In this document: one piece after another, positions 1 to 64,000 of the stretch
Numbering within the stretch: the first letter of the stretch is position 1
How the letters are laid out: every line of letters begins with the position of its first letter
Assembly (NCBI GenBank): GCA_001029795.1
Contig: CP011216.1
Coordinates: 418,577 to 482,576 of the forward strand
Length of the DNA: 64,000 nucleotides
DNA from: a candidate division Kazan bacterium GW2011_GWA1_50_15
GTDB lineage: Bacteria > Patescibacteriota > Kazan-3B-28
Direction of reading: 5' to 3'
The notes under the pieces: generated by a model
The model's input: the letters and a program-made list of their open reading frames with translations, nothing else
Databases searched by the model: none
Told to the model about the DNA's origin: nothing
Program-made: the position numbers and the translations under genes

Positions 1-374
1 TCAGCTGATTTATTTAATTCCCGCCGGATATGGTGGAAATTGACCCGGCTGAGTTGGGTTATCAACTGCTGAGCTTGAGCGAACAGCGGTTTGAGGCCAG
101 CGTCCTTAACTCGGTATTCGCCTTTGAGCTGCTTAACGATTAGTTCACTATCCATCCGCACAACTAGTTCGGTGGGTTTCAGTTTAACAGCGATCTTAAG
201 TCCATCGACCAACGCGAGGTATTCAGCTTGGTTGTTGGTGGCCGTGCCAAGATAGCGGCTGGCGGTTTTGATGGGCTTACCACTCGCGTCAGTAACAACT
301 ATGCCGGTGGCTGCCGGACCGGGGTTGCCGCGGGCTCCCCCATCGGTATTGAGATAGAGTTTCACGGGGTTCAT
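1..374 (-). CDS. RNase H (type 1)-like protein, partial; C-terminal end lies beyond the window edge
   Basis: ATG at 372-374 (minus) overlaps the stop of the upstream gene (ATGA); frame stays open to position 1; hand translation MNPVKLYLNTDGGARGNPGPAATG...NNQAEYLAL carries the RNase HI DGG-RGNPGPA and TNN-AEY signatures; missing from ORF track because no stop is in window. Confidence 0.75.
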   Translation of the reverse strand, partial: MNPVKLYLNTDGGARGNPGPAATGIVVTDASGKPIKTASRYLGTATNNQAEYLALVDGLKIAVKLKPTELVVRMDSELIVKQLKGEYRVKDAGLKPLFAQAQQLITQLSRVNFHHIRRELNKSA

Positions 375-1000
375 TGTTCGGTTGGTTGAAAAACTTTCTT
401 TATTATAACGCGAGGGGATAGCTGGATCTCAAAGATGGACGCTTTAGTGATGCCCCAACCCGAACCGACTGACGGCATCAGGAGTTGATTTAATAGTCCC
501 TGAAAAAGAAATGCCATCGGATCGGCGTGAGAGACGAACAGTAGACTCTCGCCAGAATATCTCCGGCACATCTCTTCGAACACCGCCAGCATTCTAGCTT
601 GGGTGATCCGCGGTGCCTCCATCCCATCCACTTGTCGTTCTTGGCTCTCCCAATAGTATTGGCGGCGGCGATGGAAATCATCCATTGAGACAACGCCGGT
701 GGCGATACCCAGATCAACATCCCGCAGACGTTCGTCAGTAACAATGTCTGGATGACCGGGGTTCATATTTAATACAACATCGGCCGTTTGGTGGGTCCGC
801 TCGCGGGGTGAACTAATGATGTGTCGAAGTGAATAGCGGCTAAGCCACTGGCCCGCCTCGCTGGCCTGCTGCCGACCCAGATCGCTCAAGGGGAAACCGG
901 CTAAATTGCCGTACATCACCCTTCTAGGGTTGGTGGGGGTAGCATGCCGCATCACAAAAATCTTTCCTGCGGAACTGGCCATATTCCCAGTGTACCCCAT
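371..1000 (-). CDS. histidine phosphatase family protein (phosphoglycerate mutase-like / CobC-like)
   Basis: N-terminal catalytic motif FVMRHATPT (RHG-type) and C-terminal FVSHADP histidine; alternative ATG at 982. Confidence 0.75.
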   Translation of the reverse strand: MGYTGNMASSAGKIFVMRHATPTNPRRVMYGNLAGFPLSDLGRQQASEAGQWLSRYSLRHIISSPRERTHQTADVVLNMNPGHPDIVTDERLRDVDLGIATGVVSMDDFHRRRQYYWESQERQVDGMEAPRITQARMLAVFEEMCRRYSGESLLFVSHADPMAFLFQGLLNQLLMPSVGSGWGITKASIFEIQLSPRVIIKKVFQPTEQ

Positions 1001-1057
1001 CCGCCACCACGGTTGACTGGACTATACTGAAACTGTACCCTTACGGTTGATACAAAA

Positions 1058-1132
1058 GCCGGAGTAACTCAGTGGTAGAGTAGCTGTTTCGTAAACAGCA
1101 AGTCGCGGGTTCAAATCCCGCCTCCGGCTCCA
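1058..1132 (+). tRNA. tRNA-Thr (anticodon CGT)
   Basis: hand-folded cloverleaf: acceptor gccggag/ctccggc, anticodon loop ttCGTaa, T-arm gcgggttcaaatcccgc, CCA encoded. Confidence 0.85.
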
Positions 1133-1133
1133 T

Positions 1134-1208
1134 CGGGGCGTAGCGCAGTGGTAGCGCGCACCGTTCGGGTCGGTGAGGTCGCAGGTTCGACTCCTGTCGC
1201 CCCGACCA
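1134..1208 (+). tRNA. tRNA-Pro (anticodon CGG)
   Basis: acceptor cggggcg/cgccccg, anticodon stem caccg/cggtg with loop ttCGGgt, T-loop ggttcgactcc, CCA encoded; 1 nt after tRNA-Thr. Confidence 0.85.
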
Positions 1209-1241
1209 AAAAGTCCGAGGATGACCTCGGACTTTTTGGTA
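1209..1241. terminator. rho-independent terminator after tRNA-Thr/tRNA-Pro pair
   Basis: perfect hairpin aaaaagtccgagg-atgacc-tcggactttttggt flanked by A and T tracts. Confidence 0.8.
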
Positions 1242-1603
1242 AAAATAACTGCCCGTCTCCCGGGAGGGGGAGCAGTGAACTTGTCCCGTCTACTCTTAAT
1301 GGTGGAGGTGAGAGCAGGCGACTAGCCCGAGCTAAAAGTGAGGGTTGGCTTTTGCCAACCGCCGATGAGGGAGGAACACACCTCGTTCCTTCCTCATAAG
1401 TATTCAAAACACCACTAGTTTGCCGCTTTTATTTCTGGTTCTGTGGAGACCAGGTGGGTCCCCGCTTCATCTTCCCCCAGGAGGATGAAATAAGGGGTCC
1501 CATAAAATTGGGTGTTGAGCCAAATAACGGCGGCAAATTAATGGTGCTAATTTAATTTTAACACCAAAAAATTAGTGTCAATTAGCTAGTTTGGGGATAA
1601 ATA

Positions 1604-2263
1604 TCAGAGTGGGATAATGCTGGAGCCAACAAACCACTGCATTAAGGCGACCACCGGATCAAGCAGATGGAATAACAGGTTAACTCCCAGTAACCTGTCA
1701 GCAAAGATCAGGAGCAAAAGCAGCACTGGCCCCATCTGTTCCAGCCAGACAATGCGTGCATGACTCACCCCCAGACCGTCTAATATTAAGTAGAGGATCT
1801 TGGAGCCATCGAGGGGCGGGATAGGGATTAGATTGAAAGCGGCAAGAAAAATGTTCAACGTTACAACTACGGCCAGAAAAGTATAGATCTGCCCTTGGGG
1901 CAGAGCCTGATGCGTGATTAAGTAGATGCGTCCCGGGAGAGCCAACAAAAAGGCCAGCAGAAGATTGCTAATGGGTCCAGCAATGGCGACCAACATTTCT
2001 CCCCATCGTCCCCGCTTAACAAAACTAGGGTTATAGGGAACCGGCTTGCCCCACCCAAAACCGACCAGGAATATTAAAATAGTCCCCATCGGGTCGAGGT
2101 GAGCCAATGGGTTTAAGGTCAACCTCCCGGCAGCTCGGGCAGTTGGATCGCCTAGGTTAGTTGCCGCCAAGGCATGGGCGAACTCGTGGACAGTGATAGC
2201 TACCACCAGGGCGACCAAGAAGAAAACAAAGGTGTCGAGCTGCTGGAAAACGGTCAGTAGCAT
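1604..2263 (-). CDS. site-2 protease family (M50) zinc metalloprotease, membrane
   Basis: HEFAH (HExxH) zinc-binding motif in a TM helix, multiple hydrophobic segments, LDGS motif. Confidence 0.8.
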   Translation of the reverse strand: MLLTVFQQLDTFVFFLVALVVAITVHEFAHALAATNLGDPTARAAGRLTLNPLAHLDPMGTILIFLVGFGWGKPVPYNPSFVKRGRWGEMLVAIAGPISNLLLAFLLALPGRIYLITHQALPQGQIYTFLAVVVTLNIFLAAFNLIPIPPLDGSKILYLILDGLGVSHARIVWLEQMGPVLLLLLIFADRLLGVNLLFHLLDPVVALMQWFVGSSIIPL

Positions 2264-2325
2264 AAAAATCTTGTCCTAAACCCAATTTTTATATATCTTG
2301 GAGAGGTCCCCTAAGTAGTTCCATT

Positions 2326-2523
2326 ATGTCTAAAATCTGTTCCATCTGCAACAAAACGCTCTCGACCGGGCACAACGTAAGTCACTCTAAGCGGCGGACC
2401 AAGCGGACTTGGTCGCCGAACCTGACTACAACCACGATCACAGAGAATGGCCGGCGACGGAAGATCGTGGTCTGCACCCGTTGTTTAAAGACCCTATCTA
2501 AACCCCAGCGCGGCAAAAAATAG
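2326..2523 (+). CDS. rpmB: 50S ribosomal protein L28
   Basis: 65 aa, basic, CxxC...CxxC zinc-ribbon variant with GHNVSHS-RRTKRTWSPNL core typical of L28. Confidence 0.85.
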   Translation: MSKICSICNKTLSTGHNVSHSKRRTKRTWSPNLTTTTITENGRRRKIVVCTRCLKTLSKPQRGKK

Positions 2524-2549
2524 ACCCCATCCCCGCTAGTGGCTAGTGG

Positions 2550-3203
2550 CTAACTCACCGGCGTCCCCAGCGCAACTGGTTCTAAGATATCCACCACCGT
2601 CCCCTCCTCTGGCAGGGTGGCTTTGTTGATTGATAGAGTAGATAACCGGCGGGCGGTTGCGCCGAGTTGATGGATGAACTGTTCCGCACCGGCGATGTCA
2701 ATCTTTAGACCTGGAATGGCGAAATGCATCGGAACAACAATTTTTGGTTCCACCTGACGAACAAATTCCACGGCGGCCTCAACTGGCAAGGTGTACTTGC
2801 CCCCAACTGGCAGCAGTAATACATCAATATCCCCTAATGTATCGATTAGCGCGTCATCAGGCAGATGCCCCAAGTCCCCGCAGTGGAGTACGCTTAAGCC
2901 GTCAATAACAAACAGGAACATGATGTTGCCTCCCCGTTCAGCCCCGCCGGACTCATCGTGAAAGGTGCGGATGCCGCGGATGCGGGCTCCTTTAAATTCA
3001 AATTCGCCGGGAGTATCGAACGTAATGGCGGCCGTCACCCCGGCAGTATAGTTGTGGTCGAAGTGGTTGTGGCTGATCGTTAATACGTCAGCAGTGAGCA
3101 CCGGTAGATTCAAACCTGTCTCGGAGCTGAACGGGTCCGTTACTATCGAAACGTCACGACCACGAAGCTGGAAGCATGCATGACCGATCCATTTAATGTC
3201 CAC
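2550..3203 (-). CDS. MBL-fold metallo-hydrolase
   Basis: SHNHFDHN (HxHxDH) metal-binding motif, about 217 aa. Confidence 0.75.
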   Translation of the reverse strand: MDIKWIGHACFQLRGRDVSIVTDPFSSETGLNLPVLTADVLTISHNHFDHNYTAGVTAAITFDTPGEFEFKGARIRGIRTFHDESGGAERGGNIMFLFVIDGLSVLHCGDLGHLPDDALIDTLGDIDVLLLPVGGKYTLPVEAAVEFVRQVEPKIVVPMHFAIPGLKIDIAGAEQFIHQLGATARRLSTLSINKATLPEEGTVVDILEPVALGTPVS

Positions 3204-3278
3204 AGCGACCTCCTCTCCTTTATTCCCCCCACCCTGGTTTCAGTGTACCATAGGTCGTGTAAAGCCCTGGGGATAACT

Positions 3279-3352
3279 GCGGGTGTGGTTCAATGGCAGA
3301 ATGTGGCCTTCCCAAGGCTAAGACGGGAGTTCGATTCTCCTCACCCGCTCCA
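3279..3352 (+). tRNA. tRNA-Gly (anticodon CCC)
   Basis: acceptor gcgggtg/cacccgc, anticodon loop ttCCCaa, T-loop gagttcgattctc, CCA encoded. Confidence 0.85.
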
Positions 3353-3380
3353 ATCGGAAAATCTGGCTACCGGCTAGCAA

Positions 3381-3410
3381 TAAAAAAGCCGCACTCGAGG
3401 GTGCGGCTTA
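3381..3410. terminator. bidirectional intrinsic terminator (tRNA-Gly on plus, membrane-protein gene on minus)
   Basis: hairpin aagccgcac-tcgagg-gtgcggctt preceded by AATAAAAAA (U-tract on minus strand). Confidence 0.7.
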
Positions 3411-3420
3411 CAGTCCCTGG

Positions 3421-3885
3421 TCAGGGGTATGCCAGACTCGCTTTCTCCGTCATAGCTCTTCCGAACGTGACCCATTGGGCATGAATGCGTGACAGGGCTA
3501 GGCTATGGGGAACATCGCGAGGGCAACTCAAAGTCGCGCGCCGCAGGCTGTGGTTCATATGATCATAAATCCTGGCTGGAGTAAGATCTTCACGGTGCTT
3601 GAGCGTATTGACCATACAGGCGTTGATATCGGCAAATATCTGGTTGAGGGCCTCAGGTGCTTGCAGATTCTCTTCCTTGGCTACCCGACGAAAGATCTCG
3701 CCTAGTTCACCGATCAACCATGTTCTCACGCTAGCCGCCGCATGACGATCTAATACTGTGGTGAGAGAAAGCTGAAATTTGGTTGGTTGGTCCTCATGCC
3801 CACGCTGGTGGGCTCTAATAAGACGAACAACCAACAAAACCCCTAGACACAACAGGATGGCAAGGAACGCCAACATAGACATCAC
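3421..3885 (-). CDS. hypothetical membrane-anchored protein
   Basis: N-terminal hydrophobic helix (LAFLAILLCLGVLLVV), no recognisable catalytic motif. Confidence 0.5.
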   Translation of the reverse strand: MMSMLAFLAILLCLGVLLVVRLIRAHQRGHEDQPTKFQLSLTTVLDRHAAASVRTWLIGELGEIFRRVAKEENLQAPEALNQIFADINACMVNTLKHREDLTPARIYDHMNHSLRRATLSCPRDVPHSLALSRIHAQWVTFGRAMTEKASLAYP

Positions 3886-4032
3886 CTCCAGAAAAGTCGG
3901 TACCCGTGTACCTTAACATGGGGAGATTGATGCCGTCAACCCGCGAATTGATCGGAGTGATCCACCGGCCAACGGCCAACAGACTGCCTGTCCAACCGAA
4001 GCATCGGACCATACTCATCTTGTTTCCTCGGG

Positions 4033-4104
4033 TCGGGGTGACAGGACTCGAACCTGCGGCCTCACGCACCCCATGCGCGCGCGCTACCACTGCGCCACAC
4101 CCCG
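4033..4104 (-). tRNA. tRNA-Pro (anticodon GGG most likely)
   Basis: reverse complement folds as tRNA: acceptor cggggtg/caccccg, anticodon loop atGGGgt, T-loop ggttcgagtcc; CCA not encoded; D/anticodon stem register is ambiguous because of GCGC repeats. Confidence 0.7.
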
Positions 4105-4146
4105 ACCCCAAAAGACAAGATGTTGTTGCCGATCCACACCCCAGTC

Positions 4147-4221
4147 TGGTGCTCCTGGAAGGAATTGAACCCTCATCTCTCCCTTAGGACGGGATAGCTC
4201 TATCCGTTGAGCTACAGGAGC
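4147..4221 (-). tRNA. tRNA-Arg (anticodon CCT)
   Basis: reverse complement: acceptor gctcctg/caggagc, D-arm gctc-aacggata-gagc, anticodon loop gtCCTaa, T-loop ggttcaattcc, CCA encoded. Confidence 0.8.
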
Positions 4222-4364
4222 GTTTAATAGAACAAACTAATTGTATAGGGTAAAATCAAGCTGACGGCAAGCACTATTAGGATTATCATCCAAACGGTGC
4301 GTTCCCGATTTTTCTTTTTGCCGGTCATCGTTTCCATTATATATGAGTTGAACAGCTAAATATT

Positions 4365-4940
4365 TTGCAGAGTAGCCACGCCTTTACCCCAGAATTCCCC
4401 GGCCAGCGCGAAGACGAAGAGGTCGTGCTGGTTTTATTCAAACACTGGTACATGGTAGTTACACCAATGGTAAAGGCCATCGGGATCATTCTTCTGTCGT
4501 TCGCCATCCCGATCTGGCTCCATTTCGCCAACTTTATTTTTAGTTACGGTGTGACGACTTCTATCTACTATCTATGGATGGTGTTCTGGATTGGTTATAT
4601 GGTCTACCACTATATTAATTGGTATCGAGATCGATTTATTCTCACTACTCAAAGGCTGATCAACGTCGACCAGCGAGGGATGGTGAATCGCCGGGTGGCG
4701 GAGGTCGAACTAGATAAGATCCAGAACATTACCCACGTGATCGCGGGGGTGTTCCCGACCGTGCTCAATTTTGGTACGGTGATCGTGCAGTCGGCTGGCG
4801 CCAACGATCTTAACTTGGAACAGGTGGCCAACCCGGCGCTGCTCCAGGAAGATATCACCAGGCTGGTCAAAGAAGCTACTGCCGAGAAACCGGTCACTGC
4901 GACTGAACTAATAGAGTTTATTAAAGATCATCGGATATGA
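4365..4940 (+). CDS. membrane protein with bacterial PH-like domain (YdbS/YdbT-like)
   Basis: two N-terminal TM helices followed by a soluble domain; architecture recognised by eye only. Confidence 0.5.
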   Translation: MQSSHAFTPEFPGQREDEEVVLVLFKHWYMVVTPMVKAIGIILLSFAIPIWLHFANFIFSYGVTTSIYYLWMVFWIGYMVYHYINWYRDRFILTTQRLINVDQRGMVNRRVAEVELDKIQNITHVIAGVFPTVLNFGTVIVQSAGANDLNLEQVANPALLQEDITRLVKEATAEKPVTATELIEFIKDHRI

Positions 4941-5452
4941 AGTTGTTACTCAGACTATTGGGGATGATCGCCCTGATCTTGATATTTGTGGTAGCTTATC
5001 TACTGACCACGAATATCTCTAAACAGCCATCAGATTTCAACAATCAGCCCCAAACTATTGGGCAGCTTGGGGGTTTCCACCTGCTGGATGACATCAAAAT
5101 CGAGACCTCGTCTGACGCAAATTTCACCAGGATAGCCATTCTAACCCATCTGAACCGCAGCACAGCTATAGAGGGGCTCGACACCCCACGGACAGAAGCG
5201 GTCCTCGATGGGACCTCTCTCAGGCTCAAGTTTTTCGATACCGCCTTTTCGGACGAGAGTCAGAACGAATATCTACGGGGACATCAGACCATCTCGGTTA
5301 ATTACCCGAGCCGAGCGCAGGAAGTTGCTTTAACTCGGCCCGATGATCAAGACTCCCAGGAAGTTGTAGTTCGTCTGGACCGGCCAACCACGTATCGGCT
5401 GCAACCTGATCCAGAAAACGCTGGCGTTGTTTTCTTGGATATACTAGAATGA
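4937..5452 (+). CDS. hypothetical membrane-anchored protein
   Basis: ATGA overlap with upstream gene; N-terminal TM helix LLGMIALILIFVVAYLL. Confidence 0.5.
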   Translation: MKLLLRLLGMIALILIFVVAYLLTTNISKQPSDFNNQPQTIGQLGGFHLLDDIKIETSSDANFTRIAILTHLNRSTAIEGLDTPRTEAVLDGTSLRLKFFDTAFSDESQNEYLRGHQTISVNYPSRAQEVALTRPDDQDSQEVVVRLDRPTTYRLQPDPENAGVVFLDILE

Positions 5453-5473
5453 GCAGGCTTATTTTTCAGGCGT

Positions 5474-5550
5474 GGGGGCGTAGCTCAGCTGGTTAGAGCG
5501 CTTCCCTGTCACGGAAGAGGTCGCGGGTTCGAGTCCCGTCGCTCCCGCCA
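5474..5550 (+). tRNA. tRNA-Asp (anticodon GTC)
   Basis: acceptor gggggcg/cgctccc, anticodon stem cttcc/ggaag with loop ctGTCac, T-loop gggttcgagtccc, CCA encoded. Confidence 0.85.
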
Positions 5551-5565
5551 CGTCATCAAAACATT

Positions 5566-5600
5566 AAATAGCCCCGGCATGCGCCGGGGCTATTTAATTT
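5566..5600. terminator. bidirectional intrinsic terminator (tRNA-Asp and convergent RRM gene)
   Basis: hairpin atagccccggc-atgc-gccggggctat flanked by AAAT and TTTAATTT. Confidence 0.8.
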
Positions 5601-5610
5601 GAATTGTCGA

Positions 5611-5928
5611 TTACCGACGTCCGAATCCGCCACGACCACCGCGGTCGCCACCCCGGTCACCGCCCCGCTCGGGACGATCACCCATCGGGCGAGCCTCGTT
5701 GACCACGATAGCGCGACCGTCCATCTCGTGACCATTGAATTTCTCAATGGCTGCCATGGCCTCGTCATCGTTTGGCATCTCCACAAACCCAAAACCGCGA
5801 CTGCGACCGGTGAACTTGTCCATCAGGACGGAAGCGGAATCAACCGCTCCGGCGCCCGAGAACAAATCACGCAATTGGTCATCCGTGGTTGTGTACGGTA
5901 AGTTACCGACATAAAGCTTCTTAGCCAT
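5611..5928 (-). CDS. RRM-type glycine-rich RNA-binding protein
   Basis: RNP2 LYVGNL and RNP1 RGFGFVEM motifs, C-terminal RGG/GDRGG repeats. Confidence 0.85.
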   Translation of the reverse strand: MAKKLYVGNLPYTTTDDQLRDLFSGAGAVDSASVLMDKFTGRSRGFGFVEMPNDDEAMAAIEKFNGHEMDGRAIVVNEARPMGDRPERGGDRGGDRGGRGGFGRR

Positions 5929-6107
5929 AAAACCTTGGAATGCTTAACACTGCTATAACTCCCTGTTTTACGACCAAAGGAATGTAGTTGCTTTACGTTC
6001 GGCGCTTTTCACCTAACTTTTTGGAGGATACCCTCACCGCAAACATCCAAACAGGAAAACAATGCCATCATACACTGTTTGCCGTTGCTGTCAAGCAGAA
6101 ACTCGCT

Positions 6108-6758
6108 CTAGGCCTTATCGGGTGGGTTAACGTCCTCCTGTTGATGGAGTTCTATCTCCTGGCGGTATCTGTCGGCTGTTCGGGTATCGCTGGCGGCATC
6201 GTAGTAATCCACCATGGCTCTTAGGATCGAGATGTCTCGGTTGGTAGCCTTCAGGGCGACTAACAGTACCTGAATGATCTTGGGGTGCCTGTCCCCCCGC
6301 TCGTCGGTTGGCCAGCGGTTGTATAAATTAGCCAAGTTGAGATATGAGGTGGGGTTGTCTGGCTGAATAGTGATCGCTTTTTGGTAGGCCCCCTCGGCAT
6401 CTTCGAGCCGGAGCAGTTCGCGGTAAGTATTGCCCAGATTGTTCCAAGGCAAAGCTGCGGCCGGCCGAGTTTGGGCAGCTTTCAAATAGTACTGTTCGGC
6501 CTTATTCAGCTGGGATAAATTATAGTAACCCACTCCGGCCTGCATCATCGCCTCGAAATTATCCGGGTTGCGCCGAAGTTCGATCAGGGCCGCCAAAACG
6601 GTGTTGTAGGCCTTCAACGACCTGGCGCTAAACTCGCCTGGCCCCCAAAACCGATACCAAGTCCCCACCCCAGCCAAAAGCACCAGCGCCAATATCAGCG
6701 GGGCGAATTTACGCCAAAAAGTTTTGAGATGATACGGAAACGGCATATTGCAAATCAC
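6108..6758 (-). CDS. TPR-repeat membrane-anchored protein
   Basis: N-terminal TM helix then degenerate 34-aa TPR-like repeats (A..Y.KA....P....W.NLGN.Y). Confidence 0.6.
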   Translation of the reverse strand: MICNMPFPYHLKTFWRKFAPLILALVLLAGVGTWYRFWGPGEFSARSLKAYNTVLAALIELRRNPDNFEAMMQAGVGYYNLSQLNKAEQYYLKAAQTRPAAALPWNNLGNTYRELLRLEDAEGAYQKAITIQPDNPTSYLNLANLYNRWPTDERGDRHPKIIQVLLVALKATNRDISILRAMVDYYDAASDTRTADRYRQEIELHQQEDVNPPDKA

Positions 6759-6875
6759 CCTGATTTTACTACAACTGACGCACCATGACGATGGAACTAA
6801 CCGCTTTGAACGATGCCTAGAGAGCTAACCCCGGCTAGGTCGTTAAACTAATAAGATATAATGGGCGTAGCTTAG

Positions 6876-8315
6876 TTGTTGCCCTTGTATACTCGAATAT
6901 TCAAAAACGCTACGTTTCTTGCCATTGCCGAGGCTATCAACCGAGCTTCGTCTTTTGTTGTAGGAATATGGTTGGCGCGATATCTGGGAGCGGATGATTT
7001 TGGCCGCTGGACTTTTGTGCTTAGTACGCTGGCGCTGTTTTATATCATCGCTGATCTCGGATTAAGCACCTTGGCCACTCGTGATATCGCCCAACAACGC
7101 GAAAAGTCTTCGCACTACCTGGGTAATCTCTTAGTGATCAAGCTGGTGTTGTCGTTGGTGGCGTTCCTGCTGGTCATCCTGACCATTCCTTGGTTGCGAG
7201 ACGATGCGAGGATCCTAACCATCACCTACCCACTTGGCCTGGCGACATTGATCAATGCCCTCACTCAAACACTCTATGTTACATTCCGCGCGCATGAAAA
7301 AATGTATTGGGAGGCGATCAGTAAAAGCATATCTGGGATAACTACCATTGCGGTAGTCGGGGCCTTGATCGTGGCACGGCTGGGCATCTCACCGTTGGGC
7401 TGGGGGTACGCTTTGGCTAGCTTACTGGTACTCGGGGTCACTACTGTCATCACGTGGCGATTTATCACCACATTCACTCTTAGGTTCGATCGCGACTTCG
7501 TTAAGTACTTGGCTATTGAAACGTGGCCATTTGCCCTGGGGACAGCTTTCGCATCAGTCTACCGCTACATCGATTCGATCATGCTGGGTCGCTTGCGTGA
7601 ATTGGCAGAAGTTGGACAGTATAACGCCGCCTACCGCATTGTTGACGCTATGATCTTGGGTTCCACCTTGGCAGGGGTAGCCATCTACCCCCTCTTGTCA
7701 CGTCTAGCCCACCACCATCAGATAGACAAGCTGCGCCACATCTCCGCCCGTTTAACCAGTCTGTTCGCTACTGTTACTGTCCCAGTTGTGGTGTTAGTGA
7801 TATTGTGGAGCACCACGATCATGCGTTGGATATATGGTAATCAGTACACAGCCGGAACGGCTAGTCTAGCGATACTAGCCGGTACAGCGCTAATATCTTA
7901 TTTGAACGTGGTACCAGTCAAGTTGCTCCAATCTACCCGCCACCAGCGCATCCCAATGTATGCGGCTGGGCTCGGTACGGTTGTTAATATTACCCTGAAT
8001 ATCTTGCTCATTCCTGCCTACGGCATGTGGGGAGCGGCGATCAGCACCCTGTGTGCCTATTTAGCAGTCTTTGCCATCTTGGAAATCCTGTTCTTCCGTG
8101 TTATAAACAGAGGTCGGTTAGGGGTCATCTGGAGGCCCCTGCTGGCTGGCCTAGCCATGGCCACTGCCATCTATTGGATGGTCTTACGAGGACAGAATGG
8201 CCTACTGGCAAGCGGCCTGGGGCTGATGGTTTATATTTTAATCGGTTGGCCAGATATCCAGGCACTCTGGCAGAGTGTGCGGCGCATTAGCGCGTCACCG
8301 GAAAACGAAGATTAG
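6876..8315 (+). CDS. polysaccharide/oligosaccharide flippase (Wzx-like, MOP superfamily)
   Basis: 479 aa with about 12-14 hydrophobic helices; N-terminus resembles Wzx flippases; TTG start, TATAAT at 6857-6862. Confidence 0.7.
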   Translation: MLPLYTRIFKNATFLAIAEAINRASSFVVGIWLARYLGADDFGRWTFVLSTLALFYIIADLGLSTLATRDIAQQREKSSHYLGNLLVIKLVLSLVAFLLVILTIPWLRDDARILTITYPLGLATLINALTQTLYVTFRAHEKMYWEAISKSISGITTIAVVGALIVARLGISPLGWGYALASLLVLGVTTVITWRFITTFTLRFDRDFVKYLAIETWPFALGTAFASVYRYIDSIMLGRLRELAEVGQYNAAYRIVDAMILGSTLAGVAIYPLLSRLAHHHQIDKLRHISARLTSLFATVTVPVVVLVILWSTTIMRWIYGNQYTAGTASLAILAGTALISYLNVVPVKLLQSTRHQRIPMYAAGLGTVVNITLNILLIPAYGMWGAAISTLCAYLAVFAILEILFFRVINRGRLGVIWRPLLAGLAMATAIYWMVLRGQNGLLASGLGLMVYILIGWPDIQALWQSVRRISASPENED

Positions 8316-8317
8316 TT

Positions 8318-9472
8318 ATGTATAAAGATAAGCGATTTATAGCTTTTATTCCTGCCCGGGGCGGTAGCCAGGGTATCCGCTTAAAGAATATGGCACCAGT
8401 AGGGGGCAAGCCGTTGGTAGCTTGGTCAATCCAGGCGGCGCTCGGTAGCCGCCATCTGGACGGCGTATACGTTAGTACCGACCATGCCAAGATAGCCAAG
8501 ACGGCCAAGCGCTACAACGCTCTGGTTGTCAAAGAACCTCCCCGGCTGGCTCGCTCCACCAGCCCGATCGAACCAGCCATTCTGCATGCGCTGAAAGAGA
8601 TCACAGAACGAAGCGGTAGACCAGACTATATAGTGCTGCTGCAGCCCACCTCCCCTATCCGCGGCTCGCGAGACATCGATAAGGCGATAGAGCAGATCAT
8701 GAAAAATAAAGGGGATAGTCTTCTAAGCGTTGCTCCGCACCATCACTTCATTTGGAATAGCAAACATCAACCGATCAACTACGACGCCCGGCGACGCCCT
8801 CGCCGTCAGAACCGCGAACCAGAGTGGCGCGAGAATGGTTCTATTTATATCACCAAGATGTCTGCTTTGTTAAAAAATCGTAATCGTCTTGCTGGGAAGA
8901 TCGTTTATTATCCTATGTCGGAAGCATGCTCGATCGAGATCGACAACCCTTATGATTTGTGGTTAGCCGATATTACCATACGCAGAGAACAGCGTCTGAC
9001 CAATACCCCCTATATAGAACTGCTGGTCGTTGATGTAGACGGTGTGATGACAGATGGCTCGACCTATTATGGCAAAACTGGCGAAAAGTTGAAGCGGTTT
9101 AACAAACGGGACGGCAAGGGTATTGAGTTGTGGCACAGGGCCGATCGGTATTCGGCTATTATCACGGGTGAAACTAGCCCCGTGGTGCGTCAACGGGCAC
9201 GGGATTTGCACATCCCCACGGTGTTCGAGGGATACGCTGGCAATAAATCATCCGCCTATGTCGCTCTCAAGAAGCAAACTGGCCTCCCAGACAATAAAAT
9301 TGCCTTTATTGGTGATGATATAATAGACTTGCCTGTGTTGCGACAAGCCGGGTTCTCCGCCTGCCCCGCAGACGCCGAGGACAAGGTCAAAGCTGTTGTT
9401 GACTATGTCTGCAAGGCTACTGGCGGCCACGGCTGTGTCAGAGAAGTGATTAATCTACTCCTGAAACAATAA
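8318..9472 (+). CDS. neuA: bifunctional CMP-nonulosonic acid synthetase (NeuA-like cytidylyltransferase) fused to KdsC-like HAD phosphatase
   Basis: N-terminal IPARGGSQGIRLKN cytidylyltransferase P-loop; C-terminal HAD motifs VVDVDGVMTDG (DxDG) and GDDIIDLP. Confidence 0.75.
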   Translation: MYKDKRFIAFIPARGGSQGIRLKNMAPVGGKPLVAWSIQAALGSRHLDGVYVSTDHAKIAKTAKRYNALVVKEPPRLARSTSPIEPAILHALKEITERSGRPDYIVLLQPTSPIRGSRDIDKAIEQIMKNKGDSLLSVAPHHHFIWNSKHQPINYDARRRPRRQNREPEWRENGSIYITKMSALLKNRNRLAGKIVYYPMSEACSIEIDNPYDLWLADITIRREQRLTNTPYIELLVVDVDGVMTDGSTYYGKTGEKLKRFNKRDGKGIELWHRADRYSAIITGETSPVVRQRARDLHIPTVFEGYAGNKSSAYVALKKQTGLPDNKIAFIGDDIIDLPVLRQAGFSACPADAEDKVKAVVDYVCKATGGHGCVREVINLLLKQ

Positions 9473-9480
9473 ATGATCCA

Positions 9481-10533
9481 ATGAAAACCATTCACGTCGG
9501 GAATAAGGCCATCGGCCCTAATCAGCCAGCGTTCGTAATCGCCGAGATCGGGATTAATCACCAGGGCGACTTGGCTATCGCCAAACAAATGATATTAATA
9601 GCCCATCAAGCTGGGGCGGATGCGGTCAAGTTCCAGAAACGCACTACCCACAAAATCCTGACCCGGGCTGGGCTGGACCGAATATATGACAGCCCCAACG
9701 CCTTTGGGCGAACCTACGGGGAGCACCGCGAGGCCCTAGAGTTTAATGAGGAACAGTACCGCGAGCTTAAACAATATGCCGATAGGGTAGGGATTTTAAT
9801 GCTAGCATCGGTTTGGGATGAGGATAGCGCTGATTTTATCGACCAACTGGACCTACCGGCATTCAAGGTCGCCTCGGCCGATCTGATCAATCTGCCGTTG
9901 TTGAAACACATCGCCCAAAAAGGACGGCCAATTATTCTCTCGACCGGGATGGCGACCATGGAAGAGATCGAGCAGGCAATACGTTGGCTGGAGCAGTGGA
10001 ATCACGATCTAATCATTCTTTATTGCGTGTCGACCTATCCCGCTTCCTTTGACGAGATAAATCTTAATCTCATCGGCGAATATCAACAAAAGTTCCCCGA
10101 TTACCCTATAGGTTATTCGGGACATGAACTGGGCATCGCTATCTCTACTCTAGCAGTGGCCGCGGGGGCCAAGGTGATCGAGCGGCACTTTACCCTCGAC
10201 CGCGCGATGAAAGGGGGCGACCATGCGGCCTCACTTGAACCCGGGGGGCTGGCTAGACTGGTGCGTGATGTTCATTTAGCCGAAAAGGTGTTTGGCAGCA
10301 CTCAGCCCAAGTCCCTGCTTGATTCAGAGAAGCCCATCCGCGAGAAACTAGCTAAGAGCGTAGTAGCTCAGGTGGCTATCCCTCAGGGAGAAACTATTAC
10401 CGCTGAGATGCTCACTACTAAGGGGCCCGGTAGTGGCTTACCCCCTAAATACATATATGAGCTGCCCGGGAAACAGGCAGCGGTCGATATCCCCGAGGAT
10501 ACCGTGATAATGCGGGATATGGTCAAGTGGTAG
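9481..10533 (+). CDS. neuB: N-acylneuraminate (nonulosonic acid) synthase, NeuB family, with C-terminal SAF domain
   Basis: FVIAEIGINHQGDL signature of NeuB/sialic acid synthases; about 350 aa. Confidence 0.85.
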   Translation: MKTIHVGNKAIGPNQPAFVIAEIGINHQGDLAIAKQMILIAHQAGADAVKFQKRTTHKILTRAGLDRIYDSPNAFGRTYGEHREALEFNEEQYRELKQYADRVGILMLASVWDEDSADFIDQLDLPAFKVASADLINLPLLKHIAQKGRPIILSTGMATMEEIEQAIRWLEQWNHDLIILYCVSTYPASFDEINLNLIGEYQQKFPDYPIGYSGHELGIAISTLAVAAGAKVIERHFTLDRAMKGGDHAASLEPGGLARLVRDVHLAEKVFGSTQPKSLLDSEKPIREKLAKSVVAQVAIPQGETITAEMLTTKGPGSGLPPKYIYELPGKQAAVDIPEDTVIMRDMVKW

Positions 10534-10549
10534 AACATCGGACGCTTTT

Positions 10550-11773
10550 ATGATGGGCACTGTTAAACGGCAACTACGGACTCTGGCTAATAGCCTGGGG
10601 CTTCAACTAAGGCTGATACTGGCTAGGCGCTGGGATAACGCCATTAATATCTGCCACATGGGAGCTTGGAGCGGCAATATGGGCGACTCCGTGTTGCTAT
10701 TGGGTATCCAACAAGAACTCCGTCGCGCTGCCGGGGATAAGCCCATTAACTTCTTTCCTGTGAATGTCCAGTTGACTCGTGTTACCCCTTGGTTAGCTCG
10801 AGTGATCAACCATAAATTTGATTTGTTACTTATTGGTGGCGGTGGATTATTTTTACATAAACCCGAGAGCCCTAGTCGGTCGAGTTGGCAGTTAGATATC
10901 ACTGAACTCGAGCTAGACATTTTGACCATCCCCGTTGTTGTGTACGGGATCGGTTACAACCAATTTGAATTTACCGACAGACTAATGCCTGATTTAGCTA
11001 ATCGTGTTCTCCGGCACCTGCAGACTAAAGCGGCGCTGTTCTCAGTCCGCAACCGCGGTACTCGCGAGGAGTTTATTCGAAGGGGCCTGGACCCGAACAA
11101 GATCACGGTTATCCCCGATCCTGCTATGTTCGTTGGACCGAAACCCTGCCCGATTCCTGGGCTCGACCCAAATAAACTTAATATTGGAATTAACTTGGCA
11201 GCTGACCGACTTGCATGGCGATACCCGGCCCCGGCATTTGAGACGGCCAAGGCGTGGGTAATGGCGCTAGGAAACGCTCTCAAGGCCATCCTCGCTCACC
11301 ACCCCGGGCAAATCTACTACCTATCACACATGTTAAAAACTGATGCGTTTTATACACGCATATTGGGGCAGATACTGGGCGACAAACTAATCGTCCTGGA
11401 AGATGTTTTGCCTCAACTATTTCCGCCAACTCTTAAATTGGCGCCCTGCTTCGTAGATATATACCGCCAGATGTCCTTAGTAATCGGGATGAGGGGGCAC
11501 GCCAATATCATTCCGTTCGGGGTAGCTACTCCGGTAATAGCGATGTCCAGCCATCCCAAGAACAGATTCTTTTTGGAGGAGATCGGGACCCCTGAGCAGT
11601 TGATCGATACTCGTTATTTGCCCGATGACGCTACCACGCAGCACATCGTCCAGGCCATCGAATCGACATTGGCTCGAGCTGAGGACTTGAAGGCCCACTA
11701 TCTCAAACGCAAGCGGGAGTTACACCAAACGGCCCAGTTGTTTAACCGGCAGATAGTTGCCCTTCTCCAATGA
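10550..11773 (+). CDS. polysaccharide pyruvyl transferase family protein (putative)
   Basis: N-terminal GAWSGNMGDSVLLLG glycine-rich motif resembles the pyruvyl transferase family; about 400 aa. Confidence 0.45.
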   Translation: MMGTVKRQLRTLANSLGLQLRLILARRWDNAINICHMGAWSGNMGDSVLLLGIQQELRRAAGDKPINFFPVNVQLTRVTPWLARVINHKFDLLLIGGGGLFLHKPESPSRSSWQLDITELELDILTIPVVVYGIGYNQFEFTDRLMPDLANRVLRHLQTKAALFSVRNRGTREEFIRRGLDPNKITVIPDPAMFVGPKPCPIPGLDPNKLNIGINLAADRLAWRYPAPAFETAKAWVMALGNALKAILAHHPGQIYYLSHMLKTDAFYTRILGQILGDKLIVLEDVLPQLFPPTLKLAPCFVDIYRQMSLVIGMRGHANIIPFGVATPVIAMSSHPKNRFFLEEIGTPEQLIDTRYLPDDATTQHIVQAIESTLARAEDLKAHYLKRKRELHQTAQLFNRQIVALLQ

Positions 11774-12639
11774 CATGCCCCATATGCAAAGACGCCAGAC
11801 ATCAGACGATTTGGACAAAGGGACGGTTTAGTCAGCGCTTAACCAACGTAGTCTGCCTAAATTGTGGCTTGGTGTTTGTTGATCCACCCGTTTCTCTGCC
11901 AGCCGACTTTTATCACGAAGATTACCGCAGACAGTATGTGGGTCAAGCAGTTCTCTCGCCCGACATCGCCGTTCGACGGCAGCGGGATGCCGAGAGACGT
12001 TGGCGTTATCTGGCTGATCGTCTCCCCCATTTGCTCCCCTCGCGGGGACTTGAGATCGGCTGCTCATCGGGACATTTTTTAAGGGTCCTAACTGATCACG
12101 GCTGGCAGAGTTTTGGCATTGACCCCGATCGGTCGTATACCGAGTATGGCCGTTCCCACCTTGGTCTGACCAATTTAACCACCGGTCTGTTTACGGGGGC
12201 AGAGTTTGAAAATGAACAGTTCGGACTAGTAGCGATGTTCCATACCCTTGAACACATCCCCGACCCGGTACTTTTACTGAATCACGTCCACCGACGGCTT
12301 GTTAACGGAGGAATACTATTTTTAGAGGTACCTGATGTGGAGCGCCCATACTTCGGCGACTTTGACTTCTTCTTCCAGGCAGCTCATCCCTTTAGTTTTT
12401 CGCCGTCCAGTCTTGGCAATTTGCTCCTCATGACTGGATTTGAGCTTATCCGTATCGATCATCATCAAAACTTTATGCTAGCGCTGGCCCGCAAAGTGTC
12501 TGCCGGGCAAGCACCGGTTGCTGACCCAAAAATCGCTCGGGATTTGCTCCGGCGTCTAAAATGGTGGAGGATAGGATATTGGGTCCTGTTCAGATGGGCC
12601 AAAGCTATTAAGCGGCTAGGAGCCAGAAATAGGTTATGA
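11770..12639 (+). CDS. class I SAM-dependent methyltransferase with N-terminal CxxC zinc ribbon
   Basis: CPIC...CLNC zinc ribbon; motif I LEIGCSSGHFL; ATGA overlap with upstream gene. Confidence 0.7.
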   Translation: MTCPICKDARHQTIWTKGRFSQRLTNVVCLNCGLVFVDPPVSLPADFYHEDYRRQYVGQAVLSPDIAVRRQRDAERRWRYLADRLPHLLPSRGLEIGCSSGHFLRVLTDHGWQSFGIDPDRSYTEYGRSHLGLTNLTTGLFTGAEFENEQFGLVAMFHTLEHIPDPVLLLNHVHRRLVNGGILFLEVPDVERPYFGDFDFFFQAAHPFSFSPSSLGNLLLMTGFELIRIDHHQNFMLALARKVSAGQAPVADPKIARDLLRRLKWWRIGYWVLFRWAKAIKRLGARNRL

Positions 12640-14339
12640 CACAGATCTTTATTGGCCAGCATCCCCGCCGGGTTCCCAGATTGATTAGACGCTGGGGACT
12701 GGTTATGTTCCGCTGGGTGATCCTACCGTGGCTACAGCGCCACCCCAACGTCCAGGCTGTTCTGCTAGATCTAGAAGAAGCTGTTATCTCTAAGCGTTGT
12801 AATTATCACCGCTATAAAACTATCGTCGATGATGACTACTCGGCGGTAATCGCAGCCGCTGATGATCTGGCCTGGCAGACCGCCGGCCATTGGTACGGAC
12901 CCATGCCCGCTCCCGCGCAGTATTGGGGAGAGATCAGCAAACAGAGCTTTTATCCCAGCCTGAAATGTCTCTATGAAGAAGCTGGGATTATTGATGCCAT
13001 TATTGAGCGGGAACAGCCCAATGTCGTCTGGCGCTGGGCCGATATCCCCCGTTTGACCGGCAACTGCCGGATTCGCAGCCTCAACCCAGCTTGGGCGCTA
13101 CTCACTGTTCGGTGGTGCGTAATAATCGGTACCCGCCTGCTTAGCAGTATAAAGGATCTAACCACGTTGGTCGCACCCAGCCCGACTAACTTTACACCTA
13201 CCAGTGGATACGTAGCTATGATAGACACTCCCAACCACTACCGCACCCTATCGGCCGTTGCTCAGGCCATGCCCGCAATTTACTTTCTTCCCCTTAACCG
13301 GAGCACCCAAAAATTGTGTCAACACGATGGCGCCAACTACGTCACCCCTTCGGCATTAGTAACGCTGCGTGATCTATTGCCCTACTGGCGTGGACTGAGA
13401 GTGGTCTGGCAGGGATGGGACAAACACCAAGCCGATATACCCGAGACCATTGTCCATGAGCTAAAGGTACTGGCAGCGTTTTACTGGCCCCGGTTGATCC
13501 TGCTGCGTTTGACGTTAAGCCGTCTTTGGGCCCAGTTTCACCCTCGAATAGCGTTGACGGCTGTGGGGTTTTGGGCCCCCTATAGACTATTTCTAGACCA
13601 GGCTGATCGATATAACGCCAAGCGAGTGGTAGTAGCCCACGGCAATATCCCCCGTACGCCGGCTTTTTATGGCGAGGCCAACTATGACCAGATCTTGGTG
13701 CGAGGCGCGGTCGAAGAAGATAACTTGATACGCATGGGCATCCCCAGCAGTTTAATCACGGTTGTGGGACAGTTGACTGACGCCAGGGACGTTTCTAAAG
13801 ACCGCTACTTGCCCGTTCAACCACCCAGGACTATCTTGGTCGCCATGCAGGGATTTGGCGGGGAGATGAGCTACTGCGAATACGCCAAATTTATCACCGA
13901 ACTTGATGGGGCGATTACATCCGATATAAATCGGCGGTGGATCATCCGGTTACATTATCAACAACCCCAATATTGGGGATTGTGGCGCGCAATGTTCGGG
14001 AACCGACCAAACGTGATATTGGTAACCGATCAACCATTCGAGACTTTACTGAAGAACTCTAAGATAGAGGCCTTAGTAACCGTCTTTTCCAGTACTGCGT
14101 TGGAGGCGGCGGCTCACAACATCCCGGTTGTCACGGTCAACTTTTCCGGCATGGAGGAACTGTTACCATTTTCCGCCACTGGGTTATCCCATGAAGTCCG
14201 CATGCCTCACGCGCTGACCCAGGTATTGGCCCGCCCCCTCACCCCGCCCAGCCGAGATGCGTATACTAAATTTATTGCTCGGAGCGGCCAAGCCACTGTT
14301 CGGTCGGCCATCGACGCGATTAATCAGACACTTCCCTAA
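12636..14339 (+). CDS. GT-B-fold glycosyltransferase-like protein (capsule/teichoic-acid-type or nonulosonic acid transferase candidate)
   Basis: C-terminal Rossmann-like segment ILVTDQPFETLLKNSKIEALVTVFSSTALEAAAHNIPVV; weak, context-driven call. Confidence 0.35.
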   Translation: MTQIFIGQHPRRVPRLIRRWGLVMFRWVILPWLQRHPNVQAVLLDLEEAVISKRCNYHRYKTIVDDDYSAVIAAADDLAWQTAGHWYGPMPAPAQYWGEISKQSFYPSLKCLYEEAGIIDAIIEREQPNVVWRWADIPRLTGNCRIRSLNPAWALLTVRWCVIIGTRLLSSIKDLTTLVAPSPTNFTPTSGYVAMIDTPNHYRTLSAVAQAMPAIYFLPLNRSTQKLCQHDGANYVTPSALVTLRDLLPYWRGLRVVWQGWDKHQADIPETIVHELKVLAAFYWPRLILLRLTLSRLWAQFHPRIALTAVGFWAPYRLFLDQADRYNAKRVVVAHGNIPRTPAFYGEANYDQILVRGAVEEDNLIRMGIPSSLITVVGQLTDARDVSKDRYLPVQPPRTILVAMQGFGGEMSYCEYAKFITELDGAITSDINRRWIIRLHYQQPQYWGLWRAMFGNRPNVILVTDQPFETLLKNSKIEALVTVFSSTALEAAAHNIPVVTVNFSGMEELLPFSATGLSHEVRMPHALTQVLARPLTPPSRDAYTKFIARSGQATVRSAIDAINQTLP

Positions 14340-15269
14340 ATGGATCTCTCAGTCGTTATTTTAAATTGGAATACCCGCGAGCTGTTGAGGGATTGTTTGG
14401 CGTCGATATATCGCTATACTGCCGGCATTAATTTCGAGGTGATAGTAGTGGATAACTCTTCGACTGATGGCAGCCAAGCGATGGTTGTCTCTGCATTCCC
14501 ACGGGTCAAACTAATCCAAAACACCGACAATCTTGGATTTGCTGTCGGCAACAATCAAGGCATCCATGTTGCCGCTGGCCGTTATATACTTCTGCTCAAT
14601 AGCGACACAATCGTACTCGGCAACTTAGCCGAGGCTGTTAGCTTTCTCGATCGGCACCCGCAGGTTGGGATGTTAGGAGTTAGGGTGTTAAATAAGATCG
14701 GTACTATCCAAGAGACTTGCACTAGACGGTTCCCGAGTATCTTGAGTAAGCTAGTCAACTATTTCCGTATCTCGGCTCGGTTGATCGGCCGACTAGTCCC
14801 CCATCTAGAACAGGACCAACAATTTGACTACGATCGGGCCCAGCCGGTTGAGGTGGTGTCGGGTGCATTTATGATGCTTCCCCGCGGGACGATTGAACAA
14901 GTGGGGGGGCTAGATGAATCATTCTTCCTCTATGCCGAGGACATTGATTGGGCCAAACGGATCCATGCGGCTGGCTATGAAATTTGGTACGCGCCAGTCG
15001 TGACTATTACCCACTATGGCGGAGAGACCAGTTCGCAAATACCCGACCGAACCCATTATCTGCGTTTGCACAGTTTGGCCAAATATTTCGACAAACACTA
15101 TGGCCGCCCTTACGGGAATCTCTACCGTACAGTACTGTACATTACGGTTCTGCTAACCTATCTACCGGTGTTGGTAACTTGGTGGCTGTCCTACGGTAAA
15201 CGCCGCAGCCGCCTGGGCGAGTTGGTGAGACTTTTCCACAAGGTCTTATTTAACCCCGCCCTTCGATAG
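14340..15269 (+). CDS. glycosyltransferase family 2
   Basis: N-terminal SVVILNWN...VIVVDNSSTDGS and DxD-type GT-A motifs. Confidence 0.8.
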   Translation: MDLSVVILNWNTRELLRDCLASIYRYTAGINFEVIVVDNSSTDGSQAMVVSAFPRVKLIQNTDNLGFAVGNNQGIHVAAGRYILLLNSDTIVLGNLAEAVSFLDRHPQVGMLGVRVLNKIGTIQETCTRRFPSILSKLVNYFRISARLIGRLVPHLEQDQQFDYDRAQPVEVVSGAFMMLPRGTIEQVGGLDESFFLYAEDIDWAKRIHAAGYEIWYAPVVTITHYGGETSSQIPDRTHYLRLHSLAKYFDKHYGRPYGNLYRTVLYITVLLTYLPVLVTWWLSYGKRRSRLGELVRLFHKVLFNPALR

Positions 15270-15273
15270 CACT

Positions 15274-15969
15274 CTACTTGGTTACCTCGACATACATTGA
15301 CCTATAATCCTCGTTGGCTTCGGCTGGATAAGTCCCTTCAAAATCAAAATCGCGGCAGCTGGTTTCTTGAAACTGCTTACGCGTAATTCCCTCTCGCCGG
15401 AAACCGGCCCTAGCCAAATCGTTGCAGAGCGATTCAAAATCCCATGCGTTCTGGTGAGCCAGAGTATTATCCCCTAGCGCTCGCTGGCCGCTAGGAGATA
15501 AAAAGTCCTCCTTTAGCGCCTCGAACAAAGAGTAGTCTTTGTTGTATTTGGTTTTGGCTCGCTCCATCCGCCTGCGGAAGAGTTGGAAGTCTCGGTTACC
15601 GCTGACGTACTCTCTAATACTGCGTTCTGCGTCTGGCAGAACCAAACGGAAACTTCCTCCCATTTTCAATACCCGATAACGCTCGCTAAAGATTCGCGGA
15701 GCAGCAAAAATACTCATATGTTCAAACACATGGGAACCATAGATGGAACTGACCGATCCGCTCGGGAGGGGTAGAGATTGATCTTTATTAAAATCCAGAC
15801 GAATATCGCTGGTATGTTCTACATCGATGGCGAGCCAATGGGTTGACGGTTTAACCCACTCGGGACCGGGGCCAAAGTGAAGTTTATACGGCAGTTGGTA
15901 ATGGTGCAAATCTAGCGGCTGTCGCTTTGTCACCAACCGATACCGGCGCATGAGTTTCTCGACTATCAT
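15274..15969 (-). CDS. SAM-dependent methyltransferase-like protein
   Basis: methyltransferase post-motif-II segment SVSSIYGSHVFEHM; no clear motif I, so tentative. Confidence 0.4.
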   Translation of the reverse strand: MIVEKLMRRYRLVTKRQPLDLHHYQLPYKLHFGPGPEWVKPSTHWLAIDVEHTSDIRLDFNKDQSLPLPSGSVSSIYGSHVFEHMSIFAAPRIFSERYRVLKMGGSFRLVLPDAERSIREYVSGNRDFQLFRRRMERAKTKYNKDYSLFEALKEDFLSPSGQRALGDNTLAHQNAWDFESLCNDLARAGFRREGITRKQFQETSCRDFDFEGTYPAEANEDYRSMYVEVTK

Positions 15970-18215
15970 CGCAGAGAATCAATGAATTTTTGTGCGGCTG
16001 TGGCCTTGGCAGGGTCTAGCTTAGCGACCATTTTCGCCTCGTTCACAGCATCATCTAACCGGCCTAGGGCTTGATAGATAAGGGCTGAGTTCATGTGGTA
16101 CTCTACCTTCTTGGGGTCCATCTCAAGGAGCGCCTGCTGATATACCAGCGCAGCATTATACTTTTGGCTTTGGAAGAGAAGATCCGTGATCGCCGAAAGC
16201 AACACTGGTTCGACGTCGACGAAATTGATCTTTATTTGACTAGCTTTATCAAAGTAATTAATCGCTATATCGTTGTGTTTCTCTAAGTACTCTAGTACGC
16301 CGAACCAAAAGTTTATCTCTCGAGGCGCCCGGCTAAGGGAGTTGGCCTGGTCGAGAGCGGCTCGGGCAGCCTTAAAATCCTCAATTAACATCAGACCTTT
16401 AGCCCAGTTCAGATAAAAGTATTCTCGGTTGCTATTATCGGCTATCAGGGCGTTGAACTCCACCTCGGCGGTGGCTTTAGCTTCTGGCATAACTAGCGCT
16501 GTTAGTAAATGGAACAGCGGACGGCTCACTTGGAGCTGAACATTGTTGGGCTCTGCCGCTGCCAGCTGCGCCTGTCTTGCGAGACCTTTCTCCCAAGCGG
16601 CTAAAGCCTCTTGCGGCTTGTTCTGTTTATAGAGAGCCACCCCACCACGGCGATACCATCCCAGATCAGAATAGTGAAAAAATTGGTTCCAAGGTGACCA
16701 GCGCTGATCGAGAGATTCTTGGATAGTAAGAGCGGTTTGGTAGTCCTCCCGCTGCGCCAACGCCTCAGCCCGGTAAGTTGAACGGCTGTTCGCCAGAGTT
16801 GGGATTAGGACAACGATAACCGTGTAGCCGGCAACTCCGGCGAACAACGACCCAGTAATCCAGCGCGAGAGCCGACCAACTGGACGCTGGAGCGGGACCG
16901 ACTCTGTTGATAACCCACTGGACACACGCGATGCGATAAGGGCGACTAATACCCCGCAATAAATTAGACTCAACGGGGTTTCAAAGGCGGTCATGTCATA
17001 CACCAGATAGGCCACCATTGTGGCGATAAGTGATACCCAGAGTGTGTTTTCTGGCCCAATATAGTTTTGGGTTAACAGCCGTCGCAGATAGACCCCAACC
17101 GCAACCAGCACGGCCAGCAGCCACAGCAGCCCACCTAGGCCGTTAGTAGTAAGTTGGTCGATGACTAAGTTGTGGGCTCGATCGGTAAATGTTTCACCAT
17201 ATCCCAGATCACCCAGCTCGGCCGAGTAGCTCTGATTCCAAGCGACATTAACATTCTCGTTGCCGAATCCAAAAATCGGTCTGGTGCGCCAACTATCCAG
17301 CAGGGTCGAATATGTGACTAGACGAGAGCGAATAGAGTTACTAGCCAGCGTATAAGAAAATATGCGCTCCAGCCCCAAGGGGGTCTTAAACCAGAACAAT
17401 CCAAAACTGATCACTAATAATATCCCTAACACTAGCCAAACGATTTTAGAGTGGCTTCTCTGGGTTTGGCCACTTTGACGACGGTTGACCAGCCAGAGCA
17501 GTATCAACCAGACGATCAACCCGGATACCAAGCCCAACAGCGGGCCACGGGACAACGACAGCACGATCGCGGCAACCTGGAGTATCGCGCCTAGACCGTA
17601 CCACAACCGGCTGGCTAACCGCTTGGATTTCCAACCCAGATATAGAGTAATAAAAATGGTTAATAGTAAAAGTCCGCCCATAAAAATTGGGTTACCAGTC
17701 AGGGCGTGGATGCGCCCGCTGGATAGGCCGATCAGCCCTGGCAGATGGAGCGCCTGACCCAAGCCATACAGACCAGTTAGAATGCCTACATTGGCCACCC
17801 ATACTAGCAGCCTATCCCACCCAGATTTTGGTATCCAAATGGCCGCCAAAAACCAGACCCACCACCACAGACTAGTAAAAAGCAGTAGGCCGGTGGCTCG
17901 ACTGGTAGTCCCCCAAAAACTGCGGAAGAAGTCTACCCCAAAATAGGCACTCGCAAATGACCAGAGCAGCCAACCGAGCGTTACCCAAAATAATCGATTT
18001 CGCCAAATTGGAGCAATTCGCGACCAACTAAAAGCTGGCGACCAAACTACCGCCAGCGTGAAAATTAGTGTTAGCGACAGAAATAGCAGTTCGCGACCGA
18101 AACCAAACCGGTGATGGAGACCCGAGGGCAGCATCAGCGGGAGTAGAATTGTAGCAATTAAAAGTAGGTCTGCCAACCACCCGTAACCCGTGATCCGCCA
18201 ATTAGCCTTGGTCAT
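15966..18215 (-). CDS. O-antigen ligase/Wzy_C-family polytopic membrane protein fused to C-terminal TPR repeats (possible O-oligosaccharyltransferase)
   Basis: about 450 aa with at least 10 TM helices including a SRGPLLGL loop, then TPR repeats. Confidence 0.6.
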   Translation of the reverse strand: MTKANWRITGYGWLADLLLIATILLPLMLPSGLHHRFGFGRELLFLSLTLIFTLAVVWSPAFSWSRIAPIWRNRLFWVTLGWLLWSFASAYFGVDFFRSFWGTTSRATGLLLFTSLWWWVWFLAAIWIPKSGWDRLLVWVANVGILTGLYGLGQALHLPGLIGLSSGRIHALTGNPIFMGGLLLLTIFITLYLGWKSKRLASRLWYGLGAILQVAAIVLSLSRGPLLGLVSGLIVWLILLWLVNRRQSGQTQRSHSKIVWLVLGILLVISFGLFWFKTPLGLERIFSYTLASNSIRSRLVTYSTLLDSWRTRPIFGFGNENVNVAWNQSYSAELGDLGYGETFTDRAHNLVIDQLTTNGLGGLLWLLAVLVAVGVYLRRLLTQNYIGPENTLWVSLIATMVAYLVYDMTAFETPLSLIYCGVLVALIASRVSSGLSTESVPLQRPVGRLSRWITGSLFAGVAGYTVIVVLIPTLANSRSTYRAEALAQREDYQTALTIQESLDQRWSPWNQFFHYSDLGWYRRGGVALYKQNKPQEALAAWEKGLARQAQLAAAEPNNVQLQVSRPLFHLLTALVMPEAKATAEVEFNALIADNSNREYFYLNWAKGLMLIEDFKAARAALDQANSLSRAPREINFWFGVLEYLEKHNDIAINYFDKASQIKINFVDVEPVLLSAITDLLFQSQKYNAALVYQQALLEMDPKKVEYHMNSALIYQALGRLDDAVNEAKMVAKLDPAKATAAQKFIDSLR

Positions 18216-18822
18216 TTTGTGACATCAGATAATCTAAGAACGACTGTAGTAGTTCAGAATCTTTGATCCGGCCTAGACCCTGACGAGTGATATCAATGGC
18301 TAGCTGGCGGCCGTAGGCTCGGTCCATATCGGGCCGCAATAGATACAGATCGCCTAAGTTCCGGTAGACGGTTTCTTGGCGCGGGTTCAATTTTAATGAA
18401 CGTGTGTAGGCCGCTTCTGCTCCGATAAAGTCCCCTCTATCCCTTAGGACATTGGCTAGATTATTCCAAGCGAACCAAGCTCTAGGTTCAACTTCTACGG
18501 CCAGTTGATAGGCCGCCCCCGACATCTCTAGCTGATTTAACGTGTACAAAGACACTGCCCGCTGATACAGAGCGTTAAAGTTACGGGGATGGGTCTCAAG
18601 GATCTTGTTAGCTTCCTCTAGTCCGGCGCTAACGTCTGAGTTAAGTTGGGGTGGCTGACGCAGCCCCACTGTGTTGGCTACCCCTAGCCCCAGCCAAACT
18701 AACAACCCGAGGCCGATCAGCCCCATCCCCCACTTAAGCCAACTGGGATGCCGAGAATTAGTGATTAGCCTCCAAATAGTTGTCCCTGCGCGACGCAATT
18801 TTACAATTAATGATCTAACCAT
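18202..18822 (-). CDS. TPR-repeat membrane-anchored protein
   Basis: N-terminal TM helix plus TPR repeats; overlaps neighbours. Confidence 0.6.
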   Translation of the reverse strand: MVRSLIVKLRRAGTTIWRLITNSRHPSWLKWGMGLIGLGLLVWLGLGVANTVGLRQPPQLNSDVSAGLEEANKILETHPRNFNALYQRAVSLYTLNQLEMSGAAYQLAVEVEPRAWFAWNNLANVLRDRGDFIGAEAAYTRSLKLNPRQETVYRNLGDLYLLRPDMDRAYGRQLAIDITRQGLGRIKDSELLQSFLDYLMSQNDQG

Positions 18823-19390
18823 TTTTTAAACGAGTTAATTCATCCTTAGCCGCTTGATTATTGGGATTAAGCGCGACCACCTTTTCAAAGTATTCGATAG
18901 CCTTGTCGGTGTTGCCGATCGCCTCATAGAAATTACCCAGAACTAGAGGATAGTGAATGTTTTTAGGATCCTTAGTGGCCAAATCGGTCATATATTTTTC
19001 GAATTTATCCCGACCGGGCGTCTCTGGATGCGCACCGTAGAGATCTCCCAATTCATAGTACACATTCGTATAATCCTCGTGGCCATTGTTGATGGCTATC
19101 CACCACTCCTCCGCTGCCGCGTCGTAGAGCCCTAGGTCGTTGTAGACGTGCCCGGCTTCGTAGTGGCCGACATAGCCCTTTGGCAGACGGATATTGAGTT
19201 GACGGTAAGTAGCGGCGGCCTGATTCAGATCGCCGGCGGTTACTTGAACCCGAGCTTTAGCTAAGAGTTGACCGATGGGCATCGTCGCACGCAGAACCAG
19301 CCAGACGGCAACCCCGGCCACCAGCACTATGCCTCCGGCTAGCCACCATACCCTGTGGTCCCACAAGAATTTTTTATCAAAAATATTCAT
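18815..19390 (-). CDS. TPR-repeat membrane-anchored protein
   Basis: N-terminal TM helix (WWLAGGIVLVAGVAVWLVL) plus TPR repeats. Confidence 0.6.
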   Translation of the reverse strand: MNIFDKKFLWDHRVWWLAGGIVLVAGVAVWLVLRATMPIGQLLAKARVQVTAGDLNQAAATYRQLNIRLPKGYVGHYEAGHVYNDLGLYDAAAEEWWIAINNGHEDYTNVYYELGDLYGAHPETPGRDKFEKYMTDLATKDPKNIHYPLVLGNFYEAIGNTDKAIEYFEKVVALNPNNQAAKDELTRLKNG

Positions 19391-19424
19391 CTAATTATCA
19401 TTTTACAACAGTCTGCTCTAGGCA

Positions 19425-19470
19425 AAGCTCCCCCAATGGATTGGGGGAGCTTCAAAAAAGCTCCCCCAAT
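19425..19470. repeat. tripartite inverted-repeat element A-A'-A (aagctcccccaat / attgggggagctt / aagctcccccaat)
   Basis: 13-nt arm at 19425-19437, its reverse complement at 19440-19452, and a second direct copy at 19458-19470; can form two mutually exclusive hairpins. Confidence 0.6.
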
Positions 19471-19516
19471 CGCCAGGTTGTGCGCTACCTGTAAACCCGT
19501 GTCTAGAACTTGAACA

Positions 19517-22500
19517 TTAGGCTGTCAACTGCGAGTAAGCAGTCGGCAGGTTCTTGATCAAGTAACCGCTGGTCCAGTCAGCTGACGAGGCCGGGACATC
19601 CGTACCACCATTGGTGTCGTCTGCTAGTGTGTACAGATGGTTGATGGCCGAGACATCCGACCAGACAAAGGCAGCTGCCTCCTCAGTGGCATCCTCACCA
19701 GTACTCACGTTCAGACCCACATCAAGACCGGCACTGTCGTCAATATCAGTCATATAGACGTAAGTGGCGGTTGGAGCTGCTGCTTCACCGTCAACCCGGA
19801 CACGGATGTAGTCATCGTCGGCTGGAGTTGAGAACCCAGCCAAGGTGGCTTTCACCGTGTAGGTCTTGGTGGCGCCTAGCCCAATGGACTCTTCACTGTC
19901 GGTACCGGCCTGATCCCACACAACGTGGAATGTGCCGCTACCTTCAGCCAGGGTTGAACCGCCGGTCTCGATGGAAGTCCCGCCTGAGTTCAACACGCTC
20001 ACCGTGCCAGTGATGTCAGTGGAACCCCTCCAGAAGGTGAAGGTGCCAGCATAAGGAGTGTTGTTGGTGCCGACATTATCAATAATGTCGTAACCAAATG
20101 TAATTTCCTTAAGGGCAATTTCACCAGCGGCGTCCGCCGTCACGCTGAACGAGAAGATTGCGTTGTCGGAACCATTGGCGATCGTACTGGTGCCGACTGG
20201 TACATAGGTCACTGTCGGCTTGGATTTGTAGAGGTATTGGTCGTTAGCCGAGATGCCGGTAACGGTCAAGTTATCGTCATCTAGGGTACTCAAGCCAATC
20301 GCCTCGAACTCATCGTCGTTACTGGTGTCCACCGACAAGCTGACATCTAGGATGTCCCGGAAGTCGGCAGGATAACCACCACCGATCGGATAGGTGTCGG
20401 CGTAGACATCCATGAAGGCGTAGCTGTTCTTCGGGATCCAGAAGCCCTTGCGCCCGCCAGCATTTAACTGGAAGACATGGTCGTTCTGGGAACCGATAGC
20501 CAGCGTAACCGATTCTTCTACACCGTCAACATTCTTGTACTTGACGATAAGATTCTTGACCGAGTCGTAACCGGCTGACAGGTCGAAGGCGACCTTGTTC
20601 ACCGTGTAGGCGTCGTCAGTAGCCGACCAACGCATTTGCAGCATACGGTTCATGTTCGAGTTGGCGATGACCACACCTATTTCAGGCGTGTCAGCGCCAA
20701 CCGCCACCGCGATGCTACCATTGGCCTGAACTGTTATTGTACCAGCCCCAGTAACATCGGTTTCGGCGATAGCAGTACCCGTGTCGGCACCCGTGGCTGT
20801 GACATCTGCACCAGTTACTACATCGTCAAACAGCCCAATGGCATGTTGGCCGCCAGTAGTTGCGCTAGCGCTCAAATCAGCCACAAAGATGATTTTAACA
20901 GAACCACCCTTAGGTACCCGAATGGTCTGCGTCAGAGTGAATGCTTGGGTGTCATCGGTACCAGCTGCGCCGTCAGGCTGTTCGGTACTACTGATCTTGG
21001 TTTCGTAGCTACCGTTGTTGTCCAGATCGGCCCACAACTCAGCATTGTAGAGATCGCCCATATCACCAGTGGTGGCATCAACATTGTCGCCAACCGTGAT
21101 AGCAGAGATCAAGACATCCTCACCCGAGGCGGTCGCATCAAGCGACATTGTTGCCCAAGTGAAGTCCTGTACTCCGGCGACCACGTTGCCAGTGGTCGGC
21201 ACACCTAGGTCACGCAGGACTAATGCCCCTGCTTTAACCGTCTGGGTGTTGCCCGTCACACCGTAGGTGCCGCCCGGAACAATGGAGTTGTTGGTAATGA
21301 TACCCTTGGCAGTTACCTGCGCGGCCGCGTCAATAGCAGCGACCAAAGTATCACTAGCCTCAAAGTCGGTACCGAGTCTGACCTTGAACCCAACCTTGCT
21401 AATGCCAACTGGCAATACGAAGGTGTTGGTAAAGTCAAACTCTTCATCTGGATCGGTCCCATCCGCTGAACCATCAACGGGGCCAGAGAGGATATTGCCA
21501 GTGGCCATATCCACTAATCGGCCGTTAGTCAGGTCCGCATAGGTGACCACCGTGCTACCGTTAAAGTCAGTGACAGTAACGTCCACATGCACGGCGCTGA
21601 TTCTAACCGACTCACCACGCACATCAAAGTCGAAGACAGTCAGAAGCTGATTGTCAGCGACCGTAATGTTGCTGGTTGGCGGAGTGGAAGCGCTCTTACT
21701 GATAGTCAAACTACCAGAGTTAATAGTTTGGGTACCACCCAAACCGTTCCAGCTGCCGGTAGCGGTCGGGGTAATGTAGAAGCCGTAGCTAGTACCCTTC
21801 CCTGTAACTAATACGTCGGAGCCGTCCACGGCATCGGTGGTGATGGTCAAACCAACACCATCAACGATATCAAGCTGGGTTCTCAACCGAATGGAGTCGC
21901 CTTTGCCTAGGGTCAGGTTAACTGCCCAGGAAGCTTTACCGTCAGCACTCCATGAGGTAGCCGTACCAAGCGACACGTTGTGGGTCACATCCCACAGCTC
22001 AATGTTGTTGGTATCGGCAGTTTCGGTCGTACCCGACTTTAATACCGTAATGCGCTCGATCAAGACTGGCTCAGTCGAACCAGCAGTGAGCTTGAACGCA
22101 TTAGTAATAACGTTCGTGTCGCCCACGTCTGGAGTGGAATCAGAAATAGTTCCATCCTGGGCCATTGCCAGAGAACCGATCGTAACAGCGACCGTAGTCA
22201 TGTAGTTACCGTAGACCGGGGCGCCGTTGACCGAGGTAGCGTTAGAGACAATATCGGCATTGCTGGCAATACCTAACCGGGCGGTTAGACCCGATGTGGT
22301 GCCAGTGCTGATGAATCCAGCTCGCAGATAGAAATCTTGCGAACCAGTGATCTCTAGCGCTGGGGTGATGAAGATCTGGGCCTGATGGTTGGCGTTGAAG
22401 CCACCAGCAGTGTTCCCTACCTGTACCCCATCGGCCTTGACCAACTTGACATTCTCGATGTCAGAGTCGGCGCTCAGACCGTCACGAGTAACGTAGAGCT

Positions 22501-23236
22501 GAGAAACCTTTACTGTCGCCCCAGCGGCGGCGGTCAGAGTGATCTTGGTGAAGTTGGCATTACCGCCGTAGGCAACCGTGGAAGCTGCCGGGGTACCGGA
22601 AGAGATACCAACCGACAAGCCGCCGGTCGCCGGCTCGGCTGAGCCGCCGCCGATAATGAACCGCCAGAAGATGTCGCCAGAGGCGATAGCCCGGCCGCCA
22701 GCAGTTACCTGCTGAGCCCAGCCGTCGAACTCACGAACAACTTCGGTGTAAAGATCGTAGGTGCCATTGGCGGCAGAGCTGGCGATCTTCGCTGTCCAAG
22801 TCAGGGTCAGATCTTGACCCGGGTTAACTGCCGCGCCGTCATAGTAGGCAAACCGGTTGCCATTGATGGCGAAGCTTGATGCATCAAGCCAAGCGGGAAC
22901 ATTGTCCCGAGGATGCGAGGTACCAATACCCACCGCGTGGGCGTTGGGGTAGCTGGGACCTTCGCTCAAGAGAGCACTCTTACCATACATGGTCAGAGCT
23001 TGCGGATTGGTCGAACGGTTGCGAATGGTCAGGGACATATTCACTGTGTCGCCCGCGTTAGCGCGCACCACGTGAGCCGGCCCTTCCACTGTACCGCTCT
23101 GCGCAATCCACTGGTACCGGAAGGTACCGAGGTTCTCAAAAGCCAGCGCTTGCGGCGCGGCGAAAGCCACAGCCATTGATGTCGCCATCAACCAAGCCAG
23201 AGCTTTTGAGGTGTTGCGTAAAACTGTATTGCTCAT
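19517..23236 (-). CDS. large secreted Thr/Gly/Ala/Asp-rich cell-surface protein (S-layer-like or adhesin-like)
   Basis: 1239 aa; N-terminal signal peptide ending AFAAPQALA; long low-complexity T/S/G/A-rich repeats; no catalytic motifs. Confidence 0.6.
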   Translation of the reverse strand: MSNTVLRNTSKALAWLMATSMAVAFAAPQALAFENLGTFRYQWIAQSGTVEGPAHVVRANAGDTVNMSLTIRNRSTNPQALTMYGKSALLSEGPSYPNAHAVGIGTSHPRDNVPAWLDASSFAINGNRFAYYDGAAVNPGQDLTLTWTAKIASSAANGTYDLYTEVVREFDGWAQQVTAGGRAIASGDIFWRFIIGGGSAEPATGGLSVGISSGTPAASTVAYGGNANFTKITLTAAAGATVKVSQLYVTRDGLSADSDIENVKLVKADGVQVGNTAGGFNANHQAQIFITPALEITGSQDFYLRAGFISTGTTSGLTARLGIASNADIVSNATSVNGAPVYGNYMTTVAVTIGSLAMAQDGTISDSTPDVGDTNVITNAFKLTAGSTEPVLIERITVLKSGTTETADTNNIELWDVTHNVSLGTATSWSADGKASWAVNLTLGKGDSIRLRTQLDIVDGVGLTITTDAVDGSDVLVTGKGTSYGFYITPTATGSWNGLGGTQTINSGSLTISKSASTPPTSNITVADNQLLTVFDFDVRGESVRISAVHVDVTVTDFNGSTVVTYADLTNGRLVDMATGNILSGPVDGSADGTDPDEEFDFTNTFVLPVGISKVGFKVRLGTDFEASDTLVAAIDAAAQVTAKGIITNNSIVPGGTYGVTGNTQTVKAGALVLRDLGVPTTGNVVAGVQDFTWATMSLDATASGEDVLISAITVGDNVDATTGDMGDLYNAELWADLDNNGSYETKISSTEQPDGAAGTDDTQAFTLTQTIRVPKGGSVKIIFVADLSASATTGGQHAIGLFDDVVTGADVTATGADTGTAIAETDVTGAGTITVQANGSIAVAVGADTPEIGVVIANSNMNRMLQMRWSATDDAYTVNKVAFDLSAGYDSVKNLIVKYKNVDGVEESVTLAIGSQNDHVFQLNAGGRKGFWIPKNSYAFMDVYADTYPIGGGYPADFRDILDVSLSVDTSNDDEFEAIGLSTLDDDNLTVTGISANDQYLYKSKPTVTYVPVGTSTIANGSDNAIFSFSVTADAAGEIALKEITFGYDIIDNVGTNNTPYAGTFTFWRGSTDITGTVSVLNSGGTSIETGGSTLAEGSGTFHVVWDQAGTDSEESIGLGATKTYTVKATLAGFSTPADDDYIRVRVDGEAAAPTATYVYMTDIDDSAGLDVGLNVSTGEDATEEAAAFVWSDVSAINHLYTLADDTNGGTDVPASSADWTSGYLIKNLPTAYSQLTA

Positions 23237-23279
23237 TAAATTGTTAGATTGCTATTAGTTCTATGCATATTTGTTTTGT

Positions 23280-24263
23280 TTATTCGGAAACTTGCCCAAG
23301 CGAATTGTTTTGTTCGCCTTCGACCCGAGGCAAAGCGTTATTATCCTTACTGGGATACCACCCAATAAGCTTGCTATCGATGGTAATCTTCTGAACGACG
23401 ATGCCTTCCTCGCCCAGTTCTCCGATAACGTTAGCGTTGACTAGCCCGACATAAGCGGAGATGTCAACATCAACGCCCAACAGTCTATAGACCGTACCGT
23501 TAGTGTTGATAGCTGGTTGGCCATAAGCGGTAGTTAGGACACCGCTAAATGAATTATTTGGTCCCGCCGCCTCGTCGCTAGGCAAGAGGTCATCCAGCTC
23601 CTGACGAATAGCCGCTACGCTCTTTCTGACGTCTTCTTTCCCGATATTTTCTTTGACAATGGTGCTGAGAATGGTTTTCTGAGCATCCACTAGCGACTTC
23701 AGTTTAGCCACCAAATCCACCGATGAGGTGCTGGCAGTATCTGTCTTCTGGAGCGCCGAGACAGCGTTCTTGGCACTTTCTAGCGCCTTCTGAGACTCTT
23801 TGACTACTGCATCCAATTTGGTCTGGTCGGCCCCGCTGATGGCTTGCAAACGCTCGTCGGCGATAGTTAGTTGAACCTCCGCCCGTCTGGCAGGATCGCG
23901 AGTCAGAGCTAGCTCGATAGTCTCAAATGCCTTACGGACTACGAATAGCGGTTGGCCCGGGTCGGCGTCACGGGCGATGGCCCCGGTGGTAAAAGTAGCG
24001 ACGAACACTGTGGCGATCAGGCCGACTGTGGCGGGTAGCCCCAACATGATCTTCTGGGGACGAAAGATACTAGCTAATTTATTGACTGGCATAACTAAGC
24101 CGACGGCCTCAGTTTTGGTCTGCATCGCGTCAATGAGGTCTAACTGACCGATCTGTTTGAATAAGCGGTCACGGATCTTCTGGCGTTGGGTCAACGACAA
24201 AACCGCATCCTTCCCAAGGATAGTCAGATCTTGTTCAAGTTGTGAGAACTGCGATCTTGCCAT
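23280..24263 (-). CDS. single-pass membrane protein, anti-sigma-factor-like (DUF5667-like architecture)
   Basis: cytoplasmic N-terminus, one TM helix, periplasmic helical domain with PGQPLFVVRKAFETIELALT block shared with the paralogue at 25948-26919. Confidence 0.45.
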   Translation of the reverse strand: MARSQFSQLEQDLTILGKDAVLSLTQRQKIRDRLFKQIGQLDLIDAMQTKTEAVGLVMPVNKLASIFRPQKIMLGLPATVGLIATVFVATFTTGAIARDADPGQPLFVVRKAFETIELALTRDPARRAEVQLTIADERLQAISGADQTKLDAVVKESQKALESAKNAVSALQKTDTASTSSVDLVAKLKSLVDAQKTILSTIVKENIGKEDVRKSVAAIRQELDDLLPSDEAAGPNNSFSGVLTTAYGQPAINTNGTVYRLLGVDVDISAYVGLVNANVIGELGEEGIVVQKITIDSKLIGWYPSKDNNALPRVEGEQNNSLGQVSE

Positions 24264-24286
24264 TTAGTTTGGTAGAGTACGATAGT

Positions 24287-24913
24287 TTATTTTAATTGGT
24301 TCCCCTCAGCCCATAGGTGATCTACTTGGAGAGTCAGACCATCCAACCGACCTTCGACTGCGGCGTGACGGCCAGTCAGACTGCCCATCAATGTATTACT
24401 GATATCTTCGACACCGATCAGCTGTACCTCGCTGTAAGCTCCATAGAGAAGGGCTGGAGAGATATCCAGCGCTGGTTGATTCGTACGGATGATTAACCAT
24501 CCCTCAAGCCGATCTACTGCCATTGGGGGGGTAACTAATACTGGCGGAGTCGTTGGCCCGCCGACATTATCGGACAGAACTCGCTGCCCGATCAGACCGG
24601 TCCCATCGTCTAATGAAACTAGATAAAATACATTGCTAATGGTTGAGTCTTGGACATCGCCTTGGATCTCAACTGCCTGTCCGACATGAGCCCATAGGGC
24701 GTCAGGCGCAACCACGCGGTCAGTGATAGTCAGGATCGAGGCGTCGTTCACCCGCACTGCCGGATAGCCATAGCTAGTGATCAGCGTACCAGTCATGGTC
24801 GTGGCAGCTTCGGCTTTCGGCGCAAACAGAACTAACGCTACCAGGGCCAGAGTGGCCAGCAGCAGCGTCTTGATTATAAAAATGGTTCCGGAATAGATGT
24901 TTTGGAAAGTCAT
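24287..24913 (-). CDS. secreted hypothetical protein
   Basis: signal peptide LLATLALVALVLFAPKAEA. Confidence 0.5.
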   Translation of the reverse strand: MTFQNIYSGTIFIIKTLLLATLALVALVLFAPKAEAATTMTGTLITSYGYPAVRVNDASILTITDRVVAPDALWAHVGQAVEIQGDVQDSTISNVFYLVSLDDGTGLIGQRVLSDNVGGPTTPPVLVTPPMAVDRLEGWLIIRTNQPALDISPALLYGAYSEVQLIGVEDISNTLMGSLTGRHAAVEGRLDGLTLQVDHLWAEGNQLK

Positions 24914-25036
24914 AAAAGTGGAGTTAGAGGAATGTGGCTTGTGTGTTGTCCGCCAACTGGCGGATTCGCCCCATCTTGCGCTCCCCTAGCGCTTCTGACT
25001 TCCCCAAAAATTCTTTTCTAGAACCCTTAGGAAAAA

Positions 25037-25606
25037 CTAATTTTTTTCTAATTCCTGTCTGAGCCTGGCCAGCGCCCTCACTGTGATCGCTCGGACATTG
25101 GCCTCTTTCTTTTTGATGGCCTGAGCCACCCGGGCGATTGGCATCTCGTCTACGAACCGCAGCCGCAACACTTTCTGATACTCTTCCGGCAGCCGCTGCA
25201 GAGCTGACTCAATGTGTGATGCCTCGCGGTATGGTTCTTCCCCTTCGAGATCGGCTATCTCCGGCAGATTTTCGAAAGAGAGTTCCTCGCGACTACTAAC
25301 GCGATAGTAGTCGATCACCACATTACGCGCCACCGCGTAGAGCCAGGCAGAGAACTTGGCCCCAGCTTGCGGTTTGTACTGATGAATTTTTTGCCAGACT
25401 TTCAGGAATACCTCCGAGGTCATATCTTCGGCCATCGGTACGCTCCTGATCTTGAAGTAGATAAAGCGATAAACCCGCCTGGCCCAGATCTCGTAAAGCT
25501 CACCGAACGCTTGTTCGTCTCCCTCCTGAGAACGGTGGATCAGAGCGGTTTGTCTCTGGTCTGACTTGTCGGCTTTAAGCTGCAAAATGGCCATGCGGCT
25601 CTTCAT
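25037..25606 (-). CDS. RNA polymerase sigma factor, ECF (sigma-70 group 4) family
   Basis: region 2 (YRFIYFKIRS...EDMTSEVFLKVW) and region 4 HTH (IARVAQAIKKKEANVRAITVRALARLRQ). Confidence 0.85.
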   Translation of the reverse strand: MKSRMAILQLKADKSDQRQTALIHRSQEGDEQAFGELYEIWARRVYRFIYFKIRSVPMAEDMTSEVFLKVWQKIHQYKPQAGAKFSAWLYAVARNVVIDYYRVSSREELSFENLPEIADLEGEEPYREASHIESALQRLPEEYQKVLRLRFVDEMPIARVAQAIKKKEANVRAITVRALARLRQELEKN

Positions 25607-25733
25607 TAGTTATAACGGAAACTCCCCCTATGTTGTGACAGATAGTGGTAAAAATACAGTCCCACAGCGGACAATTGGTCATACACTTATTTGACAAGAT
25701 CGCTAATATTTAGGACCCTGATTAACGAGAGAA

Positions 25734-25762
25734 ATTATACCCATCTACCCCTGAAAAAGCAA
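25734..25762 (-). promoter_or_regulatory. sigma70-type promoter for the ECF sigma gene at 25037-25606
   Basis: minus-strand TTGCTT-17-TATAAT (rc of aagcaa 25757-25762 and attata 25734-25739). Confidence 0.5.
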
Positions 25763-25947
25763 GCCCTCCCGGAGTAGGAAGAACACGCCAGCCATCTGGC
25801 GTGTTCTTAAAGAGTAGACCCTCGATCTTGCTGTTCGGTAGGGCTCAGATAATAGTTCAGAGTGATGGACTAGAAGATATCAGAAGTTAGAATCTGGGGG
25901 TATATTTTACCCATAATTCATACTTCATTATTCACACTTCATTTACC

Positions 25948-26919
25948 TTACATCAAGTGCGGTGGCCAGTTCGGTTCCGGCTCTGGAGTCGTTGGCTTGG
26001 GCGGATACCAGGGAGACACTTGCTCGTACCAGTCCTGGGCCGCTTGGGCAACTAGAGCCATCTTGGCCTTTAGATCAGCGGCTTGGGCTGTGGCATCAGC
26101 CACATCTTGGTCTGTCCCAAGCAAACCTTCCGGCAACGGTAGTTTAGCGTCTTCTGTGTCCGTCGTATCTTCGTTATCGTCTTCGTCAAGTTGCTTTAGT
26201 ACCTCCCTATGGAGCTCCAGCATCTCTTTGGCTGACTCCCCTCTCCACTCCCGCAGTTTGGCGCGGATCGGGATCTGGTTGATATCGCTAGCTTCAATCG
26301 CATTCATCCGCTCCTCACGCTTGGCCATCACCTCGTCGAGATGCTCGACTATCTTTTGGAAGGCCTCCCGTTCAGCTTCGGTCTTAGCGGCGGCTAACTT
26401 CTCTTCGAATTTGGTCTGCACCGTATTGACCCGCTCGATACTCTTGGCCACCCGCGCAACAGCGTCCTGTTTGTGCTCCTCGAACTTGGCCTTCATCGCT
26501 TCTGGCCACTCACTCGGGTCGAGCTCCTGCAGAGCTTTCAGCTCGGCTAATCTCTCCTCACTGAACTTGGCGAATAAACCAGCTTTGGCTTCTGGGGCCT
26601 GAGTGATACGCTCCTGTATCCGTTCGATCCATTGATCGATAGGGTAAAGCGCGTCGCCGGGCTTGGCCGAATCGGCCAGTGCGGCGGTACCGCCGCCTAG
26701 GGCGATAACTAGGGCTATAACTAATGGAATAAGTGGCATAGCAAATCTCCTTTGATTAAATAGATTATTAGTCTGATAGGTGTTAGTCCGCTCTGGCAGT
26801 GTATTTATTACACCCATTAGCTTATTTTTGAGCTGGCTTTTGTCGCTAACCGATAACTGAACCCGGCGGCCTGCCTGGCGGATCAGCTGTTCTATCTGTT
26901 TGTCGGTGTAGTTGGTCAT
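25948..26919 (-). CDS. single-pass membrane protein, anti-sigma-factor-like (DUF5667-like), coiled-coil and Pro-rich C-terminus
   Basis: N-terminal cytoplasmic segment, TM helix PLIPLVIALVIALGG, block PGDALYPIDQWIERIQERIT, E/K-rich helices, PEPEP tail. Confidence 0.45.
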   Translation of the reverse strand: MTNYTDKQIEQLIRQAGRRVQLSVSDKSQLKNKLMGVINTLPERTNTYQTNNLFNQRRFAMPLIPLVIALVIALGGGTAALADSAKPGDALYPIDQWIERIQERITQAPEAKAGLFAKFSEERLAELKALQELDPSEWPEAMKAKFEEHKQDAVARVAKSIERVNTVQTKFEEKLAAAKTEAEREAFQKIVEHLDEVMAKREERMNAIEASDINQIPIRAKLREWRGESAKEMLELHREVLKQLDEDDNEDTTDTEDAKLPLPEGLLGTDQDVADATAQAADLKAKMALVAQAAQDWYEQVSPWYPPKPTTPEPEPNWPPHLM

Positions 26920-26988
26920 AGAAAATGAATAGTGAATCAGGAATTATGAATTATGGACAGAAAGACGCCTCTTACCATGATTCGTTAT

Positions 26989-27519
26989 TCATGCTTCATA
27001 ATTCGCTCTTAGTTTATCTAGCCCCCGTTTGACTATAACGCGGAGGTGATTCTCGGTTTTGCCAGTAATTTCGGCTATCTCCGGATACTCCAGCTCCTCC
27101 ACAAATTTTAGCTTGAGAACGGTCTGATAGAGCTCCGGCAATTGGTCGATATTATCAACGACTCTAGCCATCTCGTCAGCCAACTCAACTTCCGCCTCTA
27201 TATCCGTGCTACCAGAGCGATTTATTACGGCGTCCAGGGAAACTGTCGGCCGGTAGCGGCGGTAGTGATCAATTAGGTTATATCTGGCGATAGCGAACAG
27301 CCAGGTCCTGAAGGACCTGTCAGGGTTATATCGGCGCAGGCTCTGCCAGGCTTCCAGCCAGATCTGGCTCAGAAGATCTTTCGCCTGCTCGTCGTCGCGC
27401 AGACGAAAGGTCAGAAAGCGGTAGACACTATCTGATAGTTCGTCAAATAACTGGCCGAATGCGCCGCTATCGCCCTCCTTGGCCGCCCTAGCCAACTGAT
27501 TGATTTCTTGATTATTCAT
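26989..27519 (-). CDS. RNA polymerase sigma factor, ECF family (paralogue)
   Basis: region 2 YRFLTFRLRD...LLSQIWLEAW and region 4 HTH YPEIAEITGKTENHLRVIVKRGL. Confidence 0.85.
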   Translation of the reverse strand: MNNQEINQLARAAKEGDSGAFGQLFDELSDSVYRFLTFRLRDDEQAKDLLSQIWLEAWQSLRRYNPDRSFRTWLFAIARYNLIDHYRRYRPTVSLDAVINRSGSTDIEAEVELADEMARVVDNIDQLPELYQTVLKLKFVEELEYPEIAEITGKTENHLRVIVKRGLDKLRANYEA

Positions 27520-27569
27520 TTTAGTTACGCCCCGAGTGGAAGCGAGGGACTACCATAACTTGTCACTTA

Positions 27570-28823
27570 TCACTTTCGACTTTTTGCTACCTTTCTGATT
27601 ATCCCCCCACCGATACAGATAGAACCATCATACAGTACCAAGGATTGGCCCGGAGTGAGCGCCCTGACTGGGTTGTGAAATACAAAGTGCCATTCTTTGC
27701 CTTTTTTGTCAAGAGTACCGGCATAAATATCGGGGCCATAGCGGGGTTTGGCAGATAACCCGCCCACTCCGTCATTCCGAACTTGTTTCGGAATCTTCCC
27801 TATCAGATGAGATCCTGAAATAAATTCAGGATGACGAACAAAGTATTTCGGGTCTATCAGGTGGAGATCTTCCAAAATCACTCCCCGACCATAGGTGGCG
27901 CTATCCGGGCCGACTACCACTAGATTTTTCTTGATATCAGTTGAAACAACATATAGCGGGTCTTTTTGACCTGATAAGCCAGCCACCCGCCGCTGGCCGA
28001 CAGTGTAGAACCAAGCCCCCTCATGTTCCCCTACCACCTTGCCATCCAGGTTGACAATTTTGCCATTTTTAGAGGTAATGGCAGTTTTGAGGAACTGTTT
28101 GACATCCACCGGGCCGATAAAGCAGATGCCCTGACTATCTGGTTTGTCAGCCGTGGGGAGTTTAAACTGGCGGGCCAGGGCTCGGACCCGCTTTTTGGGA
28201 TATTGACCGATAGGAAAGAGCGTCTTGGCTAGCTGAGCTTGGGTCAGATTATAGAGAAAATAGGTCTGGTCTTTCACTCCATCAACTCCTTTGAGGAGTT
28301 GATGGACCAAGGTATCTCCTCGGTATCTCGAAGAATCAGATTTTTTGATTCCCCCTCGGTTCCTTGGGGATTCACCATTTGGAATTTGGCATTTGGAATT
28401 TGTCATTGCGCGCTTACGCGCGTAGTGTCCGGTAGCGATAAAGTCGGCGCCCAGAGCAAGAGATTTTTTCAAGAACAGGCCAAACTTTATCTCTTTATTG
28501 CACATCACGTCCGGATTGGGCGTCCGGCCAGTTTTATATTCGGCAAAAAAGTAGTCTAGAACTTGTTTTTTGTACTCGGCTTCAAAATTGAAGGTGTAGT
28601 AGGGGATGCCGAGATGCTGGCAGACGGCGCGCATATCGGCAAAGTCCTGCTCGGCGCTACAAAAAGATCCTGAAACAAGTTCAGGATGACTGGAGTGAGA
28701 GTTTTTTTCGCTCCAGTTCTTCATAAACACTCCGACCACCTTAAAACCCTGCCTCTGAAGCAGCGCGGCGGACACAGATGAGTCCACTCCCCCGCTCATC
28801 GCTACAAACACGGTCTGGGACAT
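27570..28823 (-). CDS. mnmA: tRNA 2-thiouridine(34) synthase MnmA, carrying three in-frame insertions
   Basis: PP-loop AMSGGVDSSV, conserved TPNPDVMCNKEIKF and ICIGGGII blocks; 417 aa versus about 365 typical; extra segments coincide with palindromic repeat elements. Confidence 0.85.
   Translation of the reverse strand: MSQTVFVAMSGGVDSSVSAALLQRQGFKVVGVFMKNWSEKNSHSSHPELVSGSFCSAEQDFADMRAVCQHLGIPYYTFNFEAEYKKQVLDYFFAEYKTGRTPNPDVMCNKEIKFGLFLKKSLALGADFIATGHYARKRAMTNSKCQIPNGESPRNRGGIKKSDSSRYRGDTLVHQLLKGVDGVKDQTYFLYNLTQAQLAKTLFPIGQYPKKRVRALARQFKLPTADKPDSQGICFIGPVDVKQFLKTAITSKNGKIVNLDGKVVGEHEGAWFYTVGQRRVAGLSGQKDPLYVVSTDIKKNLVVVGPDSATYGRGVILEDLHLIDPKYFVRHPEFISGSHLIGKIPKQVRNDGVGGLSAKPRYGPDIYAGTLDKKGKEWHFVFHNPVRALTPGQSLVLYDGSICIGGGIIRKVAKSRK
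27770..27836. repeat. MITE-like palindromic element, copy inside mnmA coding sequence
   Basis: cgtcattccgaacttgtttcggaa...atcctgaaataaattcaggatgacg: terminal inverted repeats cgtcat/atgacg enclosing two short hairpins. Confidence 0.7.
28666..28692. repeat. partial copy of the same palindromic element inside mnmA
   Basis: gatcctgaaacaagttcaggatgac; encodes the HPELVSGS insertion. Confidence 0.65.
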
Positions 28824-28868
28824 AAAAATTACAAGTTAAAAATTAAAAAAATACCGATATTTCTATCC

Positions 28869-28917
28869 CGTCATTCCGGATCCGCCAGCTGGCGGAAATC
28901 CGGAATCCAGAAAATGT
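28869..28917. repeat. intergenic copy/variant of the palindromic element family
   Basis: cgtcattccggatccgccagctggcggaaatccggaatcc: same cgtcattcc terminus, long near-perfect palindrome; further hairpins at 28931-28954 and 28963-28987. Confidence 0.6.
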
Positions 28918-29193
28918 TCTTGTTCTTGTTTGGATCCCCGCTTTCGCGGGGATGAAAGAAAAAGGACGGCCGGGAAATCCGGCCGCCCTGCGTTTGACCT
29001 TAGTTACCGCTCGTTCCTGACATACGGCCCTCCTTTGGCATCTTAAAGATACAAAAATGTGCAACCGTCATGAGAAGACGGCTAGATACTGGATCACCTC
29101 CTCTGGGCCGGGTTGGCCCAAGAATATAAGAGTAAGTGATCTGGCACCGCGCCACCTCCTTTGTAAGAAACATTACGAATTAATTATAGCAGG

Positions 29194-29228
29194 ACAAATA
29201 AAAAGGACGGCTCCAACCCAAGCCGTCC
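29194..29228 (-). terminator. intrinsic terminator downstream of the 96-aa zinc-finger protein gene
   Basis: hairpin ggacggct-ccaaccca-agccgtcc with A-tract on plus strand (U-tract on minus transcript). Confidence 0.7.
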
Positions 29229-29229
29229 A

Positions 29230-29520
29230 TTAGACATTGCACCGCACCACACCCCTAGTGCCGTTGACCAGCCAGTTGCCTGGCTCGTCCAGCATTATTC
29301 GCCCTACGGCGATGTCGGCGGCAAACTCGTGCCAATGGTCAGCACAGAGATAGATATCCTCCTTGAGACCGGTGGACATATTGCCGGACAGCGTCATATA
29401 GGAGTACCGGGCCGCAACGGCTCGAGACGTATCAGTCGCCAGGCCACAGACCTTGCACCTGTGCGTCTCTAGGACAACATTTGTTGCCAGCTTTGGCCTA
29501 GCTAACGTTGTCTCTCTCAT
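29230..29520 (-). CDS. small hypothetical protein with Cys/His zinc-finger-like motifs
   Basis: CKVCG...LCADHWHEF...VRCNV; immediately downstream of the MerR-like gene. Confidence 0.5.
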   Translation of the reverse strand: MRETTLARPKLATNVVLETHRCKVCGLATDTSRAVAARYSYMTLSGNMSTGLKEDIYLCADHWHEFAADIAVGRIMLDEPGNWLVNGTRGVVRCNV

Positions 29521-29545
29521 CTACTCACCACCTCCTTCTGAAGGT

Positions 29546-30061
29546 TCAAAATAGCTTCCACCAGGACCAGGACTTCTTGGGTTGGCTAGGTGGGAAAAGC
29601 AGTAAGGTTAAGTGATCGATCTCACGTTTGAGAGTTCCTTTCAGGTCTTCTCTCATCTCCCGTCTTAAGGAGTGAAGTTCAGAGCCTAAGGAGTTGAGAG
29701 CGATTAGCAGTTTCTCCTTGTACTCCTCATCGAAAGCCGCAGTTGCCTGCTGAACCGGGGCAGTTATCCCCTGCTCAGCGGTTGGGTTTGAAGCGGTAAA
29801 CCCCCGGTTGCTTAGCATGTGTTTGATGCCAGCTTGGGTAAAGAGGCGAGACTCCATCAACCCCTTGATCCGCTCCATCACCTGGACATCCTCAACAGTA
29901 AATGTCCGGTGATTGTACCGGTTGCGATAGTTGGACAAAAACTCCGAGAATCCCCTCTCCCAGTTTCGGACAGTCCCCTCGCTCACATTCAAATACTTGG
30001 CTACCTCCGAAAGTGAGTAGGTCTGCTGGGTATCAACTTGTGGGTTATCCACAATCTCCAT
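29546..30061 (-). CDS. MerR/excisionase-family helix-turn-helix DNA-binding protein
   Basis: N-terminal HTH YSLSEVAKYLNVSEGTVRNWER; ORF-track start 30064 is a TTG, first ATG at 30059-30061; TATAAT about 10 nt upstream suggests a leaderless transcript. Confidence 0.7.
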   Translation of the reverse strand: MEIVDNPQVDTQQTYSLSEVAKYLNVSEGTVRNWERGFSEFLSNYRNRYNHRTFTVEDVQVMERIKGLMESRLFTQAGIKHMLSNRGFTASNPTAEQGITAPVQQATAAFDEEYKEKLLIALNSLGSELHSLRREMREDLKGTLKREIDHLTLLLFPPSQPKKSWSWWKLF

Positions 30062-30111
30062 CAACTTTTGATTATATTTTTATGGTGTAATGATAAATGG
30101 GGATAAATGCC

Positions 30112-30140
30112 TTGACCTACAATGGTGTTGTAGGTATAAA
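30112..30140 (+). promoter_or_regulatory. consensus sigma70 promoter whose 17-bp spacer is a palindromic operator
   Basis: TTGACC (30112-30117), 17-nt spacer tacaatggtgttgtagg, TATAAA (30135-30140); palindrome cctacaatggtgttgtagg 30116-30134; divergent from the MerR-like gene. Confidence 0.6.
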
Positions 30141-31315
30141 ATTATTTACTGCAGCGGATAATCCCTCCGCACCTACAACGGTCTTTCAACTGAGACATAG
30201 AAAAAGATCACGATGGCTAAAATTGTTGCGAGGGTTAACATAGTGTTGTAGGTTACCTACAACACTATTGTAGAAGACCTACAACATAGTTGCAACCCCC
30301 AACATTTTTGCTTACAACATAGTTGCGGGTCAGAAAGGCCTATATATAGTTATATAATATAGTAAAGCGTTTTTCCGAAACATAGGCCTACAACACCCTT
30401 GCAGGCATTTCCCCGTAGGCCTATAACACCCTTGTAGGTGGCCTACAACACTCTGCAAAGTTGTCTACAATTGACTTTCAACCCCGATTTATGTTGTAAT
30501 CACTCAACACCTATGAGGGCGCGTTGGGGATAACTGAAATTTTTAGCCACCTACAACACCGTTGTAGGCTAACAAATATTTATGGAAGCGGAAAAATCGT
30601 TCGCGTCTACAATACTGTTGTAGGTTGGGGCAACGTTGCAGTAGATGATTACACATATTTTGTAATTATTTGTCAATATTTAGTCAGAATTTGTCAAGGG
30701 GTCTTATTCTACCTGTACACAAAAAACACCCCTACTTGGTAGCAGGGGTGGGTGTGCGATGCTTTCCGTTCCAAAAGAAAGCCTATCATGTTCCAGCCCA
30801 ACGGCCGAGATGAACAAAAAAGGAGGGACCGGGCCGAGGCCTTAAGGACGCGAGGAGTTCGCATCCATTATCTCGGTATGGGGCAAAGGAGGAACTCACG
30901 GCCCGGGTCCCAGTGGAGGGGAGGGAATAGTTCCCATCCAAACGTTGAGAAGGTAATCTGTTGTTTACTTTCGCCTGAATGACGAAAACAACATTCGGTG
31001 GGGGAGTGGGACGGCTGGCGCCCCCCAAGAGTTCGCTGTCGTCCCTAAAACTTAATGATCGCCACCCTACAGGATAGTGGGGCGGCCATAATGGCAAGTT
31101 GTTAAGGGACGGGAGGGTTCCATTGTCTCCACAACTGCTAGTGTACGGAATACTTTGTGGGTTGGTCAATGAATTAACTAAAAACGTTAGTTTTGCCGTC
31201 TACACCAATCTGCGACGGCGGGGGAGAGTAGATTGGCATGCCTACAAGGGTGTTGTAGGGATTAAAGTAGCTCTGCGACATCAAAAATCATCCGCGCCTA
31301 CAAGGGTGTTGTAGG
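30116..31315. repeat. cluster of about 14 copies (full and half) of a 19-bp palindrome CCTACAA-N5-TTGTAGG in a non-coding locus
   Basis: near-perfect copies at 30116-30134, 30420-30438, 30550-30568, 30606-30624, 31241-31259, 31297-31315; variants at 30256-30274, 30279-30296, 30311-30329, 30387-30405, 30442-30460; half sites elsewhere; AT-rich tract 30338-30362. Confidence 0.8.
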
Positions 31316-31365
31316 TCTGCGGGGGAACGGTTCAAGGTTAAAAATGATAAGTTGCAGAATTAAGC

Positions 31366-31408
31366 AGGGGGATAAAAAATAAAAAAATCCCGCCCAGGGG
31401 GCGGGACG
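31366..31408 (-). terminator. intrinsic terminator of ndk
   Basis: hairpin tcccgccc-aggg-ggcggga with AAAAAATAAAAAAA on plus strand (long U-tract on minus transcript). Confidence 0.8.
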
Positions 31409-31421
31409 CCTGATGTGAAGT

Positions 31422-31961
31422 TTAGGCTAGTTCCGGGAACCAGAGTTTGATCTCGCGTGCGGCTTCCGGAACTGACTCGGAGGCATGAACAAGATTCTCC
31501 AGCGCCCGACCCTCACCGTTGGCCTTAGCGTAGGAATCAATCCCATAGTCGCCACGGATGGTGCCCTTGTCAGCGTATTCAGGACTGGTAGCGCCTACTA
31601 GATCCCGGATCTTTTGGATGGTGCCCTCCGGGCCCTCGACGATCATAGCCACTACTGGCCCCGAGCCGAGAAAGGTGGCCATCCACTGTCTAATCTGTTT
31701 GCCAACCGCTACCGGATTATCAGAGCCGAAAATCTTGTTGATATCCAGACCCTGCTTCTGATAGCTGGCGACTGTCTTGCTGCCAACACTGGCGTACCAT
31801 GTGTCGGAGTCAGTGTAGTGTCTGAGCGCTAGGTCGCTATCTACCGCCGTCTCCTTTCTAGTGGTAACATTCAACCCAACATCGGTGAATCGCTGGATGA
31901 TCTGATCGACCAACTCCCTTTTGACCCCATCCGGCTTGATCATGACAAAGCTACGTTCCAT
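31422..31961 (-). CDS. ndk: nucleoside diphosphate kinase (with internal insertion)
   Basis: N-terminal ERSFVMIKPDGV, GPVVAMIVEG and active-site NLVHASES (NxxHGSD-type) motifs; 179 aa. Confidence 0.8.
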   Translation of the reverse strand: MERSFVMIKPDGVKRELVDQIIQRFTDVGLNVTTRKETAVDSDLALRHYTDSDTWYASVGSKTVASYQKQGLDINKIFGSDNPVAVGKQIRQWMATFLGSGPVVAMIVEGPEGTIQKIRDLVGATSPEYADKGTIRGDYGIDSYAKANGEGRALENLVHASESVPEAAREIKLWFPELA

Positions 31962-31983
31962 AGCACTCCTCCTAAGGTACAGA

Positions 31984-33255
31984 TTAAAGTCTATAAAATC
32001 TCTTCACCTTGCTTGCGTCTTTGTAAGGGCCGATAACGGTCAAGACTAGCTTGTTATCAGTAAACAGCTTGCGGGCCAATCTTTGGACCTGATCGGTGGT
32101 AACGGCGTGAATCTTGCGTTTCATAGTCTCCACGCTTTCGATCTTGTCGTGGAGCAGGTCCTGCAACCCAAAAGTATACGCCACCTCGTCGGAATGCTCC
32201 AAACCTCGCACCATCCCACCCACCAAGAACTCCTTGGCTTTGGCCAGTTCTTCAATCGGCACTTTACTGCGGGTAATATCCCGAAACTCGTCGAGAATAG
32301 TTTTGATGGCCAGATCGACTCGATTAACGTCCACCCCAGCGCTAGCCACTAAATAACCTGCGTCAGTGTAGTGCTGGGCGGCTGCCCTCACGTAGTAGGC
32401 AAGCCCTAGACGCTCTCTAACGCTCATAAACAGCCGCGAACTCATTCCGCCGCCCAAGATAGCGGCCAGGACCGTAGCGACGTACTTATCGGGATGTGAC
32501 GAGCCGAAGGATGGTACTCCTAAGACTAAATGAGCTTGTTCGGTTTTTTTATAGAGAATTTCGCTCCGCTTAGTTCGCTTGGTCTCACGGTAGAGAGTTG
32601 GTTGGTTCTTCTTGACGGTCTTCTTGTATGGCAAATACTCCTCCACCAATCGCTTAGCTTGAGTGGGAGTAATGTTACCGGCCACCGCCACCACGATATT
32701 GGGAGCCGAGTACAGCCGAGTCCGATAGGCGATAAAGTCCTCTTGTTTAACCGACTTGATCAAGGTCTTAGTCCCGATCGTCGACCAGCCCAGAGGATGA
32801 TCACCAAAAATCAGCCTTTCAAAGTCGTCCCAGATCTTCCGGACCGGGGTATCTTCGTACATGTTGTATTCCTCCAAGATAACACCTCGTTCACGCTCCA
32901 GACCATCGGGGTCGAACTTAGCGTTGAACATCATATCCGAGAGGACATCGAAGGCCACTTCAGTGTGTTCGCGAGCCACTTTGACGTAGTAACCGACGTA
33001 TTCATCGCTGGTAAAGGCGTTGAACTCGCCCCCTATCCTGTCGATAGCTTCGGAGACCTGCCGAGGAGTGGGGTAGCGCTCGCCGCCCTTGAAGAACATA
33101 TGCTCCAGAAAGTGAGCGATACCGTTGATCTCTTTGGTTTCGTATCTGGAACCAGCCCGGACCAAGATCATCACTGTAACCGCTTCGGTGGAGCGCATTG
33201 GTGCTACCACCACACGCATCTTGTTGGGTAGAGTGATTTTTTCTAGCTTAATCAT
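31984..33255 (-). CDS. M16-family zinc peptidase (insulinase-like)
   Basis: inverted zinc motif HFLEHM (HxxEH) near N-terminus; 423 aa. Confidence 0.8.
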   Translation of the reverse strand: MIKLEKITLPNKMRVVVAPMRSTEAVTVMILVRAGSRYETKEINGIAHFLEHMFFKGGERYPTPRQVSEAIDRIGGEFNAFTSDEYVGYYVKVAREHTEVAFDVLSDMMFNAKFDPDGLERERGVILEEYNMYEDTPVRKIWDDFERLIFGDHPLGWSTIGTKTLIKSVKQEDFIAYRTRLYSAPNIVVAVAGNITPTQAKRLVEEYLPYKKTVKKNQPTLYRETKRTKRSEILYKKTEQAHLVLGVPSFGSSHPDKYVATVLAAILGGGMSSRLFMSVRERLGLAYYVRAAAQHYTDAGYLVASAGVDVNRVDLAIKTILDEFRDITRSKVPIEELAKAKEFLVGGMVRGLEHSDEVAYTFGLQDLLHDKIESVETMKRKIHAVTTDQVQRLARKLFTDNKLVLTVIGPYKDASKVKRFYRL

Positions 33256-33265
33256 AGACGTGAAG

Positions 33266-34810
33266 TTATTTAGCTAGTCCTTCGGCGCGAGTTTCCCTGA
33301 TAACCAATACCTTGACCTGACCCGGGTAGGTCATCTCTTTTTCGATCTGGCTAGCTACATTGCGGGCTAGTTTGGCCGCCTCCAGATCGTCTACTTTAGT
33401 TGGTTCTACCATGATCCGTACCTCGCGACCAGCTTGGATGGCGTAGGCTTTGCCAACACCTTCATAGCTTTTTGCGATACGCTCCAGATCTTCTAGGCGT
33501 TTAACAAAGTTCTCCGCCGACTCTCGTCTGGCCCCAGGGCGAGCCGCAGAGATAGCATCAGCCGCCATAGTGATAAAGTCTAGGGGTGATTTGGGCCCGC
33601 CAAAACCTTCATGTGAGGTTTCAAGCGCTTGGATGATCTCTTTTGGCAAACCGTATTTAACGGCGATGTCTCGAGAGAGTTCGGTGTGAGAGCCTTCGTA
33701 CTCGTGATCGAGTGCTTTACCGATGTCGTGCATCAGAGCGGAGAGTTTGGCTATGCGCGTATCTAGACCGATCTGGCTAGCCATCAGCGAGGCCAGATGC
33801 GCCGCTTCGATTGAGTGGCGCAGAACGTTCTGCCCGTAACTGGTGCGGAAGTTCAACCGGCCGATAATCTTGATCAAGTCCGGGTTAAGACCGGTCAGAC
33901 CTAGTTCCAACACAGCATCTTCACCGGCTTTCTTCATCTCCTGCTGGATCTCTTTGTCGGCACGCTCTACCAGCTCTTCGATCCGAGCCGGCTGAATGCG
34001 GCCGTCTTTTAATAGCCGCTCCAATGCTCGTTTGGCGATATGCCGGCGGATGGGGTCAAAACCAGAAATCACTACCGTGTCCGGGGTGTCATCGATGATC
34101 AGGTCAACCCCAGTTGCCTTTTCAAACGCCTGGATGTTGCGGCCTTCCCGCCCGATAATCCGGCCCTTGAGGTCGTCACTGGGCAGCGGCACCGAAAAGG
34201 TCGTCCCCTCGGTGGCAGTGTCGGCAGCGTAGCGCTGAATGGCCTCTGAAACTATCTCCCGAGCCTTATCGTCAGCGTTGTCGCGCGCTTCGCGCTCGAC
34301 CTGCTTGATCAGATTCAAGGCTTCGTCTTTATACTCTTTTTCCAGACGAGCGAAGAGCTGTTCTTTGGCTTCTTCGTGCGGAAGCTTAGCGACTTCTTCT
34401 AATTTTTTCAGCTGATTGTCCCTGATCCGCAGGATCTCTTCTTTAACCTCCTGCACCTCTTTATCTTTGGCGATGATGGCCTCTTTCTGCCTATCGAGGT
34501 CGTCGAGCTTCTTGTCCAGATTCTCATCTTTGGCGATCAACCGCTTCTCTAGATCAGAGAGTTCTGTCCGACGCTCCTTCTCCTCCTTATCGATCCGTTC
34601 GCGAATTTTACTAGCCTCATCGCGGGCGGCCAGCACGAGTTCTTTTTCTTTCTGTTCAGCTTGGGCCAGCTTTTCTTTGGCCTTAGCTAAGATCTTGTCC
34701 GCCTCCTGCTCGGCGTTGTCTACCTTCTGCTTGGTCGAGGTAGTTTTCCACCAGTACCCCAAACCAGCGCCGACAATTGCCGCTAGGACACCGATTAACA
34801 CATTGGTCAT
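33266..34810 (-). CDS. rny: ribonuclease Y
   Basis: N-terminal TM helix, long E/K-rich coiled coil, KH domain GRIIGREGRNIQAFEKATGVDLIIDD, HD domain with MHDIGK. Confidence 0.9.
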   Translation of the reverse strand: MTNVLIGVLAAIVGAGLGYWWKTTSTKQKVDNAEQEADKILAKAKEKLAQAEQKEKELVLAARDEASKIRERIDKEEKERRTELSDLEKRLIAKDENLDKKLDDLDRQKEAIIAKDKEVQEVKEEILRIRDNQLKKLEEVAKLPHEEAKEQLFARLEKEYKDEALNLIKQVEREARDNADDKAREIVSEAIQRYAADTATEGTTFSVPLPSDDLKGRIIGREGRNIQAFEKATGVDLIIDDTPDTVVISGFDPIRRHIAKRALERLLKDGRIQPARIEELVERADKEIQQEMKKAGEDAVLELGLTGLNPDLIKIIGRLNFRTSYGQNVLRHSIEAAHLASLMASQIGLDTRIAKLSALMHDIGKALDHEYEGSHTELSRDIAVKYGLPKEIIQALETSHEGFGGPKSPLDFITMAADAISAARPGARRESAENFVKRLEDLERIAKSYEGVGKAYAIQAGREVRIMVEPTKVDDLEAAKLARNVASQIEKEMTYPGQVKVLVIRETRAEGLAK

Positions 34811-35123
34811 AATCTAACCTCCGCAGTACCAGGAACAAACCACTACGCCCCGAGGGAGCATACTGTTTTTGCTACCTTAAGCCGTCCTTTAAAAGAGAAA
34901 GCTGAATCCGGCCACTTCGAGTACGGGCCGGAAGACGTCGATAAAGGTGACCATCGGATGGGCCAGCAAGGGGATGAGTAGGGCCATTAACCTGGTAATT
35001 TTAAGTGATATGGGGGCTGGAAACTTACCCAAAACTGCCGCCAGCCACCTTCAATTTACGCTTTAATTTGGAGGAGGTCAAACTTGGGTTGGCGAGGCGC
35101 CAAGTTGAGGGCATACTGGACTT

Positions 35124-37058
35124 ATGTGGGGGAAAATTCTGTGTTTGGGAGTCGGCGTTGGACTCGGGGTGGGTCTGGCTCAATTTGTGTTGGCAGACGA
35201 TACGATGCCGGATGTGGTCATCAGCGAAGTGGCTTGGGCCGGCAGCACTAAATCAGCATCCGACGAGTGGATTGAATTGGAGAATATGACCGGACAAGCG
35301 ATTGACCTAAGTGGTTGGCAACTGCTTATCGATAATCCTGGCACGGATTACGCCATTAGCTTAACTGGCATGATCCCTAGCTGGGGATTTTTTCTTGTCG
35401 CCAAATATTCCGAAACAAATCCCAATTCAGCATTAGAGGTGACCGTCAACCTTAACCGAGAAGAAGAAGGATTTGGGATTACGAATAGCGGTTTCTCTAT
35501 CGAGCTTACAAACCCCGAGGAGATACTAGTGGATACAGTATGGGATATTGATACCCCTCCAGACTTTGCCTATCGACACGGGGCAACTGACGCCTCTTCA
35601 ATGGAACGTCTGACACCAATCACCGATGGGGTGTTAACCAGTAGCTGGCAAGCTCCTAGCGATTCAGTCAATTTCAAAATTATAGAGGGTTCAACGAATT
35701 GGGGCACACCCGGTGCTGAAAATTCGATCATCACCGACCCACCCACGCTTACTACCATCACCCCGGCCACAGTGACGCAAGGCGAAACTCTGGGAGTAGA
35801 AAGTATCACCGGCACAGGATTTAGCTTAGAACCGCCTCCCGCGGTCCAGTTAATCCATGGGGGATTCGCGCTGGATGCCACAACCTTACATGTGGCTAAT
35901 CCTGAATTGATCGATCAAGCACGGTTTACCACTGTCTCAAACACGGAACTGGGGTGGTGGGACCTCACCCTGGTAAATCCCGACGGCAAGATAGCCACCT
36001 TACCCGATGCGGTAGAAGTGGTGGCCCCCGAACCCGAATACGATCTCAGCTCGACTGTTCGAATTAACGAAATTTATCCTCACCCGAACACCACCAGCAA
36101 CGATGAGTTTATCGAGCTTTATAATTTGGGGGATAAGGCAGTTAATCTAACTGGCTGGATATTGGATGATGTAACAACCGGCGGCTCGTCGCCATATACG
36201 CTTGATAATATAAATATTGGCGCCAAAAGTTTTTTGGTACTGTATAAACCGCAAAGTAAACTCACGTTGAATGACAATGGCGACTCTGTCTATCTAATTA
36301 GGCCGGATAACTTTGTGTTGGATCAAGTGGACTACACCAGCGCGGAGCAGGGTCAAACTTTGTCACGATTCGCGATCGGTTGGAAGTGGACTGCGACGCC
36401 GACGCCGAACGGCGCCAATGTCTTAACTGGGCCGGAGGACGACACGCCGCCAAGCGAACCGCCGTTGGAGCCAGACGACGAACCGTCGGCCCCGCAGCAT
36501 CAACCGGGCGAGCTGCTCATCACTGAATTGCTGCCCAACCCAAGCGGCGGGGAAGAATTTATCGAACTACACAATCCCGGGAAAACCGCAGTCGATTTGA
36601 CCGACTGGGAACTCAAGGACGCGGCTGGTAAAAAATATACCATCGGCGATTTCGATGTGACGATCCAAGCCGTTTCGCTCGCCGTCCAGCCGGGGCAGTA
36701 TATCGTCGTCACTCAGGGTATGTCCGGGTTGGCTTTGAACAATAGCGGCGGGGAAACGGTCAACTTGCTTGACCCCAATGGAGTAATTATTGCGAGCGTG
36801 TCATATCCAGACAAAGCGCCGGCCGGTGCGGCCTATGCGCTAGTGGACGATAGTTTGTGGACTTGGGTATCTAGCCCCACGCCGGGGCAGCCGAATGTGG
36901 TAATACTGTCCGAAGATATGACCGAACCGTTGCCAGAAATCATTGTACCCGAGACCTTGCCCGTGACCGGTAGCCCGATGCGACGTTGGCTGGGAATTTT
37001 GCTGACCAGTTTTGCCCTAGCAGGCGTGGTATTCTGGAAACGCAGAGAGAACTCTTAA
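35124..37058 (+). CDS. cell-wall-anchored surface protein with three lamin-tail domains and C-terminal LPXTG sorting signal
   Basis: signal peptide; three LTD-like units (ISEV...DEWIELEN...IDLSGWQL; RINEIYP...EFIELYN...NLTGWIL; LLITELLPNP...EFIELHN...DLTDWEL); C-terminus LPVTG, hydrophobic helix, KRREN tail. Confidence 0.75.
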   Translation: MWGKILCLGVGVGLGVGLAQFVLADDTMPDVVISEVAWAGSTKSASDEWIELENMTGQAIDLSGWQLLIDNPGTDYAISLTGMIPSWGFFLVAKYSETNPNSALEVTVNLNREEEGFGITNSGFSIELTNPEEILVDTVWDIDTPPDFAYRHGATDASSMERLTPITDGVLTSSWQAPSDSVNFKIIEGSTNWGTPGAENSIITDPPTLTTITPATVTQGETLGVESITGTGFSLEPPPAVQLIHGGFALDATTLHVANPELIDQARFTTVSNTELGWWDLTLVNPDGKIATLPDAVEVVAPEPEYDLSSTVRINEIYPHPNTTSNDEFIELYNLGDKAVNLTGWILDDVTTGGSSPYTLDNINIGAKSFLVLYKPQSKLTLNDNGDSVYLIRPDNFVLDQVDYTSAEQGQTLSRFAIGWKWTATPTPNGANVLTGPEDDTPPSEPPLEPDDEPSAPQHQPGELLITELLPNPSGGEEFIELHNPGKTAVDLTDWELKDAAGKKYTIGDFDVTIQAVSLAVQPGQYIVVTQGMSGLALNNSGGETVNLLDPNGVIIASVSYPDKAPAGAAYALVDDSLWTWVSSPTPGQPNVVILSEDMTEPLPEIIVPETLPVTGSPMRRWLGILLTSFALAGVVFWKRRENS

Positions 37059-37069
37059 CTCTAATCTAG

Positions 37070-37130
37070 CGTCATGCTGAACTTGTTTCAGCGTCTCGAA
37101 TGAGACCCTGAAATAAAATTCAGGGTGACG
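37070..37130. repeat. intergenic copy of the MITE-like palindromic element family
   Basis: cgtcatgctgaacttgtttcagcg...accctgaaataaaattcagggtgacg: same termini and internal hairpins as the copy at 27770-27836. Confidence 0.7.
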
Positions 37131-37141
37131 GCACAAAATAT

Positions 37142-37585
37142 ATGTTACGCATTGTTACTAACAACTTGGCCGCTACTCATAAGCTAGGTGAGGCTATTGG
37201 GAAGAACTTAAAAGGCGACGAGACATTGGCTTTGGTGGCACCACTCGGCGGAGGCAAGACCTCGTTCACGCAAGAGTTGGCCAAGGGTCTTGGCATAAAA
37301 AAATTAGTCATCAGCCCGACCTTCGTGTTGGAGCGGACATATAAAGGCCGGCACCCTCTGCATCATTTTGATATGTACCGCATCGAGGTGGAGGACGCCG
37401 ACTCGACCGGGCTGTCGGATATTTTGGGCGAGGCGGTCGTGGTGGTGGAGTGGGCGGAAAAGTTAAAGTCAGTGTTGCCGGAAGATACCATTTGGGCGAC
37501 CATCAAAATAGTAGGGGAGAATACCAGAGAGTTCATATTCGAGTACCCCGAAAGTCGTAGTTATGTCTTCCAAAATGTTAAATAA
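37142..37585 (+). CDS. tsaE: tRNA threonylcarbamoyladenosine biosynthesis protein TsaE
   Basis: Walker A APLGGGKTSF, about 147 aa, followed by tsaB. Confidence 0.8.
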   Translation: MLRIVTNNLAATHKLGEAIGKNLKGDETLALVAPLGGGKTSFTQELAKGLGIKKLVISPTFVLERTYKGRHPLHHFDMYRIEVEDADSTGLSDILGEAVVVVEWAEKLKSVLPEDTIWATIKIVGENTREFIFEYPESRSYVFQNVK

Positions 37586-38192
37586 TATTCTCGGTATCGA
37601 CACCTCCCACGAGGAAACTGTCATTGGTTTGAACGGGAAGCTCGTGGTGTGGAAGTCAGTCAGAAATCAATCAAAAGAGCTGCTGCCCAAGATAGATAAA
37701 CTGCTCCAAGAGCAGAAAATTAAGCCAGCCAAATTAAAAGGGGTGGCAGTGAATATTGGCCCGGGTTCATTCACCGGTCTGCGCGTCGGTGTCACCGTCG
37801 CCAATGGTTTTGGCTACGGCCTGAAACTGCCGGTGGCCGGCATCAGCGAGTTTGATGTCGTCAAAATGCTCTACCCAAAAGTGGATATTATCGTACTGGA
37901 CGCCAAGCGGGGAGAGCTGTTCATCCAGGCCAGTAAGACCGCACCAAAATTAATTCCGGCCGGAAAACTTGGTGGTCTCATCAAGACCGGCACCCGAGTT
38001 TATCTCGACGATTATCGTCTCGTGCCTGCCACCCATGAGCAACTAAAAAAAGCGGGAACGATCTACATTCCCAACCTTACCCGCAGTCAAAAAATGACGG
38101 CAATGCTGACCGCTAAGCTTCCTAAAAAATTCGCCCAAGTCCTGCCGGTCTATCTGCGCGGAGCAAACATCACCAAATCCAAAAAGAAATAG
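37563..38192 (+). CDS. tsaB: tRNA threonylcarbamoyladenosine biosynthesis protein TsaB (YeaZ-like)
   Basis: LGIDTS N-terminus and GPGSFTGLRVG motif; alternative ATG at 37575. Confidence 0.75.
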   Translation: MSSKMLNNILGIDTSHEETVIGLNGKLVVWKSVRNQSKELLPKIDKLLQEQKIKPAKLKGVAVNIGPGSFTGLRVGVTVANGFGYGLKLPVAGISEFDVVKMLYPKVDIIVLDAKRGELFIQASKTAPKLIPAGKLGGLIKTGTRVYLDDYRLVPATHEQLKKAGTIYIPNLTRSQKMTAMLTAKLPKKFAQVLPVYLRGANITKSKKK

Positions 38193-38300
38193 CCCCAGAC
38201 ATAAGTGCCCGGGGCCATTGGCTTGGGTCACATTCTTCTGCGCAGGCACTGCCTTCACTTGAGGATTGCGCCTCGTCCGTCCATCAGGCCACCGCCGTGT

Positions 38301-38336
38301 AAAAAAGTTCACCGGCACACCCGGTGCTTTTATTTT
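38301..38336. terminator. bidirectional intrinsic terminator
   Basis: hairpin caccgg-cacac-ccggtg preceded by AAAAAAG and followed by CTTTTATTTTA. Confidence 0.7.
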
Positions 38337-38337
38337 A

Positions 38338-38640
38338 TCAAAATCCCATCAAAAATATCTGCTCGCCGCTGGCGCGCCGAAGAGCGGGTGAGGTTTCAAT
38401 GGTAGAATTGCGAAAGTTCTCGGGATTATTTAGTATAGTCTGGACATAATCGGTGGGGGAGATGGTCGAAGCCGTAACCGTCGGCGCTTCGGCCACTGTC
38501 GCGGCTTGCGTGGGTTGCAGAATCAAGTTAATCTCTTCGCTAAGCCAGACCACGCCGGCCAGTAAAATGTAACCCACCACCAGTACACTAAACATGCCGA
38601 GAGTTAAAAACCCAAAATGTCGGCGCTGGTGCTTAATCAT
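38338..38640 (-). CDS. small membrane-anchored hypothetical protein
   Basis: 100 aa, one TM helix; last gene of the giant-protein operon. Confidence 0.5.
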   Translation of the reverse strand: MIKHQRRHFGFLTLGMFSVLVVGYILLAGVVWLSEEINLILQPTQAATVAEAPTVTASTISPTDYVQTILNNPENFRNSTIETSPALRRASGEQIFLMGF

Positions 38641-41600
38641 ATTTTGCCTTCTTCCAACATCTTCCTCTCTATGTCTGGCAGGGTGCTGATAAAGTAATCC
38701 TGGTCATCGAAGTAGAGAGACTTAGTCATCCGGATGAGAGTCCCTTGACCGATCACCCCACCAGAGAGCGAAGAATAAGTGGCGTTGATACTGATCGAAA
38801 TAAAGCGGTCAACCCGGCCGCCAAGATAGGTGATGTCAAATTCGATGGATGGGTCATCAGCGGTGCCTGACCAAACCAGACTAAAATAAGCCCGGTTGTA
38901 AAGGTTATCGCTTCCGCCCCGCACAGGCGACACCGTCTGGCCATTTTGGGTTACACGGACACTCTTGGGGTTCATATTTAGGCCCAGTTCGGCTACGGGC
39001 AGATGGCCCCAATTGTTCTTGGCAGCATTCTTAGCCGCAGTAGTTACTGGTCGGACGGTAACGTGTACTGACTGGCTAACGGCACTGGGCATCCGGTCAC
39101 GACTGATTACGAGCATACCGTTGCCGTACTGGTTACTCGCTGCCGGCGCCGCGCTTCGAGATAAAGTCTCTACGTCCTTGGGTCGGGCGTCAGCTGACAT
39201 TTGGTCGGCATAGTAGACCGCAGTCTGGGACCAGGGCACAACATCACCACCGAGAACGCTGACCGACTCATAGCGGTTCGCGCGACCACCTAAGTAGACT
39301 ATAGCGTATTTGGCCGAGCCATCGGTTAGGGGCTGGTTAAGAATTGCATCATAGCTTCCGTCTGGTTTCATTTGGAAAAACATCAGCCCCTGGATTGCAT
39401 AAGTGCCCTCTTGTTGGTGAACGGGGCTGCCCTGGGTAACCAAGGGGGTGGGGTCATCGCCCACATCTAGTTTTAGCGTGCTGATAATTCTATCAATGAT
39501 CGGTTTATAGTTGGTTTCATATTCATCCTTTGTGGCATAGATGTAGTTGAGGCTTGGATCATTACCACTGCGCGATGCGCCAGAAACAGAGATAGATAGT
39601 GGCTTGGCGTCAGCCAACGGCTGGCCATCCTTATCCACCAATTTTGCCTCAATGTAGAGAGGGCTCCCATCGGTCGGTAGCATATTAGCACTCTTAGTGA
39701 TAACAACTCGGTTGCCATAGAGATCGGGGTTAACAAAGTCCAAGGGAGCGACTTTGTCGGATAGGATCTCCTGGTTCGTGCCGGGCTGTTGGTTGCTGGG
39801 GATGGCTGGCTGACCGAGCGGGGTTGACCCAGAGCTAGAGGCTCCGCTGCTACAATAGAGTTTGTCTCCGCGTTTGACGTCGGTAACCGCGGTTAGTTTC
39901 CAAGCGCTGTAGAGCGCATCATAGTACGGCATTAGAATATTGCGGGTGTTGCCAAAGAAACTATCGATATAGGCGCGCACCTCGCTCTGCATCTTGGTTG
40001 ATTCGGCTAGCTGTTTGGTAAAGTCCCCGGAGACTAGCGAAAGCCCAAAGGCCACTCCGATCAGTCCGAGCCGCGGGAAGAGTTGGGAGTCGGGGGTATT
40101 GCGTATTTGATCGATAATGTCCAGCAGGGCGAAGTAAGCATAGGTGCCAATATCTTGCCGGTAGTTAGGCATGTCGACAGGATTACCGTTTTCATCCACG
40201 GCTTGCCCTACCCAAAAGATTGGGTTGTTAGTACCGTAGAGTGCACCGCGCCCACCCACAAATAGTATCCCGTCATCGAGCTTAGTAGCCGTAGTGTATG
40301 GCGACATCGACTGCAGGCTCAAGGCGGGTACCTCGCAGTAGTCGGTTGATTCGCCGGGGGCTTTCGAGAGCGGCTGGCCGCTGCCGTCCACTTGAATGGT
40401 CGACACGATCATTCCAGCCTTTTCATCACCGGGGCCCCGGGGATCCCTAGTGGTAGCGGTCCACTTAAAGGTTAGAAGCGGTTCCCAAGTATTTTCATCT
40501 AGGTCATAGATAAAAGTGCCGTTGTCGGCGCTGGTCAGGATATACTGGTTTTTATCCCAGCGGGTAGCAGTGACCAGGTTCTCCTGGAATGGCGAAGCGC
40601 TGGCTGAGTAAGTATCCAATGTCACGCCGGCTCGACTGTATAGACCAATCTTGGTCAACCGATCAACCAGCGCCAACCCCTGGCTTTTGAGCACCATGTT
40701 CTGCACCTGCTCGTTAGATAGCCCAGTCCCGAGCCCCGCTTTCTCTAGAGCCTGCCGGGTGTCCTCGTATATCGGCCCAGTAACTGTTGGGACACTCACT
40801 GTTTCGACTTGACCAGTGACAATATTATAGACATCAAAGGGCGCGATATTTTTAGTGTAAAAATCCTTGATCGTGTCACTGTACTGTTTACGAGGGAAAA
40901 GCCACCAGTCCAATTTGTGCCCCAAGATAGCAACAATGTCGCTAGTGGAAAGAGATTTTTCTTTGTTGAGATAGTGGTTAAAGAAATACCAGTCGAGCAT
41001 GTCACTGATATTCAGACTGGTGGCTGTACGAGGGTCTCCGTCCCCGCCGACCAGGTAGACTTTTTGAGGACGACCGCCAGTGTCGTACTGGACCAGGGGC
41101 ATGATGCCGGCCCGCGGGTAGCGCAGTTCGCCGGCAAAGTTAAATTCATCTTTAAAACCGTCATAAATAACAACATTAGTCAGCACCCCGCCAGTTAGAA
41201 GTACTTGACCATCGGTTAGCGGTACCATCACTAGATCAGAATCTGTGGCGATCGGTTCGGGCAGCGGTTCGAACCGCCCCGTGTCGAGATCCAATATTTC
41301 ACCTTCTTGTAAATAGTAGCTGGTTGACAGGTAACCAGAGCTGCCCTGCCAATTGCCAATAAACTTCATGATAACTTCTTTGATAGTCCCTAAGAATTTG
41401 GTTGGGCCGATCGAGCCCCGGAGGGCATGCTTAGGCGATTCTTTGATTATCAAATCTTTGTCGCTGTTGATACTAGGCAGATAGAGCCGTTCTTTGTCAT
41501 AAGTAACGCTAAATAGCCAACCACCCTGCCCATCATCGTAGGCTCCCGGCAGCCGCAGCCTGGAAAAGCGCGCGTACTGGTAGAGTTTTTGCAAACCCTT

Positions 41601-43052
41601 CAGCGTATCCGGCGAAGCGCTAGCATTAGTATTGGTATCTGGCTCGGGCAGCTTGGGGGCGGTATAGTCTTGGTCGCGAGATCCACCAGCAGACGACGAG
41701 GAGGACCCAGAGGACGAAGTCCCGCGCCGCTTAACAAAGGCCATAGTTTGAGCTTGCTGGTCTTGCCAGCGGACTTTAACATCGATGCCGATGGCGTCAT
41801 GAAATTCAAAGTCTTCGTCCCCAGCTACCCCAATGTTGTATGTATAACTATTGAGTCCGAAGAGGGGGGCGCTGGGGTAGAGAGTGGCCGTCACTTGGCG
41901 AGTCCGCCCGGTGAGATCTCGTTCCTCCACATTGGACAGGTCGGATCTGACTGCGGTGCCATTAGTTAACCGCAAAAATCGGCCGCCGCCCTGGATGGTG
42001 AGTGTCAGGTAGGCACGTGGGATGACCAACTGGCCAGCGCCGGTTGGTTCCGGAACCGACACTTTCACTGCAAGTGTGGACTGCTCGCCGGCGCTGATAG
42101 TCCCCGGGTCGGCTTCAGCCGTGACCTTAACTTCTTTAGTCTCGGGCTCCTCAATATCTTGGCCAGCCCGTTCTTGTTTAAGCCAATCATACGAGGGGAC
42201 TCCCCCCTTCAAGTGTTCTTCCATATCGCGGCTTGAGTCGTTGGGGTCGCTGCTCCAAAACGCTTCCGCCCGTCCGCCCAGGATCAAAACCTTGCTGGTC
42301 CCGGGGATTAGTACCGCCTGCTGCCCCTGACGCCCAACGAACATATTAGCCAGATAGCCGGATCGGATATCGGCGCTGTCATAGACCCCGGTTTCTTTAA
42401 AGTAGTCTTTGAGCCAAATAAACTCGTGCCGCTTAGTCATAAACACCTCGCCGGTGTAGGTTGATTCGTGCACCAGACCAATCCCCCAGACCCATTTAAA
42501 AGGGATGGGGCTGCCGGTGGCTATCTCGCCGCCTAGGAGCAATACATTGCCATCAGGCAGAAGGGTAGCGGAATGAAAGGCGCGGGGTAGGCGCATATTG
42601 TCGACGGCCTGGAAGGTTTCAGAATAAGCCGGTTCCTTGGTGTCCTTGGGAATATAGAGAAAGGCTTGGTGGGTTACTCTGCCGTTGTCGCCCACACCCC
42701 CAGCGATCAGTACGGTGCCGTCACCCAGAGCAGTGGCGGTGTGGCCGTAGCGCTTGTGTGCGCCAAGATAAAGTTGGAGCTCGCCCTCGGCGTGGATGGT
42801 GGAGACGGCTTGCTTCCCCTGCAGCGTGGCTTTGCCTCTCTCCCAGAAACCCGGCGGAGTTGTGTCACCCTGGCTATAAACCAAATATCGCCCAGGATAG
42901 TCGTCGCCTCGTTTGCCAGCCCCCACCCGCTTGAGAGCGTATTGGCTGCTAAAGTCCTGCACGGTTTCGGCCAAAGCCGGCAACGGCGAACTACCGCCCA
43001 GAATGGCGGCGGCGACTAGCCAGAGGATGATCTTTTGTGTTTGTTTTGGCAT
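38637..43052 (-). CDS. giant secreted Kelch-repeat (beta-propeller) surface protein
   Basis: start moved to ATG at 43050-43052 (MPKQTQK plus signal peptide IILWLVAAAILGGSSPLPALA); the ORF-track start 43163 would overlap the upstream gene by 95 nt; Kelch-like GHTATALGDGTVLIAGG and RAFHSATLLPDGNVLLLGG. Confidence 0.7.
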   Translation of the reverse strand: MPKQTQKIILWLVAAAILGGSSPLPALAETVQDFSSQYALKRVGAGKRGDDYPGRYLVYSQGDTTPPGFWERGKATLQGKQAVSTIHAEGELQLYLGAHKRYGHTATALGDGTVLIAGGVGDNGRVTHQAFLYIPKDTKEPAYSETFQAVDNMRLPRAFHSATLLPDGNVLLLGGEIATGSPIPFKWVWGIGLVHESTYTGEVFMTKRHEFIWLKDYFKETGVYDSADIRSGYLANMFVGRQGQQAVLIPGTSKVLILGGRAEAFWSSDPNDSSRDMEEHLKGGVPSYDWLKQERAGQDIEEPETKEVKVTAEADPGTISAGEQSTLAVKVSVPEPTGAGQLVIPRAYLTLTIQGGGRFLRLTNGTAVRSDLSNVEERDLTGRTRQVTATLYPSAPLFGLNSYTYNIGVAGDEDFEFHDAIGIDVKVRWQDQQAQTMAFVKRRGTSSSGSSSSSAGGSRDQDYTAPKLPEPDTNTNASASPDTLKGLQKLYQYARFSRLRLPGAYDDGQGGWLFSVTYDKERLYLPSINSDKDLIIKESPKHALRGSIGPTKFLGTIKEVIMKFIGNWQGSSGYLSTSYYLQEGEILDLDTGRFEPLPEPIATDSDLVMVPLTDGQVLLTGGVLTNVVIYDGFKDEFNFAGELRYPRAGIMPLVQYDTGGRPQKVYLVGGDGDPRTATSLNISDMLDWYFFNHYLNKEKSLSTSDIVAILGHKLDWWLFPRKQYSDTIKDFYTKNIAPFDVYNIVTGQVETVSVPTVTGPIYEDTRQALEKAGLGTGLSNEQVQNMVLKSQGLALVDRLTKIGLYSRAGVTLDTYSASASPFQENLVTATRWDKNQYILTSADNGTFIYDLDENTWEPLLTFKWTATTRDPRGPGDEKAGMIVSTIQVDGSGQPLSKAPGESTDYCEVPALSLQSMSPYTTATKLDDGILFVGGRGALYGTNNPIFWVGQAVDENGNPVDMPNYRQDIGTYAYFALLDIIDQIRNTPDSQLFPRLGLIGVAFGLSLVSGDFTKQLAESTKMQSEVRAYIDSFFGNTRNILMPYYDALYSAWKLTAVTDVKRGDKLYCSSGASSSGSTPLGQPAIPSNQQPGTNQEILSDKVAPLDFVNPDLYGNRVVITKSANMLPTDGSPLYIEAKLVDKDGQPLADAKPLSISVSGASRSGNDPSLNYIYATKDEYETNYKPIIDRIISTLKLDVGDDPTPLVTQGSPVHQQEGTYAIQGLMFFQMKPDGSYDAILNQPLTDGSAKYAIVYLGGRANRYESVSVLGGDVVPWSQTAVYYADQMSADARPKDVETLSRSAAPAASNQYGNGMLVISRDRMPSAVSQSVHVTVRPVTTAAKNAAKNNWGHLPVAELGLNMNPKSVRVTQNGQTVSPVRGGSDNLYNRAYFSLVWSGTADDPSIEFDITYLGGRVDRFISISINATYSSLSGGVIGQGTLIRMTKSLYFDDQDYFISTLPDIERKMLEEGKI

Positions 43053-43068
43053 ATTGTGATGCGAAACC

Positions 43069-46000
43069 TTACGTGCCTGGACGTCTCTGTCCTGACTCGA
43101 AGAAGTTATTGAACAAAAAGACGAAGTCGAGCGCGTCAACGAAGGTGTTGTGATTAAAGTCACCGAACACTGGAGTGCGGGCGTACTCTTGCTGGAAGAC
43201 CGCGAAATCTAGAGCATTGATGGTATTGTCGCGGATAAAGTCAATGTCGCCGATCAGAGCGGTTGGCTGGGTAGTAACGTTCACTGCGCTAGTGCCGCCG
43301 ATGAAGGAAGCGACCACCGCCAAATGCTGTGCCGGTTTGACCCAGACGTCATAGACTCGGCCGGCCAGGACGGCAATCTGCGGCAAGCCAACCACTTGCC
43401 GGGTAGCGCTGAGTTTATAGACTCCGTCGATCACCGGCGACTGACCTCCAGCGACTAGCACGAACACATAGACCGAATCGGCAGTGGTGTAATCGTAGGC
43501 GCTGCCCTCCAGCGGCACGGTAACGGTGAGGCTTATCCGAGGACCGGTGGTGCGGGTTTTGGTAATACTAGTGCCGTTGGCGGTGCCCTCGGTCGTGATC
43601 GGGCCGACATTCGGGACTACTGCACGAGCATCGATCCGGGCTATCCCTTCGGTATCGTCCGCCAGATAGGTGGTAGTGGCTACTCCGTTAACAATTGGGA
43701 GTTTGGTCTGGTTATTGGCAAAACTGCCGCCGCCGGTTAGCACCAAGTCTACTTTCTGGTCTGCCGGGACTGTATCCGAACCACCTTGCGACTGGCGCAG
43801 TGTCACAGTGATCGTAGAAGAGAGTTGATTACCGGCCAGATCGATAGCCGTGGGGTTAGCCACGACCGTAAAGTCTAGATCGTGGGTGGCTACGGTCTTG
43901 TAGATCTGCACGCTGGCGGTTAGCAAGGGACCACCATTGACTGCGCTGGCGCGGGCGGTAATGGTCGCTACCCCCGGCGTGGTATTCACCGTGTAGGTCG
44001 AAGTGGCCTTACCTTGAGTGTTAGTGTCAGCTTGGATGGGCTGCACGGCACCTCCGTCGGTACCTTTATCAAAGGCTACCGTCCGTCCGCCTATCCGAGT
44101 AAAACTGCCGGACGCGTTATCGAGCCGGCCGACCGTTGCCGTCAGCGCCGAGGTCTCCCGGCCATCAGGGACTAGTTGGGTGGGATTGGCCCGCAGATCG
44201 ATGAGATATCCGCCTGGGACGGTAACTAAAAAGTCCTGTTCGCCGCCGCCGCCAGAGATGAGCATAGCGGCTCGTTCAACTTTAGTTCCGATCTCAGTTA
44301 CCACCTCAACGTTCCACCAACCCGGCGTAGCGTTAGGTGAGATTTCAAGCGTAGCTTGCAAAGCGTCTAGATCATCAACTATTACATTGGTCGCCTTGAC
44401 CCCGGTTGGATCGCCGATATCGGTGGGCGCATAGATGTCACTAGGGGTGAACGTAACCGTCGTATAGCCGGAATTGGTAACATCAAAATTGGTATCATCG
44501 GTACCTGTGATCGAAACCGTTAGAGTTCTCCCGCGGTCACTCTTGTTGGGAGTAATAGCGGTGACCTGAGGTACGTTGGGTTGACCAGCCGGCAATACCT
44601 CAAAGTACTGGGGCTGATAACTGGGATTAGGACCTAACCAAGTGAAGATCCAAGCCCCGTACTGAGGAACACTTTGCAGGACTAAGACTTGCCAGGGACC
44701 AGTTGGGGCGGCCGCTCCGATATCGATACCGAACCGTACCGTATGCGGGTCCACAAGAGTTTTGCTTTTATCCCAAACTATTTGAGCGCTGCCGCCAACT
44801 AATTTATTAATGCTCAGCCCAGGGGCAGCGAGAAACTTTTTATTCGTACCGGAGCCTATCTCGGTCCATGCGGTTAACTCGGACGAGTTGGGCTGGGTTC
44901 CGTTAGTGGGATTGAACAGGCTGGCTGAGGCACCATTGACCGTCCCTTGAGTATCGGGTGTAAACGAGGCACCCTGGTCATTGCTAACAAAATGGATAAG
45001 CGAACCGTCCGGGGCGGGGGACCCGTCGGAGAGCCGCAAGTAGGCGGTAACGTTAGCGGTTTTGCCCGGTTCCAACACCGCGTCACTGCTGATAATTTCT
45101 AGTTGATAGAACATGAGCGACGGGTCGGCTTCAACGACCAGAAAACGGACCGGGGGTACTCCGAGGGCGGTGGCCTCGATATAAGTTAACCCCGCTAACG
45201 TCCCGGCACGATAAGTTACCCGCGCCATCCCTTGAAGATCGGTCTTGACCGTACTATCCCCCACAAACTGACCGTTAGTTGGATGGCCGGAGACAATACT
45301 CGACATCCGGTTGAAGGTTACATTAACGTTGGATAAGGGGCCTCGGTTATCCATCAGCTTGACGCTCAGCTCGGGTGCATCTGTCCCGTTGGCAGTCAGG
45401 TAGATCGTAGAGGGTGACTTAGAAACAAAGCCACCGGGTTTCACAAAATAGATAGCGGCACCTTGGTTAAACTCCACTCCCTTCCCTACGACCTCAACTG
45501 TGCTATGAGTCCCTTGCACCCCACTAGCAGGCGAGACCGCGGTAACTAGCGGCCGGAAGCTGACCACCGTCTCGCTCATGGCCGCATAGTTCCAGGCTCC
45601 CTCGGTCAGTTCAAATGTGACAAATAGCCGGGCATCTCCAGCTTCGGCCGAAGTGAGATTGAGTTTTATCTGTCCATCGGCATCCGAAATAACTGCGGCC
45701 GCTAACCCGAACGATTCGGGCGGACCGAATGAGTCGACGATCGGGTAGGCTGGACTAAATTCGCTAAAGGTATCTTGGCGGAAGGCGCCGCCAGGGGTCT
45801 TAGCATACTCGGCGATCCAAGTCTTTACCCCTTCGACCGGCTTATTATTCTCATCAAACAGAGTGGCGGTTAACTCGACCTTGTCTATGTCGTCGGCATA
45901 GAGACCGGCCGTGCGATCCGCCTCCAGCGTGGCCGATTGCGGTTGGCCGAATGATCCGCTATACAACGGCCCGATATACTCTACTAAACTTGAATTGCTG

Positions 46001-48366
46001 GGTAACCCGCCAGTAGACGCCGAGCCGCCGGTCAGATACATCGCCAAAACAGTCCCGACCTTTCGGCCGCTGGAATTAAACCGGTCGATAGTAACCGGTG
46101 CGGCGGCCGGGAAGATGAGATTAGTATGGGCCATCGGCTCGAACCGGCGGGCTTCCGGAGGCGCATTGGTTAAGAACGGCCACATCCACTGAGCGGCGCG
46201 TTTGAGCGTGCCATTTTCTACGCTGTAACCGAACACGCGGGTGTAACCGCTGCCGGCGACCTGGTTATAAGCCGGGTAGAAGAAATTAAACGGGACCGAT
46301 TGTAGCCCCCCCGCAACTATAGCGCGGTCGTTGATGCTGACCGACATGGCGGCAAAGCGCTGATTATCGTCGGCGATACCTTCAAATGCGTCATTGGTAG
46401 CCGCCAACCCGCCCCAATCATCCACTACCCAATCGCTGCCGTTAAAAGATTGAGAGATCTGCCGCACTATCGGCCGGCCAGCAAGTAGGGACGACTCATT
46501 ACTCAATCCACCTGCCAGTTGGGTTTTGTTACTTAGACTGGTTAGGGCCGGCATAAACAGTCCGCCGCGTTTGTCTACGTCAATGAACGGCACATACGTC
46601 GATGGCAGCAGCCAACCGGTCTGGGCGCCGTTGTGGAAGCTGGTGGCGTACCAACCGTTGCCGTTTAACTGCAGCGCAGCGTGTCCAGCTAGGCGATACG
46701 GTTTGGCTAGTTGACCACCGCTAGGCTGAGATGTCCGCGGATGCATACCATCGTCCAGCACCCAAAAAGGCGAGTCGCTGTCTGCGCTCCCTCGCCCAAT
46801 ACTGGCACCGCCAAAAATGGTTAACTTGCCGTCAACCACGGTCAGCTGATGACCGTACCGTCCCTGAGGAACCGGCATCATGTTGCGATCGATCACGTTG
46901 GGATCGCCCGGTAAGATTAATTCTTCTTGCACGAATACGCGCAGAAGACCGATCTTCACCACTCGGGTCGCCACACCGGAGACATCAGGATCCCACTTAG
47001 TGGTCGCATACGGATAGTCATAGTTAATGGGGGTTCCACTGGTGGTAGTTTGAGCGGCATCGATAGTCAGCTCGCGCGCTAGCCAATTAGTGTCGCTACC
47101 GGCGCTAAAACTAATGTGCGCCTCGACGGTGGTAAAGAATCGCCCGCCAGTAATGGCCTGAGCGTAGATCTTGCCGTAGTCGGGAGCGGTAGGAGGAACT
47201 ATAATCTGAGCTTGGGCTCGGGTGATCAATTTTTGCCATCTTTTACCGAGCGCTTGAGTCAAATCTTTGATCACCCCAACATCTGGCGTAGCCGTAGTGT
47301 CTGGAGTAGTGATCGCCTCGGGGGTGCTCACCGCTAGCAGGGGATCACTGCCAGCCGATGTTTCTTGCCCATCCGTGAATCCATCCCCATCAGTATCAGC
47401 CCTGGTCGGATCGGTCCCTAGCAGGATCTCTAGCCAGTCAGGGAGACCGTCGCCGTCGGTATCGAGTAGGCCAGTTGTTGGCCAAGTTGATGCCCCGGCA
47501 GGGAGTTGTGTGATGAGGTTACCCTGATGGATATAGAGCGGATGCCGACCTACAGTAGGCTTACTGGATAAATTCTGGTTATCCCAAATAACCTTATCCA
47601 TCAACGGATTATCGAGGTTGGTGGTTAGGGGTCCGTAACCAGACGCACCGGCCCAAATGTTGCCAAAGATACCCCCGGTAATGTGAACAGTCCCAACTGA
47701 ATCCACCGCCACTTCCGGCAAATAATGGACATCCGTTACTTTACTAACGATCTGCCAGCCCGCACTAACATTATGAAGATCTAGTTTTTCAATTGTGGCG
47801 TAGACCCCTTGATAGAGCTGAATCAGTGGTTGACCGTTAGCGGGATTGAGCAACTGGGGCGCTACATGCATATCGCCCACGATCTGGTAGAGCCAGTCGG
47901 AGAATCCGTCTTGGTTGGTATCAACCGCGATCGCCCGTCCAGCGGCATGGCCAAAAACCATCTGCGGTCCCACCTGCCAGCTACCGATCGGTTTACCGTC
48001 CTGGTCTAGCGACAACTTTTCCGTTGACTGCAATGCTTCGACTAAGTTGCCGGAAGTCTGCAAACCCCCCAGGGCCCACAGCTGATACTGTACGCTGCCA
48101 TCACTTTGTTTGACTGCCGTATAGACCAGAGCGTGGTTACTGCGCTTTGCACCCATGGCCGGCGCAGAACTCCAATTCAGCTGGTCGCTTAAATTACTGC
48201 TGATCTCGGCTTTGATGCCGAATAGCCTTAAGAGAAAATCGAGCTGCGAAAAGAATAGTACTGCGGCAACTACGGCAACAATACTAATAACGCCGATGCT
48301 AAATCGGCGGCTGTTCCCGGGGACGCTCAACCAGGTTGTGAACTGTTGCCACGGGTTCAAAGTCAT
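43069..48366 (-). CDS. giant membrane-anchored surface protein with Kelch-like, Ig-like, calcium-binding Asp-rich repeats and a dockerin-like C-terminus
   Basis: 1765 aa; N-terminal TM anchor; DTDGDGLPDW and DTDGDGFTDG repeats; Kelch-like GHQLTVVDGKLTIFGG; C-terminal GDIDFIRDNTINALDF...GDFNHNTFVDALDF. Confidence 0.7.
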   Translation of the reverse strand: MTLNPWQQFTTWLSVPGNSRRFSIGVISIVAVVAAVLFFSQLDFLLRLFGIKAEISSNLSDQLNWSSAPAMGAKRSNHALVYTAVKQSDGSVQYQLWALGGLQTSGNLVEALQSTEKLSLDQDGKPIGSWQVGPQMVFGHAAGRAIAVDTNQDGFSDWLYQIVGDMHVAPQLLNPANGQPLIQLYQGVYATIEKLDLHNVSAGWQIVSKVTDVHYLPEVAVDSVGTVHITGGIFGNIWAGASGYGPLTTNLDNPLMDKVIWDNQNLSSKPTVGRHPLYIHQGNLITQLPAGASTWPTTGLLDTDGDGLPDWLEILLGTDPTRADTDGDGFTDGQETSAGSDPLLAVSTPEAITTPDTTATPDVGVIKDLTQALGKRWQKLITRAQAQIIVPPTAPDYGKIYAQAITGGRFFTTVEAHISFSAGSDTNWLARELTIDAAQTTTSGTPINYDYPYATTKWDPDVSGVATRVVKIGLLRVFVQEELILPGDPNVIDRNMMPVPQGRYGHQLTVVDGKLTIFGGASIGRGSADSDSPFWVLDDGMHPRTSQPSGGQLAKPYRLAGHAALQLNGNGWYATSFHNGAQTGWLLPSTYVPFIDVDKRGGLFMPALTSLSNKTQLAGGLSNESSLLAGRPIVRQISQSFNGSDWVVDDWGGLAATNDAFEGIADDNQRFAAMSVSINDRAIVAGGLQSVPFNFFYPAYNQVAGSGYTRVFGYSVENGTLKRAAQWMWPFLTNAPPEARRFEPMAHTNLIFPAAAPVTIDRFNSSGRKVGTVLAMYLTGGSASTGGLPSNSSLVEYIGPLYSGSFGQPQSATLEADRTAGLYADDIDKVELTATLFDENNKPVEGVKTWIAEYAKTPGGAFRQDTFSEFSPAYPIVDSFGPPESFGLAAAVISDADGQIKLNLTSAEAGDARLFVTFELTEGAWNYAAMSETVVSFRPLVTAVSPASGVQGTHSTVEVVGKGVEFNQGAAIYFVKPGGFVSKSPSTIYLTANGTDAPELSVKLMDNRGPLSNVNVTFNRMSSIVSGHPTNGQFVGDSTVKTDLQGMARVTYRAGTLAGLTYIEATALGVPPVRFLVVEADPSLMFYQLEIISSDAVLEPGKTANVTAYLRLSDGSPAPDGSLIHFVSNDQGASFTPDTQGTVNGASASLFNPTNGTQPNSSELTAWTEIGSGTNKKFLAAPGLSINKLVGGSAQIVWDKSKTLVDPHTVRFGIDIGAAAPTGPWQVLVLQSVPQYGAWIFTWLGPNPSYQPQYFEVLPAGQPNVPQVTAITPNKSDRGRTLTVSITGTDDTNFDVTNSGYTTVTFTPSDIYAPTDIGDPTGVKATNVIVDDLDALQATLEISPNATPGWWNVEVVTEIGTKVERAAMLISGGGGEQDFLVTVPGGYLIDLRANPTQLVPDGRETSALTATVGRLDNASGSFTRIGGRTVAFDKGTDGGAVQPIQADTNTQGKATSTYTVNTTPGVATITARASAVNGGPLLTASVQIYKTVATHDLDFTVVANPTAIDLAGNQLSSTITVTLRQSQGGSDTVPADQKVDLVLTGGGSFANNQTKLPIVNGVATTTYLADDTEGIARIDARAVVPNVGPITTEGTANGTSITKTRTTGPRISLTVTVPLEGSAYDYTTADSVYVFVLVAGGQSPVIDGVYKLSATRQVVGLPQIAVLAGRVYDVWVKPAQHLAVVASFIGGTSAVNVTTQPTALIGDIDFIRDNTINALDFAVFQQEYARTPVFGDFNHNTFVDALDFVFLFNNFFESGQRRPGT

Positions 48367-48411
48367 TTTATTTTTATTTACTCCTATGGAAATCCTCCAA
48401 TGTATTAGCTC

Positions 48412-48440
48412 ATTATACTATAATTCCCCCAAAAAGTCAA
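48412..48440 (-). promoter_or_regulatory. consensus sigma70 promoter of the giant-protein operon
   Basis: minus-strand TTGACT-17-TATAAT (rc of agtcaa 48435-48440 and attata 48412-48417), then AGGAG about 14 nt upstream of the ATG at 48366. Confidence 0.7.
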
Positions 48441-48457
48441 GTGCTAAGCTGCCGGGT

Positions 48458-49495
48458 TCACTCGATCCCTAGATCCTCCAGAGACGAGCCACCCGAGGCG
48501 TCGTCGCCGCCTGGCTCTTCATCGCGTCCAGCCAAGTAAAAACCGGTAATGGCCTCGCGGATATAGTCCTCGTCAGCCACAGTAAAGGCCAATGGAGTGT
48601 CGAACTGGGCAGAGAGTTCGCCAGTAGCCTCGGGTGAGGGATCGGCGATGGCGACCGTGATAGCTTCTGGCGATCTAGCGATAGGGATAGCTGAATACTT
48701 AGTAGCCAAGTCGTAGGGCATCACTCTGACTACGGCAGGATCAATTTCATAACGCGATAGGTCGAGCGATGGGATGTGATATTGACTGCCAAGCGCTTGG
48801 ACGAGATCATCGCGGCTGATAATCTTTTTATCTAACAAAATGCGGCCCAAACGTTTGCCGGTGCCTTGTTGTTCCTGCAGTGCCATAGTCAGGTCGCTAG
48901 GGGAGACCATCTGACGGCTGATCAGGATCTCTCCCAGCCGATGGATAGGCCGAGTAACCCGCGCCGCTATTTCATTGACCCCTTCTGACCGACTCCGCTC
49001 ACTGTAACTTGTGATCAAGTCAGCCACATCGCGGGCGTTCGGGATCGAACGCAGCTCAAAAAATCCTTCCTTGCCAGCGGACTGAACGGTGATGTTGCCG
49101 AAGCGAATCAACGAGGCTAATACCCCCTGCATGCTGACCCGAACGTCTTGGACTTGGTTAAGATTCATCTGCGAGACTCGGCGATTGAACAAACTAATTA
49201 ATTGGATATCGATCAGACGTTCGGGCAGCAGCACCCAGACGTCCATGTACCAAAAGATCCACTGCATCATAAAAAAGTTAACTACGAACACTAAGTAGAG
49301 GCCGCCGAACAGCCACATGCCAGTCTCAACGGCGGGTTCGTCCGCTAGCCCCAGGGTTTGGAGGGCTACAAGTAAAATCACTAGCGGCACCAGCATGACT
49401 ATTGACCACCACAGGGGCGACAATAGATCCAGAACGTGACGCCGCAGATAGAGTGGGGCGACTGACGATGGATTAGTAAATGTTACTTCTGTCAT
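48458..49495 (-). CDS. membrane protein with N-terminal PH-like domain and C-terminal GspE-N (MshEN-type) domain
   Basis: two TM helices plus PH-like segment; C-terminal repeats LGEILISRQMVSPSDLTMALQEQ and GKRLGRILLDKKIISRDDLVQALGSQ typical of T2SS-E N-terminal domains; no ATPase domain. Confidence 0.55.
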   Translation of the reverse strand: MTEVTFTNPSSVAPLYLRRHVLDLLSPLWWSIVMLVPLVILLVALQTLGLADEPAVETGMWLFGGLYLVFVVNFFMMQWIFWYMDVWVLLPERLIDIQLISLFNRRVSQMNLNQVQDVRVSMQGVLASLIRFGNITVQSAGKEGFFELRSIPNARDVADLITSYSERSRSEGVNEIAARVTRPIHRLGEILISRQMVSPSDLTMALQEQQGTGKRLGRILLDKKIISRDDLVQALGSQYHIPSLDLSRYEIDPAVVRVMPYDLATKYSAIPIARSPEAITVAIADPSPEATGELSAQFDTPLAFTVADEDYIREAITGFYLAGRDEEPGGDDASGGSSLEDLGIE

Positions 49496-49497
49496 GG

Positions 49498-49692
49498 TTA
49501 GAACTGAGAAGCGATGATCGCCAGCGAGACCGAACTGATGATCACGCCGGCTAGGATGACCCCGTAGATAGAGATAGCTAAGTAGGAGTTGTCGCCAGGC
49601 AACCGGAATCGAATAACGTGAAAGATGTTGATCCCGGCATAGGCCAGGCCAAGCAGTAATAGCAATACGTAGATGGGGATCATGATACTCAT
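49498..49692 (-). CDS. small two-TM membrane protein
   Basis: 64 aa, two hydrophobic helices; ATGA overlap with ruvB stop. Confidence 0.5.
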
Positions 49693-50708
49693 GGGACGAA
49701 CAATTCCGGTTTCTGACTAGTTAGCCCTAAATGCTGATAAGCCCTGACGGTGGCTACTCGGCCCTGGGCGGTGCGCTGCAGAAACCCTTCTTGCAGCAAG
49801 TACGGTTCATAAACGTCCTCAATGGTCTGCCGCTCCTCAGAGATGGCAGCTGCCAAGGAGCTGAGGCCCGCGGGACCACCCTTGAACTGAGTTATCAAAG
49901 TATACAAGATCTTCCGGTCGACCTCGTCCAGACCGATCTCGTCGATAGTAAGCAGTTTAAGAGTAGCTCGAACCACCGCTTCGGTGATCCGCCCGCTATT
50001 TTTAACTAGGGCATAGTCGCGAACTCGCTTCAAGATCCGGTTGGCCGTTCGCGGCGTGCGCCGAGACGATCTAGCTATCAGCTGAGCAGCCTCGGAGGGC
50101 AGATCTACCTGCAGGATCCGAGCCGACCGTTGAAGAATCTTTTCAATATGATCAACTTCATAAAAATCTAGCCGATAGGTAGATCCGAACCGGTCGCGCA
50201 TGGGAGATGAGATCAGACCGATCCGAGTGGTCGCCCCGATCAAGGTAAACTTGGGCAAATCGAGTTTTAACGAACGGGCCGATGGACCCTTGCCGACGAT
50301 AATATCCAAACAGTAGTCCTCCATAGCTGAATACAACACCTCCTCCACCGGCCGGCTTAATCTATGGATCTCGTCAATGAACAGGATGTCGTTATCTTGG
50401 AGATTGGTGAGAATGGCGGCGATATCGCCGGCTCGCTCAACTGCTGGGCCAGAAGTAGTCCGCAACCCCACCCCCATCTCGTGCGCGATAATGTGCGCCA
50501 GGGTGGTTTTCCCGAGACCCGGCGGACCGAACAGCAAAATGTGGTCCATGGGTTCACGCCGCTTGCGAGCCGCCTCAATCGCGATAGCCAAGCCGGCCTT
50601 GGCTTTGTCCTGACCAACATAGCCGGCAAAGTCATGCGGCCGCAAACTGACATCAAGTTCTTCCTCTCCTTGGAGGGAGATGGGGTCGATCACGCGCGGG
50701 GTTGTCAT
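49689..50708 (-). CDS. ruvB: Holliday junction branch migration DNA helicase RuvB
   Basis: Walker [12 protein letters not shown], Walker [10 protein letters not shown], sensor and winged-helix regions. Confidence 0.9.
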
Positions 50709-50715
50709 GACCCTA

Positions 50716-51201
50716 TTATATCGTCAGTAGCGCGGTCCCGCCTAAACTGGCCAGCAGCACGATTATCCCGGCGATCAGCACGCCGGTCGAGATAAAGACC
50801 AAGGCGTGATGGAACTTGATACCGAAGAGGTAGGCCAATAGGGTGCCGGTCCAAGCCCCAGTCATGGGTAGGGGTACCGCCACAAATAGCATTAATGCCA
50901 AACTGCCCCAGCGTTCGAACTTGGCCGAGTGGCGCCGATGAGTGTGAGCGAAAAACCACGCAAACCATTTATCAACGCTGGGATGAAGCGCCCGCAGCCA
51001 TTTGGTAACGCGCTCCAGCAGAAGCAATAGAACCACGATCGGGATGAGATTGCCAACCACTGCCAACCCCAACGCCAGCAAGGGGGACAGATGATACGCC
51101 CCAATAGCAATCGGGATAGCGCCGCGCAGTTCTACCAATGGCAACATCGCCGTGACAATAACGGCTAGATAGGGATTCAGCTGTGAGAGGTACTCTAACA
51201 A
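50716..51201 (-). CDS. small multidrug-export-like membrane protein
   Basis: LVELRGAIP motif near N-terminus, four hydrophobic helices. Confidence 0.5.
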
Positions 51202-51202
51202 A

Positions 51203-52012
51203 TTATTTTAGCCAGCTAAAGATCAGCAGTCCCGCACCCACCACTATCCGATACCAGGCGAATATATTAAGCGGATGCTTGTTCAAAAACTTCAATAGCC
51301 AATGGATCGCCAACAGACCAGAACTGAACGATACCACAAATCCGATAGCCAGTTCCAAACCAAGACCATCAGATATCCCGCCGCGGAATAACTGCCAGAG
51401 CGAGTAGAAGCCGGCTAACGCAATGATCGGCCCAGCCGCCAGGAATGAGTACCGAGCGGCGGATTCGCGGCTCAACCCATGATACATGCCCGTAATGATA
51501 GTTGCGCCCGAACGCGAGATGCCCGGGACGATAGCCACGGCTTGGGCCAGACCAATACTGAGACCATCAAAAAAATTAAGCTTACTAACATCGCGCCGAG
51601 GATGCGTGTAGCGTTCAGCGACAAAGAACAGCAGACCCACCCCGACCATTAAGATAGCTATATCGTGCAGATGTCTGACTGTGCTTTCGATCGTACCAGC
51701 GAATAGGAGACCGGCCCCGATCGCCGGGATAGTAGTGACCGCGATCAGCCCCGCTAGTTTCCGAGCTTGGCGAAGCTCATAGGTTTGTTTTTTTGTAACT
51801 ACCGCCTCGACCATCTTGAGCCAATCGTGTCGAAAGTAGAATAACACGGCTGCGAGGGTGGCGAGATGTAGAACAGCGTCAAAGGCTAATCCCTGGTCGG
51901 CCCAGTTGAATACTTGTCTAACTACCACCAGATGGCCTGACGAACTAATAGGCACGAACTCGGTTATGCCCTGCACTAAGCCCAAAATGGCGGCTTGGAG
52001 ATATTGGCTCAT
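51203..52012 (-). CDS. uppP: undecaprenyl-diphosphatase
   Basis: start moved to ATG at 52010-52012 (MSQYLQAAILGLVQGITEFVPISSSGH, the UppP/BacA signature). Confidence 0.85.
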   Translation of the reverse strand: MSQYLQAAILGLVQGITEFVPISSSGHLVVVRQVFNWADQGLAFDAVLHLATLAAVLFYFRHDWLKMVEAVVTKKQTYELRQARKLAGLIAVTTIPAIGAGLLFAGTIESTVRHLHDIAILMVGVGLLFFVAERYTHPRRDVSKLNFFDGLSIGLAQAVAIVPGISRSGATIITGMYHGLSRESAARYSFLAAGPIIALAGFYSLWQLFRGGISDGLGLELAIGFVVSFSSGLLAIHWLLKFLNKHPLNIFAWYRIVVGAGLLIFSWLK

Positions 52013-52017
52013 CGGCC

Positions 52018-54222
52018 CTATTGTACCGTAATCGTCCAGCCGAACACTGGTCCGAACCAAGTAATGTACTCTGCCACCAACTGGAAATTCTCTTTATACA
52101 CTCCTGGCCGACTGGGCGCTTTAATCGGAAAACTAACTTCCAAATTCGCATTGGGCGGCACATCGAGAGCAGTGTTGAGCGCTCGATTAGGGCTAAGCCA
52201 GCTGGGAGTGAAGAAGACGCTGCTGCGGTCGCGGGGATTAGCGGTACCCACTCGCACCGCAGCAGTGCCTTGGGTACCAAGCCCCTGACCTAACCATAGA
52301 GCTGAACCAATATTGCGGAATGAAAATTCGAGCGTCCCGATCTCTCCGGGGTGCAGAGTGGGGTTCTGACTCTTTGACTGCATCAGGGCCACATAAGCGG
52401 CTGGGTCGGTAGCGGCCTGGGTCGGAGATGATTCGCCGGAGGGCGTAACGGCTCCGGAAGCGGTCACATTGAACTCCCAGTAAATACCTAGATCATTGAG
52501 CCAGGTCACGTATTCGATCACTGGTCGGAAGTATTCTTTAAATGAACCTGTTTGTGATGCTTTGGCTGTAAAACTGAATCGAGCGATACCCTCTGGGTAA
52601 ACGATATTGGGAGACATCCTGGCTGCTCGATTATTATTGACCCAGCTAGGGTGAGAGAACGCGCTGCTCCGGTCCATCGACCTATCGGTGCCGAGCCGGA
52701 TCTGACCTTGGGGTGTTGCGCTGTCGCCGTCACTGACCCAAGTTATATTGCCAGTATTTTTTACTTCCACCCACACCGTGGCTGTTTCGTTCAACCCCAG
52801 GGTCAGATACGGGCTCTGCTTAACCCACGCCATACTATAGCGGGGTGAGCCAAGGGGAACAAAAATCGCCTGTGTCGTCACCAGCGGGGCGCCGGTGGTG
52901 GTATTTAAGAGAGTGATCTGCTTGGTGGCGGCGGCGGTAGAGGACAGCGTGAAACTAATCCGGCCAGAGCTATCGGCCGCCCCGATCGAAACTGGCTGGC
53001 CAAATGCAATTAATTGACCGTTGACTATATTGTTGGTCCCGTTGATAGTAGCCTGGACTGGCATGCTGCCACCGTCGGTGATCGTAGCCGAGATAGTTAC
53101 GGTCTGGACTCCATCGGCGGCGGCCGGGCTGCCCGAAACAAGAGCGCTGCTGCGTACCGCGGGTGGTTGATACGCCACCGCTCTGGAGGCGTTAACCCGA
53201 CCAGCACCAAACCGAGCTGGGTCATTAAGATTGTCAGCCGTCAATTTTAAAATGGTCTCGATCTGTGCTGGGGAGAGTGATGGGTTTCTCGCCAACATGA
53301 GAGATACCGTACCGGTAACAATGGCAGCTGCGAACGACGAGCCCGATCCTTCGGCGTAGATGGATGGGGCGGAGGAGGACAGATCAGCCATGGCAATGCG
53401 TTCGCCCGGGGCGGCAACATCGACCCCTGGACCATAGTTAGAAAAAGTGGATAGCTGATCAGCGCTGTTAAGAGACGAGACGGCGATGACCTGTGGATAG
53501 GCAGCCGGGTAGTAGATCGTACCGGCCGAGTTGTTCCCAACCGCTGCGACGATCACTACACTATGAGAGATGGCATAGTTGATGGCTGAGGCCAACACCG
53601 ACATATCAGTGAACGAACCAAAGCTCATATTGATAACTCTTGCCCCATTATCGGTAGCGTAGCGGATAGCGGTGGCCACCGTCTCGAAGTCGCCACCACC
53701 GATACTATTAAGGGCTCTCAGAGCCATAATCCGTGCTTGCCAGTTAATCCCCGTGATACCAATGCCGTTATTGGACCGAGCGGCAATAATGCTGGCGATA
53801 CCCGTCCCGTGACCGTGGAGATCTTGGGGGGTGGCGTCGCGATCGACAAAATCATAGCCTAAATAGTCATCAACGTAACCGTTATGGTCATCATCAATAC
53901 TGTTATTGGGGATCTCGTCTGAGTTGGTCCAGAATTTTCCAGCGAGATCAGCGTGGTTTAAGTCCACCCCCGTGTCGACGACGGCGATCACCAAATCCGA
54001 ACCAGTGGTGGTGTCCCATGCTCGATCAATGCCGATCTTGCTCAAATACCATTGCTGAGCGAAGAAGATGTCGTTAGCTGCTGCCTGAATAGTCAAATTG
54101 CTACTGACCGTGTCGACGCGCCAGCCCGTAACCTGCAGAGGAAGAGATGCCACCGCTGGCGAAGTGATCCAACCCGCGACTAAGGCTGACAAAACACTTG
54201 CGACTAATTTACGCATAGACAT
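52018..54222 (-). CDS. secreted S8-family (subtilisin-like) serine peptidase with C-terminal accessory domains
   Basis: signal peptide; catalytic Asp (AVVDTGVD), His (HGHGTGIASI) and Ser (GSGSSFAAAIVTG) blocks. Confidence 0.85.
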   Translation of the reverse strand: MSMRKLVASVLSALVAGWITSPAVASLPLQVTGWRVDTVSSNLTIQAAANDIFFAQQWYLSKIGIDRAWDTTTGSDLVIAVVDTGVDLNHADLAGKFWTNSDEIPNNSIDDDHNGYVDDYLGYDFVDRDATPQDLHGHGTGIASIIAARSNNGIGITGINWQARIMALRALNSIGGGDFETVATAIRYATDNGARVINMSFGSFTDMSVLASAINYAISHSVVIVAAVGNNSAGTIYYPAAYPQVIAVSSLNSADQLSTFSNYGPGVDVAAPGERIAMADLSSSAPSIYAEGSGSSFAAAIVTGTVSLMLARNPSLSPAQIETILKLTADNLNDPARFGAGRVNASRAVAYQPPAVRSSALVSGSPAAADGVQTVTISATITDGGSMPVQATINGTNNIVNGQLIAFGQPVSIGAADSSGRISFTLSSTAAATKQITLLNTTTGAPLVTTQAIFVPLGSPRYSMAWVKQSPYLTLGLNETATVWVEVKNTGNITWVSDGDSATPQGQIRLGTDRSMDRSSAFSHPSWVNNNRAARMSPNIVYPEGIARFSFTAKASQTGSFKEYFRPVIEYVTWLNDLGIYWEFNVTASGAVTPSGESSPTQAATDPAAYVALMQSKSQNPTLHPGEIGTLEFSFRNIGSALWLGQGLGTQGTAAVRVGTANPRDRSSVFFTPSWLSPNRALNTALDVPPNANLEVSFPIKAPSRPGVYKENFQLVAEYITWFGPVFGWTITVQ

Positions 54223-54380
54223 ATTTTATCATAGACTACTCCGCCTGGTTTGACAGAACGTTACCGGTTAAACTAGAATCAAGTGCGTATCTGGGGTTGA
54301 CAAATACAAAACCACGAGCCAAGGGGCAGAGCGACTGTTCGTGATTTTGAGAGGAGCCCCGCTGGACAGCGGGACAACGA

Positions 54381-54454
54381 GGGTCCGTAGCTTAGTGGTA
54401 AAGCAGTTGCCTTTTAAGCAATTGATGCAGGTCCGATTCCTGCCGGACCCACCA
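54381..54454 (+). tRNA. tRNA-Lys (anticodon TTT)
   Basis: acceptor gggtccg/cggaccc, D-arm gctt-agtggta-aagc, anticodon loop ctTTTaa, T-loop aggtccgattcct, CCA encoded. Confidence 0.85.
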
Positions 54455-54457
54455 AAC

Positions 54458-54488
54458 AAAAATCCACCGTCTGGTGGATTTTGTGTTT
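54458..54488 (+). terminator. intrinsic terminator after tRNA-Lys
   Basis: hairpin aatccacc-gtct-ggtggatt followed by TTTGTGTTTG. Confidence 0.8.
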
Positions 54489-54626
54489 GAATGTGGTTCG
54501 GTACGGAATTGAACCTTTGCCGTAGGCATAGGTTCGCCCATGAGGCCGCCTTATAAGATGTTGAGTTTACCATAAAGCGGCGAATGGCGGGGCCCCACAG
54601 CAAAAGGGGGCACTCCTCGCCAGACC

Positions 54627-55544
54627 TTACATCGCTGGCTGCCAATGGCCGAGCTGGTCTAGGAGGTTCTGGCTATCTAACTCTTCAGCAACGTTGGGAG
54701 CGGCGATAGAGATTTTTTCGTTTTGCCGACTGAGCCCTAAATCAAGACTAAATGAGACTGGCACACTATTAGCTAAATAGATGTCCTCGATCTTGATCCG
54801 AGCTAACTGAAAGTTACGTTTATTGATCCAGATGTCGGCAGTGTAGTTATTGAGCTGGTCTAATAATGACAGGTCGCCAGTAGAGGTACCGGTGATAGCA
54901 CTCACCTGAGCGGCTAGATAGCGCATATTATCCGGACGCAGTTTGGCTTGGTAGCGATAAGCGCGTTGACCGTAAACGGTCTCATCGGGAAATGTTTGGG
55001 ATACCTCAAAAATAGTTGTAGAGGCGATCATATTGTGGATAGCTAAGACTTGTTCGTCAGTGAGTTGTTGCCCCACAGATGCCCCCAGGCGATTACCGGA
55101 AGCATCTGGAGCTGGTCGCTTGACCCGATACCACCGGCTGTCAGCTCCCAACGATACTGGCAGCAGCGTAGGAAAGTTGAGATCAGTGAGTTTGAAATAG
55201 GTATAGTCCGGCAAACCGATCAGTTGCCCAGCGAGCGTTAGGTCACCTTGGCTGGCGGTACCTTGCATGCTGGCCTGAAGTGAGACGCGAGGATTAGTAA
55301 TATCCGGGCTCATCACATCTCCGGTCAGACGGAACTGGGCCGAGCTGAGCTTTTGACCTAAAACGGTAGATATTCCTCCGCTCAGACTGAGCGAGGCGTC
55401 ATAATGAAAACTATGCAGATCGGCTAGAGCAGTGCTGAATCGTTGAACTACCTCTCCGCTACTGAGCGACCGAGACGAACAGGCTGACAAGAAAATCATG
55501 GCTCCCAACAGCAGCCATCCGAGTTGTCTAATAGATTTTGGCAT
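54627..55544 (-). CDS. putative lipoprotein
   Basis: start moved to ATG at 55542-55544 (MPKSIRQLGWLLLGAMIFLSACSS: signal peptide with lipobox LSAC); upstream ORF-track extension has no convincing start. Confidence 0.55.
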   Translation of the reverse strand: MPKSIRQLGWLLLGAMIFLSACSSRSLSSGEVVQRFSTALADLHSFHYDASLSLSGGISTVLGQKLSSAQFRLTGDVMSPDITNPRVSLQASMQGTASQGDLTLAGQLIGLPDYTYFKLTDLNFPTLLPVSLGADSRWYRVKRPAPDASGNRLGASVGQQLTDEQVLAIHNMIASTTIFEVSQTFPDETVYGQRAYRYQAKLRPDNMRYLAAQVSAITGTSTGDLSLLDQLNNYTADIWINKRNFQLARIKIEDIYLANSVPVSFSLDLGLSRQNEKISIAAPNVAEELDSQNLLDQLGHWQPAM

Positions 55545-55614
55545 ACTCGTATTATATATTACTACTCCCCGGACTAGCCGGGGACGGTATAATAGTAACC
55601 GGGAGGTGGTGGGT

Positions 55615-56148
55615 ATGAATCTGCGGCAGGTTAGCAACGTGAGAGATATGCCGGTGTTGGATTTGGAAACTGGCGCCCCGCTAGGCCGGGTTGTAAATTG
55701 GGTGGTAAACCCGCGAGACCAGCGCATCGCTGCGTGGCTTTTGAATAAGAGTCGACTCCTGCAGGCCCAACCGGCGATTGTCCCAGCAGACATTGCTGAA
55801 TATGGTCCGCATATGCTCGTGGCCCGCGATCGTCAAACCGTCATCGCCCCCAGCGAGGTGGTAGGTTTGCCCGAGTTGATCACTAACCAAATGTCGGTCG
55901 TCGGGTTCAGGGCCACGACCGACCAGGGTCAGATATTGGGAACCGTTACCGATATCATATTCGATACGATATCGGCGCAGATCCAAACCTATTACATTCG
56001 GCCGCAGACATTAACCGGTTTGCTCCAAAATGATCTAGTCCTGCCAGCCAGCCGAGTGACCAAGATCGAACCCAAACGAGTGGTATTTGGCGCTGATGTC
56101 GTGAGCCCTCCGCCGGTTCAGACACAGGAACAGATCCAGGCGGTCTAG
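55615..56148 (+). CDS. PRC-barrel domain protein
   Basis: start at ATG 55615 preceded by GGGAGG and an upstream TATAAT (55589-55594); PRC-like segment MPVLDLETGAPLGRVVNWVVNP. Confidence 0.5.
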   Translation: MNLRQVSNVRDMPVLDLETGAPLGRVVNWVVNPRDQRIAAWLLNKSRLLQAQPAIVPADIAEYGPHMLVARDRQTVIAPSEVVGLPELITNQMSVVGFRATTDQGQILGTVTDIIFDTISAQIQTYYIRPQTLTGLLQNDLVLPASRVTKIEPKRVVFGADVVSPPPVQTQEQIQAV

Positions 56149-56846
56149 GTGATCTGGCTGAGACCCAACCGCTGCAGCTCCTGCTTAACCGCTGAGTAGT
56201 TGGGCAGGTCTTGGAGTTTACCAAACTCTTTTTTGACGATGGTGGGCGAGAGCTTGCGGATAAGACCGGCGGACAGTTTCATCGCTTTAAGTGTGGCTGG
56301 GTCGTATTTAAACTTGAGCAGGTGCCTAAACCTTACTACGCGCAGAAGCCTCAGCGGATCCTCTTGGAAACGAATCATCGGATCACCGATAACTCGAATG
56401 ATCTTGTTCTTGATGTCAGCCATCCCGCCGTGGTAGTCCAGATACTTCCCAGTTTTGGGATTCAAGTAGATCGCATTGATAGTTAAATCTCGGCGCGAGG
56501 AATCCTCGGCGGCTACTGGGACGAAGCGGATAGCATCGGGATAGCGTTTAACGCGTTCGAAGTCGCCTTTGTAGATATCTTGGCGGAAGGTCGTGATTTC
56601 GTAGATGACGCCATTGAACCGGAACGAGACCACTCCGAACTGTTCGTCGACAGCGGTAGGGATAAGGTTATTTTTTTTCAAAACTGTTACTACTTGTTTG
56701 GGCTTAGCGCTAGTGGCAATATCAACATCGAATCGATCGAAGTCCATCTTCAAAAGCCGGTCACGAACTTGGTTGCCGACCAAGTAGGCCGAGAAACCGG
56801 CATCCTGTAACCAGAAGAGGGGAGTATTGATCTCCTGTTTGCGCAT
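56145..56846 (-). CDS. class II nucleotidyltransferase (CCA-adding enzyme / poly(A) polymerase family), minimal 233-aa form
   Basis: head-domain motifs YLVGNQVRDRLL, DFDRFDVDIAT, RRDLTINAIY and neck motif EDPLRLLRVVRF; no body/tail domains. Confidence 0.7.
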   Translation of the reverse strand: MRKQEINTPLFWLQDAGFSAYLVGNQVRDRLLKMDFDRFDVDIATSAKPKQVVTVLKKNNLIPTAVDEQFGVVSFRFNGVIYEITTFRQDIYKGDFERVKRYPDAIRFVPVAAEDSSRRDLTINAIYLNPKTGKYLDYHGGMADIKNKIIRVIGDPMIRFQEDPLRLLRVVRFRHLLKFKYDPATLKAMKLSAGLIRKLSPTIVKKEFGKLQDLPNYSAVKQELQRLGLSQIT

Positions 56847-56850
56847 TAGA

Positions 56851-57633
56851 CTAGGACAGTTTAAATATATGCCGAGTATTGGCGACAGTGGCCTCAGCTA
56901 CTTGTTTCAGGGGAAGTTGTTTTAGTTCTGCTATCATCTTAGCTACTTCGATTACGTGGAGCGGCTCGCTCCGCGTCCCGCGCAGATGCTGGGGAGGGAG
57001 ATAGGGACAATCCGTCTCAATTATAATCCGCTCAAGGGGGATCAGCTTAACTGCTTCTCGGAGCGAGTCGTTTTTTGGGTAGGTGATCAGATTATTCAGC
57101 CCAATATAAAATCCCAGCTTTAAAAATCGCTGGGCATGGGCTGACCCGGCCGCGAACGAGTGGATCACCCCCGGGAGCCGGCCATCTAGCCGCGGCAAGT
57201 AGTCTCGTTCCAAAACTCCGAGTATCTCGGTGTAGGCGTCTCGACAATGCAACACGATCGGTTTTTCTAGGACGACTGCCAGCTCCAGTTGAGCGCGAAA
57301 GGCGTCCAACTGTTTGTCGTGAGCCGATAGGTTACGAAAGTAGTCCAGCCCGATCTCACCGATCGCCACCACTTTTGGCTGATGGGCTAAATATTTAATG
57401 GTGTCGGCTGCTTCAGTGTACCCATCGGCGGAATGAGGATGTACCCCGACAGTTGCGTAAATCTCGCGGTAGCGATGCGCTAGGTTAACAGATTCTTGAG
57501 AGGTACTGGCATCAGTGCCTACATTCACCATCGCCGTCAAACCTCCAGCGAGGGACCGTTCGATCACTGCCTCCATATCTTCACGGAAGTCGGGAAAATT
57601 CAGATGCACGTGGCTGTCGATCAGTTCCATCAC
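56851..57633 (-). CDS. tatD: TatD-family metal-dependent hydrolase (DNase)
   Basis: N-terminal IDSHVHLN, internal GEIGLD and C-terminal ETDCPYL motifs. Confidence 0.85.
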   Translation of the reverse strand: MMELIDSHVHLNFPDFREDMEAVIERSLAGGLTAMVNVGTDASTSQESVNLAHRYREIYATVGVHPHSADGYTEAADTIKYLAHQPKVVAIGEIGLDYFRNLSAHDKQLDAFRAQLELAVVLEKPIVLHCRDAYTEILGVLERDYLPRLDGRLPGVIHSFAAGSAHAQRFLKLGFYIGLNNLITYPKNDSLREAVKLIPLERIIIETDCPYLPPQHLRGTRSEPLHVIEVAKMIAELKQLPLKQVAEATVANTRHIFKLS

Positions 57634-58478
57634 TTCATTAAACTAACCCAGACCACTAACCCGGTGATAATCAGACTGGCGATAATATTTTTTGTTCGCC
57701 ACCGTTCTCGCAAGAAAATGACCGACAGAACGTATATCAACACGGGGGAGAGAGTAAAGACAAAGATGGTTTCGCTCAAACCCCTAAGTTGAAAGGCGGT
57801 GTAGGCGGCCACCACTGAGATGACGGCCAACGCCCCTAACACGCCAAAGATAGCCAAATGATGCCGTTTAATAATTTTGAAATTGGGCCAGGCCACCAAC
57901 GACAATGCTAATAGGACAAATACTGAGCGAATTAAATAGAGCGCGATCGGGTCATAGACCGTCAGCAAGGTTTTAATGGCCGAGGCCTCCAAACCGTAGA
58001 TCAACGAGAAGCCGACGATAGCTGTCAGCCCACGGGTGAGTACGAGTTTGTGTTTCCGCCAATGACTCCAGACTAGCACCAGACTGGCCACCCCAGCCGC
58101 TAGATAGACTGGCCAGATGCGTTCGTTGGAATAAAATACCCCAGCGATCAAAATCGCCACCAGCGGATTAAATAGCAGGAACGGCTCAACCTCAGAAATT
58201 TTTTCCCGTTCGATCGCCCAGTAGAACAGCAAGTTAGCCGCCGTGGCGAGGATGACTACACCAGCCAACAGTTGCCAAACCGACTGCATCTGTACTATGG
58301 CTGGCCAGCGGACAAAGAATGGTGTGGTCAACAGCAACACGAACACGATCCCCACGAACTGCAGCCAGTTGAACTCTCGGCTGGTCAGCCGACCGTACTG
58401 GCGAAAGAAGTGTTTGACGATGGTCATGTATGACGCATCGGCCACCACCGCGATAATGGGAAGTAAGATAACCGGCAT
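57630..58478 (-). CDS. DMT-superfamily (EamA-like) membrane transporter
   Basis: 282 aa, about 10 TM helices in two repeated halves. Confidence 0.55.
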   Translation of the reverse strand: MPVILLPIIAVVADASYMTIVKHFFRQYGRLTSREFNWLQFVGIVFVLLLTTPFFVRWPAIVQMQSVWQLLAGVVILATAANLLFYWAIEREKISEVEPFLLFNPLVAILIAGVFYSNERIWPVYLAAGVASLVLVWSHWRKHKLVLTRGLTAIVGFSLIYGLEASAIKTLLTVYDPIALYLIRSVFVLLALSLVAWPNFKIIKRHHLAIFGVLGALAVISVVAAYTAFQLRGLSETIFVFTLSPVLIYVLSVIFLRERWRTKNIIASLIITGLVVWVSLMK

Positions 58479-60002
58479 TTAATTTGGTTTAGGGAATAAT
58501 ATCTCAGACTGTCCCAATTTATGCCCCTCTGGCAGACCGTCCCATTTTGTTTCTTGTTCAAAATTGAAAGTGTCGGGATTAATCGGTTCAAGCCCGAGCT
58601 GTTGGCGCATACGATCAGCAGTGGCCGGCGTAAAGGGGTAAAGCGCAATGCTGATATGGCAGAGCTCCTGCAGTGAGCCGTAAATGCCGGAGTACGCAAC
58701 CTCGGGGTCGTTTTTGATCGCTGACCATGGCTGTACCGCATCGATAAAGCGGTTCATGTCCGATATCCGCTTATGAAGAGAGAGCAGGGCCGCATTAAGC
58801 TGCAACTTACTTATCTGATCGCCAAATTCTTGCCACCACTTCTGGCTGCGCTTGGGCCCTACCTCGTGGACCGCCAGCTCCTTGGACGCGTTAGGAACCA
58901 GATTGCCGCAGTGGTTCTTAGCTAGAGTTAACACGCGGCTCAGAAGATTCCCTAAGTCGTTCGCGAGGTCGGCGATATAGATATCCCTAAACCGAGTGGG
59001 AGAGTAGTCGCCATCATCCATAGTTGGGATCTCTTTTAAGAGATAGTAGCGAACAGCGTCGGCGCCCCACTTGTCGATCAGTTCGATCGGGTCGACCACA
59101 TTGCCGATAGATTTGCTCATCTTGCGACCCTCGACCAAGATGTGGCCGTGCACCAACATCTGTTTTGGCCAAGGCAGACCGATAACCTTGAGCATCGCTG
59201 GCCAAATGATGGAGTGGAACCGTAGGATATCTTTGCCGATCACCTGGACATCGGCTGGCCAGTATTTCATATTCTTATCATCTCCAGCATAGCCGAGGGC
59301 GCTAATGTAGTTAGTCAGCGCGTCGCACCAGACATACATTACTTGGTCGTCATCACCTGGGACCGGCACCCCCCAAGGTAACTTATCCTTGGGACGAGAG
59401 AAGCTAACATCGGTTAGCCCGCTAGCAACAAAGTTCAACATCTCCTTCGCCCGATGTTTCGGCTGGATATCAATAGCGGTTAACGCTGTTTCAACTTCGG
59501 CGCGGTAATTGGTCAACCGGAACAGATAGTTGTCTTCCGATAGTTCAACCACTTTCTTATCGGCGTACTCTGGAGACCCGGCTTCACTTTTGGTGATGTA
59601 AGCTTCGTCGGTCAGCGAGTAAAGCCCCTGATAATGACCTTTATAAATAGCGTTTTTGGCCGCCAACTCCTGCCAGACCTTCTGAGCGGTCGGCCAGTGC
59701 CGCTTTTGATCAGTTGTGCGGATAAAGTCGGTATTAGAGATATTCAACCGCTCAATTAACATTTGGACCGCCGCCGCATTGGCGTCTACAAACTCTTCCG
59801 GGGTCTGACCAGCCGTTTTGGCTGTCTCATAGACCTTGGTCCCGTGTTCGTCGGTGCCGGTCAAGAAATAAACATCCTTGCCCAGCAACCGGTGCCAACG
59901 AGCCAGCACATCGGCCTGCAATAACTCCAACGCAAAGCCGATGTGCGGTTTGGCGTTGGCGTAGACTATCGAGGTGGTGATATAAAACTTTGGCTTATCC
60001 AT
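58479..60002 (-). CDS. metG: methionine--tRNA ligase (short form)
   Basis: class I HIGH-type motif PHIGFA, zinc-knuckle region, KMSKS motif KMSKSIGN. Confidence 0.9.
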   Translation of the reverse strand: MDKPKFYITTSIVYANAKPHIGFALELLQADVLARWHRLLGKDVYFLTGTDEHGTKVYETAKTAGQTPEEFVDANAAAVQMLIERLNISNTDFIRTTDQKRHWPTAQKVWQELAAKNAIYKGHYQGLYSLTDEAYITKSEAGSPEYADKKVVELSEDNYLFRLTNYRAEVETALTAIDIQPKHRAKEMLNFVASGLTDVSFSRPKDKLPWGVPVPGDDDQVMYVWCDALTNYISALGYAGDDKNMKYWPADVQVIGKDILRFHSIIWPAMLKVIGLPWPKQMLVHGHILVEGRKMSKSIGNVVDPIELIDKWGADAVRYYLLKEIPTMDDGDYSPTRFRDIYIADLANDLGNLLSRVLTLAKNHCGNLVPNASKELAVHEVGPKRSQKWWQEFGDQISKLQLNAALLSLHKRISDMNRFIDAVQPWSAIKNDPEVAYSGIYGSLQELCHISIALYPFTPATADRMRQQLGLEPINPDTFNFEQETKWDGLPEGHKLGQSEILFPKPN

Positions 60003-60079
60003 AAAATCTGCTTCTGAGGCTAGTTTTAACTCGCATCCATTATAACCGAAAGGCTACCTTTAGGTACAATAGATGTGCG

Positions 60080-60706
60080 ATGCAGATAACCAAGCTCACT
60101 ACCCAAGTAAAAAACCCGGAGAGAGTTAGCCTGTACGTGGACGGTAGGTTCTTCCGCGGGCTTGATAAACTTGTAGCTATGCGATTGGGTTTAAAGCCTG
60201 GCCTGACCCTAACCCCAACCCTCGTCCAGCGATTAGAGGAACACCAGACCCAGAGTAATGCATGGGAAACAGCGCTGCGCTCGGTGGCACACAGCCCCAA
60301 AAGCACAGCGGTCATGCGCCGTAAGCTACTCCAAAAGTTCCCGGCAGCCATTGTGACCGAGACCATCACCCGTTTGGTCGAGGGGCAAATCCTCAATGAT
60401 TCGGCTCTGGCTAGCCACTTAGCCAATCACTACAGCGCCGGGGGACACCGCAGTCGCAAGCAGATCTGGGCGCTGTTAAAGACCAAACAGTTGTCAGACC
60501 CCGATATCCGCAGTGCGCTAGACCAGCTTGACGGGACCCATGAACTGCAGGCCGCCCAGCGGTTAGCCGATAAGAAGAATCACCAATGGCGAGCGTTGGC
60601 TTGGGCAGATCGATATCAAAAAATCGCCGGGTATCTGGCCCAGCGGGGGTTCCCTTACGCAATTATCAAACAAGTTGTGACTAAAGACTCCCTAGAGACC
60701 CAATAA
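60080..60706 (+). CDS. recX: recombination regulator RecX
   Basis: about 200 aa helical-repeat protein with RecX-like N-terminus; divergent from metG. Confidence 0.6.
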   Translation: MQITKLTTQVKNPERVSLYVDGRFFRGLDKLVAMRLGLKPGLTLTPTLVQRLEEHQTQSNAWETALRSVAHSPKSTAVMRRKLLQKFPAAIVTETITRLVEGQILNDSALASHLANHYSAGGHRSRKQIWALLKTKQLSDPDIRSALDQLDGTHELQAAQRLADKKNHQWRALAWADRYQKIAGYLAQRGFPYAIIKQVVTKDSLETQ

Positions 60707-60946
60707 GCGGCTGAGCTGTAGTTGATCAAAACCTACTATCACCCGCTCGGTATTATCAGCGAACTGGACTACACTAACCGGCACACCTAGCTGCTGACTT
60801 TTTTGGACCATCTCTTGCCGGGCCGCGATGTCGGTAGCAACATCTTTGTTATCAAAAGCAATCCTGTTTTGGGAGAGCCAATCTTTTAATAAATGACAGT
60901 AATGGCAGGTGGGGGTGGAGTAGATGGTGTATTTTTTGACTGACAT
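60692..60946 (-). CDS. glutaredoxin-like protein (NrdH/Grx family)
   Basis: 84 aa; active site TCHYCH (CxxC) in a thioredoxin-fold context. Confidence 0.8.
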   Translation of the reverse strand: MSVKKYTIYSTPTCHYCHLLKDWLSQNRIAFDNKDVATDIAARQEMVQKSQQLGVPVSVVQFADNTERVIVGFDQLQLSRLLGL

Positions 60947-60973
60947 AGTCAGAGCGATTGAATAAATGCCTAC

Positions 60974-62236
60974 CTAGTGTATCACACCGCGCCAGCGCAG
61001 GGCGGTTAACATCCGCGAGAAACCTACTACGTACGCTCCGGCCCGCAGATCGACGTTGTGGGCTGACGCGGTCCGCACCACATCTGCGAAAGCGGTATGC
61101 ATAATTTGGTGAAGCCGCTGGTGTACCTCGGTCTCCGGCCAATAAAAGTTCTGTTGGTTTTGCACCCACTCAAAGTAGCTGACGACCACCCCGCCGGCAT
61201 TCGCCAAAATATCTGGCACTACTAGAACGTTCCGCTGGCTTAAGATATCATCAGCCTCTGAGGTTACAGGGTGATTTGCCAACTCTAAAACTATCTTAGC
61301 CTCCATCTCGGCGGCGTTAGTGGCGGTGACTTGATTCTCCAGGGCGGCTAGCACTAGCACATCAACTGGCAAGGTCAGTAGTTCTGAGTTAGTGATGTTG
61401 TGGCTGTACTCGGCATTTTCGACCGAGCCAGTTTTGGTTTTATGTTGAAGGACGTCTGGAACGTCCAGACCAGCTGAGCGATACACTCCGCTATGGGTAT
61501 CGCTTATGGCCACCACTTGGAAACGATCGTCCTCGGCCATCAGCCGGGCTAGCCCGCCGCCAACGTTGCCAGCTCCTTGAATAGCGACCGTCAACGGACG
61601 TTTTCTAATATTGAGGTGGTCCAAGAGTTCGTCCAAAACGTATTTACCCCCAAGTGAGGTAGCGGTCTCTCTACCCTGAGAGCCAAACATACCCAAGGGC
61701 TTGCCGGTGGTCACGCCAGGAGCGCTATGACCGATCAACCGTTCATACTCGTCCAACACCCAAGCCATGGTGGCACCGTCAGTGTTGACGTCGGGGGCCG
61801 GGATATCTTTGGTCGGCCCTAGATATTCGCCGAAAGCTCGGACGTAGGCCCGCGCCACCCGCTCTCGCTCAGCGGCAGAGAGATTGCGACCATCAACTCG
61901 CACCCCACCCTTGGCTCCGCCCAGCGGGATGCCGACCACGGCAGTCTTAACGCTCATCAAACTAGCGAGAGTAGTAACCTCGTCTAGGTCCACATCGGGG
62001 TGGAATCTGAGTCCACCTTTGTAGGGACCCCTGGCGTTGCTGTGCTGCACTCGCCACGCCGGCAGGCTAACCTCGCGTCCCGCATCGGTAGTGATGGCCA
62101 GCTGAGCAGAGTAAACATGATCAGGACGAAGGAGGAGTTGACGGGTGACTTCATCGACACCTAGCAAATCCAGGGCAGCCATGGCAGCGGCTGATGATAA
62201 AGCGCCCCCCATTGGCTCGGATAATGTTTGGGGCAT
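60974..62236 (-). CDS. gdhA: Glu/Leu/Phe/Val-family amino acid dehydrogenase (glutamate dehydrogenase)
   Basis: catalytic GGAKGG glycine-rich motif and Rossmann GxGxVG motif (IQGAGNVGG). Confidence 0.8.
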   Translation of the reverse strand: MPQTLSEPMGGALSSAAAMAALDLLGVDEVTRQLLLRPDHVYSAQLAITTDAGREVSLPAWRVQHSNARGPYKGGLRFHPDVDLDEVTTLASLMSVKTAVVGIPLGGAKGGVRVDGRNLSAAERERVARAYVRAFGEYLGPTKDIPAPDVNTDGATMAWVLDEYERLIGHSAPGVTTGKPLGMFGSQGRETATSLGGKYVLDELLDHLNIRKRPLTVAIQGAGNVGGGLARLMAEDDRFQVVAISDTHSGVYRSAGLDVPDVLQHKTKTGSVENAEYSHNITNSELLTLPVDVLVLAALENQVTATNAAEMEAKIVLELANHPVTSEADDILSQRNVLVVPDILANAGGVVVSYFEWVQNQQNFYWPETEVHQRLHQIMHTAFADVVRTASAHNVDLRAGAYVVGFSRMLTALRWRGVIH

Positions 62237-62245
62237 AGTCTTGAA

Positions 62246-63199
62246 TTATTTAATATAACCTTGGTCAGCGAACTTAGCGTCTGGTTCGCGACCTTGGAGG
62301 TAGTTATAAGCAGCTAGGGCCGCCTTGGCTCCCTCGCCAGCCGAGATAACGGTTTGTTTGAATGGCACAGTCGTCACATCGCCGGCCGCAAAAACCCCGG
62401 GCTGACTGGTTTGGTTAAAATTGTCTATAACGATCTCACCCGTCTCACTCAGTCGGACCAGCTCTTTGACGAAATCGGTAAACACCTCCTGACCCACCTC
62501 GACAAATACTCCTTCAGCGGCGATCTCGCGGTCGCCCCCCGGAGTAGTCACGGTGATAGCATTAACGAACTGGCCGCCCTTGATTGTCTTGACCGTACTA
62601 TTAAGTACCAACTCAATTTTAGGATTAGACCTAACTTTATCTACTAAAATGCCTTCCGCCCGAAAATCATCCCGCCGATGGACTAGATAGATCTTGCTTG
62701 CGATCTTGGTCAAAAGTAGCGCCGCATCCATGGCCGCGTTACCGCCGCCGATCACGGCAACAGTCTTCCCTTCGAACATAGGCGCATCGCAGGTGGCGCA
62801 ATAAACTACCCCTCTATTCAAGAACTCAGCTTCCCCGGGTACTCCCAGGTGACGATGGCTTTTACCAAAAGCTAAAATAACCGCTCGGGCATGGTAGTCT
62901 CCGCCCATATCGCCGCGGAGAATAAATCCGTTAGGATCTTTGCTAATCTCGGTCACACCCTCTAGTTGGATCGTGGCCCCGAACTTTTTCACCTGGTCAG
63001 CGAACCGGTCCATTAAATCCGGTCCAGTCGAAAAGTCTACGCCGGGGTAATTTTCAATATCCATTGTGGTCGAGGTCTGGCCGCCCAAATCGCGGCTTAA
63101 AACCAGAGTGGTAAGTTTCCGGCGGGTAGCGTACAGCGCGGCCGATAGCCCGGCCGCCCCCGCCCCCACGATAACAATGTCATAGTTTTGCATGGCCAC
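62246..63199 (-). CDS. trxB: thioredoxin-disulfide reductase
   Basis: FAD motif IVIVGAGAAG, redox-active CATCD, NADPH motif AVIGGGNAA. Confidence 0.9.
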   Translation of the reverse strand: MAMQNYDIVIVGAGAAGLSAALYATRRKLTTLVLSRDLGGQTSTTMDIENYPGVDFSTGPDLMDRFADQVKKFGATIQLEGVTEISKDPNGFILRGDMGGDYHARAVILAFGKSHRHLGVPGEAEFLNRGVVYCATCDAPMFEGKTVAVIGGGNAAMDAALLLTKIASKIYLVHRRDDFRAEGILVDKVRSNPKIELVLNSTVKTIKGGQFVNAITVTTPGGDREIAAEGVFVEVGQEVFTDFVKELVRLSETGEIVIDNFNQTSQPGVFAAGDVTTVPFKQTVISAGEGAKAALAAYNYLQGREPDAKFADQGYIK

Positions 63200-63275
63200 C
63201 CCATTATAACAATGGTGGCAAGAGAGGATATCAAAGCCCCCCGATGGCTATCGGGGGGCTGACATCTTAAACTAA

Positions 63276-63497
63276 TTAAAACTCGTCTTCGGTCTCGTCA
63301 CTGTCGCCATCAGTAGCCGCTTCCATCGAGGGTGCGACCACGGTCTCCGTTTCCTCGTCCTCGTCACTGTCGTCATCGTCGTCATCGTCCAGACCAGCGG
63401 CTGCACTAGGCGTGATCTCTTCGGTGTCTTCGGTCTCACTGTGGCCCATCACATCCATGTCGCCGTCGCCACCCATCGTATCCATATCATCGTTCAT
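63276..63497 (-). CDS. small highly acidic protein (73 aa)
   Basis: start moved to ATG at 63495-63497 (MNDDMDTMGGDGDMD...DDDDDDDSDEDEETE...); the ORF-track N-terminal extension overlaps tRNA-Glu. Confidence 0.5.
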   Translation of the reverse strand: MNDDMDTMGGDGDMDVMGHSETEDTEEITPSAAAGLDDDDDDDSDEDEETETVVAPSMEAATDGDSDETEDEF

Positions 63498-63600
63498 AAT
63501 ATTCCCATAAATTAATAATGACTTGAACCTGCTCGACCCTGGATGCGTCCACCGAAAAACCAACAGGCGGTACGCGTTGCGTGTTACATACATTGCCGAG

Positions 63601-63628
63601 TGTATAGATAGCCCCGGGGAGGTGTCAA
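63601..63628 (-). promoter_or_regulatory. putative sigma70 promoter for the acidic-protein gene
   Basis: minus-strand TTGACA-16-TATACA (rc of tgtcaa 63623-63628 and tgtata 63601-63606). Confidence 0.4.
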
Positions 63629-63643
63629 CAAGTTTTTTAGGCG

Positions 63644-63718
63644 TGGTAGCCCGTATGGGAGTCGAACCCATCTTTCCAGCTTGAAAAGCTAGCGTCCTAA
63701 CCGATAGACGAACGGGCC
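63644..63718 (-). tRNA. tRNA-Glu (anticodon TTC)
   Basis: reverse complement: acceptor ggcccgt/acgggct, anticodon stem ctagc/gctgg with loop ttTTCaa, T-loop gggttcgactccc, CCA encoded. Confidence 0.8.
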
Positions 63719-63842
63719 TGAAACTGCTGCGTAGTTAATATCCAATCACTAATATTCAATTTTCAATTCTTCAATCAGGTTTTTGAGTATTAGACATTGG
63801 ATATTACGGCGGAGCTGTTTTGGGACTGCTCCACTATCCGGG

Positions 63843-63914
63843 TGGGCGCAGAAGGATTCGGACCTTCGACCAATCGCTTAAGAGGCGACTGCTCTACCGC
63901 TGAGCTATGCGCCC
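63843..63914 (-). tRNA. tRNA-Lys (anticodon CTT)
   Basis: reverse complement: acceptor gggcgca/tgcgccc, D-arm gctc-agcggta-gagc, anticodon loop ctCTTaa, T-loop ggtccgaatcc; CCA not encoded. Confidence 0.8.
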
Positions 63915-63933
63915 ACCCGGATAGTGGAGGATT

Positions 63934-63955
63934 ACCGCTGAGCTATGCGCTCACC
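63934..63955 (-). repeat. duplicated tRNA 5'-fragment (22-nt near-identical direct repeat of the tRNA-Lys(CTT) 5' end)
   Basis: ccgctgagctatgcgcTcaccc (63934-63955) versus ccgctgagctatgcgcCcaccc in the tRNA (63897-63918); acceptor plus D-arm only, no anticodon or T arm follows. Confidence 0.6.
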
Positions 63956-64000
63956 CAAGTTGATAAACAAACCTCCGAGCTTTTACTATCTTATCTTATT

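Follow-up and report, generated by a model that had tools for sequence, protein, structure and literature searches.

The element and its copies in the window

The sequence studied here lies in a 64,000-nucleotide window (the whole stretch of DNA that was analysed) of a genome from candidate division Kazan (Kazan-3B-28), where it occupies positions 37070-37130 between two genes. The gene at 35124-37058 encodes a 644-aa lamin-tail-domain (LTD) protein with an LPVTG sorting signal at its end, and its stop codon lies 11 nt before the element; tsaE starts at 37142, 11 nt past the element's end. The 61-nt sequence is CGTCATGCTGAACTTGTTTCAGCGTCTCGAATGAGACCCTGAAATAAAATTCAGGGTGACG. Folded as a single strand, the region 37066-37134 is far more stable than its shuffled counterparts, with z = -6.3 as DNA and z = -7.2 as RNA (-33.3 kcal/mol).

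Alignment of the copies identified the repeated entity as a unit of ~25 nt, GTCATNCNGAAYTTRTTTCNGNNTC. In this CTGAA-type unit an unpaired CGTC or TGTC tag is followed by an 8-bp stem which opens with AT, then by a YTTRT loop of 5 nt, and the tail is short. The longer elements each consist of two units in inverted orientation with their GTCAT ends pointing outward, an arrangement known as an HH (tags-outside) dimer. The window contains three HH dimers (37070-37130, 27770-27836 and 28868-28957) and one solo unit (Table 1); the dimer spacers, calculated from unit coordinates by counting from one 3-nt tail to the other, measure ~6-22 nt. Four occurrences of the core unit were counted in the window compared with 0.00 in shuffled sequence, and a strict scan (TC, then AT, an 8-12-bp stem and a 3-8-nt loop) returned six sites compared with 0.88. 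An earlier note on this DNA had rightly proposed a repeated, palindromic and non-autonomous family at this locus.

Table 1. Repeat units, dimers and related features, with positions in the 64-kb window
Feature	Position	Strand	Structure and context
HH (tags-outside) heterodimer	37070-37130	.	Two CGTC-tagged REP units; between the LTD/LPVTG gene and tsaE
Left unit	37070-37097	+	CGTC tag, stem ATGCTGAA/TTCAGCGT (one T-G pair), CTTGT loop, CTC tail
Small spacer hairpin	37093-37106	+	GTCTC-GAAT-GAGAC
Right unit	37104-37130	-	Minus-strand reading CGTC-ACCCTGAA-TTTTAT-TTCAGGGT-C
HH dimer in mnmA (site 3)	27770-27836	.	67 nt; in-frame translation RHPEFISGSHLIGKIPKQVRND
Unit of site-3 dimer	27770-27797	+	CGTC-ATTCCGAA-CTTGT-TTCGGAAT-CTT
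Unit of site-3 dimer	27809-27836	-	CGTC-ATCCTGAA-TTTAT-TTCAGGAT-CTC
Third mnmA insert (site 2)	28320-28425	-	~33 residues (KRAMTNSKCQ...RYRGD); lineage-specific
Solo unit in mnmA (site 1)	28664-28691	-	AGTC-ATCCTGAA-CTTGT-TTCAGGAT-CTT; translated SHPELVSGS
Long-stem unit	28868-28908	+	CGTC-ATTCCGGAT.CGCCAG/CTGGCG...ATCCGGAAT-CCA; left half of second HH dimer, upstream of mnmA
CGTC-1-like unit	28931-28957	-	TTTC-ATCCCCGC-GAAA-GCGGGGAT-CCA; degenerate tag; right half of the 28868 dimer
CTGAA-type unit sequences			CGTCATSCTGAACTTGTTTCAGSATC, CGTCATGCTGAACTTGTTTCAGCATCCA; putative Ssn target

The tag is CGTC at 37070, 27770 and 28868 and, on the minus strand, at 27836 and 37130; it deviates at 28691 and 28957 (AGTC and TTTC, both on the minus strand). 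Tails are CTC or CTT in the CTGAA-type units of the window and CCA in its two CGTC-1-like units; CCA is also the tail of 103 of 176 units that flank Ssn genes in other genomes (see below). The right unit of the intergenic dimer is a diverged fifth copy of the core unit, with AC/GT in place of AT/AT and a loop of 6 nt. Of the termini that had been described for this element (cgtcat...atgacg), the left one is present as stated, but the intergenic copy ends in GTGACG. The combination of a GCTGAA-type left unit with a CCCTGAA-type right unit (GTCAC) recurs in Bacteroidota, in Nitrospinota and in a MAG contig labelled Nanoarchaeota.

The earlier note interpreted the element as a MITE with terminal inverted repeats. 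A classic MITE is a deletion derivative of an insertion sequence that is moved by a DDE transposase and carries target-site duplications; the size of the elements (61-67 bp), their inverted ends and the lack of a coding gene all agree with such an origin. Against it, the inverted "ends" are not TIRs of the transposase type: they are tags of 5-6 nt, in which the 4-nt CGTC tag of each of the two inverted REP units is joined to the beginning of its stem. What is repeated is the 25-nt hairpin and not the pair. Solo units are common (28664-28691 and many other loci), and the spacers are wholly different between copies and between genomes. The note had also suggested a search for target-site duplications; none of the copies at 37070, 27770 and 28664 is bordered by direct repeats. 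We return to this reading below, together with the gene content of other loci.

A hairpin is indeed present where a variant of the same element had been reported (28869-28917), but it belongs to a different subfamily: the unit at 28868-28908 pairs with that at 28931-28957, and the two are members of a sister subfamily and fit CGTC-1, one of the published families of CGTC-tagged REPs (see below). Two further hairpins had been listed beside this variant. The first, at 28931-28957, is this second repeat unit. The other, at 28963-28989, lies immediately upstream of the CGTC-1-like dimer and comprises an 11-bp hairpin followed by a T-run (TCCTTTTTCTTTC) on the minus strand; because it is G+C-rich and has this minus-strand T-run, it looks like an intrinsic terminator and not like a repeat unit.

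No Rfam family covers any of the copies at gathering scores in a search of the whole window, and a search at E<=10 near 37070 yielded only chance-level matches. Literature searches with the literal sequence CTGAACTTGTTTCAG, the peptide LKQVQHD and others gave no match.

Other inverted repeats are present in the window. At least eight palindromes of the form CCTACAA-N5-TTGTAGG lie at 30116-31315, where 0.01 would be expected by chance; they are limited to an ORF-poor stretch of 1.3 kb between a MerR-family gene (29546-30064) and ndk, have no Rfam match, and could represent operators, iteron-like sites or a further family of repeats. They flank an ORF at 30786-31169 (127 aa), which we considered as a RAYT-like gene and rejected, as it has no Pfam match and the palindromes around it are of a different family from the units described here. 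A 34-nt inverted repeat (25911-25944 and 26923-26956, 85% complementary) brackets the ORF at 25948-26919, a candidate transposase that was likewise rejected, since it encodes a DUF5667 protein. This gene adjoins an ECF-type sigma factor gene, and tandem sigma/DUF5667 pairs occur at three of the loci used for comparison (L121-L123). Finally, two tRNA-Pro genes within a tRNA gene cluster, at 1134-1208 (plus strand, CGG anticodon) and 4030-4105 (minus strand, GGG anticodon), are inverted relative to each other and 84% complementary over 75 nt.

In-frame copies in mnmA and orthologous loci of relatives

The minus-strand ORF at 27570-28823 encodes MnmA, as shown by its top homologues, every one of them an MnmA, and by its alignment with solved structures of this enzyme. 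The protein has 100% identity to AKM84908.1 and related accessions from candidate division Kazan-3B-28 and is encoded on a contig of 602,646 bp, so that the window derives from a very small genome. Three of the five CTGAA-type units in the window sit in frame within this one gene. The earlier note had correctly placed one copy there (the 67-nt dimer at 27770-27836), but did not list the solo unit at 28664-28691. Within the third insert of the gene (28320-28425) lie tandem repeats of TTTGGAAT and a GC hairpin, degenerate and GTCAT-tagged, and we assign this insert to the repeat family tentatively. At all three sites the inserted residues are missing from solved MnmA (e.g. 9hlv_A), and the inserts are thus consistent with loops or linkers.

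MnmA orthologues of the clade are between 345 and 526 aa long, and the insertions that set them apart fall at four hot spots; several, among them the proteins P0012, P0013, P0015 and P0035, have no inserts. In a codon alignment, CGT CAT CCT GAA ... AAT GAC dimers occupy one and the same codon position (site 3) in the window and in two related loci (L121 and L122). The site-3 dimer is missing from P0012, P0013, P0014, P0015 and P0035, and from a third related locus, L123, whose mnmA has nothing at site 3 and a similar CTGAA-type dimer at site 2. At the fourth hot spot (alignment columns 511-590), P0003, P0006, P0007, P0011 and P0018 carry inserts of up to ~70 residues which are rich in repeat-type peptides (VIPASEPESRQK, SRESR); the MnmA of the window is without them.

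Locus L123, which is part of a contig of 690 kb, has an MnmA with 65% identity and a gene order syntenic with the window (TsaD-TsaE-LTD-RNase Y-M16-NDK...MerR...MnmA-sigma-DUF5667). Here LTD and tsaE overlap by 32 nt, and the orthologous site has neither intergenic DNA nor a repeat. As this overlap leaves no spacer, the element at 37070-37130 is dispensable in L123. The presence/absence variation among relatives that the earlier note had proposed to look for thus exists, both for the intergenic copy and the site-3 dimer (neither is found in L123) and among mnmA orthologues more generally. Within the 90%-identity MnmA cluster no insert polymorphism was found: all nine near-identical sequences keep the inserts, and there is therefore no sign of recent mobility in this lineage.

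Distribution of the unit

An exact-pattern scan of genome contigs, using one genome per species and covering ~1.2e12 positions, located the unit in at least 120 genome stretches from many phyla, where we estimate that ~5 would be expected by chance; the further copies that had been anticipated are thus numerous. Hosts among the matches listed include Sphingomonas, Novosphingobium, Pedobacter, Mucilaginibacter and other Bacteroidota, Treponema, Gastranaerophilales, Nitrospirota, Ignavibacterium and a Rickettsia endosymbiont, as well as, within the CPR, Saccharibacteria, Gracilibacteria, Nomurabacteria, Kerfeldbacteria and Peribacteria. Many of the listed matches either form inverted doublets separated by 10-50 nt or make up alternating arrays. 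Arrays of alternating orientation with a period of 80-110 nt, reminiscent of BIMEs, are found at L055 (1489-1677), L067 (58-217) and L088 (1188-2990), the last of which adjoins an Ssn-type gene.

The unit is also carried by a 3.8-kb contig binned as Nanoarchaeota (L033), a single MAG contig that could be mis-binned. Its dimer is nearly identical to that at 37070-37130 (GTCATGCTGAACTTGTTTCAGCATC...GACCCTGAAATAAATTAAGGGTGACG) and is followed by another CGTC-type unit; it represents either a cross-domain occurrence or a mis-binned contig. Among IMG/VR viral contigs, the exact 25-nt unit is present in at least 120 stretches (L205-L324). A narrow HMM built from five sequences found no Ssn-like ORF in these 120 loci (1.02 Mb), and the contigs could be vectors of the unit or could represent host DNA inside prophage calls. 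A search of plasmids returned three sphingomonad matches only.

With merely four or five close units in 64 kb, the copies might be thought to be chance palindromes, or products of local duplication, with no family behind them. The excess over shuffled sequence within the window, the occurrence of the exact pattern in so many genome and viral-contig stretches, and the covariation of the stems (see below) leave this explanation with a negligible probability.

Association with Ssn nucleases

We clustered the ORFs of the 120 listed genome loci by blastp, and found that the sole recurrent non-housekeeping family is a GIY-YIG protein of ~95 aa, which matches Pfam PF01541. At six of the seven loci bearing a GIY-YIG gene, tagged units lie within ~60 nt of the start codon, and at several they are also found just past the stop codon. 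The seventh, a Kerfeldbacteria (CPR) MAG locus (L052), has a truncated gene that was missed by clustering; this Ssn gene is located directly behind CTGAA-type units.

The association was then examined in reverse, in 80 metagenome loci picked by similarity to the GIY-YIG protein alone. A tagged hairpin lies within 200 nt of the GIY-YIG gene in 66 of the 80 loci, and on both sides of it in 46; hairpins number 4.85 per kb close to the gene compared with 0.22 per kb beyond 500 nt. In the usual layout, a unit CGTC-ATGCTGAA-CTTGT-TTCAGCAT-CCA ends 20-35 nt before the start codon, and an inverted unit opens 10-25 nt past the stop codon. The units are of the CTGAA type (CTGAA-CTTGT) at 16 of the 20 closest Ssn loci, and mostly of the CGTC-1 type at more distant ones.

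Ssn proteins are small single-domain GIY-YIG nucleases (~90-105 aa) which recognise such units in the form of folded ssDNA and cut a few nt upstream of the tag (PMC11893778). The hairpins beside their genes have been named Ssn-related motifs (SRM) by Chenal et al. (2025, Nat Commun 16:2388; PMC11893778). According to that study, the Neisseria meningitidis protein SsnA (94 aa; GIY-YIG, family cd10448) binds the NTS hairpin CGTCATTCCCGCGMAVGCGGGAATCYRG as ssDNA only and in one orientation only, does not bind RNA, cuts upstream of the hairpin, and limits transformation by NTS-bearing DNA; 71% of SsnA homologues are flanked by Ssn-related motifs, and the motif-ssn-motif layout was likened to an insertion sequence. 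The association between the unit and Ssn genes is therefore already published, and the 66 of 80 loci found here are an independent reproduction of it. The 64-kb window has no Ssn-type ORF. The earlier note had stated that no transposase is encoded nearby, and there is indeed no mobilising gene close to the element. As the same unit brackets Ssn genes and this association is published, the elements of the window are best read as Ssn-type motifs.

The published SRM pattern, HGTCWYN(0-2)YYVSBRHN(0-5)WNVSBRGN(0-2)RNCYNB, was built from CGTC-1-like units. It matches the canonical NTS, but not one of 111 distinct CTGAA-type units conforms to it, nor does any part of the window. Surveys of Ssn motifs consequently undercount, because this pattern misses the widespread CTGAA-type subfamily.

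These results bear on the two readings in which a transposase would move the elements. Among the 120 loci listed there is no recurrent transposase cluster, and the only gene family that is recurrently bracketed encodes the GIY-YIG nuclease; together with the structural points made above, this makes the MITE reading highly improbable. The other is that the elements are REPINs, the REP doublets known from Pseudomonas and E. coli, whose mobility depends on a RAYT (an IS200/IS605-type Y1 transposase). REPINs likewise have a hairpin with an unpaired tetranucleotide tag, and form inverted doublets and alternating arrays; moreover, the study that defined CGTC repeats leaves room for other transposases that might move them (PMC3733652). 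However, the tag is CGTC and not GTAG, no RAYT flanked by CGTC units was found in any species (PMC3733652), no recurrent Y1-transposase cluster is present among the 120 listed loci (by blastp clustering, not a profile search), and the units lie near GIY-YIG genes in most of the 80 metagenome loci. We thus regard the REPIN reading as very unlikely, while noting that the two systems resemble each other in plan: both have a tagged hairpin that is recognised as ssDNA, inverted doublets and arrays, and a nuclease gene that is present in one copy and has its own repeats on either side, but the enzyme is an HUH Y1 transposase in the one and a GIY-YIG nuclease in the other.

Covariation of the hairpin

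Covariation was assessed by counting the free positions of the pattern in 157 units. The pair N6-N22 is GC in 69 units, CG in 58 and TA in 22, while N8-N20 is TA in 124 and CG in 27; in the loop, Y12-R15 is CG in 102 and TA in 51. G-T or T-G wobble accounts for 4 of 314 pairs over both stem positions, and the base preceding GTC is C in 77 units and T in 62. As the stem positions covary, and do so almost wholly by Watson-Crick pairs, the local hairpin is under selection, in a manner that resembles pairing in DNA more than pairing in RNA.

An alternative is that the element works mainly in RNA and is maintained by selection for this, serving the upstream LTD gene or tsaE as a terminator, an attenuator or a hairpin that stabilises 3' ends; the earlier note had mentioned terminators and mRNA stabilisers as possible roles. 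Its location 11 nt past a stop codon between co-directional genes, a preferred position of REPs (PMC3733652), and its very stable RNA fold are in keeping with such a role. Yet there is no T-run at 37070-37130, and a terminator scan found no terminator-like site; identical units occur inside mnmA in both orientations; wobble pairs are as rare as stated above; the orthologous site in L123 is without a spacer; and SsnA, the nuclease for which hairpin binding has been described, does not bind RNA. We therefore consider a primary RNA-level role unlikely; a secondary effect of the element on mRNA stability is possible.

Comparison with known repeat families and proposed origin

CGTC-tagged REPs were defined by Di Nocera, De Gregorio & Rocco (2013, BMC Genomics 14:522; PMC3733652). 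In their description, the unpaired tag is CGTC, often TGTC (also CCTC), the stem has 8-9 bp with complementary A and T first, the loop has 4 nt in family 1 and 5 nt in families 2-4, and the 3-nt tail is mostly CCA. Units are found mainly as HH dimers with spacers of 20-100 bp, which are often structured, and heterodimers prevail in CGTC-2 and CGTC-3. Copies lie close 3' of stop codons, and some are intragenic and in frame. CGTC-1 comprises dRS3 of Neisseria and RPE-6 of Rickettsia, and CGTC-4 corresponds to RPE-4. No associated transposase was found (all PMC3733652).

The elements of the window share with CGTC-2, known from Novosphingobium and other sphingomonads, the tag, the AT-first 8-bp stem and the 5-nt loop. 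In common with CGTC REPs more broadly, they form HH dimers which are often heterodimeric, have structured spacers, include copies just 3' of a stop codon as well as in-frame copies, and have no transposase nearby. A REP-type sequence had been offered in the earlier note as an alternative to a MITE, and on the evidence of tag, stem, YTTRT loop and HH dimers it is this alternative that is upheld. The window nevertheless differs from the published CGTC REPs in its host, since Kazan-3B-28 (CPR) falls outside the five phyla reported; in its tails, which are CTC/CTT instead of CCA; in the AC/GT opening and 6-nt loop of the right intergenic unit; and in its shorter spacers. The CTGAA-type unit is most likely CGTC-2, a family number which we infer from the text description in PMC3733652.

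With NTS/dRS3 and the Ssn-related motifs, the window elements have in common an oriented hairpin with a CGTCAT tag and a unit that brackets Ssn genes, in proportions that can be set beside each other (66 of 80 loci here, 71% in the published survey). They differ in that the stem and loop of NTS are TTCCCGC-GMAV-GCGGGAA, compared with CTGAA-CTTGT-TTCAG in the window type; in that NTS copies are rarely intragenic (2%), compared with three of five CTGAA-type units in one gene; and in that the window has no ssn gene. RPE-4 and RPE-6 of Rickettsia belong to the same superfamily and are likewise found in frame in housekeeping genes, including those for tRNA-modification enzymes, where they add 8-30 residues at permissive sites; in both cases the genomes are reduced. 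The unit sequence is different, however, and the host is a free-living or episymbiotic member of a candidate phylum and not an intracellular alphaproteobacterium. In its clustering of in-frame copies in one gene, the window is more like the Rickettsia RPEs than Neisseria NTS.

The explanation that accounts best for these observations, and one we consider quite probable, is that 37070-37130 is a tags-outside dimer of CGTC-tagged REP units of the Ssn-related motif type. A cognate Ssn may be encoded by the Kazan organism. Seeding of the copies would have depended on an Ssn, whether by copy/paste or by recombination at ssDNA hairpins, and the copies would then have been kept where they were harmless, namely between genes and in frame in the loops of MnmA; at present they may perhaps serve as marks for ssDNA cleavage or recombination. 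In Neisseria, the role that has been demonstrated for Ssn is the restriction of transforming ssDNA (PMC11893778).

A broader and more tentative proposal, to which we give slightly less than an even chance, is that the CTGAA-CTTGT-TTCAG unit constitutes a distinct and largely unrecognised Ssn-linked subfamily with an Ssn clade of its own. The unit is common, nearly base for base, to alphaproteobacteria, Bacteroidota, spirochaetes, Melainabacteria-type lineages, several CPR groups, viral contigs and, perhaps, DPANN archaea; this would imply repeated horizontal spread, and the subfamily would repeatedly have colonised the same permissive loops of MnmA, an essential tRNA-modification enzyme, in ultra-small CPR genomes.

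Implications

The elements belong to a known kind of repeat, and no new mechanism is revealed by their analysis. What is new is that a candidate-phylum genome, that of Kazan-3B-28, joins the hosts of the CGTC-REP/Ssn-motif system, that a single gene, mnmA, is occupied in frame at three sites, and that there is a subfamily which escapes the published SRM pattern. Part of the variation in protein length in the CPR, exemplified by MnmA, thus stems from in-frame hairpin repeats. If the CTGAA-type units do form a separate Ssn-linked subfamily as tentatively proposed, these elements would be mobile now, or would have been so recently, in the CPR, and would be a source of lineage-specific protein insertions.

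Follow-up and report, generated by a model that had tools for sequence, protein, structure and literature searches.

A conserved three-gene operon encoding two giant exported proteins as a probable variable surface adhesion module of Kazan-class Patescibacteria

Within a 64,000-nucleotide stretch of a Kazan bacterium genome (hereafter the window), we find an operon of two giant genes, A and B, and a small gene, C, and conclude that this A–B–C cassette is probably a variable surface adhesion module of Kazan-class Patescibacteria. Attachment to other cells is the presumed way of life of candidate phyla radiation bacteria, and giant adhesins in these organisms are an established general idea; to our knowledge, almost nothing is known of what mediates attachment in the candidate phyla radiation outside Saccharibacteria. 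The cassette and its control signals comprise the following elements.

48412–48440, minus strand: sigma-70-type promoter TTGACT-17 nt-TATAAT, an 11/12 match read directly from the sequence
48381–48385, minus strand: Shine–Dalgarno-like element AGGAG, 14 nt upstream of the gene A ATG
43069–48366, minus strand: gene A, 1,765 aa from an ATG start, predicted membrane-anchored giant surface protein (public entries AKM84920.1/KKW25846.1)
38637–43052, minus strand: gene B, 1,471 aa, predicted secreted Kelch-propeller protein (public entry AKM84919.1)
38338–38640, minus strand: gene C, 100 aa, predicted single-pass membrane protein
38300–38326, minus strand: intrinsic-terminator-like hairpin CACCGG-GTGTG-CCGGTG followed by AACTTTTTT

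Open frames as long as those of A and B have chance expectations of about 1e-34 and 6e-29. The longest frame of gene B (38637–43163) would encode 1,508 aa from a GTG codon, and we took the ATG at 43052 as its start, as in orthologues and public gene calls. All three genes lie on the same strand, with a gap of 16 nt between A and B and a 4-nt overlap of the B stop and C start codons (ATGA), one promoter ahead of A and one terminator, whose hairpin (38326–38310) and TTTTTT tract lie 12 nt downstream of the gene C stop. TTGACT-17-TATAAT is the sole 11/12 match in the 12.3 kb scanned (37500–49800) and is unchanged across three orthologous loci, and TTGAC[TA]-17-TATAAT occurs in the corresponding gap of 12 of 14 related loci. 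Likewise, AGGAGTAAA around the AGGAG of gene A shows no change among the three loci. The sequence thus supports a three-gene operon whose products are two giant proteins, exported or at the surface, and one small membrane protein. The first-pass annotation had proposed tandem genes of 1,765 and 1,471 aa plus a small membrane protein behind this promoter, and its reading frames, spacing and promoter all hold. The ribosome-binding site that it called good is present and conserved, and at 14 nt from the ATG its spacing exceeds the usual optimum.

The same annotation had named disruption of the genes in a better assembly as one outcome that would count against it. One re-assembly, GCA_003527425.1 (L006), does split gene A through two small deletions into pieces of 872, 680 and 149 aa, and could suggest that the giant frames are mis-assembled or decaying pseudogenes. 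Against this, three independent assemblies carry A, B and C intact and with 100% identity, many species have full-length orthologues, the frames are far longer than chance allows, and the window holds no meaningful DNA direct repeats and the operon no tandem repeats that might mislead an assembler. We therefore regard an artefact as having a negligible chance of being correct. A diversity-generating retroelement and a recent domain duplication were also searched for and rejected, given the lack of such repeats in the window and operon.

Protein A combines an N-terminal membrane anchor with a long extracellular array and a C-terminal module, as predicted from its sequence:

48244–48309, minus strand: A aa 20–41, single N-terminal transmembrane anchor with RR just before the helix
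45967–48204, minus strand: A aa 55–800, divergent region, Kelch-like beta-propeller weakly supported
47332–47475, minus strand: A aa 298–345, two bacterial thrombospondin type 3-like (TSP3) Asp-rich calcium-binding repeats (PF18884)
43597–45924, minus strand: A aa 815–1590, array of Ig-like beta-sandwich domains (Pfam and family HMM)
43078–43269, minus strand: A aa 1700–1763, dockerin-like module of duplicated EF-hand-like loop-helix segments (sub-threshold in Pfam; PDB profile)

The first 50 aa of A are 76–80% identical in orthologues, and the positive-inside rule accounts more simply than a Tat-type signal for the 'SRRF' and 'RRHF' motifs that precede the anchors of A and C. PF18884 scores 43.9–55.9 bits, well clear of its cut-off of 25, with DxDxDGxxDxxE motifs at aa 302 and 324; among the A-like proteins compared, these repeats are restricted to the window's own clade. 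In the stalk-like array, Invasin_D3 (48.3 bits versus 33) and Big_1 (40 versus 34.9) both exceed their Pfam cut-offs, and a family HMM places at least five Big_1/invasin-D3-type domains at aa 815–923, 984–1071, 1095–1173, 1391–1478 and 1501–1587. The membrane anchor, the Asp-rich calcium-binding-type repeats and the Ig-like segments that had been read from the letters of A are thus all borne out. The protein is acidic and Cys-free, and neither A nor B at full length gave a significant match in a sequence search of the PDB.

The first-pass title, which spoke of two Kelch-repeat proteins, is firm for B and overstated for A. Pfam Kelch models match A aa 498–580 at E values of 2.8e-5 to 3e-3, all below cut-off, the best Kelch-type match of the protein is PF24681 at 24 bits versus 50, with Kelch_2 at 18 versus 21.3, and hhalign of the A family against a Kelch alignment returns a probability of 19.5%. 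An AlphaFold2 model of the N-terminal 786 aa, built from four sequences only, has a mean pLDDT of 34 and is confident only at aa ~70–210. All of the top 50 Foldseek matches of this low-confidence model are Kelch domains (E 3e-4 to 6e-3), and we consider Kelch content in A weakly supported.

A relation to dockerins at the C-terminus of A is supported at profile level. Dockerin_1 (PF00404) remains below its Pfam cut-off of 22.9 bits, scoring 14.2 on the whole protein and 20.1 on the segment, as against the earlier description of a dockerin-like C-terminus. PDB searches nevertheless back that description: the single sequence finds dockerin 2vn5_B as its best match (E 0.008, both segments aligned), and of the 25 best matches to a four-member family profile, 23 are dockerin-bearing chains (best 3ul4_B, E 9.8e-5), the other two being myosin light chains at E 0.4. 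The second loop, DFNHNTFVDALD, has the canonical pattern DxNxNxxxDxxD and the first loop is degenerate. The dockerin-like tip closes 14 of 14 full-length A-like proteins, and Pfam identifies no catalytic domain attached to it.

Protein B is predicted to be a secreted Kelch protein with the following parts:

42969–43052, minus strand: B aa 1–28, Sec-type signal peptide ending PALA before E, conserved in an orthologue
42213–42848, minus strand: B aa 69–280, Kelch blades 1–3 (Pfam, homologues, AlphaFold2/Foldseek)
41727–42134, minus strand: B aa 307–442, predicted Ig-like beta-sandwich between Kelch blades (AlphaFold2, BLASTP, HMM)
41013–41309, minus strand: B aa 582–680, further predicted Kelch blades (AlphaFold2 pLDDT 81–90)
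38649–39797, minus strand: B aa 1086–1468, conserved C-terminal domain without a recognised fold (homology to P0241)

Kelch_4 reaches 42.4–43.3 bits on B against a cut-off of 21.6, and hundreds of Kelch proteins align to aa 69–280. In the AlphaFold2 model, blades 1–3 have pLDDT values of 63–93 and Foldseek matches them to Keap1, KBTBD5 and galactose oxidase; Keap1 and KBTBD5 superpose at 2–4 Å over ~165 columns, within a whole model of mean pLDDT 54. The intervening sandwich has strands of pLDDT 50–77, an Ig HMM match at E 1e-3 and BLASTP likeness to an Ig domain of A, and aa 582–680 line up with successive blades in the plain Kelch proteins P0248 and P0250. Sequence and modelling together indicate that the Kelch blades of B are real and are split by an Ig-like insertion; they may close across it into a 6–7-bladed propeller. 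The signal peptide and the multiple Kelch-like blades previously proposed for B therefore stand; structure prediction, which had been suggested as a check, succeeded for the blades of B and yielded the poor N-terminal model of A described above. A motif search detects no lipobox or LPxTG in B. The C-terminal domain shares 42% identity over 435 aa with the C-terminus of the subtilase–Kelch fusion P0241 and has no relative in Pfam or, by profile search, in the PDB. Pfam, AlphaFold2 and a PDB search with a C-terminal profile together assign no fold to ~900 aa of B, and an exhaustive search for relatives of B returned 11 among 1.84 billion representatives. We rejected the idea that A and B are paralogues, as their best BLASTP match has E 0.03 and joins Ig-like segments only.

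Comparison across related genomes separates the constant from the variable parts of the cassette. In 15 related Patescibacteria genomes with the corresponding slot, an A-like giant protein with an anchor occupies the same syntenic position in every case (15/15). Orthologues of A in this slot share 25–51% identity, compared with 65–85% for RuvB of the same block, and A is the fastest-evolving and most divergent gene of its block. A C-like small membrane protein is usually present in the slot too, and C-family members close the cluster in at least nine other loci; C itself is predicted to span the membrane once and carries a conserved, predicted extracellular tail ending FLMGF. By contrast, B-like genes occur in only five lineages and are absent from at least seven, and the genes between A and C differ from locus to locus. 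By gene content, the constant partner of A thus appears to be C, not B. The cassette takes up 1.7% of the 0.6-Mb contig, and this investment, together with the widely retained near-consensus promoter, fixed position and fastest evolution, makes it a reasonable first candidate, in the Kazan lineage, for an envelope structure or one that contacts the host. The conserved gene order surrounding it reaches housekeeping genes, and adjacency to a MshEN/bPH gene, an S8 protease and an LTD protein therefore says little.

From the gene structure, export signals, domain identities, conserved position and promoter, and fast evolution we infer surface display and adhesion, and which parts may bind what. 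A and C would form the core of the cassette, a strongly promoted operon. A would be held in the cytoplasmic membrane by its one N-terminal helix, with the N-terminus inside, and would extend ~1,700 residues outward, passing from a divergent propeller-like region with TSP3 repeats through an Ig stalk to a calcium-dependent dockerin-like tip. C would be a membrane-anchored partner, and B a Sec-exported accessory of some lineages whose Kelch propeller is the likely ligand-binding part. Adhesion is the most likely function, with a host cell, a glycan or another surface protein as the target; the tip module and the propellers of A and B would provide the binding sites, and the cassette may diversify fast as its target changes. 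A surface role is accordingly the part of the earlier proposal of a cell-surface complex or attachment apparatus that we retain as the best reading, and a specific complex between the dockerin-like module of A and protein B is the part that we do not. In a bolder and, to our minds, unlikely extension, A, C and swappable secreted accessories such as B would constitute an undescribed, class-wide host-recognition organelle of Kazan bacteria, in which the dockerin-like tip is a universal docking element that binds a highly divergent or non-cohesin receptor, perhaps one borne by the host, assembly of the complex falls to the Kelch propellers or the FLxGF tail of C, and exchange of accessories sets host range.

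The annotation had taken a membrane-anchored protein with a dockerin-like module beside a secreted partner as suggesting a cell-surface complex. A complex of the cohesin–dockerin type, in which this module of A binds a cohesin-like domain in B and tethers B to the cell, would suit several observations: profile searches bear out the module, B itself carries no anchor, B has beta-sandwich regions and a conserved C-terminal domain without a recognised fold, and the two genes are predicted to be co-transcribed. However, Pfam on overlapping segments and a PDB profile search find no cohesin in B, and profile scans find none in A, B, C or 30 other window proteins at the thresholds applied; the suggested search for cohesin-like partners was carried out on these proteins. 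With no cohesin found, this complex is not supported, and because the dockerin-like tip is kept in at least seven related loci that have no B gene, we judge it distinctly unlikely. An S-layer-like coat, in which A, with C, forms a regular outer cell layer rather than a specific adhesin, is somewhat easier to entertain but still improbable. The strong and conserved promoter, the acidic, Cys-free composition with calcium-binding and Ig-like domains, the constant single copy of A at a fixed locus and its rapid evolution, which is frequent among surface-exposed proteins, would all fit a coat, yet Pfam and NCBIfam searches reveal neither an S-layer family nor an SLH domain, no domain of a lattice-forming kind was identified, and a membrane-anchored stalk that ends in a binding module is a layout more often associated with fibrillar adhesins.

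Extracellular enzymes, with catalytic propellers (copper radical oxidase, glyoxal oxidase or sialidase-like) arrayed on a dockerin-bearing, cellulosome-like scaffold, are a very unlikely alternative to adhesion. AA5 copper radical oxidases and a sialidase are indeed among the closest folds to the B model, NCBIfam GlxA gives a weak match (14.9 bits versus 800, E 0.006), and a distant relative of B is fused to an S8 protease, but such fold matches reflect the common Kelch/propeller fold, and neither A nor B contains a glycoside hydrolase or other catalytic Pfam domain. Invariance across ten B-family members is limited to Gly, Leu and Arg residues and to Tyr, His and Thr in the Kelch YGHT motif; no Cys is conserved, nor is any His or Tyr outside this core motif, and B itself contains only two Cys. 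Because the Cys–Tyr cofactor and copper ligands are not conserved, we rejected identification of B as a copper radical oxidase (galactose oxidase/GlxA, AA5).

As an adhesion module, the cassette resembles known systems in part. A shares with fibrillar adhesins of bacterial Ig-like domains (invasin/intimin, Big_1 type) a Big_1/Invasin_D3 array serving as a long stalk with a distal binding module. Unlike invasin and intimin, A has an N-terminal membrane helix as its anchor, and its bacterium shows no sign of an outer-membrane beta-barrel anchor; A lacks LysM, beta-barrel, C-type-lectin tip, LPxTG and RTX elements, its tip being dockerin-like; motif and Pfam searches likewise find neither RTX GGxGxD repeats with a C-terminal secretion signal nor LPxTG in A, B or C. 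The tip has the duplicated loop-helix segments and canonical second loop of the type I dockerins of cellulosomal enzymes, from which it differs in its sub-threshold Pfam score, degenerate first loop and lack of an attached glycoside hydrolase, and the window contains no cohesin or scaffoldin such as cellulosomes possess. Non-cellulosomal dockerin-like modules are widespread in bacteria and archaea according to Peer et al. (2009), as cited in PMC9012536. B aa 69–280 and 582–680 resemble bacterial secreted Kelch proteins (Kelch_4/galactose-oxidase central-domain type) in sequence and predicted fold, whereas the blades of B are broken by a ~300-aa insertion with an Ig-like sandwich and followed by ~800 aa of orphan sequence. 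Cultivated Saccharibacteria require surface adhesins, among them a dockerin-domain protein, to grow as epibionts (PMC10633639; PMC11665869). That dockerin-domain adhesin, SEML1_0315 (PMC10633639), comes from the same phylum and a reduced genome and is the same kind of envelope protein with glycan- or protein-binding modules; the likeness drawn here to the Kazan cassette is one of kind, and Kazan bacteria are uncultivated. These results overturn nothing; the genes were already in public databases under unsupported names, those of A ('ricin B lectin' and 'PA14 domain protein') finding no support from Pfam at E up to 0.1. The tip of A would illustrate how, in nature, a dockerin-like module can serve a role other than cellulose degradation.

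Genes A, B and C lie head to tail on the minus strand of the window, laid out as follows:
48440-48412, minus strand: promoter TTGACT-17 nt-TATAAT, in the 91-nt gap 5′ of A
48385-48381, minus strand: AGGAG, 14 nt 5′ of the A ATG
48366-43069, minus strand: gene A, ATG start, 1765 aa
43052-38637, minus strand: gene B, 1471 aa counted from its ATG
38640-38338, minus strand: gene C, 100 aa
38530-38620: C anchor
12 nt 3′ of the C stop: hairpin CACCGG-GTGTG-CCGGTG, then AACTTTTTT

A and B are spaced by 16 nt, and the B stop overlaps the C start as ATGA. The two giant genes and small membrane protein reported in the first-pass annotation are real ORFs, with chance probabilities for the giant lengths of about 1e-34 and 6e-29 at the base composition of the window. 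An in-frame GTG upstream of the B ATG would give 1508 aa; orthologues and public gene calls start instead at MPKQTQKI/MQKQTQKI. The annotated promoter is borne out as the sole 11/12 match within 12.3 kb on both strands, and TTGAC[TA]-17-TATAAT is present in the pre-A gap in 12 of 14 related loci. These positions mean that the originally annotated interval, 38338-48440, spans exactly from the C stop to the −35 hexamer. The AGGAG ribosome-binding site, described as good, is present and conserved, but its spacing from the ATG is unusually long; this spacing is itself conserved, with an AGGAGTAAA element invariant at three loci. The hairpin after C is located in the gap towards the convergent tsaB gene. 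A predicted strongly promoted, co-transcribed A-B-C cassette is well supported.

An artefactual origin of the cassette carries lower weight, as the ORF lengths exceed chance and the genes are intact in independent assemblies. The 10.1-kb operon stretch is 100% identical to LCQY01000001.1 (601,557 bp; GCA_001004375.1) and to two independent assemblies (JGI, Logan). A is split in one re-assembly of the same population (L006, GCA_003527425.1; DPXF01000008.1 4717-9964), where, compared with the window, two small deletions break it into three separately called ORFs of 872, 680 and 149 aa. Further genes on that contig are likewise shortened, and we read the split as an assembly defect rather than evidence for a pseudogene. 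Because the protein database represents this cluster by the 149-aa fragment, A did not retrieve itself in the homology search. The exact proteins are deposited under candidate division Kazan bacterium GW2011_GWA1_50_15 as AKM84920.1/KKW25846.1 (A, labelled ‘ricin B lectin’ or ‘PA14 domain protein’), AKM84919.1 (B, hypothetical) and AKM84918.1 (C, hypothetical); neither name for A was recovered by Pfam at E values up to 0.1. The gene neighbourhood (RNase Y, TsaE/TsaB, RuvB, BacA, DUF5667 proteins and many tRNAs) is consistent with the reduced genome of a member of the Patescibacteria.

Protein A is acidic, lacks Cys and contains a single hydrophobic stretch (aa 20-40, window 48244-48309) preceded by an RR pair, confirming the annotated membrane anchor. 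Its first 50 residues are 76-80% identical among orthologues, compared with 40-46% overall, which points to a putative signal-anchor with the N terminus inside and the bulk of the protein outside; a motif scan of A found no LPxTG, lipobox or RTX motifs. The Asp-rich calcium-binding-type repeats correspond to two TSP3_bac repeats (aa 298-345), and the Ig-like segments to Invasin_D3 and Big_1 matches, all over Pfam curated cut-offs; a family HMM places five Ig-like copies at 815-923, 984-1071, 1095-1173, 1391-1478 and 1501-1587. The final 65 residues score 20.1 bits against Pfam dockerin, slightly below the cut-off of 22.9, but a PDB search ranks a true dockerin first (2vn5_B, E = 0.008), aligned over both duplicated segments. 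Dockerin-bearing chains make up 23 of the 25 top PDB matches to a profile of four A-family C termini, led by 3ul4_B (E = 9.8e-5). The second loop of the tip, DFNHNTFVDALD, has canonical calcium-loop spacing and the first is degenerate. Together these data support the annotated dockerin-like assignment at the level of sequence. The Kelch-like blades ascribed to A fare less well: Pfam matches at aa 498-580 are sub-threshold, only 2 of 118 Kelch proteins align there, and hhalign gives a probability of 19.5%. An AlphaFold model of the N-terminal region retrieves Kelch domains for all top 50 Foldseek matches, although its mean pLDDT is 34 and confidence is limited to aa ~70-210. On this thin evidence we describe the N-terminal 750 residues as probably propeller-like.

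Protein B begins with the annotated signal peptide, a standard Sec type ending in PALA|E and kept in the orthologue, and its multiple Kelch-like blades are confirmed. Kelch_4 exceeds its Pfam cut-off at aa ~105-190, within a region (aa 69-260) to which hundreds of Kelch proteins align, and aa 582-650 match successive blades of small plain Kelch proteins. AlphaFold modelling of aa 28-1000 (mean pLDDT 54) places blades at 105-262 (pLDDT 63-93) and 584-672 (81-90) and a beta-sandwich at 307-442 (50-77). Foldseek matches this model to Kelch propellers in the PDB, including Keap1, KBTBD5 and Krp1 at 2-4 Å over ~165 columns; KLHDC2 alignments cover ~610 query columns, a span that fits a putative single propeller split by a large insertion. 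The other ~900 residues have no relative in Pfam or PDB. Galactose oxidase/AA5 enzymes also match the model (E = 7e-8), but an enzymatic role for the cassette receives lower weight: across ten B-family members, the invariant residues are Gly, Leu and Arg plus the Tyr/His/Thr of the Kelch core motif, with no conserved Cys or His/Tyr set beyond that motif. Copper-radical-oxidase function is therefore unlikely. Exhaustive HMMER searching of B aa 272-1471 against 1.84 billion representatives returned 11 proteins: the orthologue, a few at 27-30% identity, and P0241, a distant 1881-aa relative. In P0241, Kelch blades are combined with an S8 subtilase domain (serine motif GTSFAAP) and with a C-terminal domain that shares 42% identity with B aa 1086-1468, a fusion hinting that the C-terminal domain of B may be connected with proteolysis. 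Like the Kazan B orthologue, P0241 opens with an MQKQTQKIILWL signal.

In protein C, a variable Pro/Thr/Ala linker connects the single transmembrane helix to a conserved tail of ~35 residues, which ends in FL(M/V/L)GF. A profile of the C-family helix and juxtamembrane region (..LLxGVxxfSqEIN..) matches the N-terminal anchors of A-like proteins at eight loci (L009-L024; i-E 2e-9 to 0.015, compositional bias zero) and gives no alignment to the A protein of the window itself. An anchor or sorting motif common to both families is possible from this similarity.

The cassette occupies a conserved genomic position. Kazan genome RIFCSPHIGHO2_01_FULL_44_14 has an identical gene order, S8 protease, BacA, small exporter, RuvB, 64-aa gene, MshEN/bPH gene, A, B, C, then convergent TsaB, TsaE and LTD protein, and RNase Y. 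Alignment of the A family against species-representative genomes identified 15 loci sharing this framework, all in Patescibacteria MAGs and all encoding an A-like giant protein (1720-2668 aa when complete). The N-terminal anchor and dockerin-like C terminus occur in all 14 full-length A-like proteins; TSP3 repeats are restricted to the clade of the window. Only five lineages have B-like genes (the window, L011, L017, L018 and L023), which are missing from at least seven loci; the slot between A and the final gene is empty, B-like or filled by unrelated exported proteins of 465-615 aa. A C-family protein is the final gene in at least nine other loci. Because A is present at every locus, C is usually last and B is confined to five lineages, the predicted constant core is A plus C, with B an optional accessory. 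A is the fastest-evolving gene in the block, at 25-51% identity to the window protein versus 65-85% for RuvB and 32-76% for the MshEN/bPH gene in the same genomes; a search with the TSP3 repeats masked detects just four homologues of A in 5.8 billion clusters. A fixed slot with fast sequence turnover and variable accessories is well supported.

Equally well supported is that the export signals and domain types of the cassette are typical of extracellular adhesive proteins. In the layout we infer for A, the membrane anchor would be followed by a proximal propeller-like/TSP3 region, an Ig stalk and a distal dockerin-like module, which suggests that the cassette may mediate adhesion to a host cell, a glycan or another surface protein; we give lower weight to an S-layer-like coat. 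Such an adhesive role would agree by analogy with cultivated Saccharibacteria, in which epibiotic growth requires several surface adhesins, including one that carries a dockerin domain (PMC10633639; PMC11665869). The first-pass proposal that the A dockerin docks to secreted partner B is not supported: no cohesin was found in A, B, C or 30 other window proteins scanned, and the dockerin-like tip is kept where B is missing. A passage of PMC9012536 citing Peer et al. 2009 describes dockerin-like modules as widespread even in the absence of cellulosomes, often with unknown partners. Giant multidomain surface proteins are already known in ultrasmall symbiotic bacteria, and these genes were publicly deposited but uncharacterized; the present analysis contributes a corrected map of the protein domains, a slot conserved across the class, the A plus C core with interchangeable accessories and the universal dockerin-like tip.

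Several neighbouring genes were also recorded. The upstream neighbour (48458-49495, minus strand) encodes a bPH_2 and MshEN (c-di-GMP-binding type) domain protein that adjoins A at all 15 loci and is preceded by the 64-aa gene. The L009 and L017 copies have an ORF of just ~225 aa, which aligns with only about half of the window protein; in L009 the called gene is 198 aa long, and its precomputed domains list bPH_2 and not MshEN. Two exported neighbours show conserved synteny: a 644-aa LTD protein with three lamin-tail domains (35124-37058, plus strand) and a 734-aa S8 subtilase whose C-terminal domains are Ig-like (Big_1, N_BRCA1_IG; 52018-54222, minus strand). Elsewhere on the minus strand, two ECF-type sigma factor genes (25037-25606 and 26989-27519) each precede a DUF5667 protein gene (23280-24263 and 25948-26919), beside a 1239-aa protein (19517-23236) without any Pfam match that may be another regulated orphan envelope protein. 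The mechanical ORF at 54268-54645 (minus strand) contains tRNA-Lys(UUU) (54381-54454, plus strand) and is therefore probably not a gene. The start of the window (1058-5550) carries a cluster of six tRNA genes (Thr, Pro, Gly, Pro, Arg, Asp), and its end has two, Glu and Lys.
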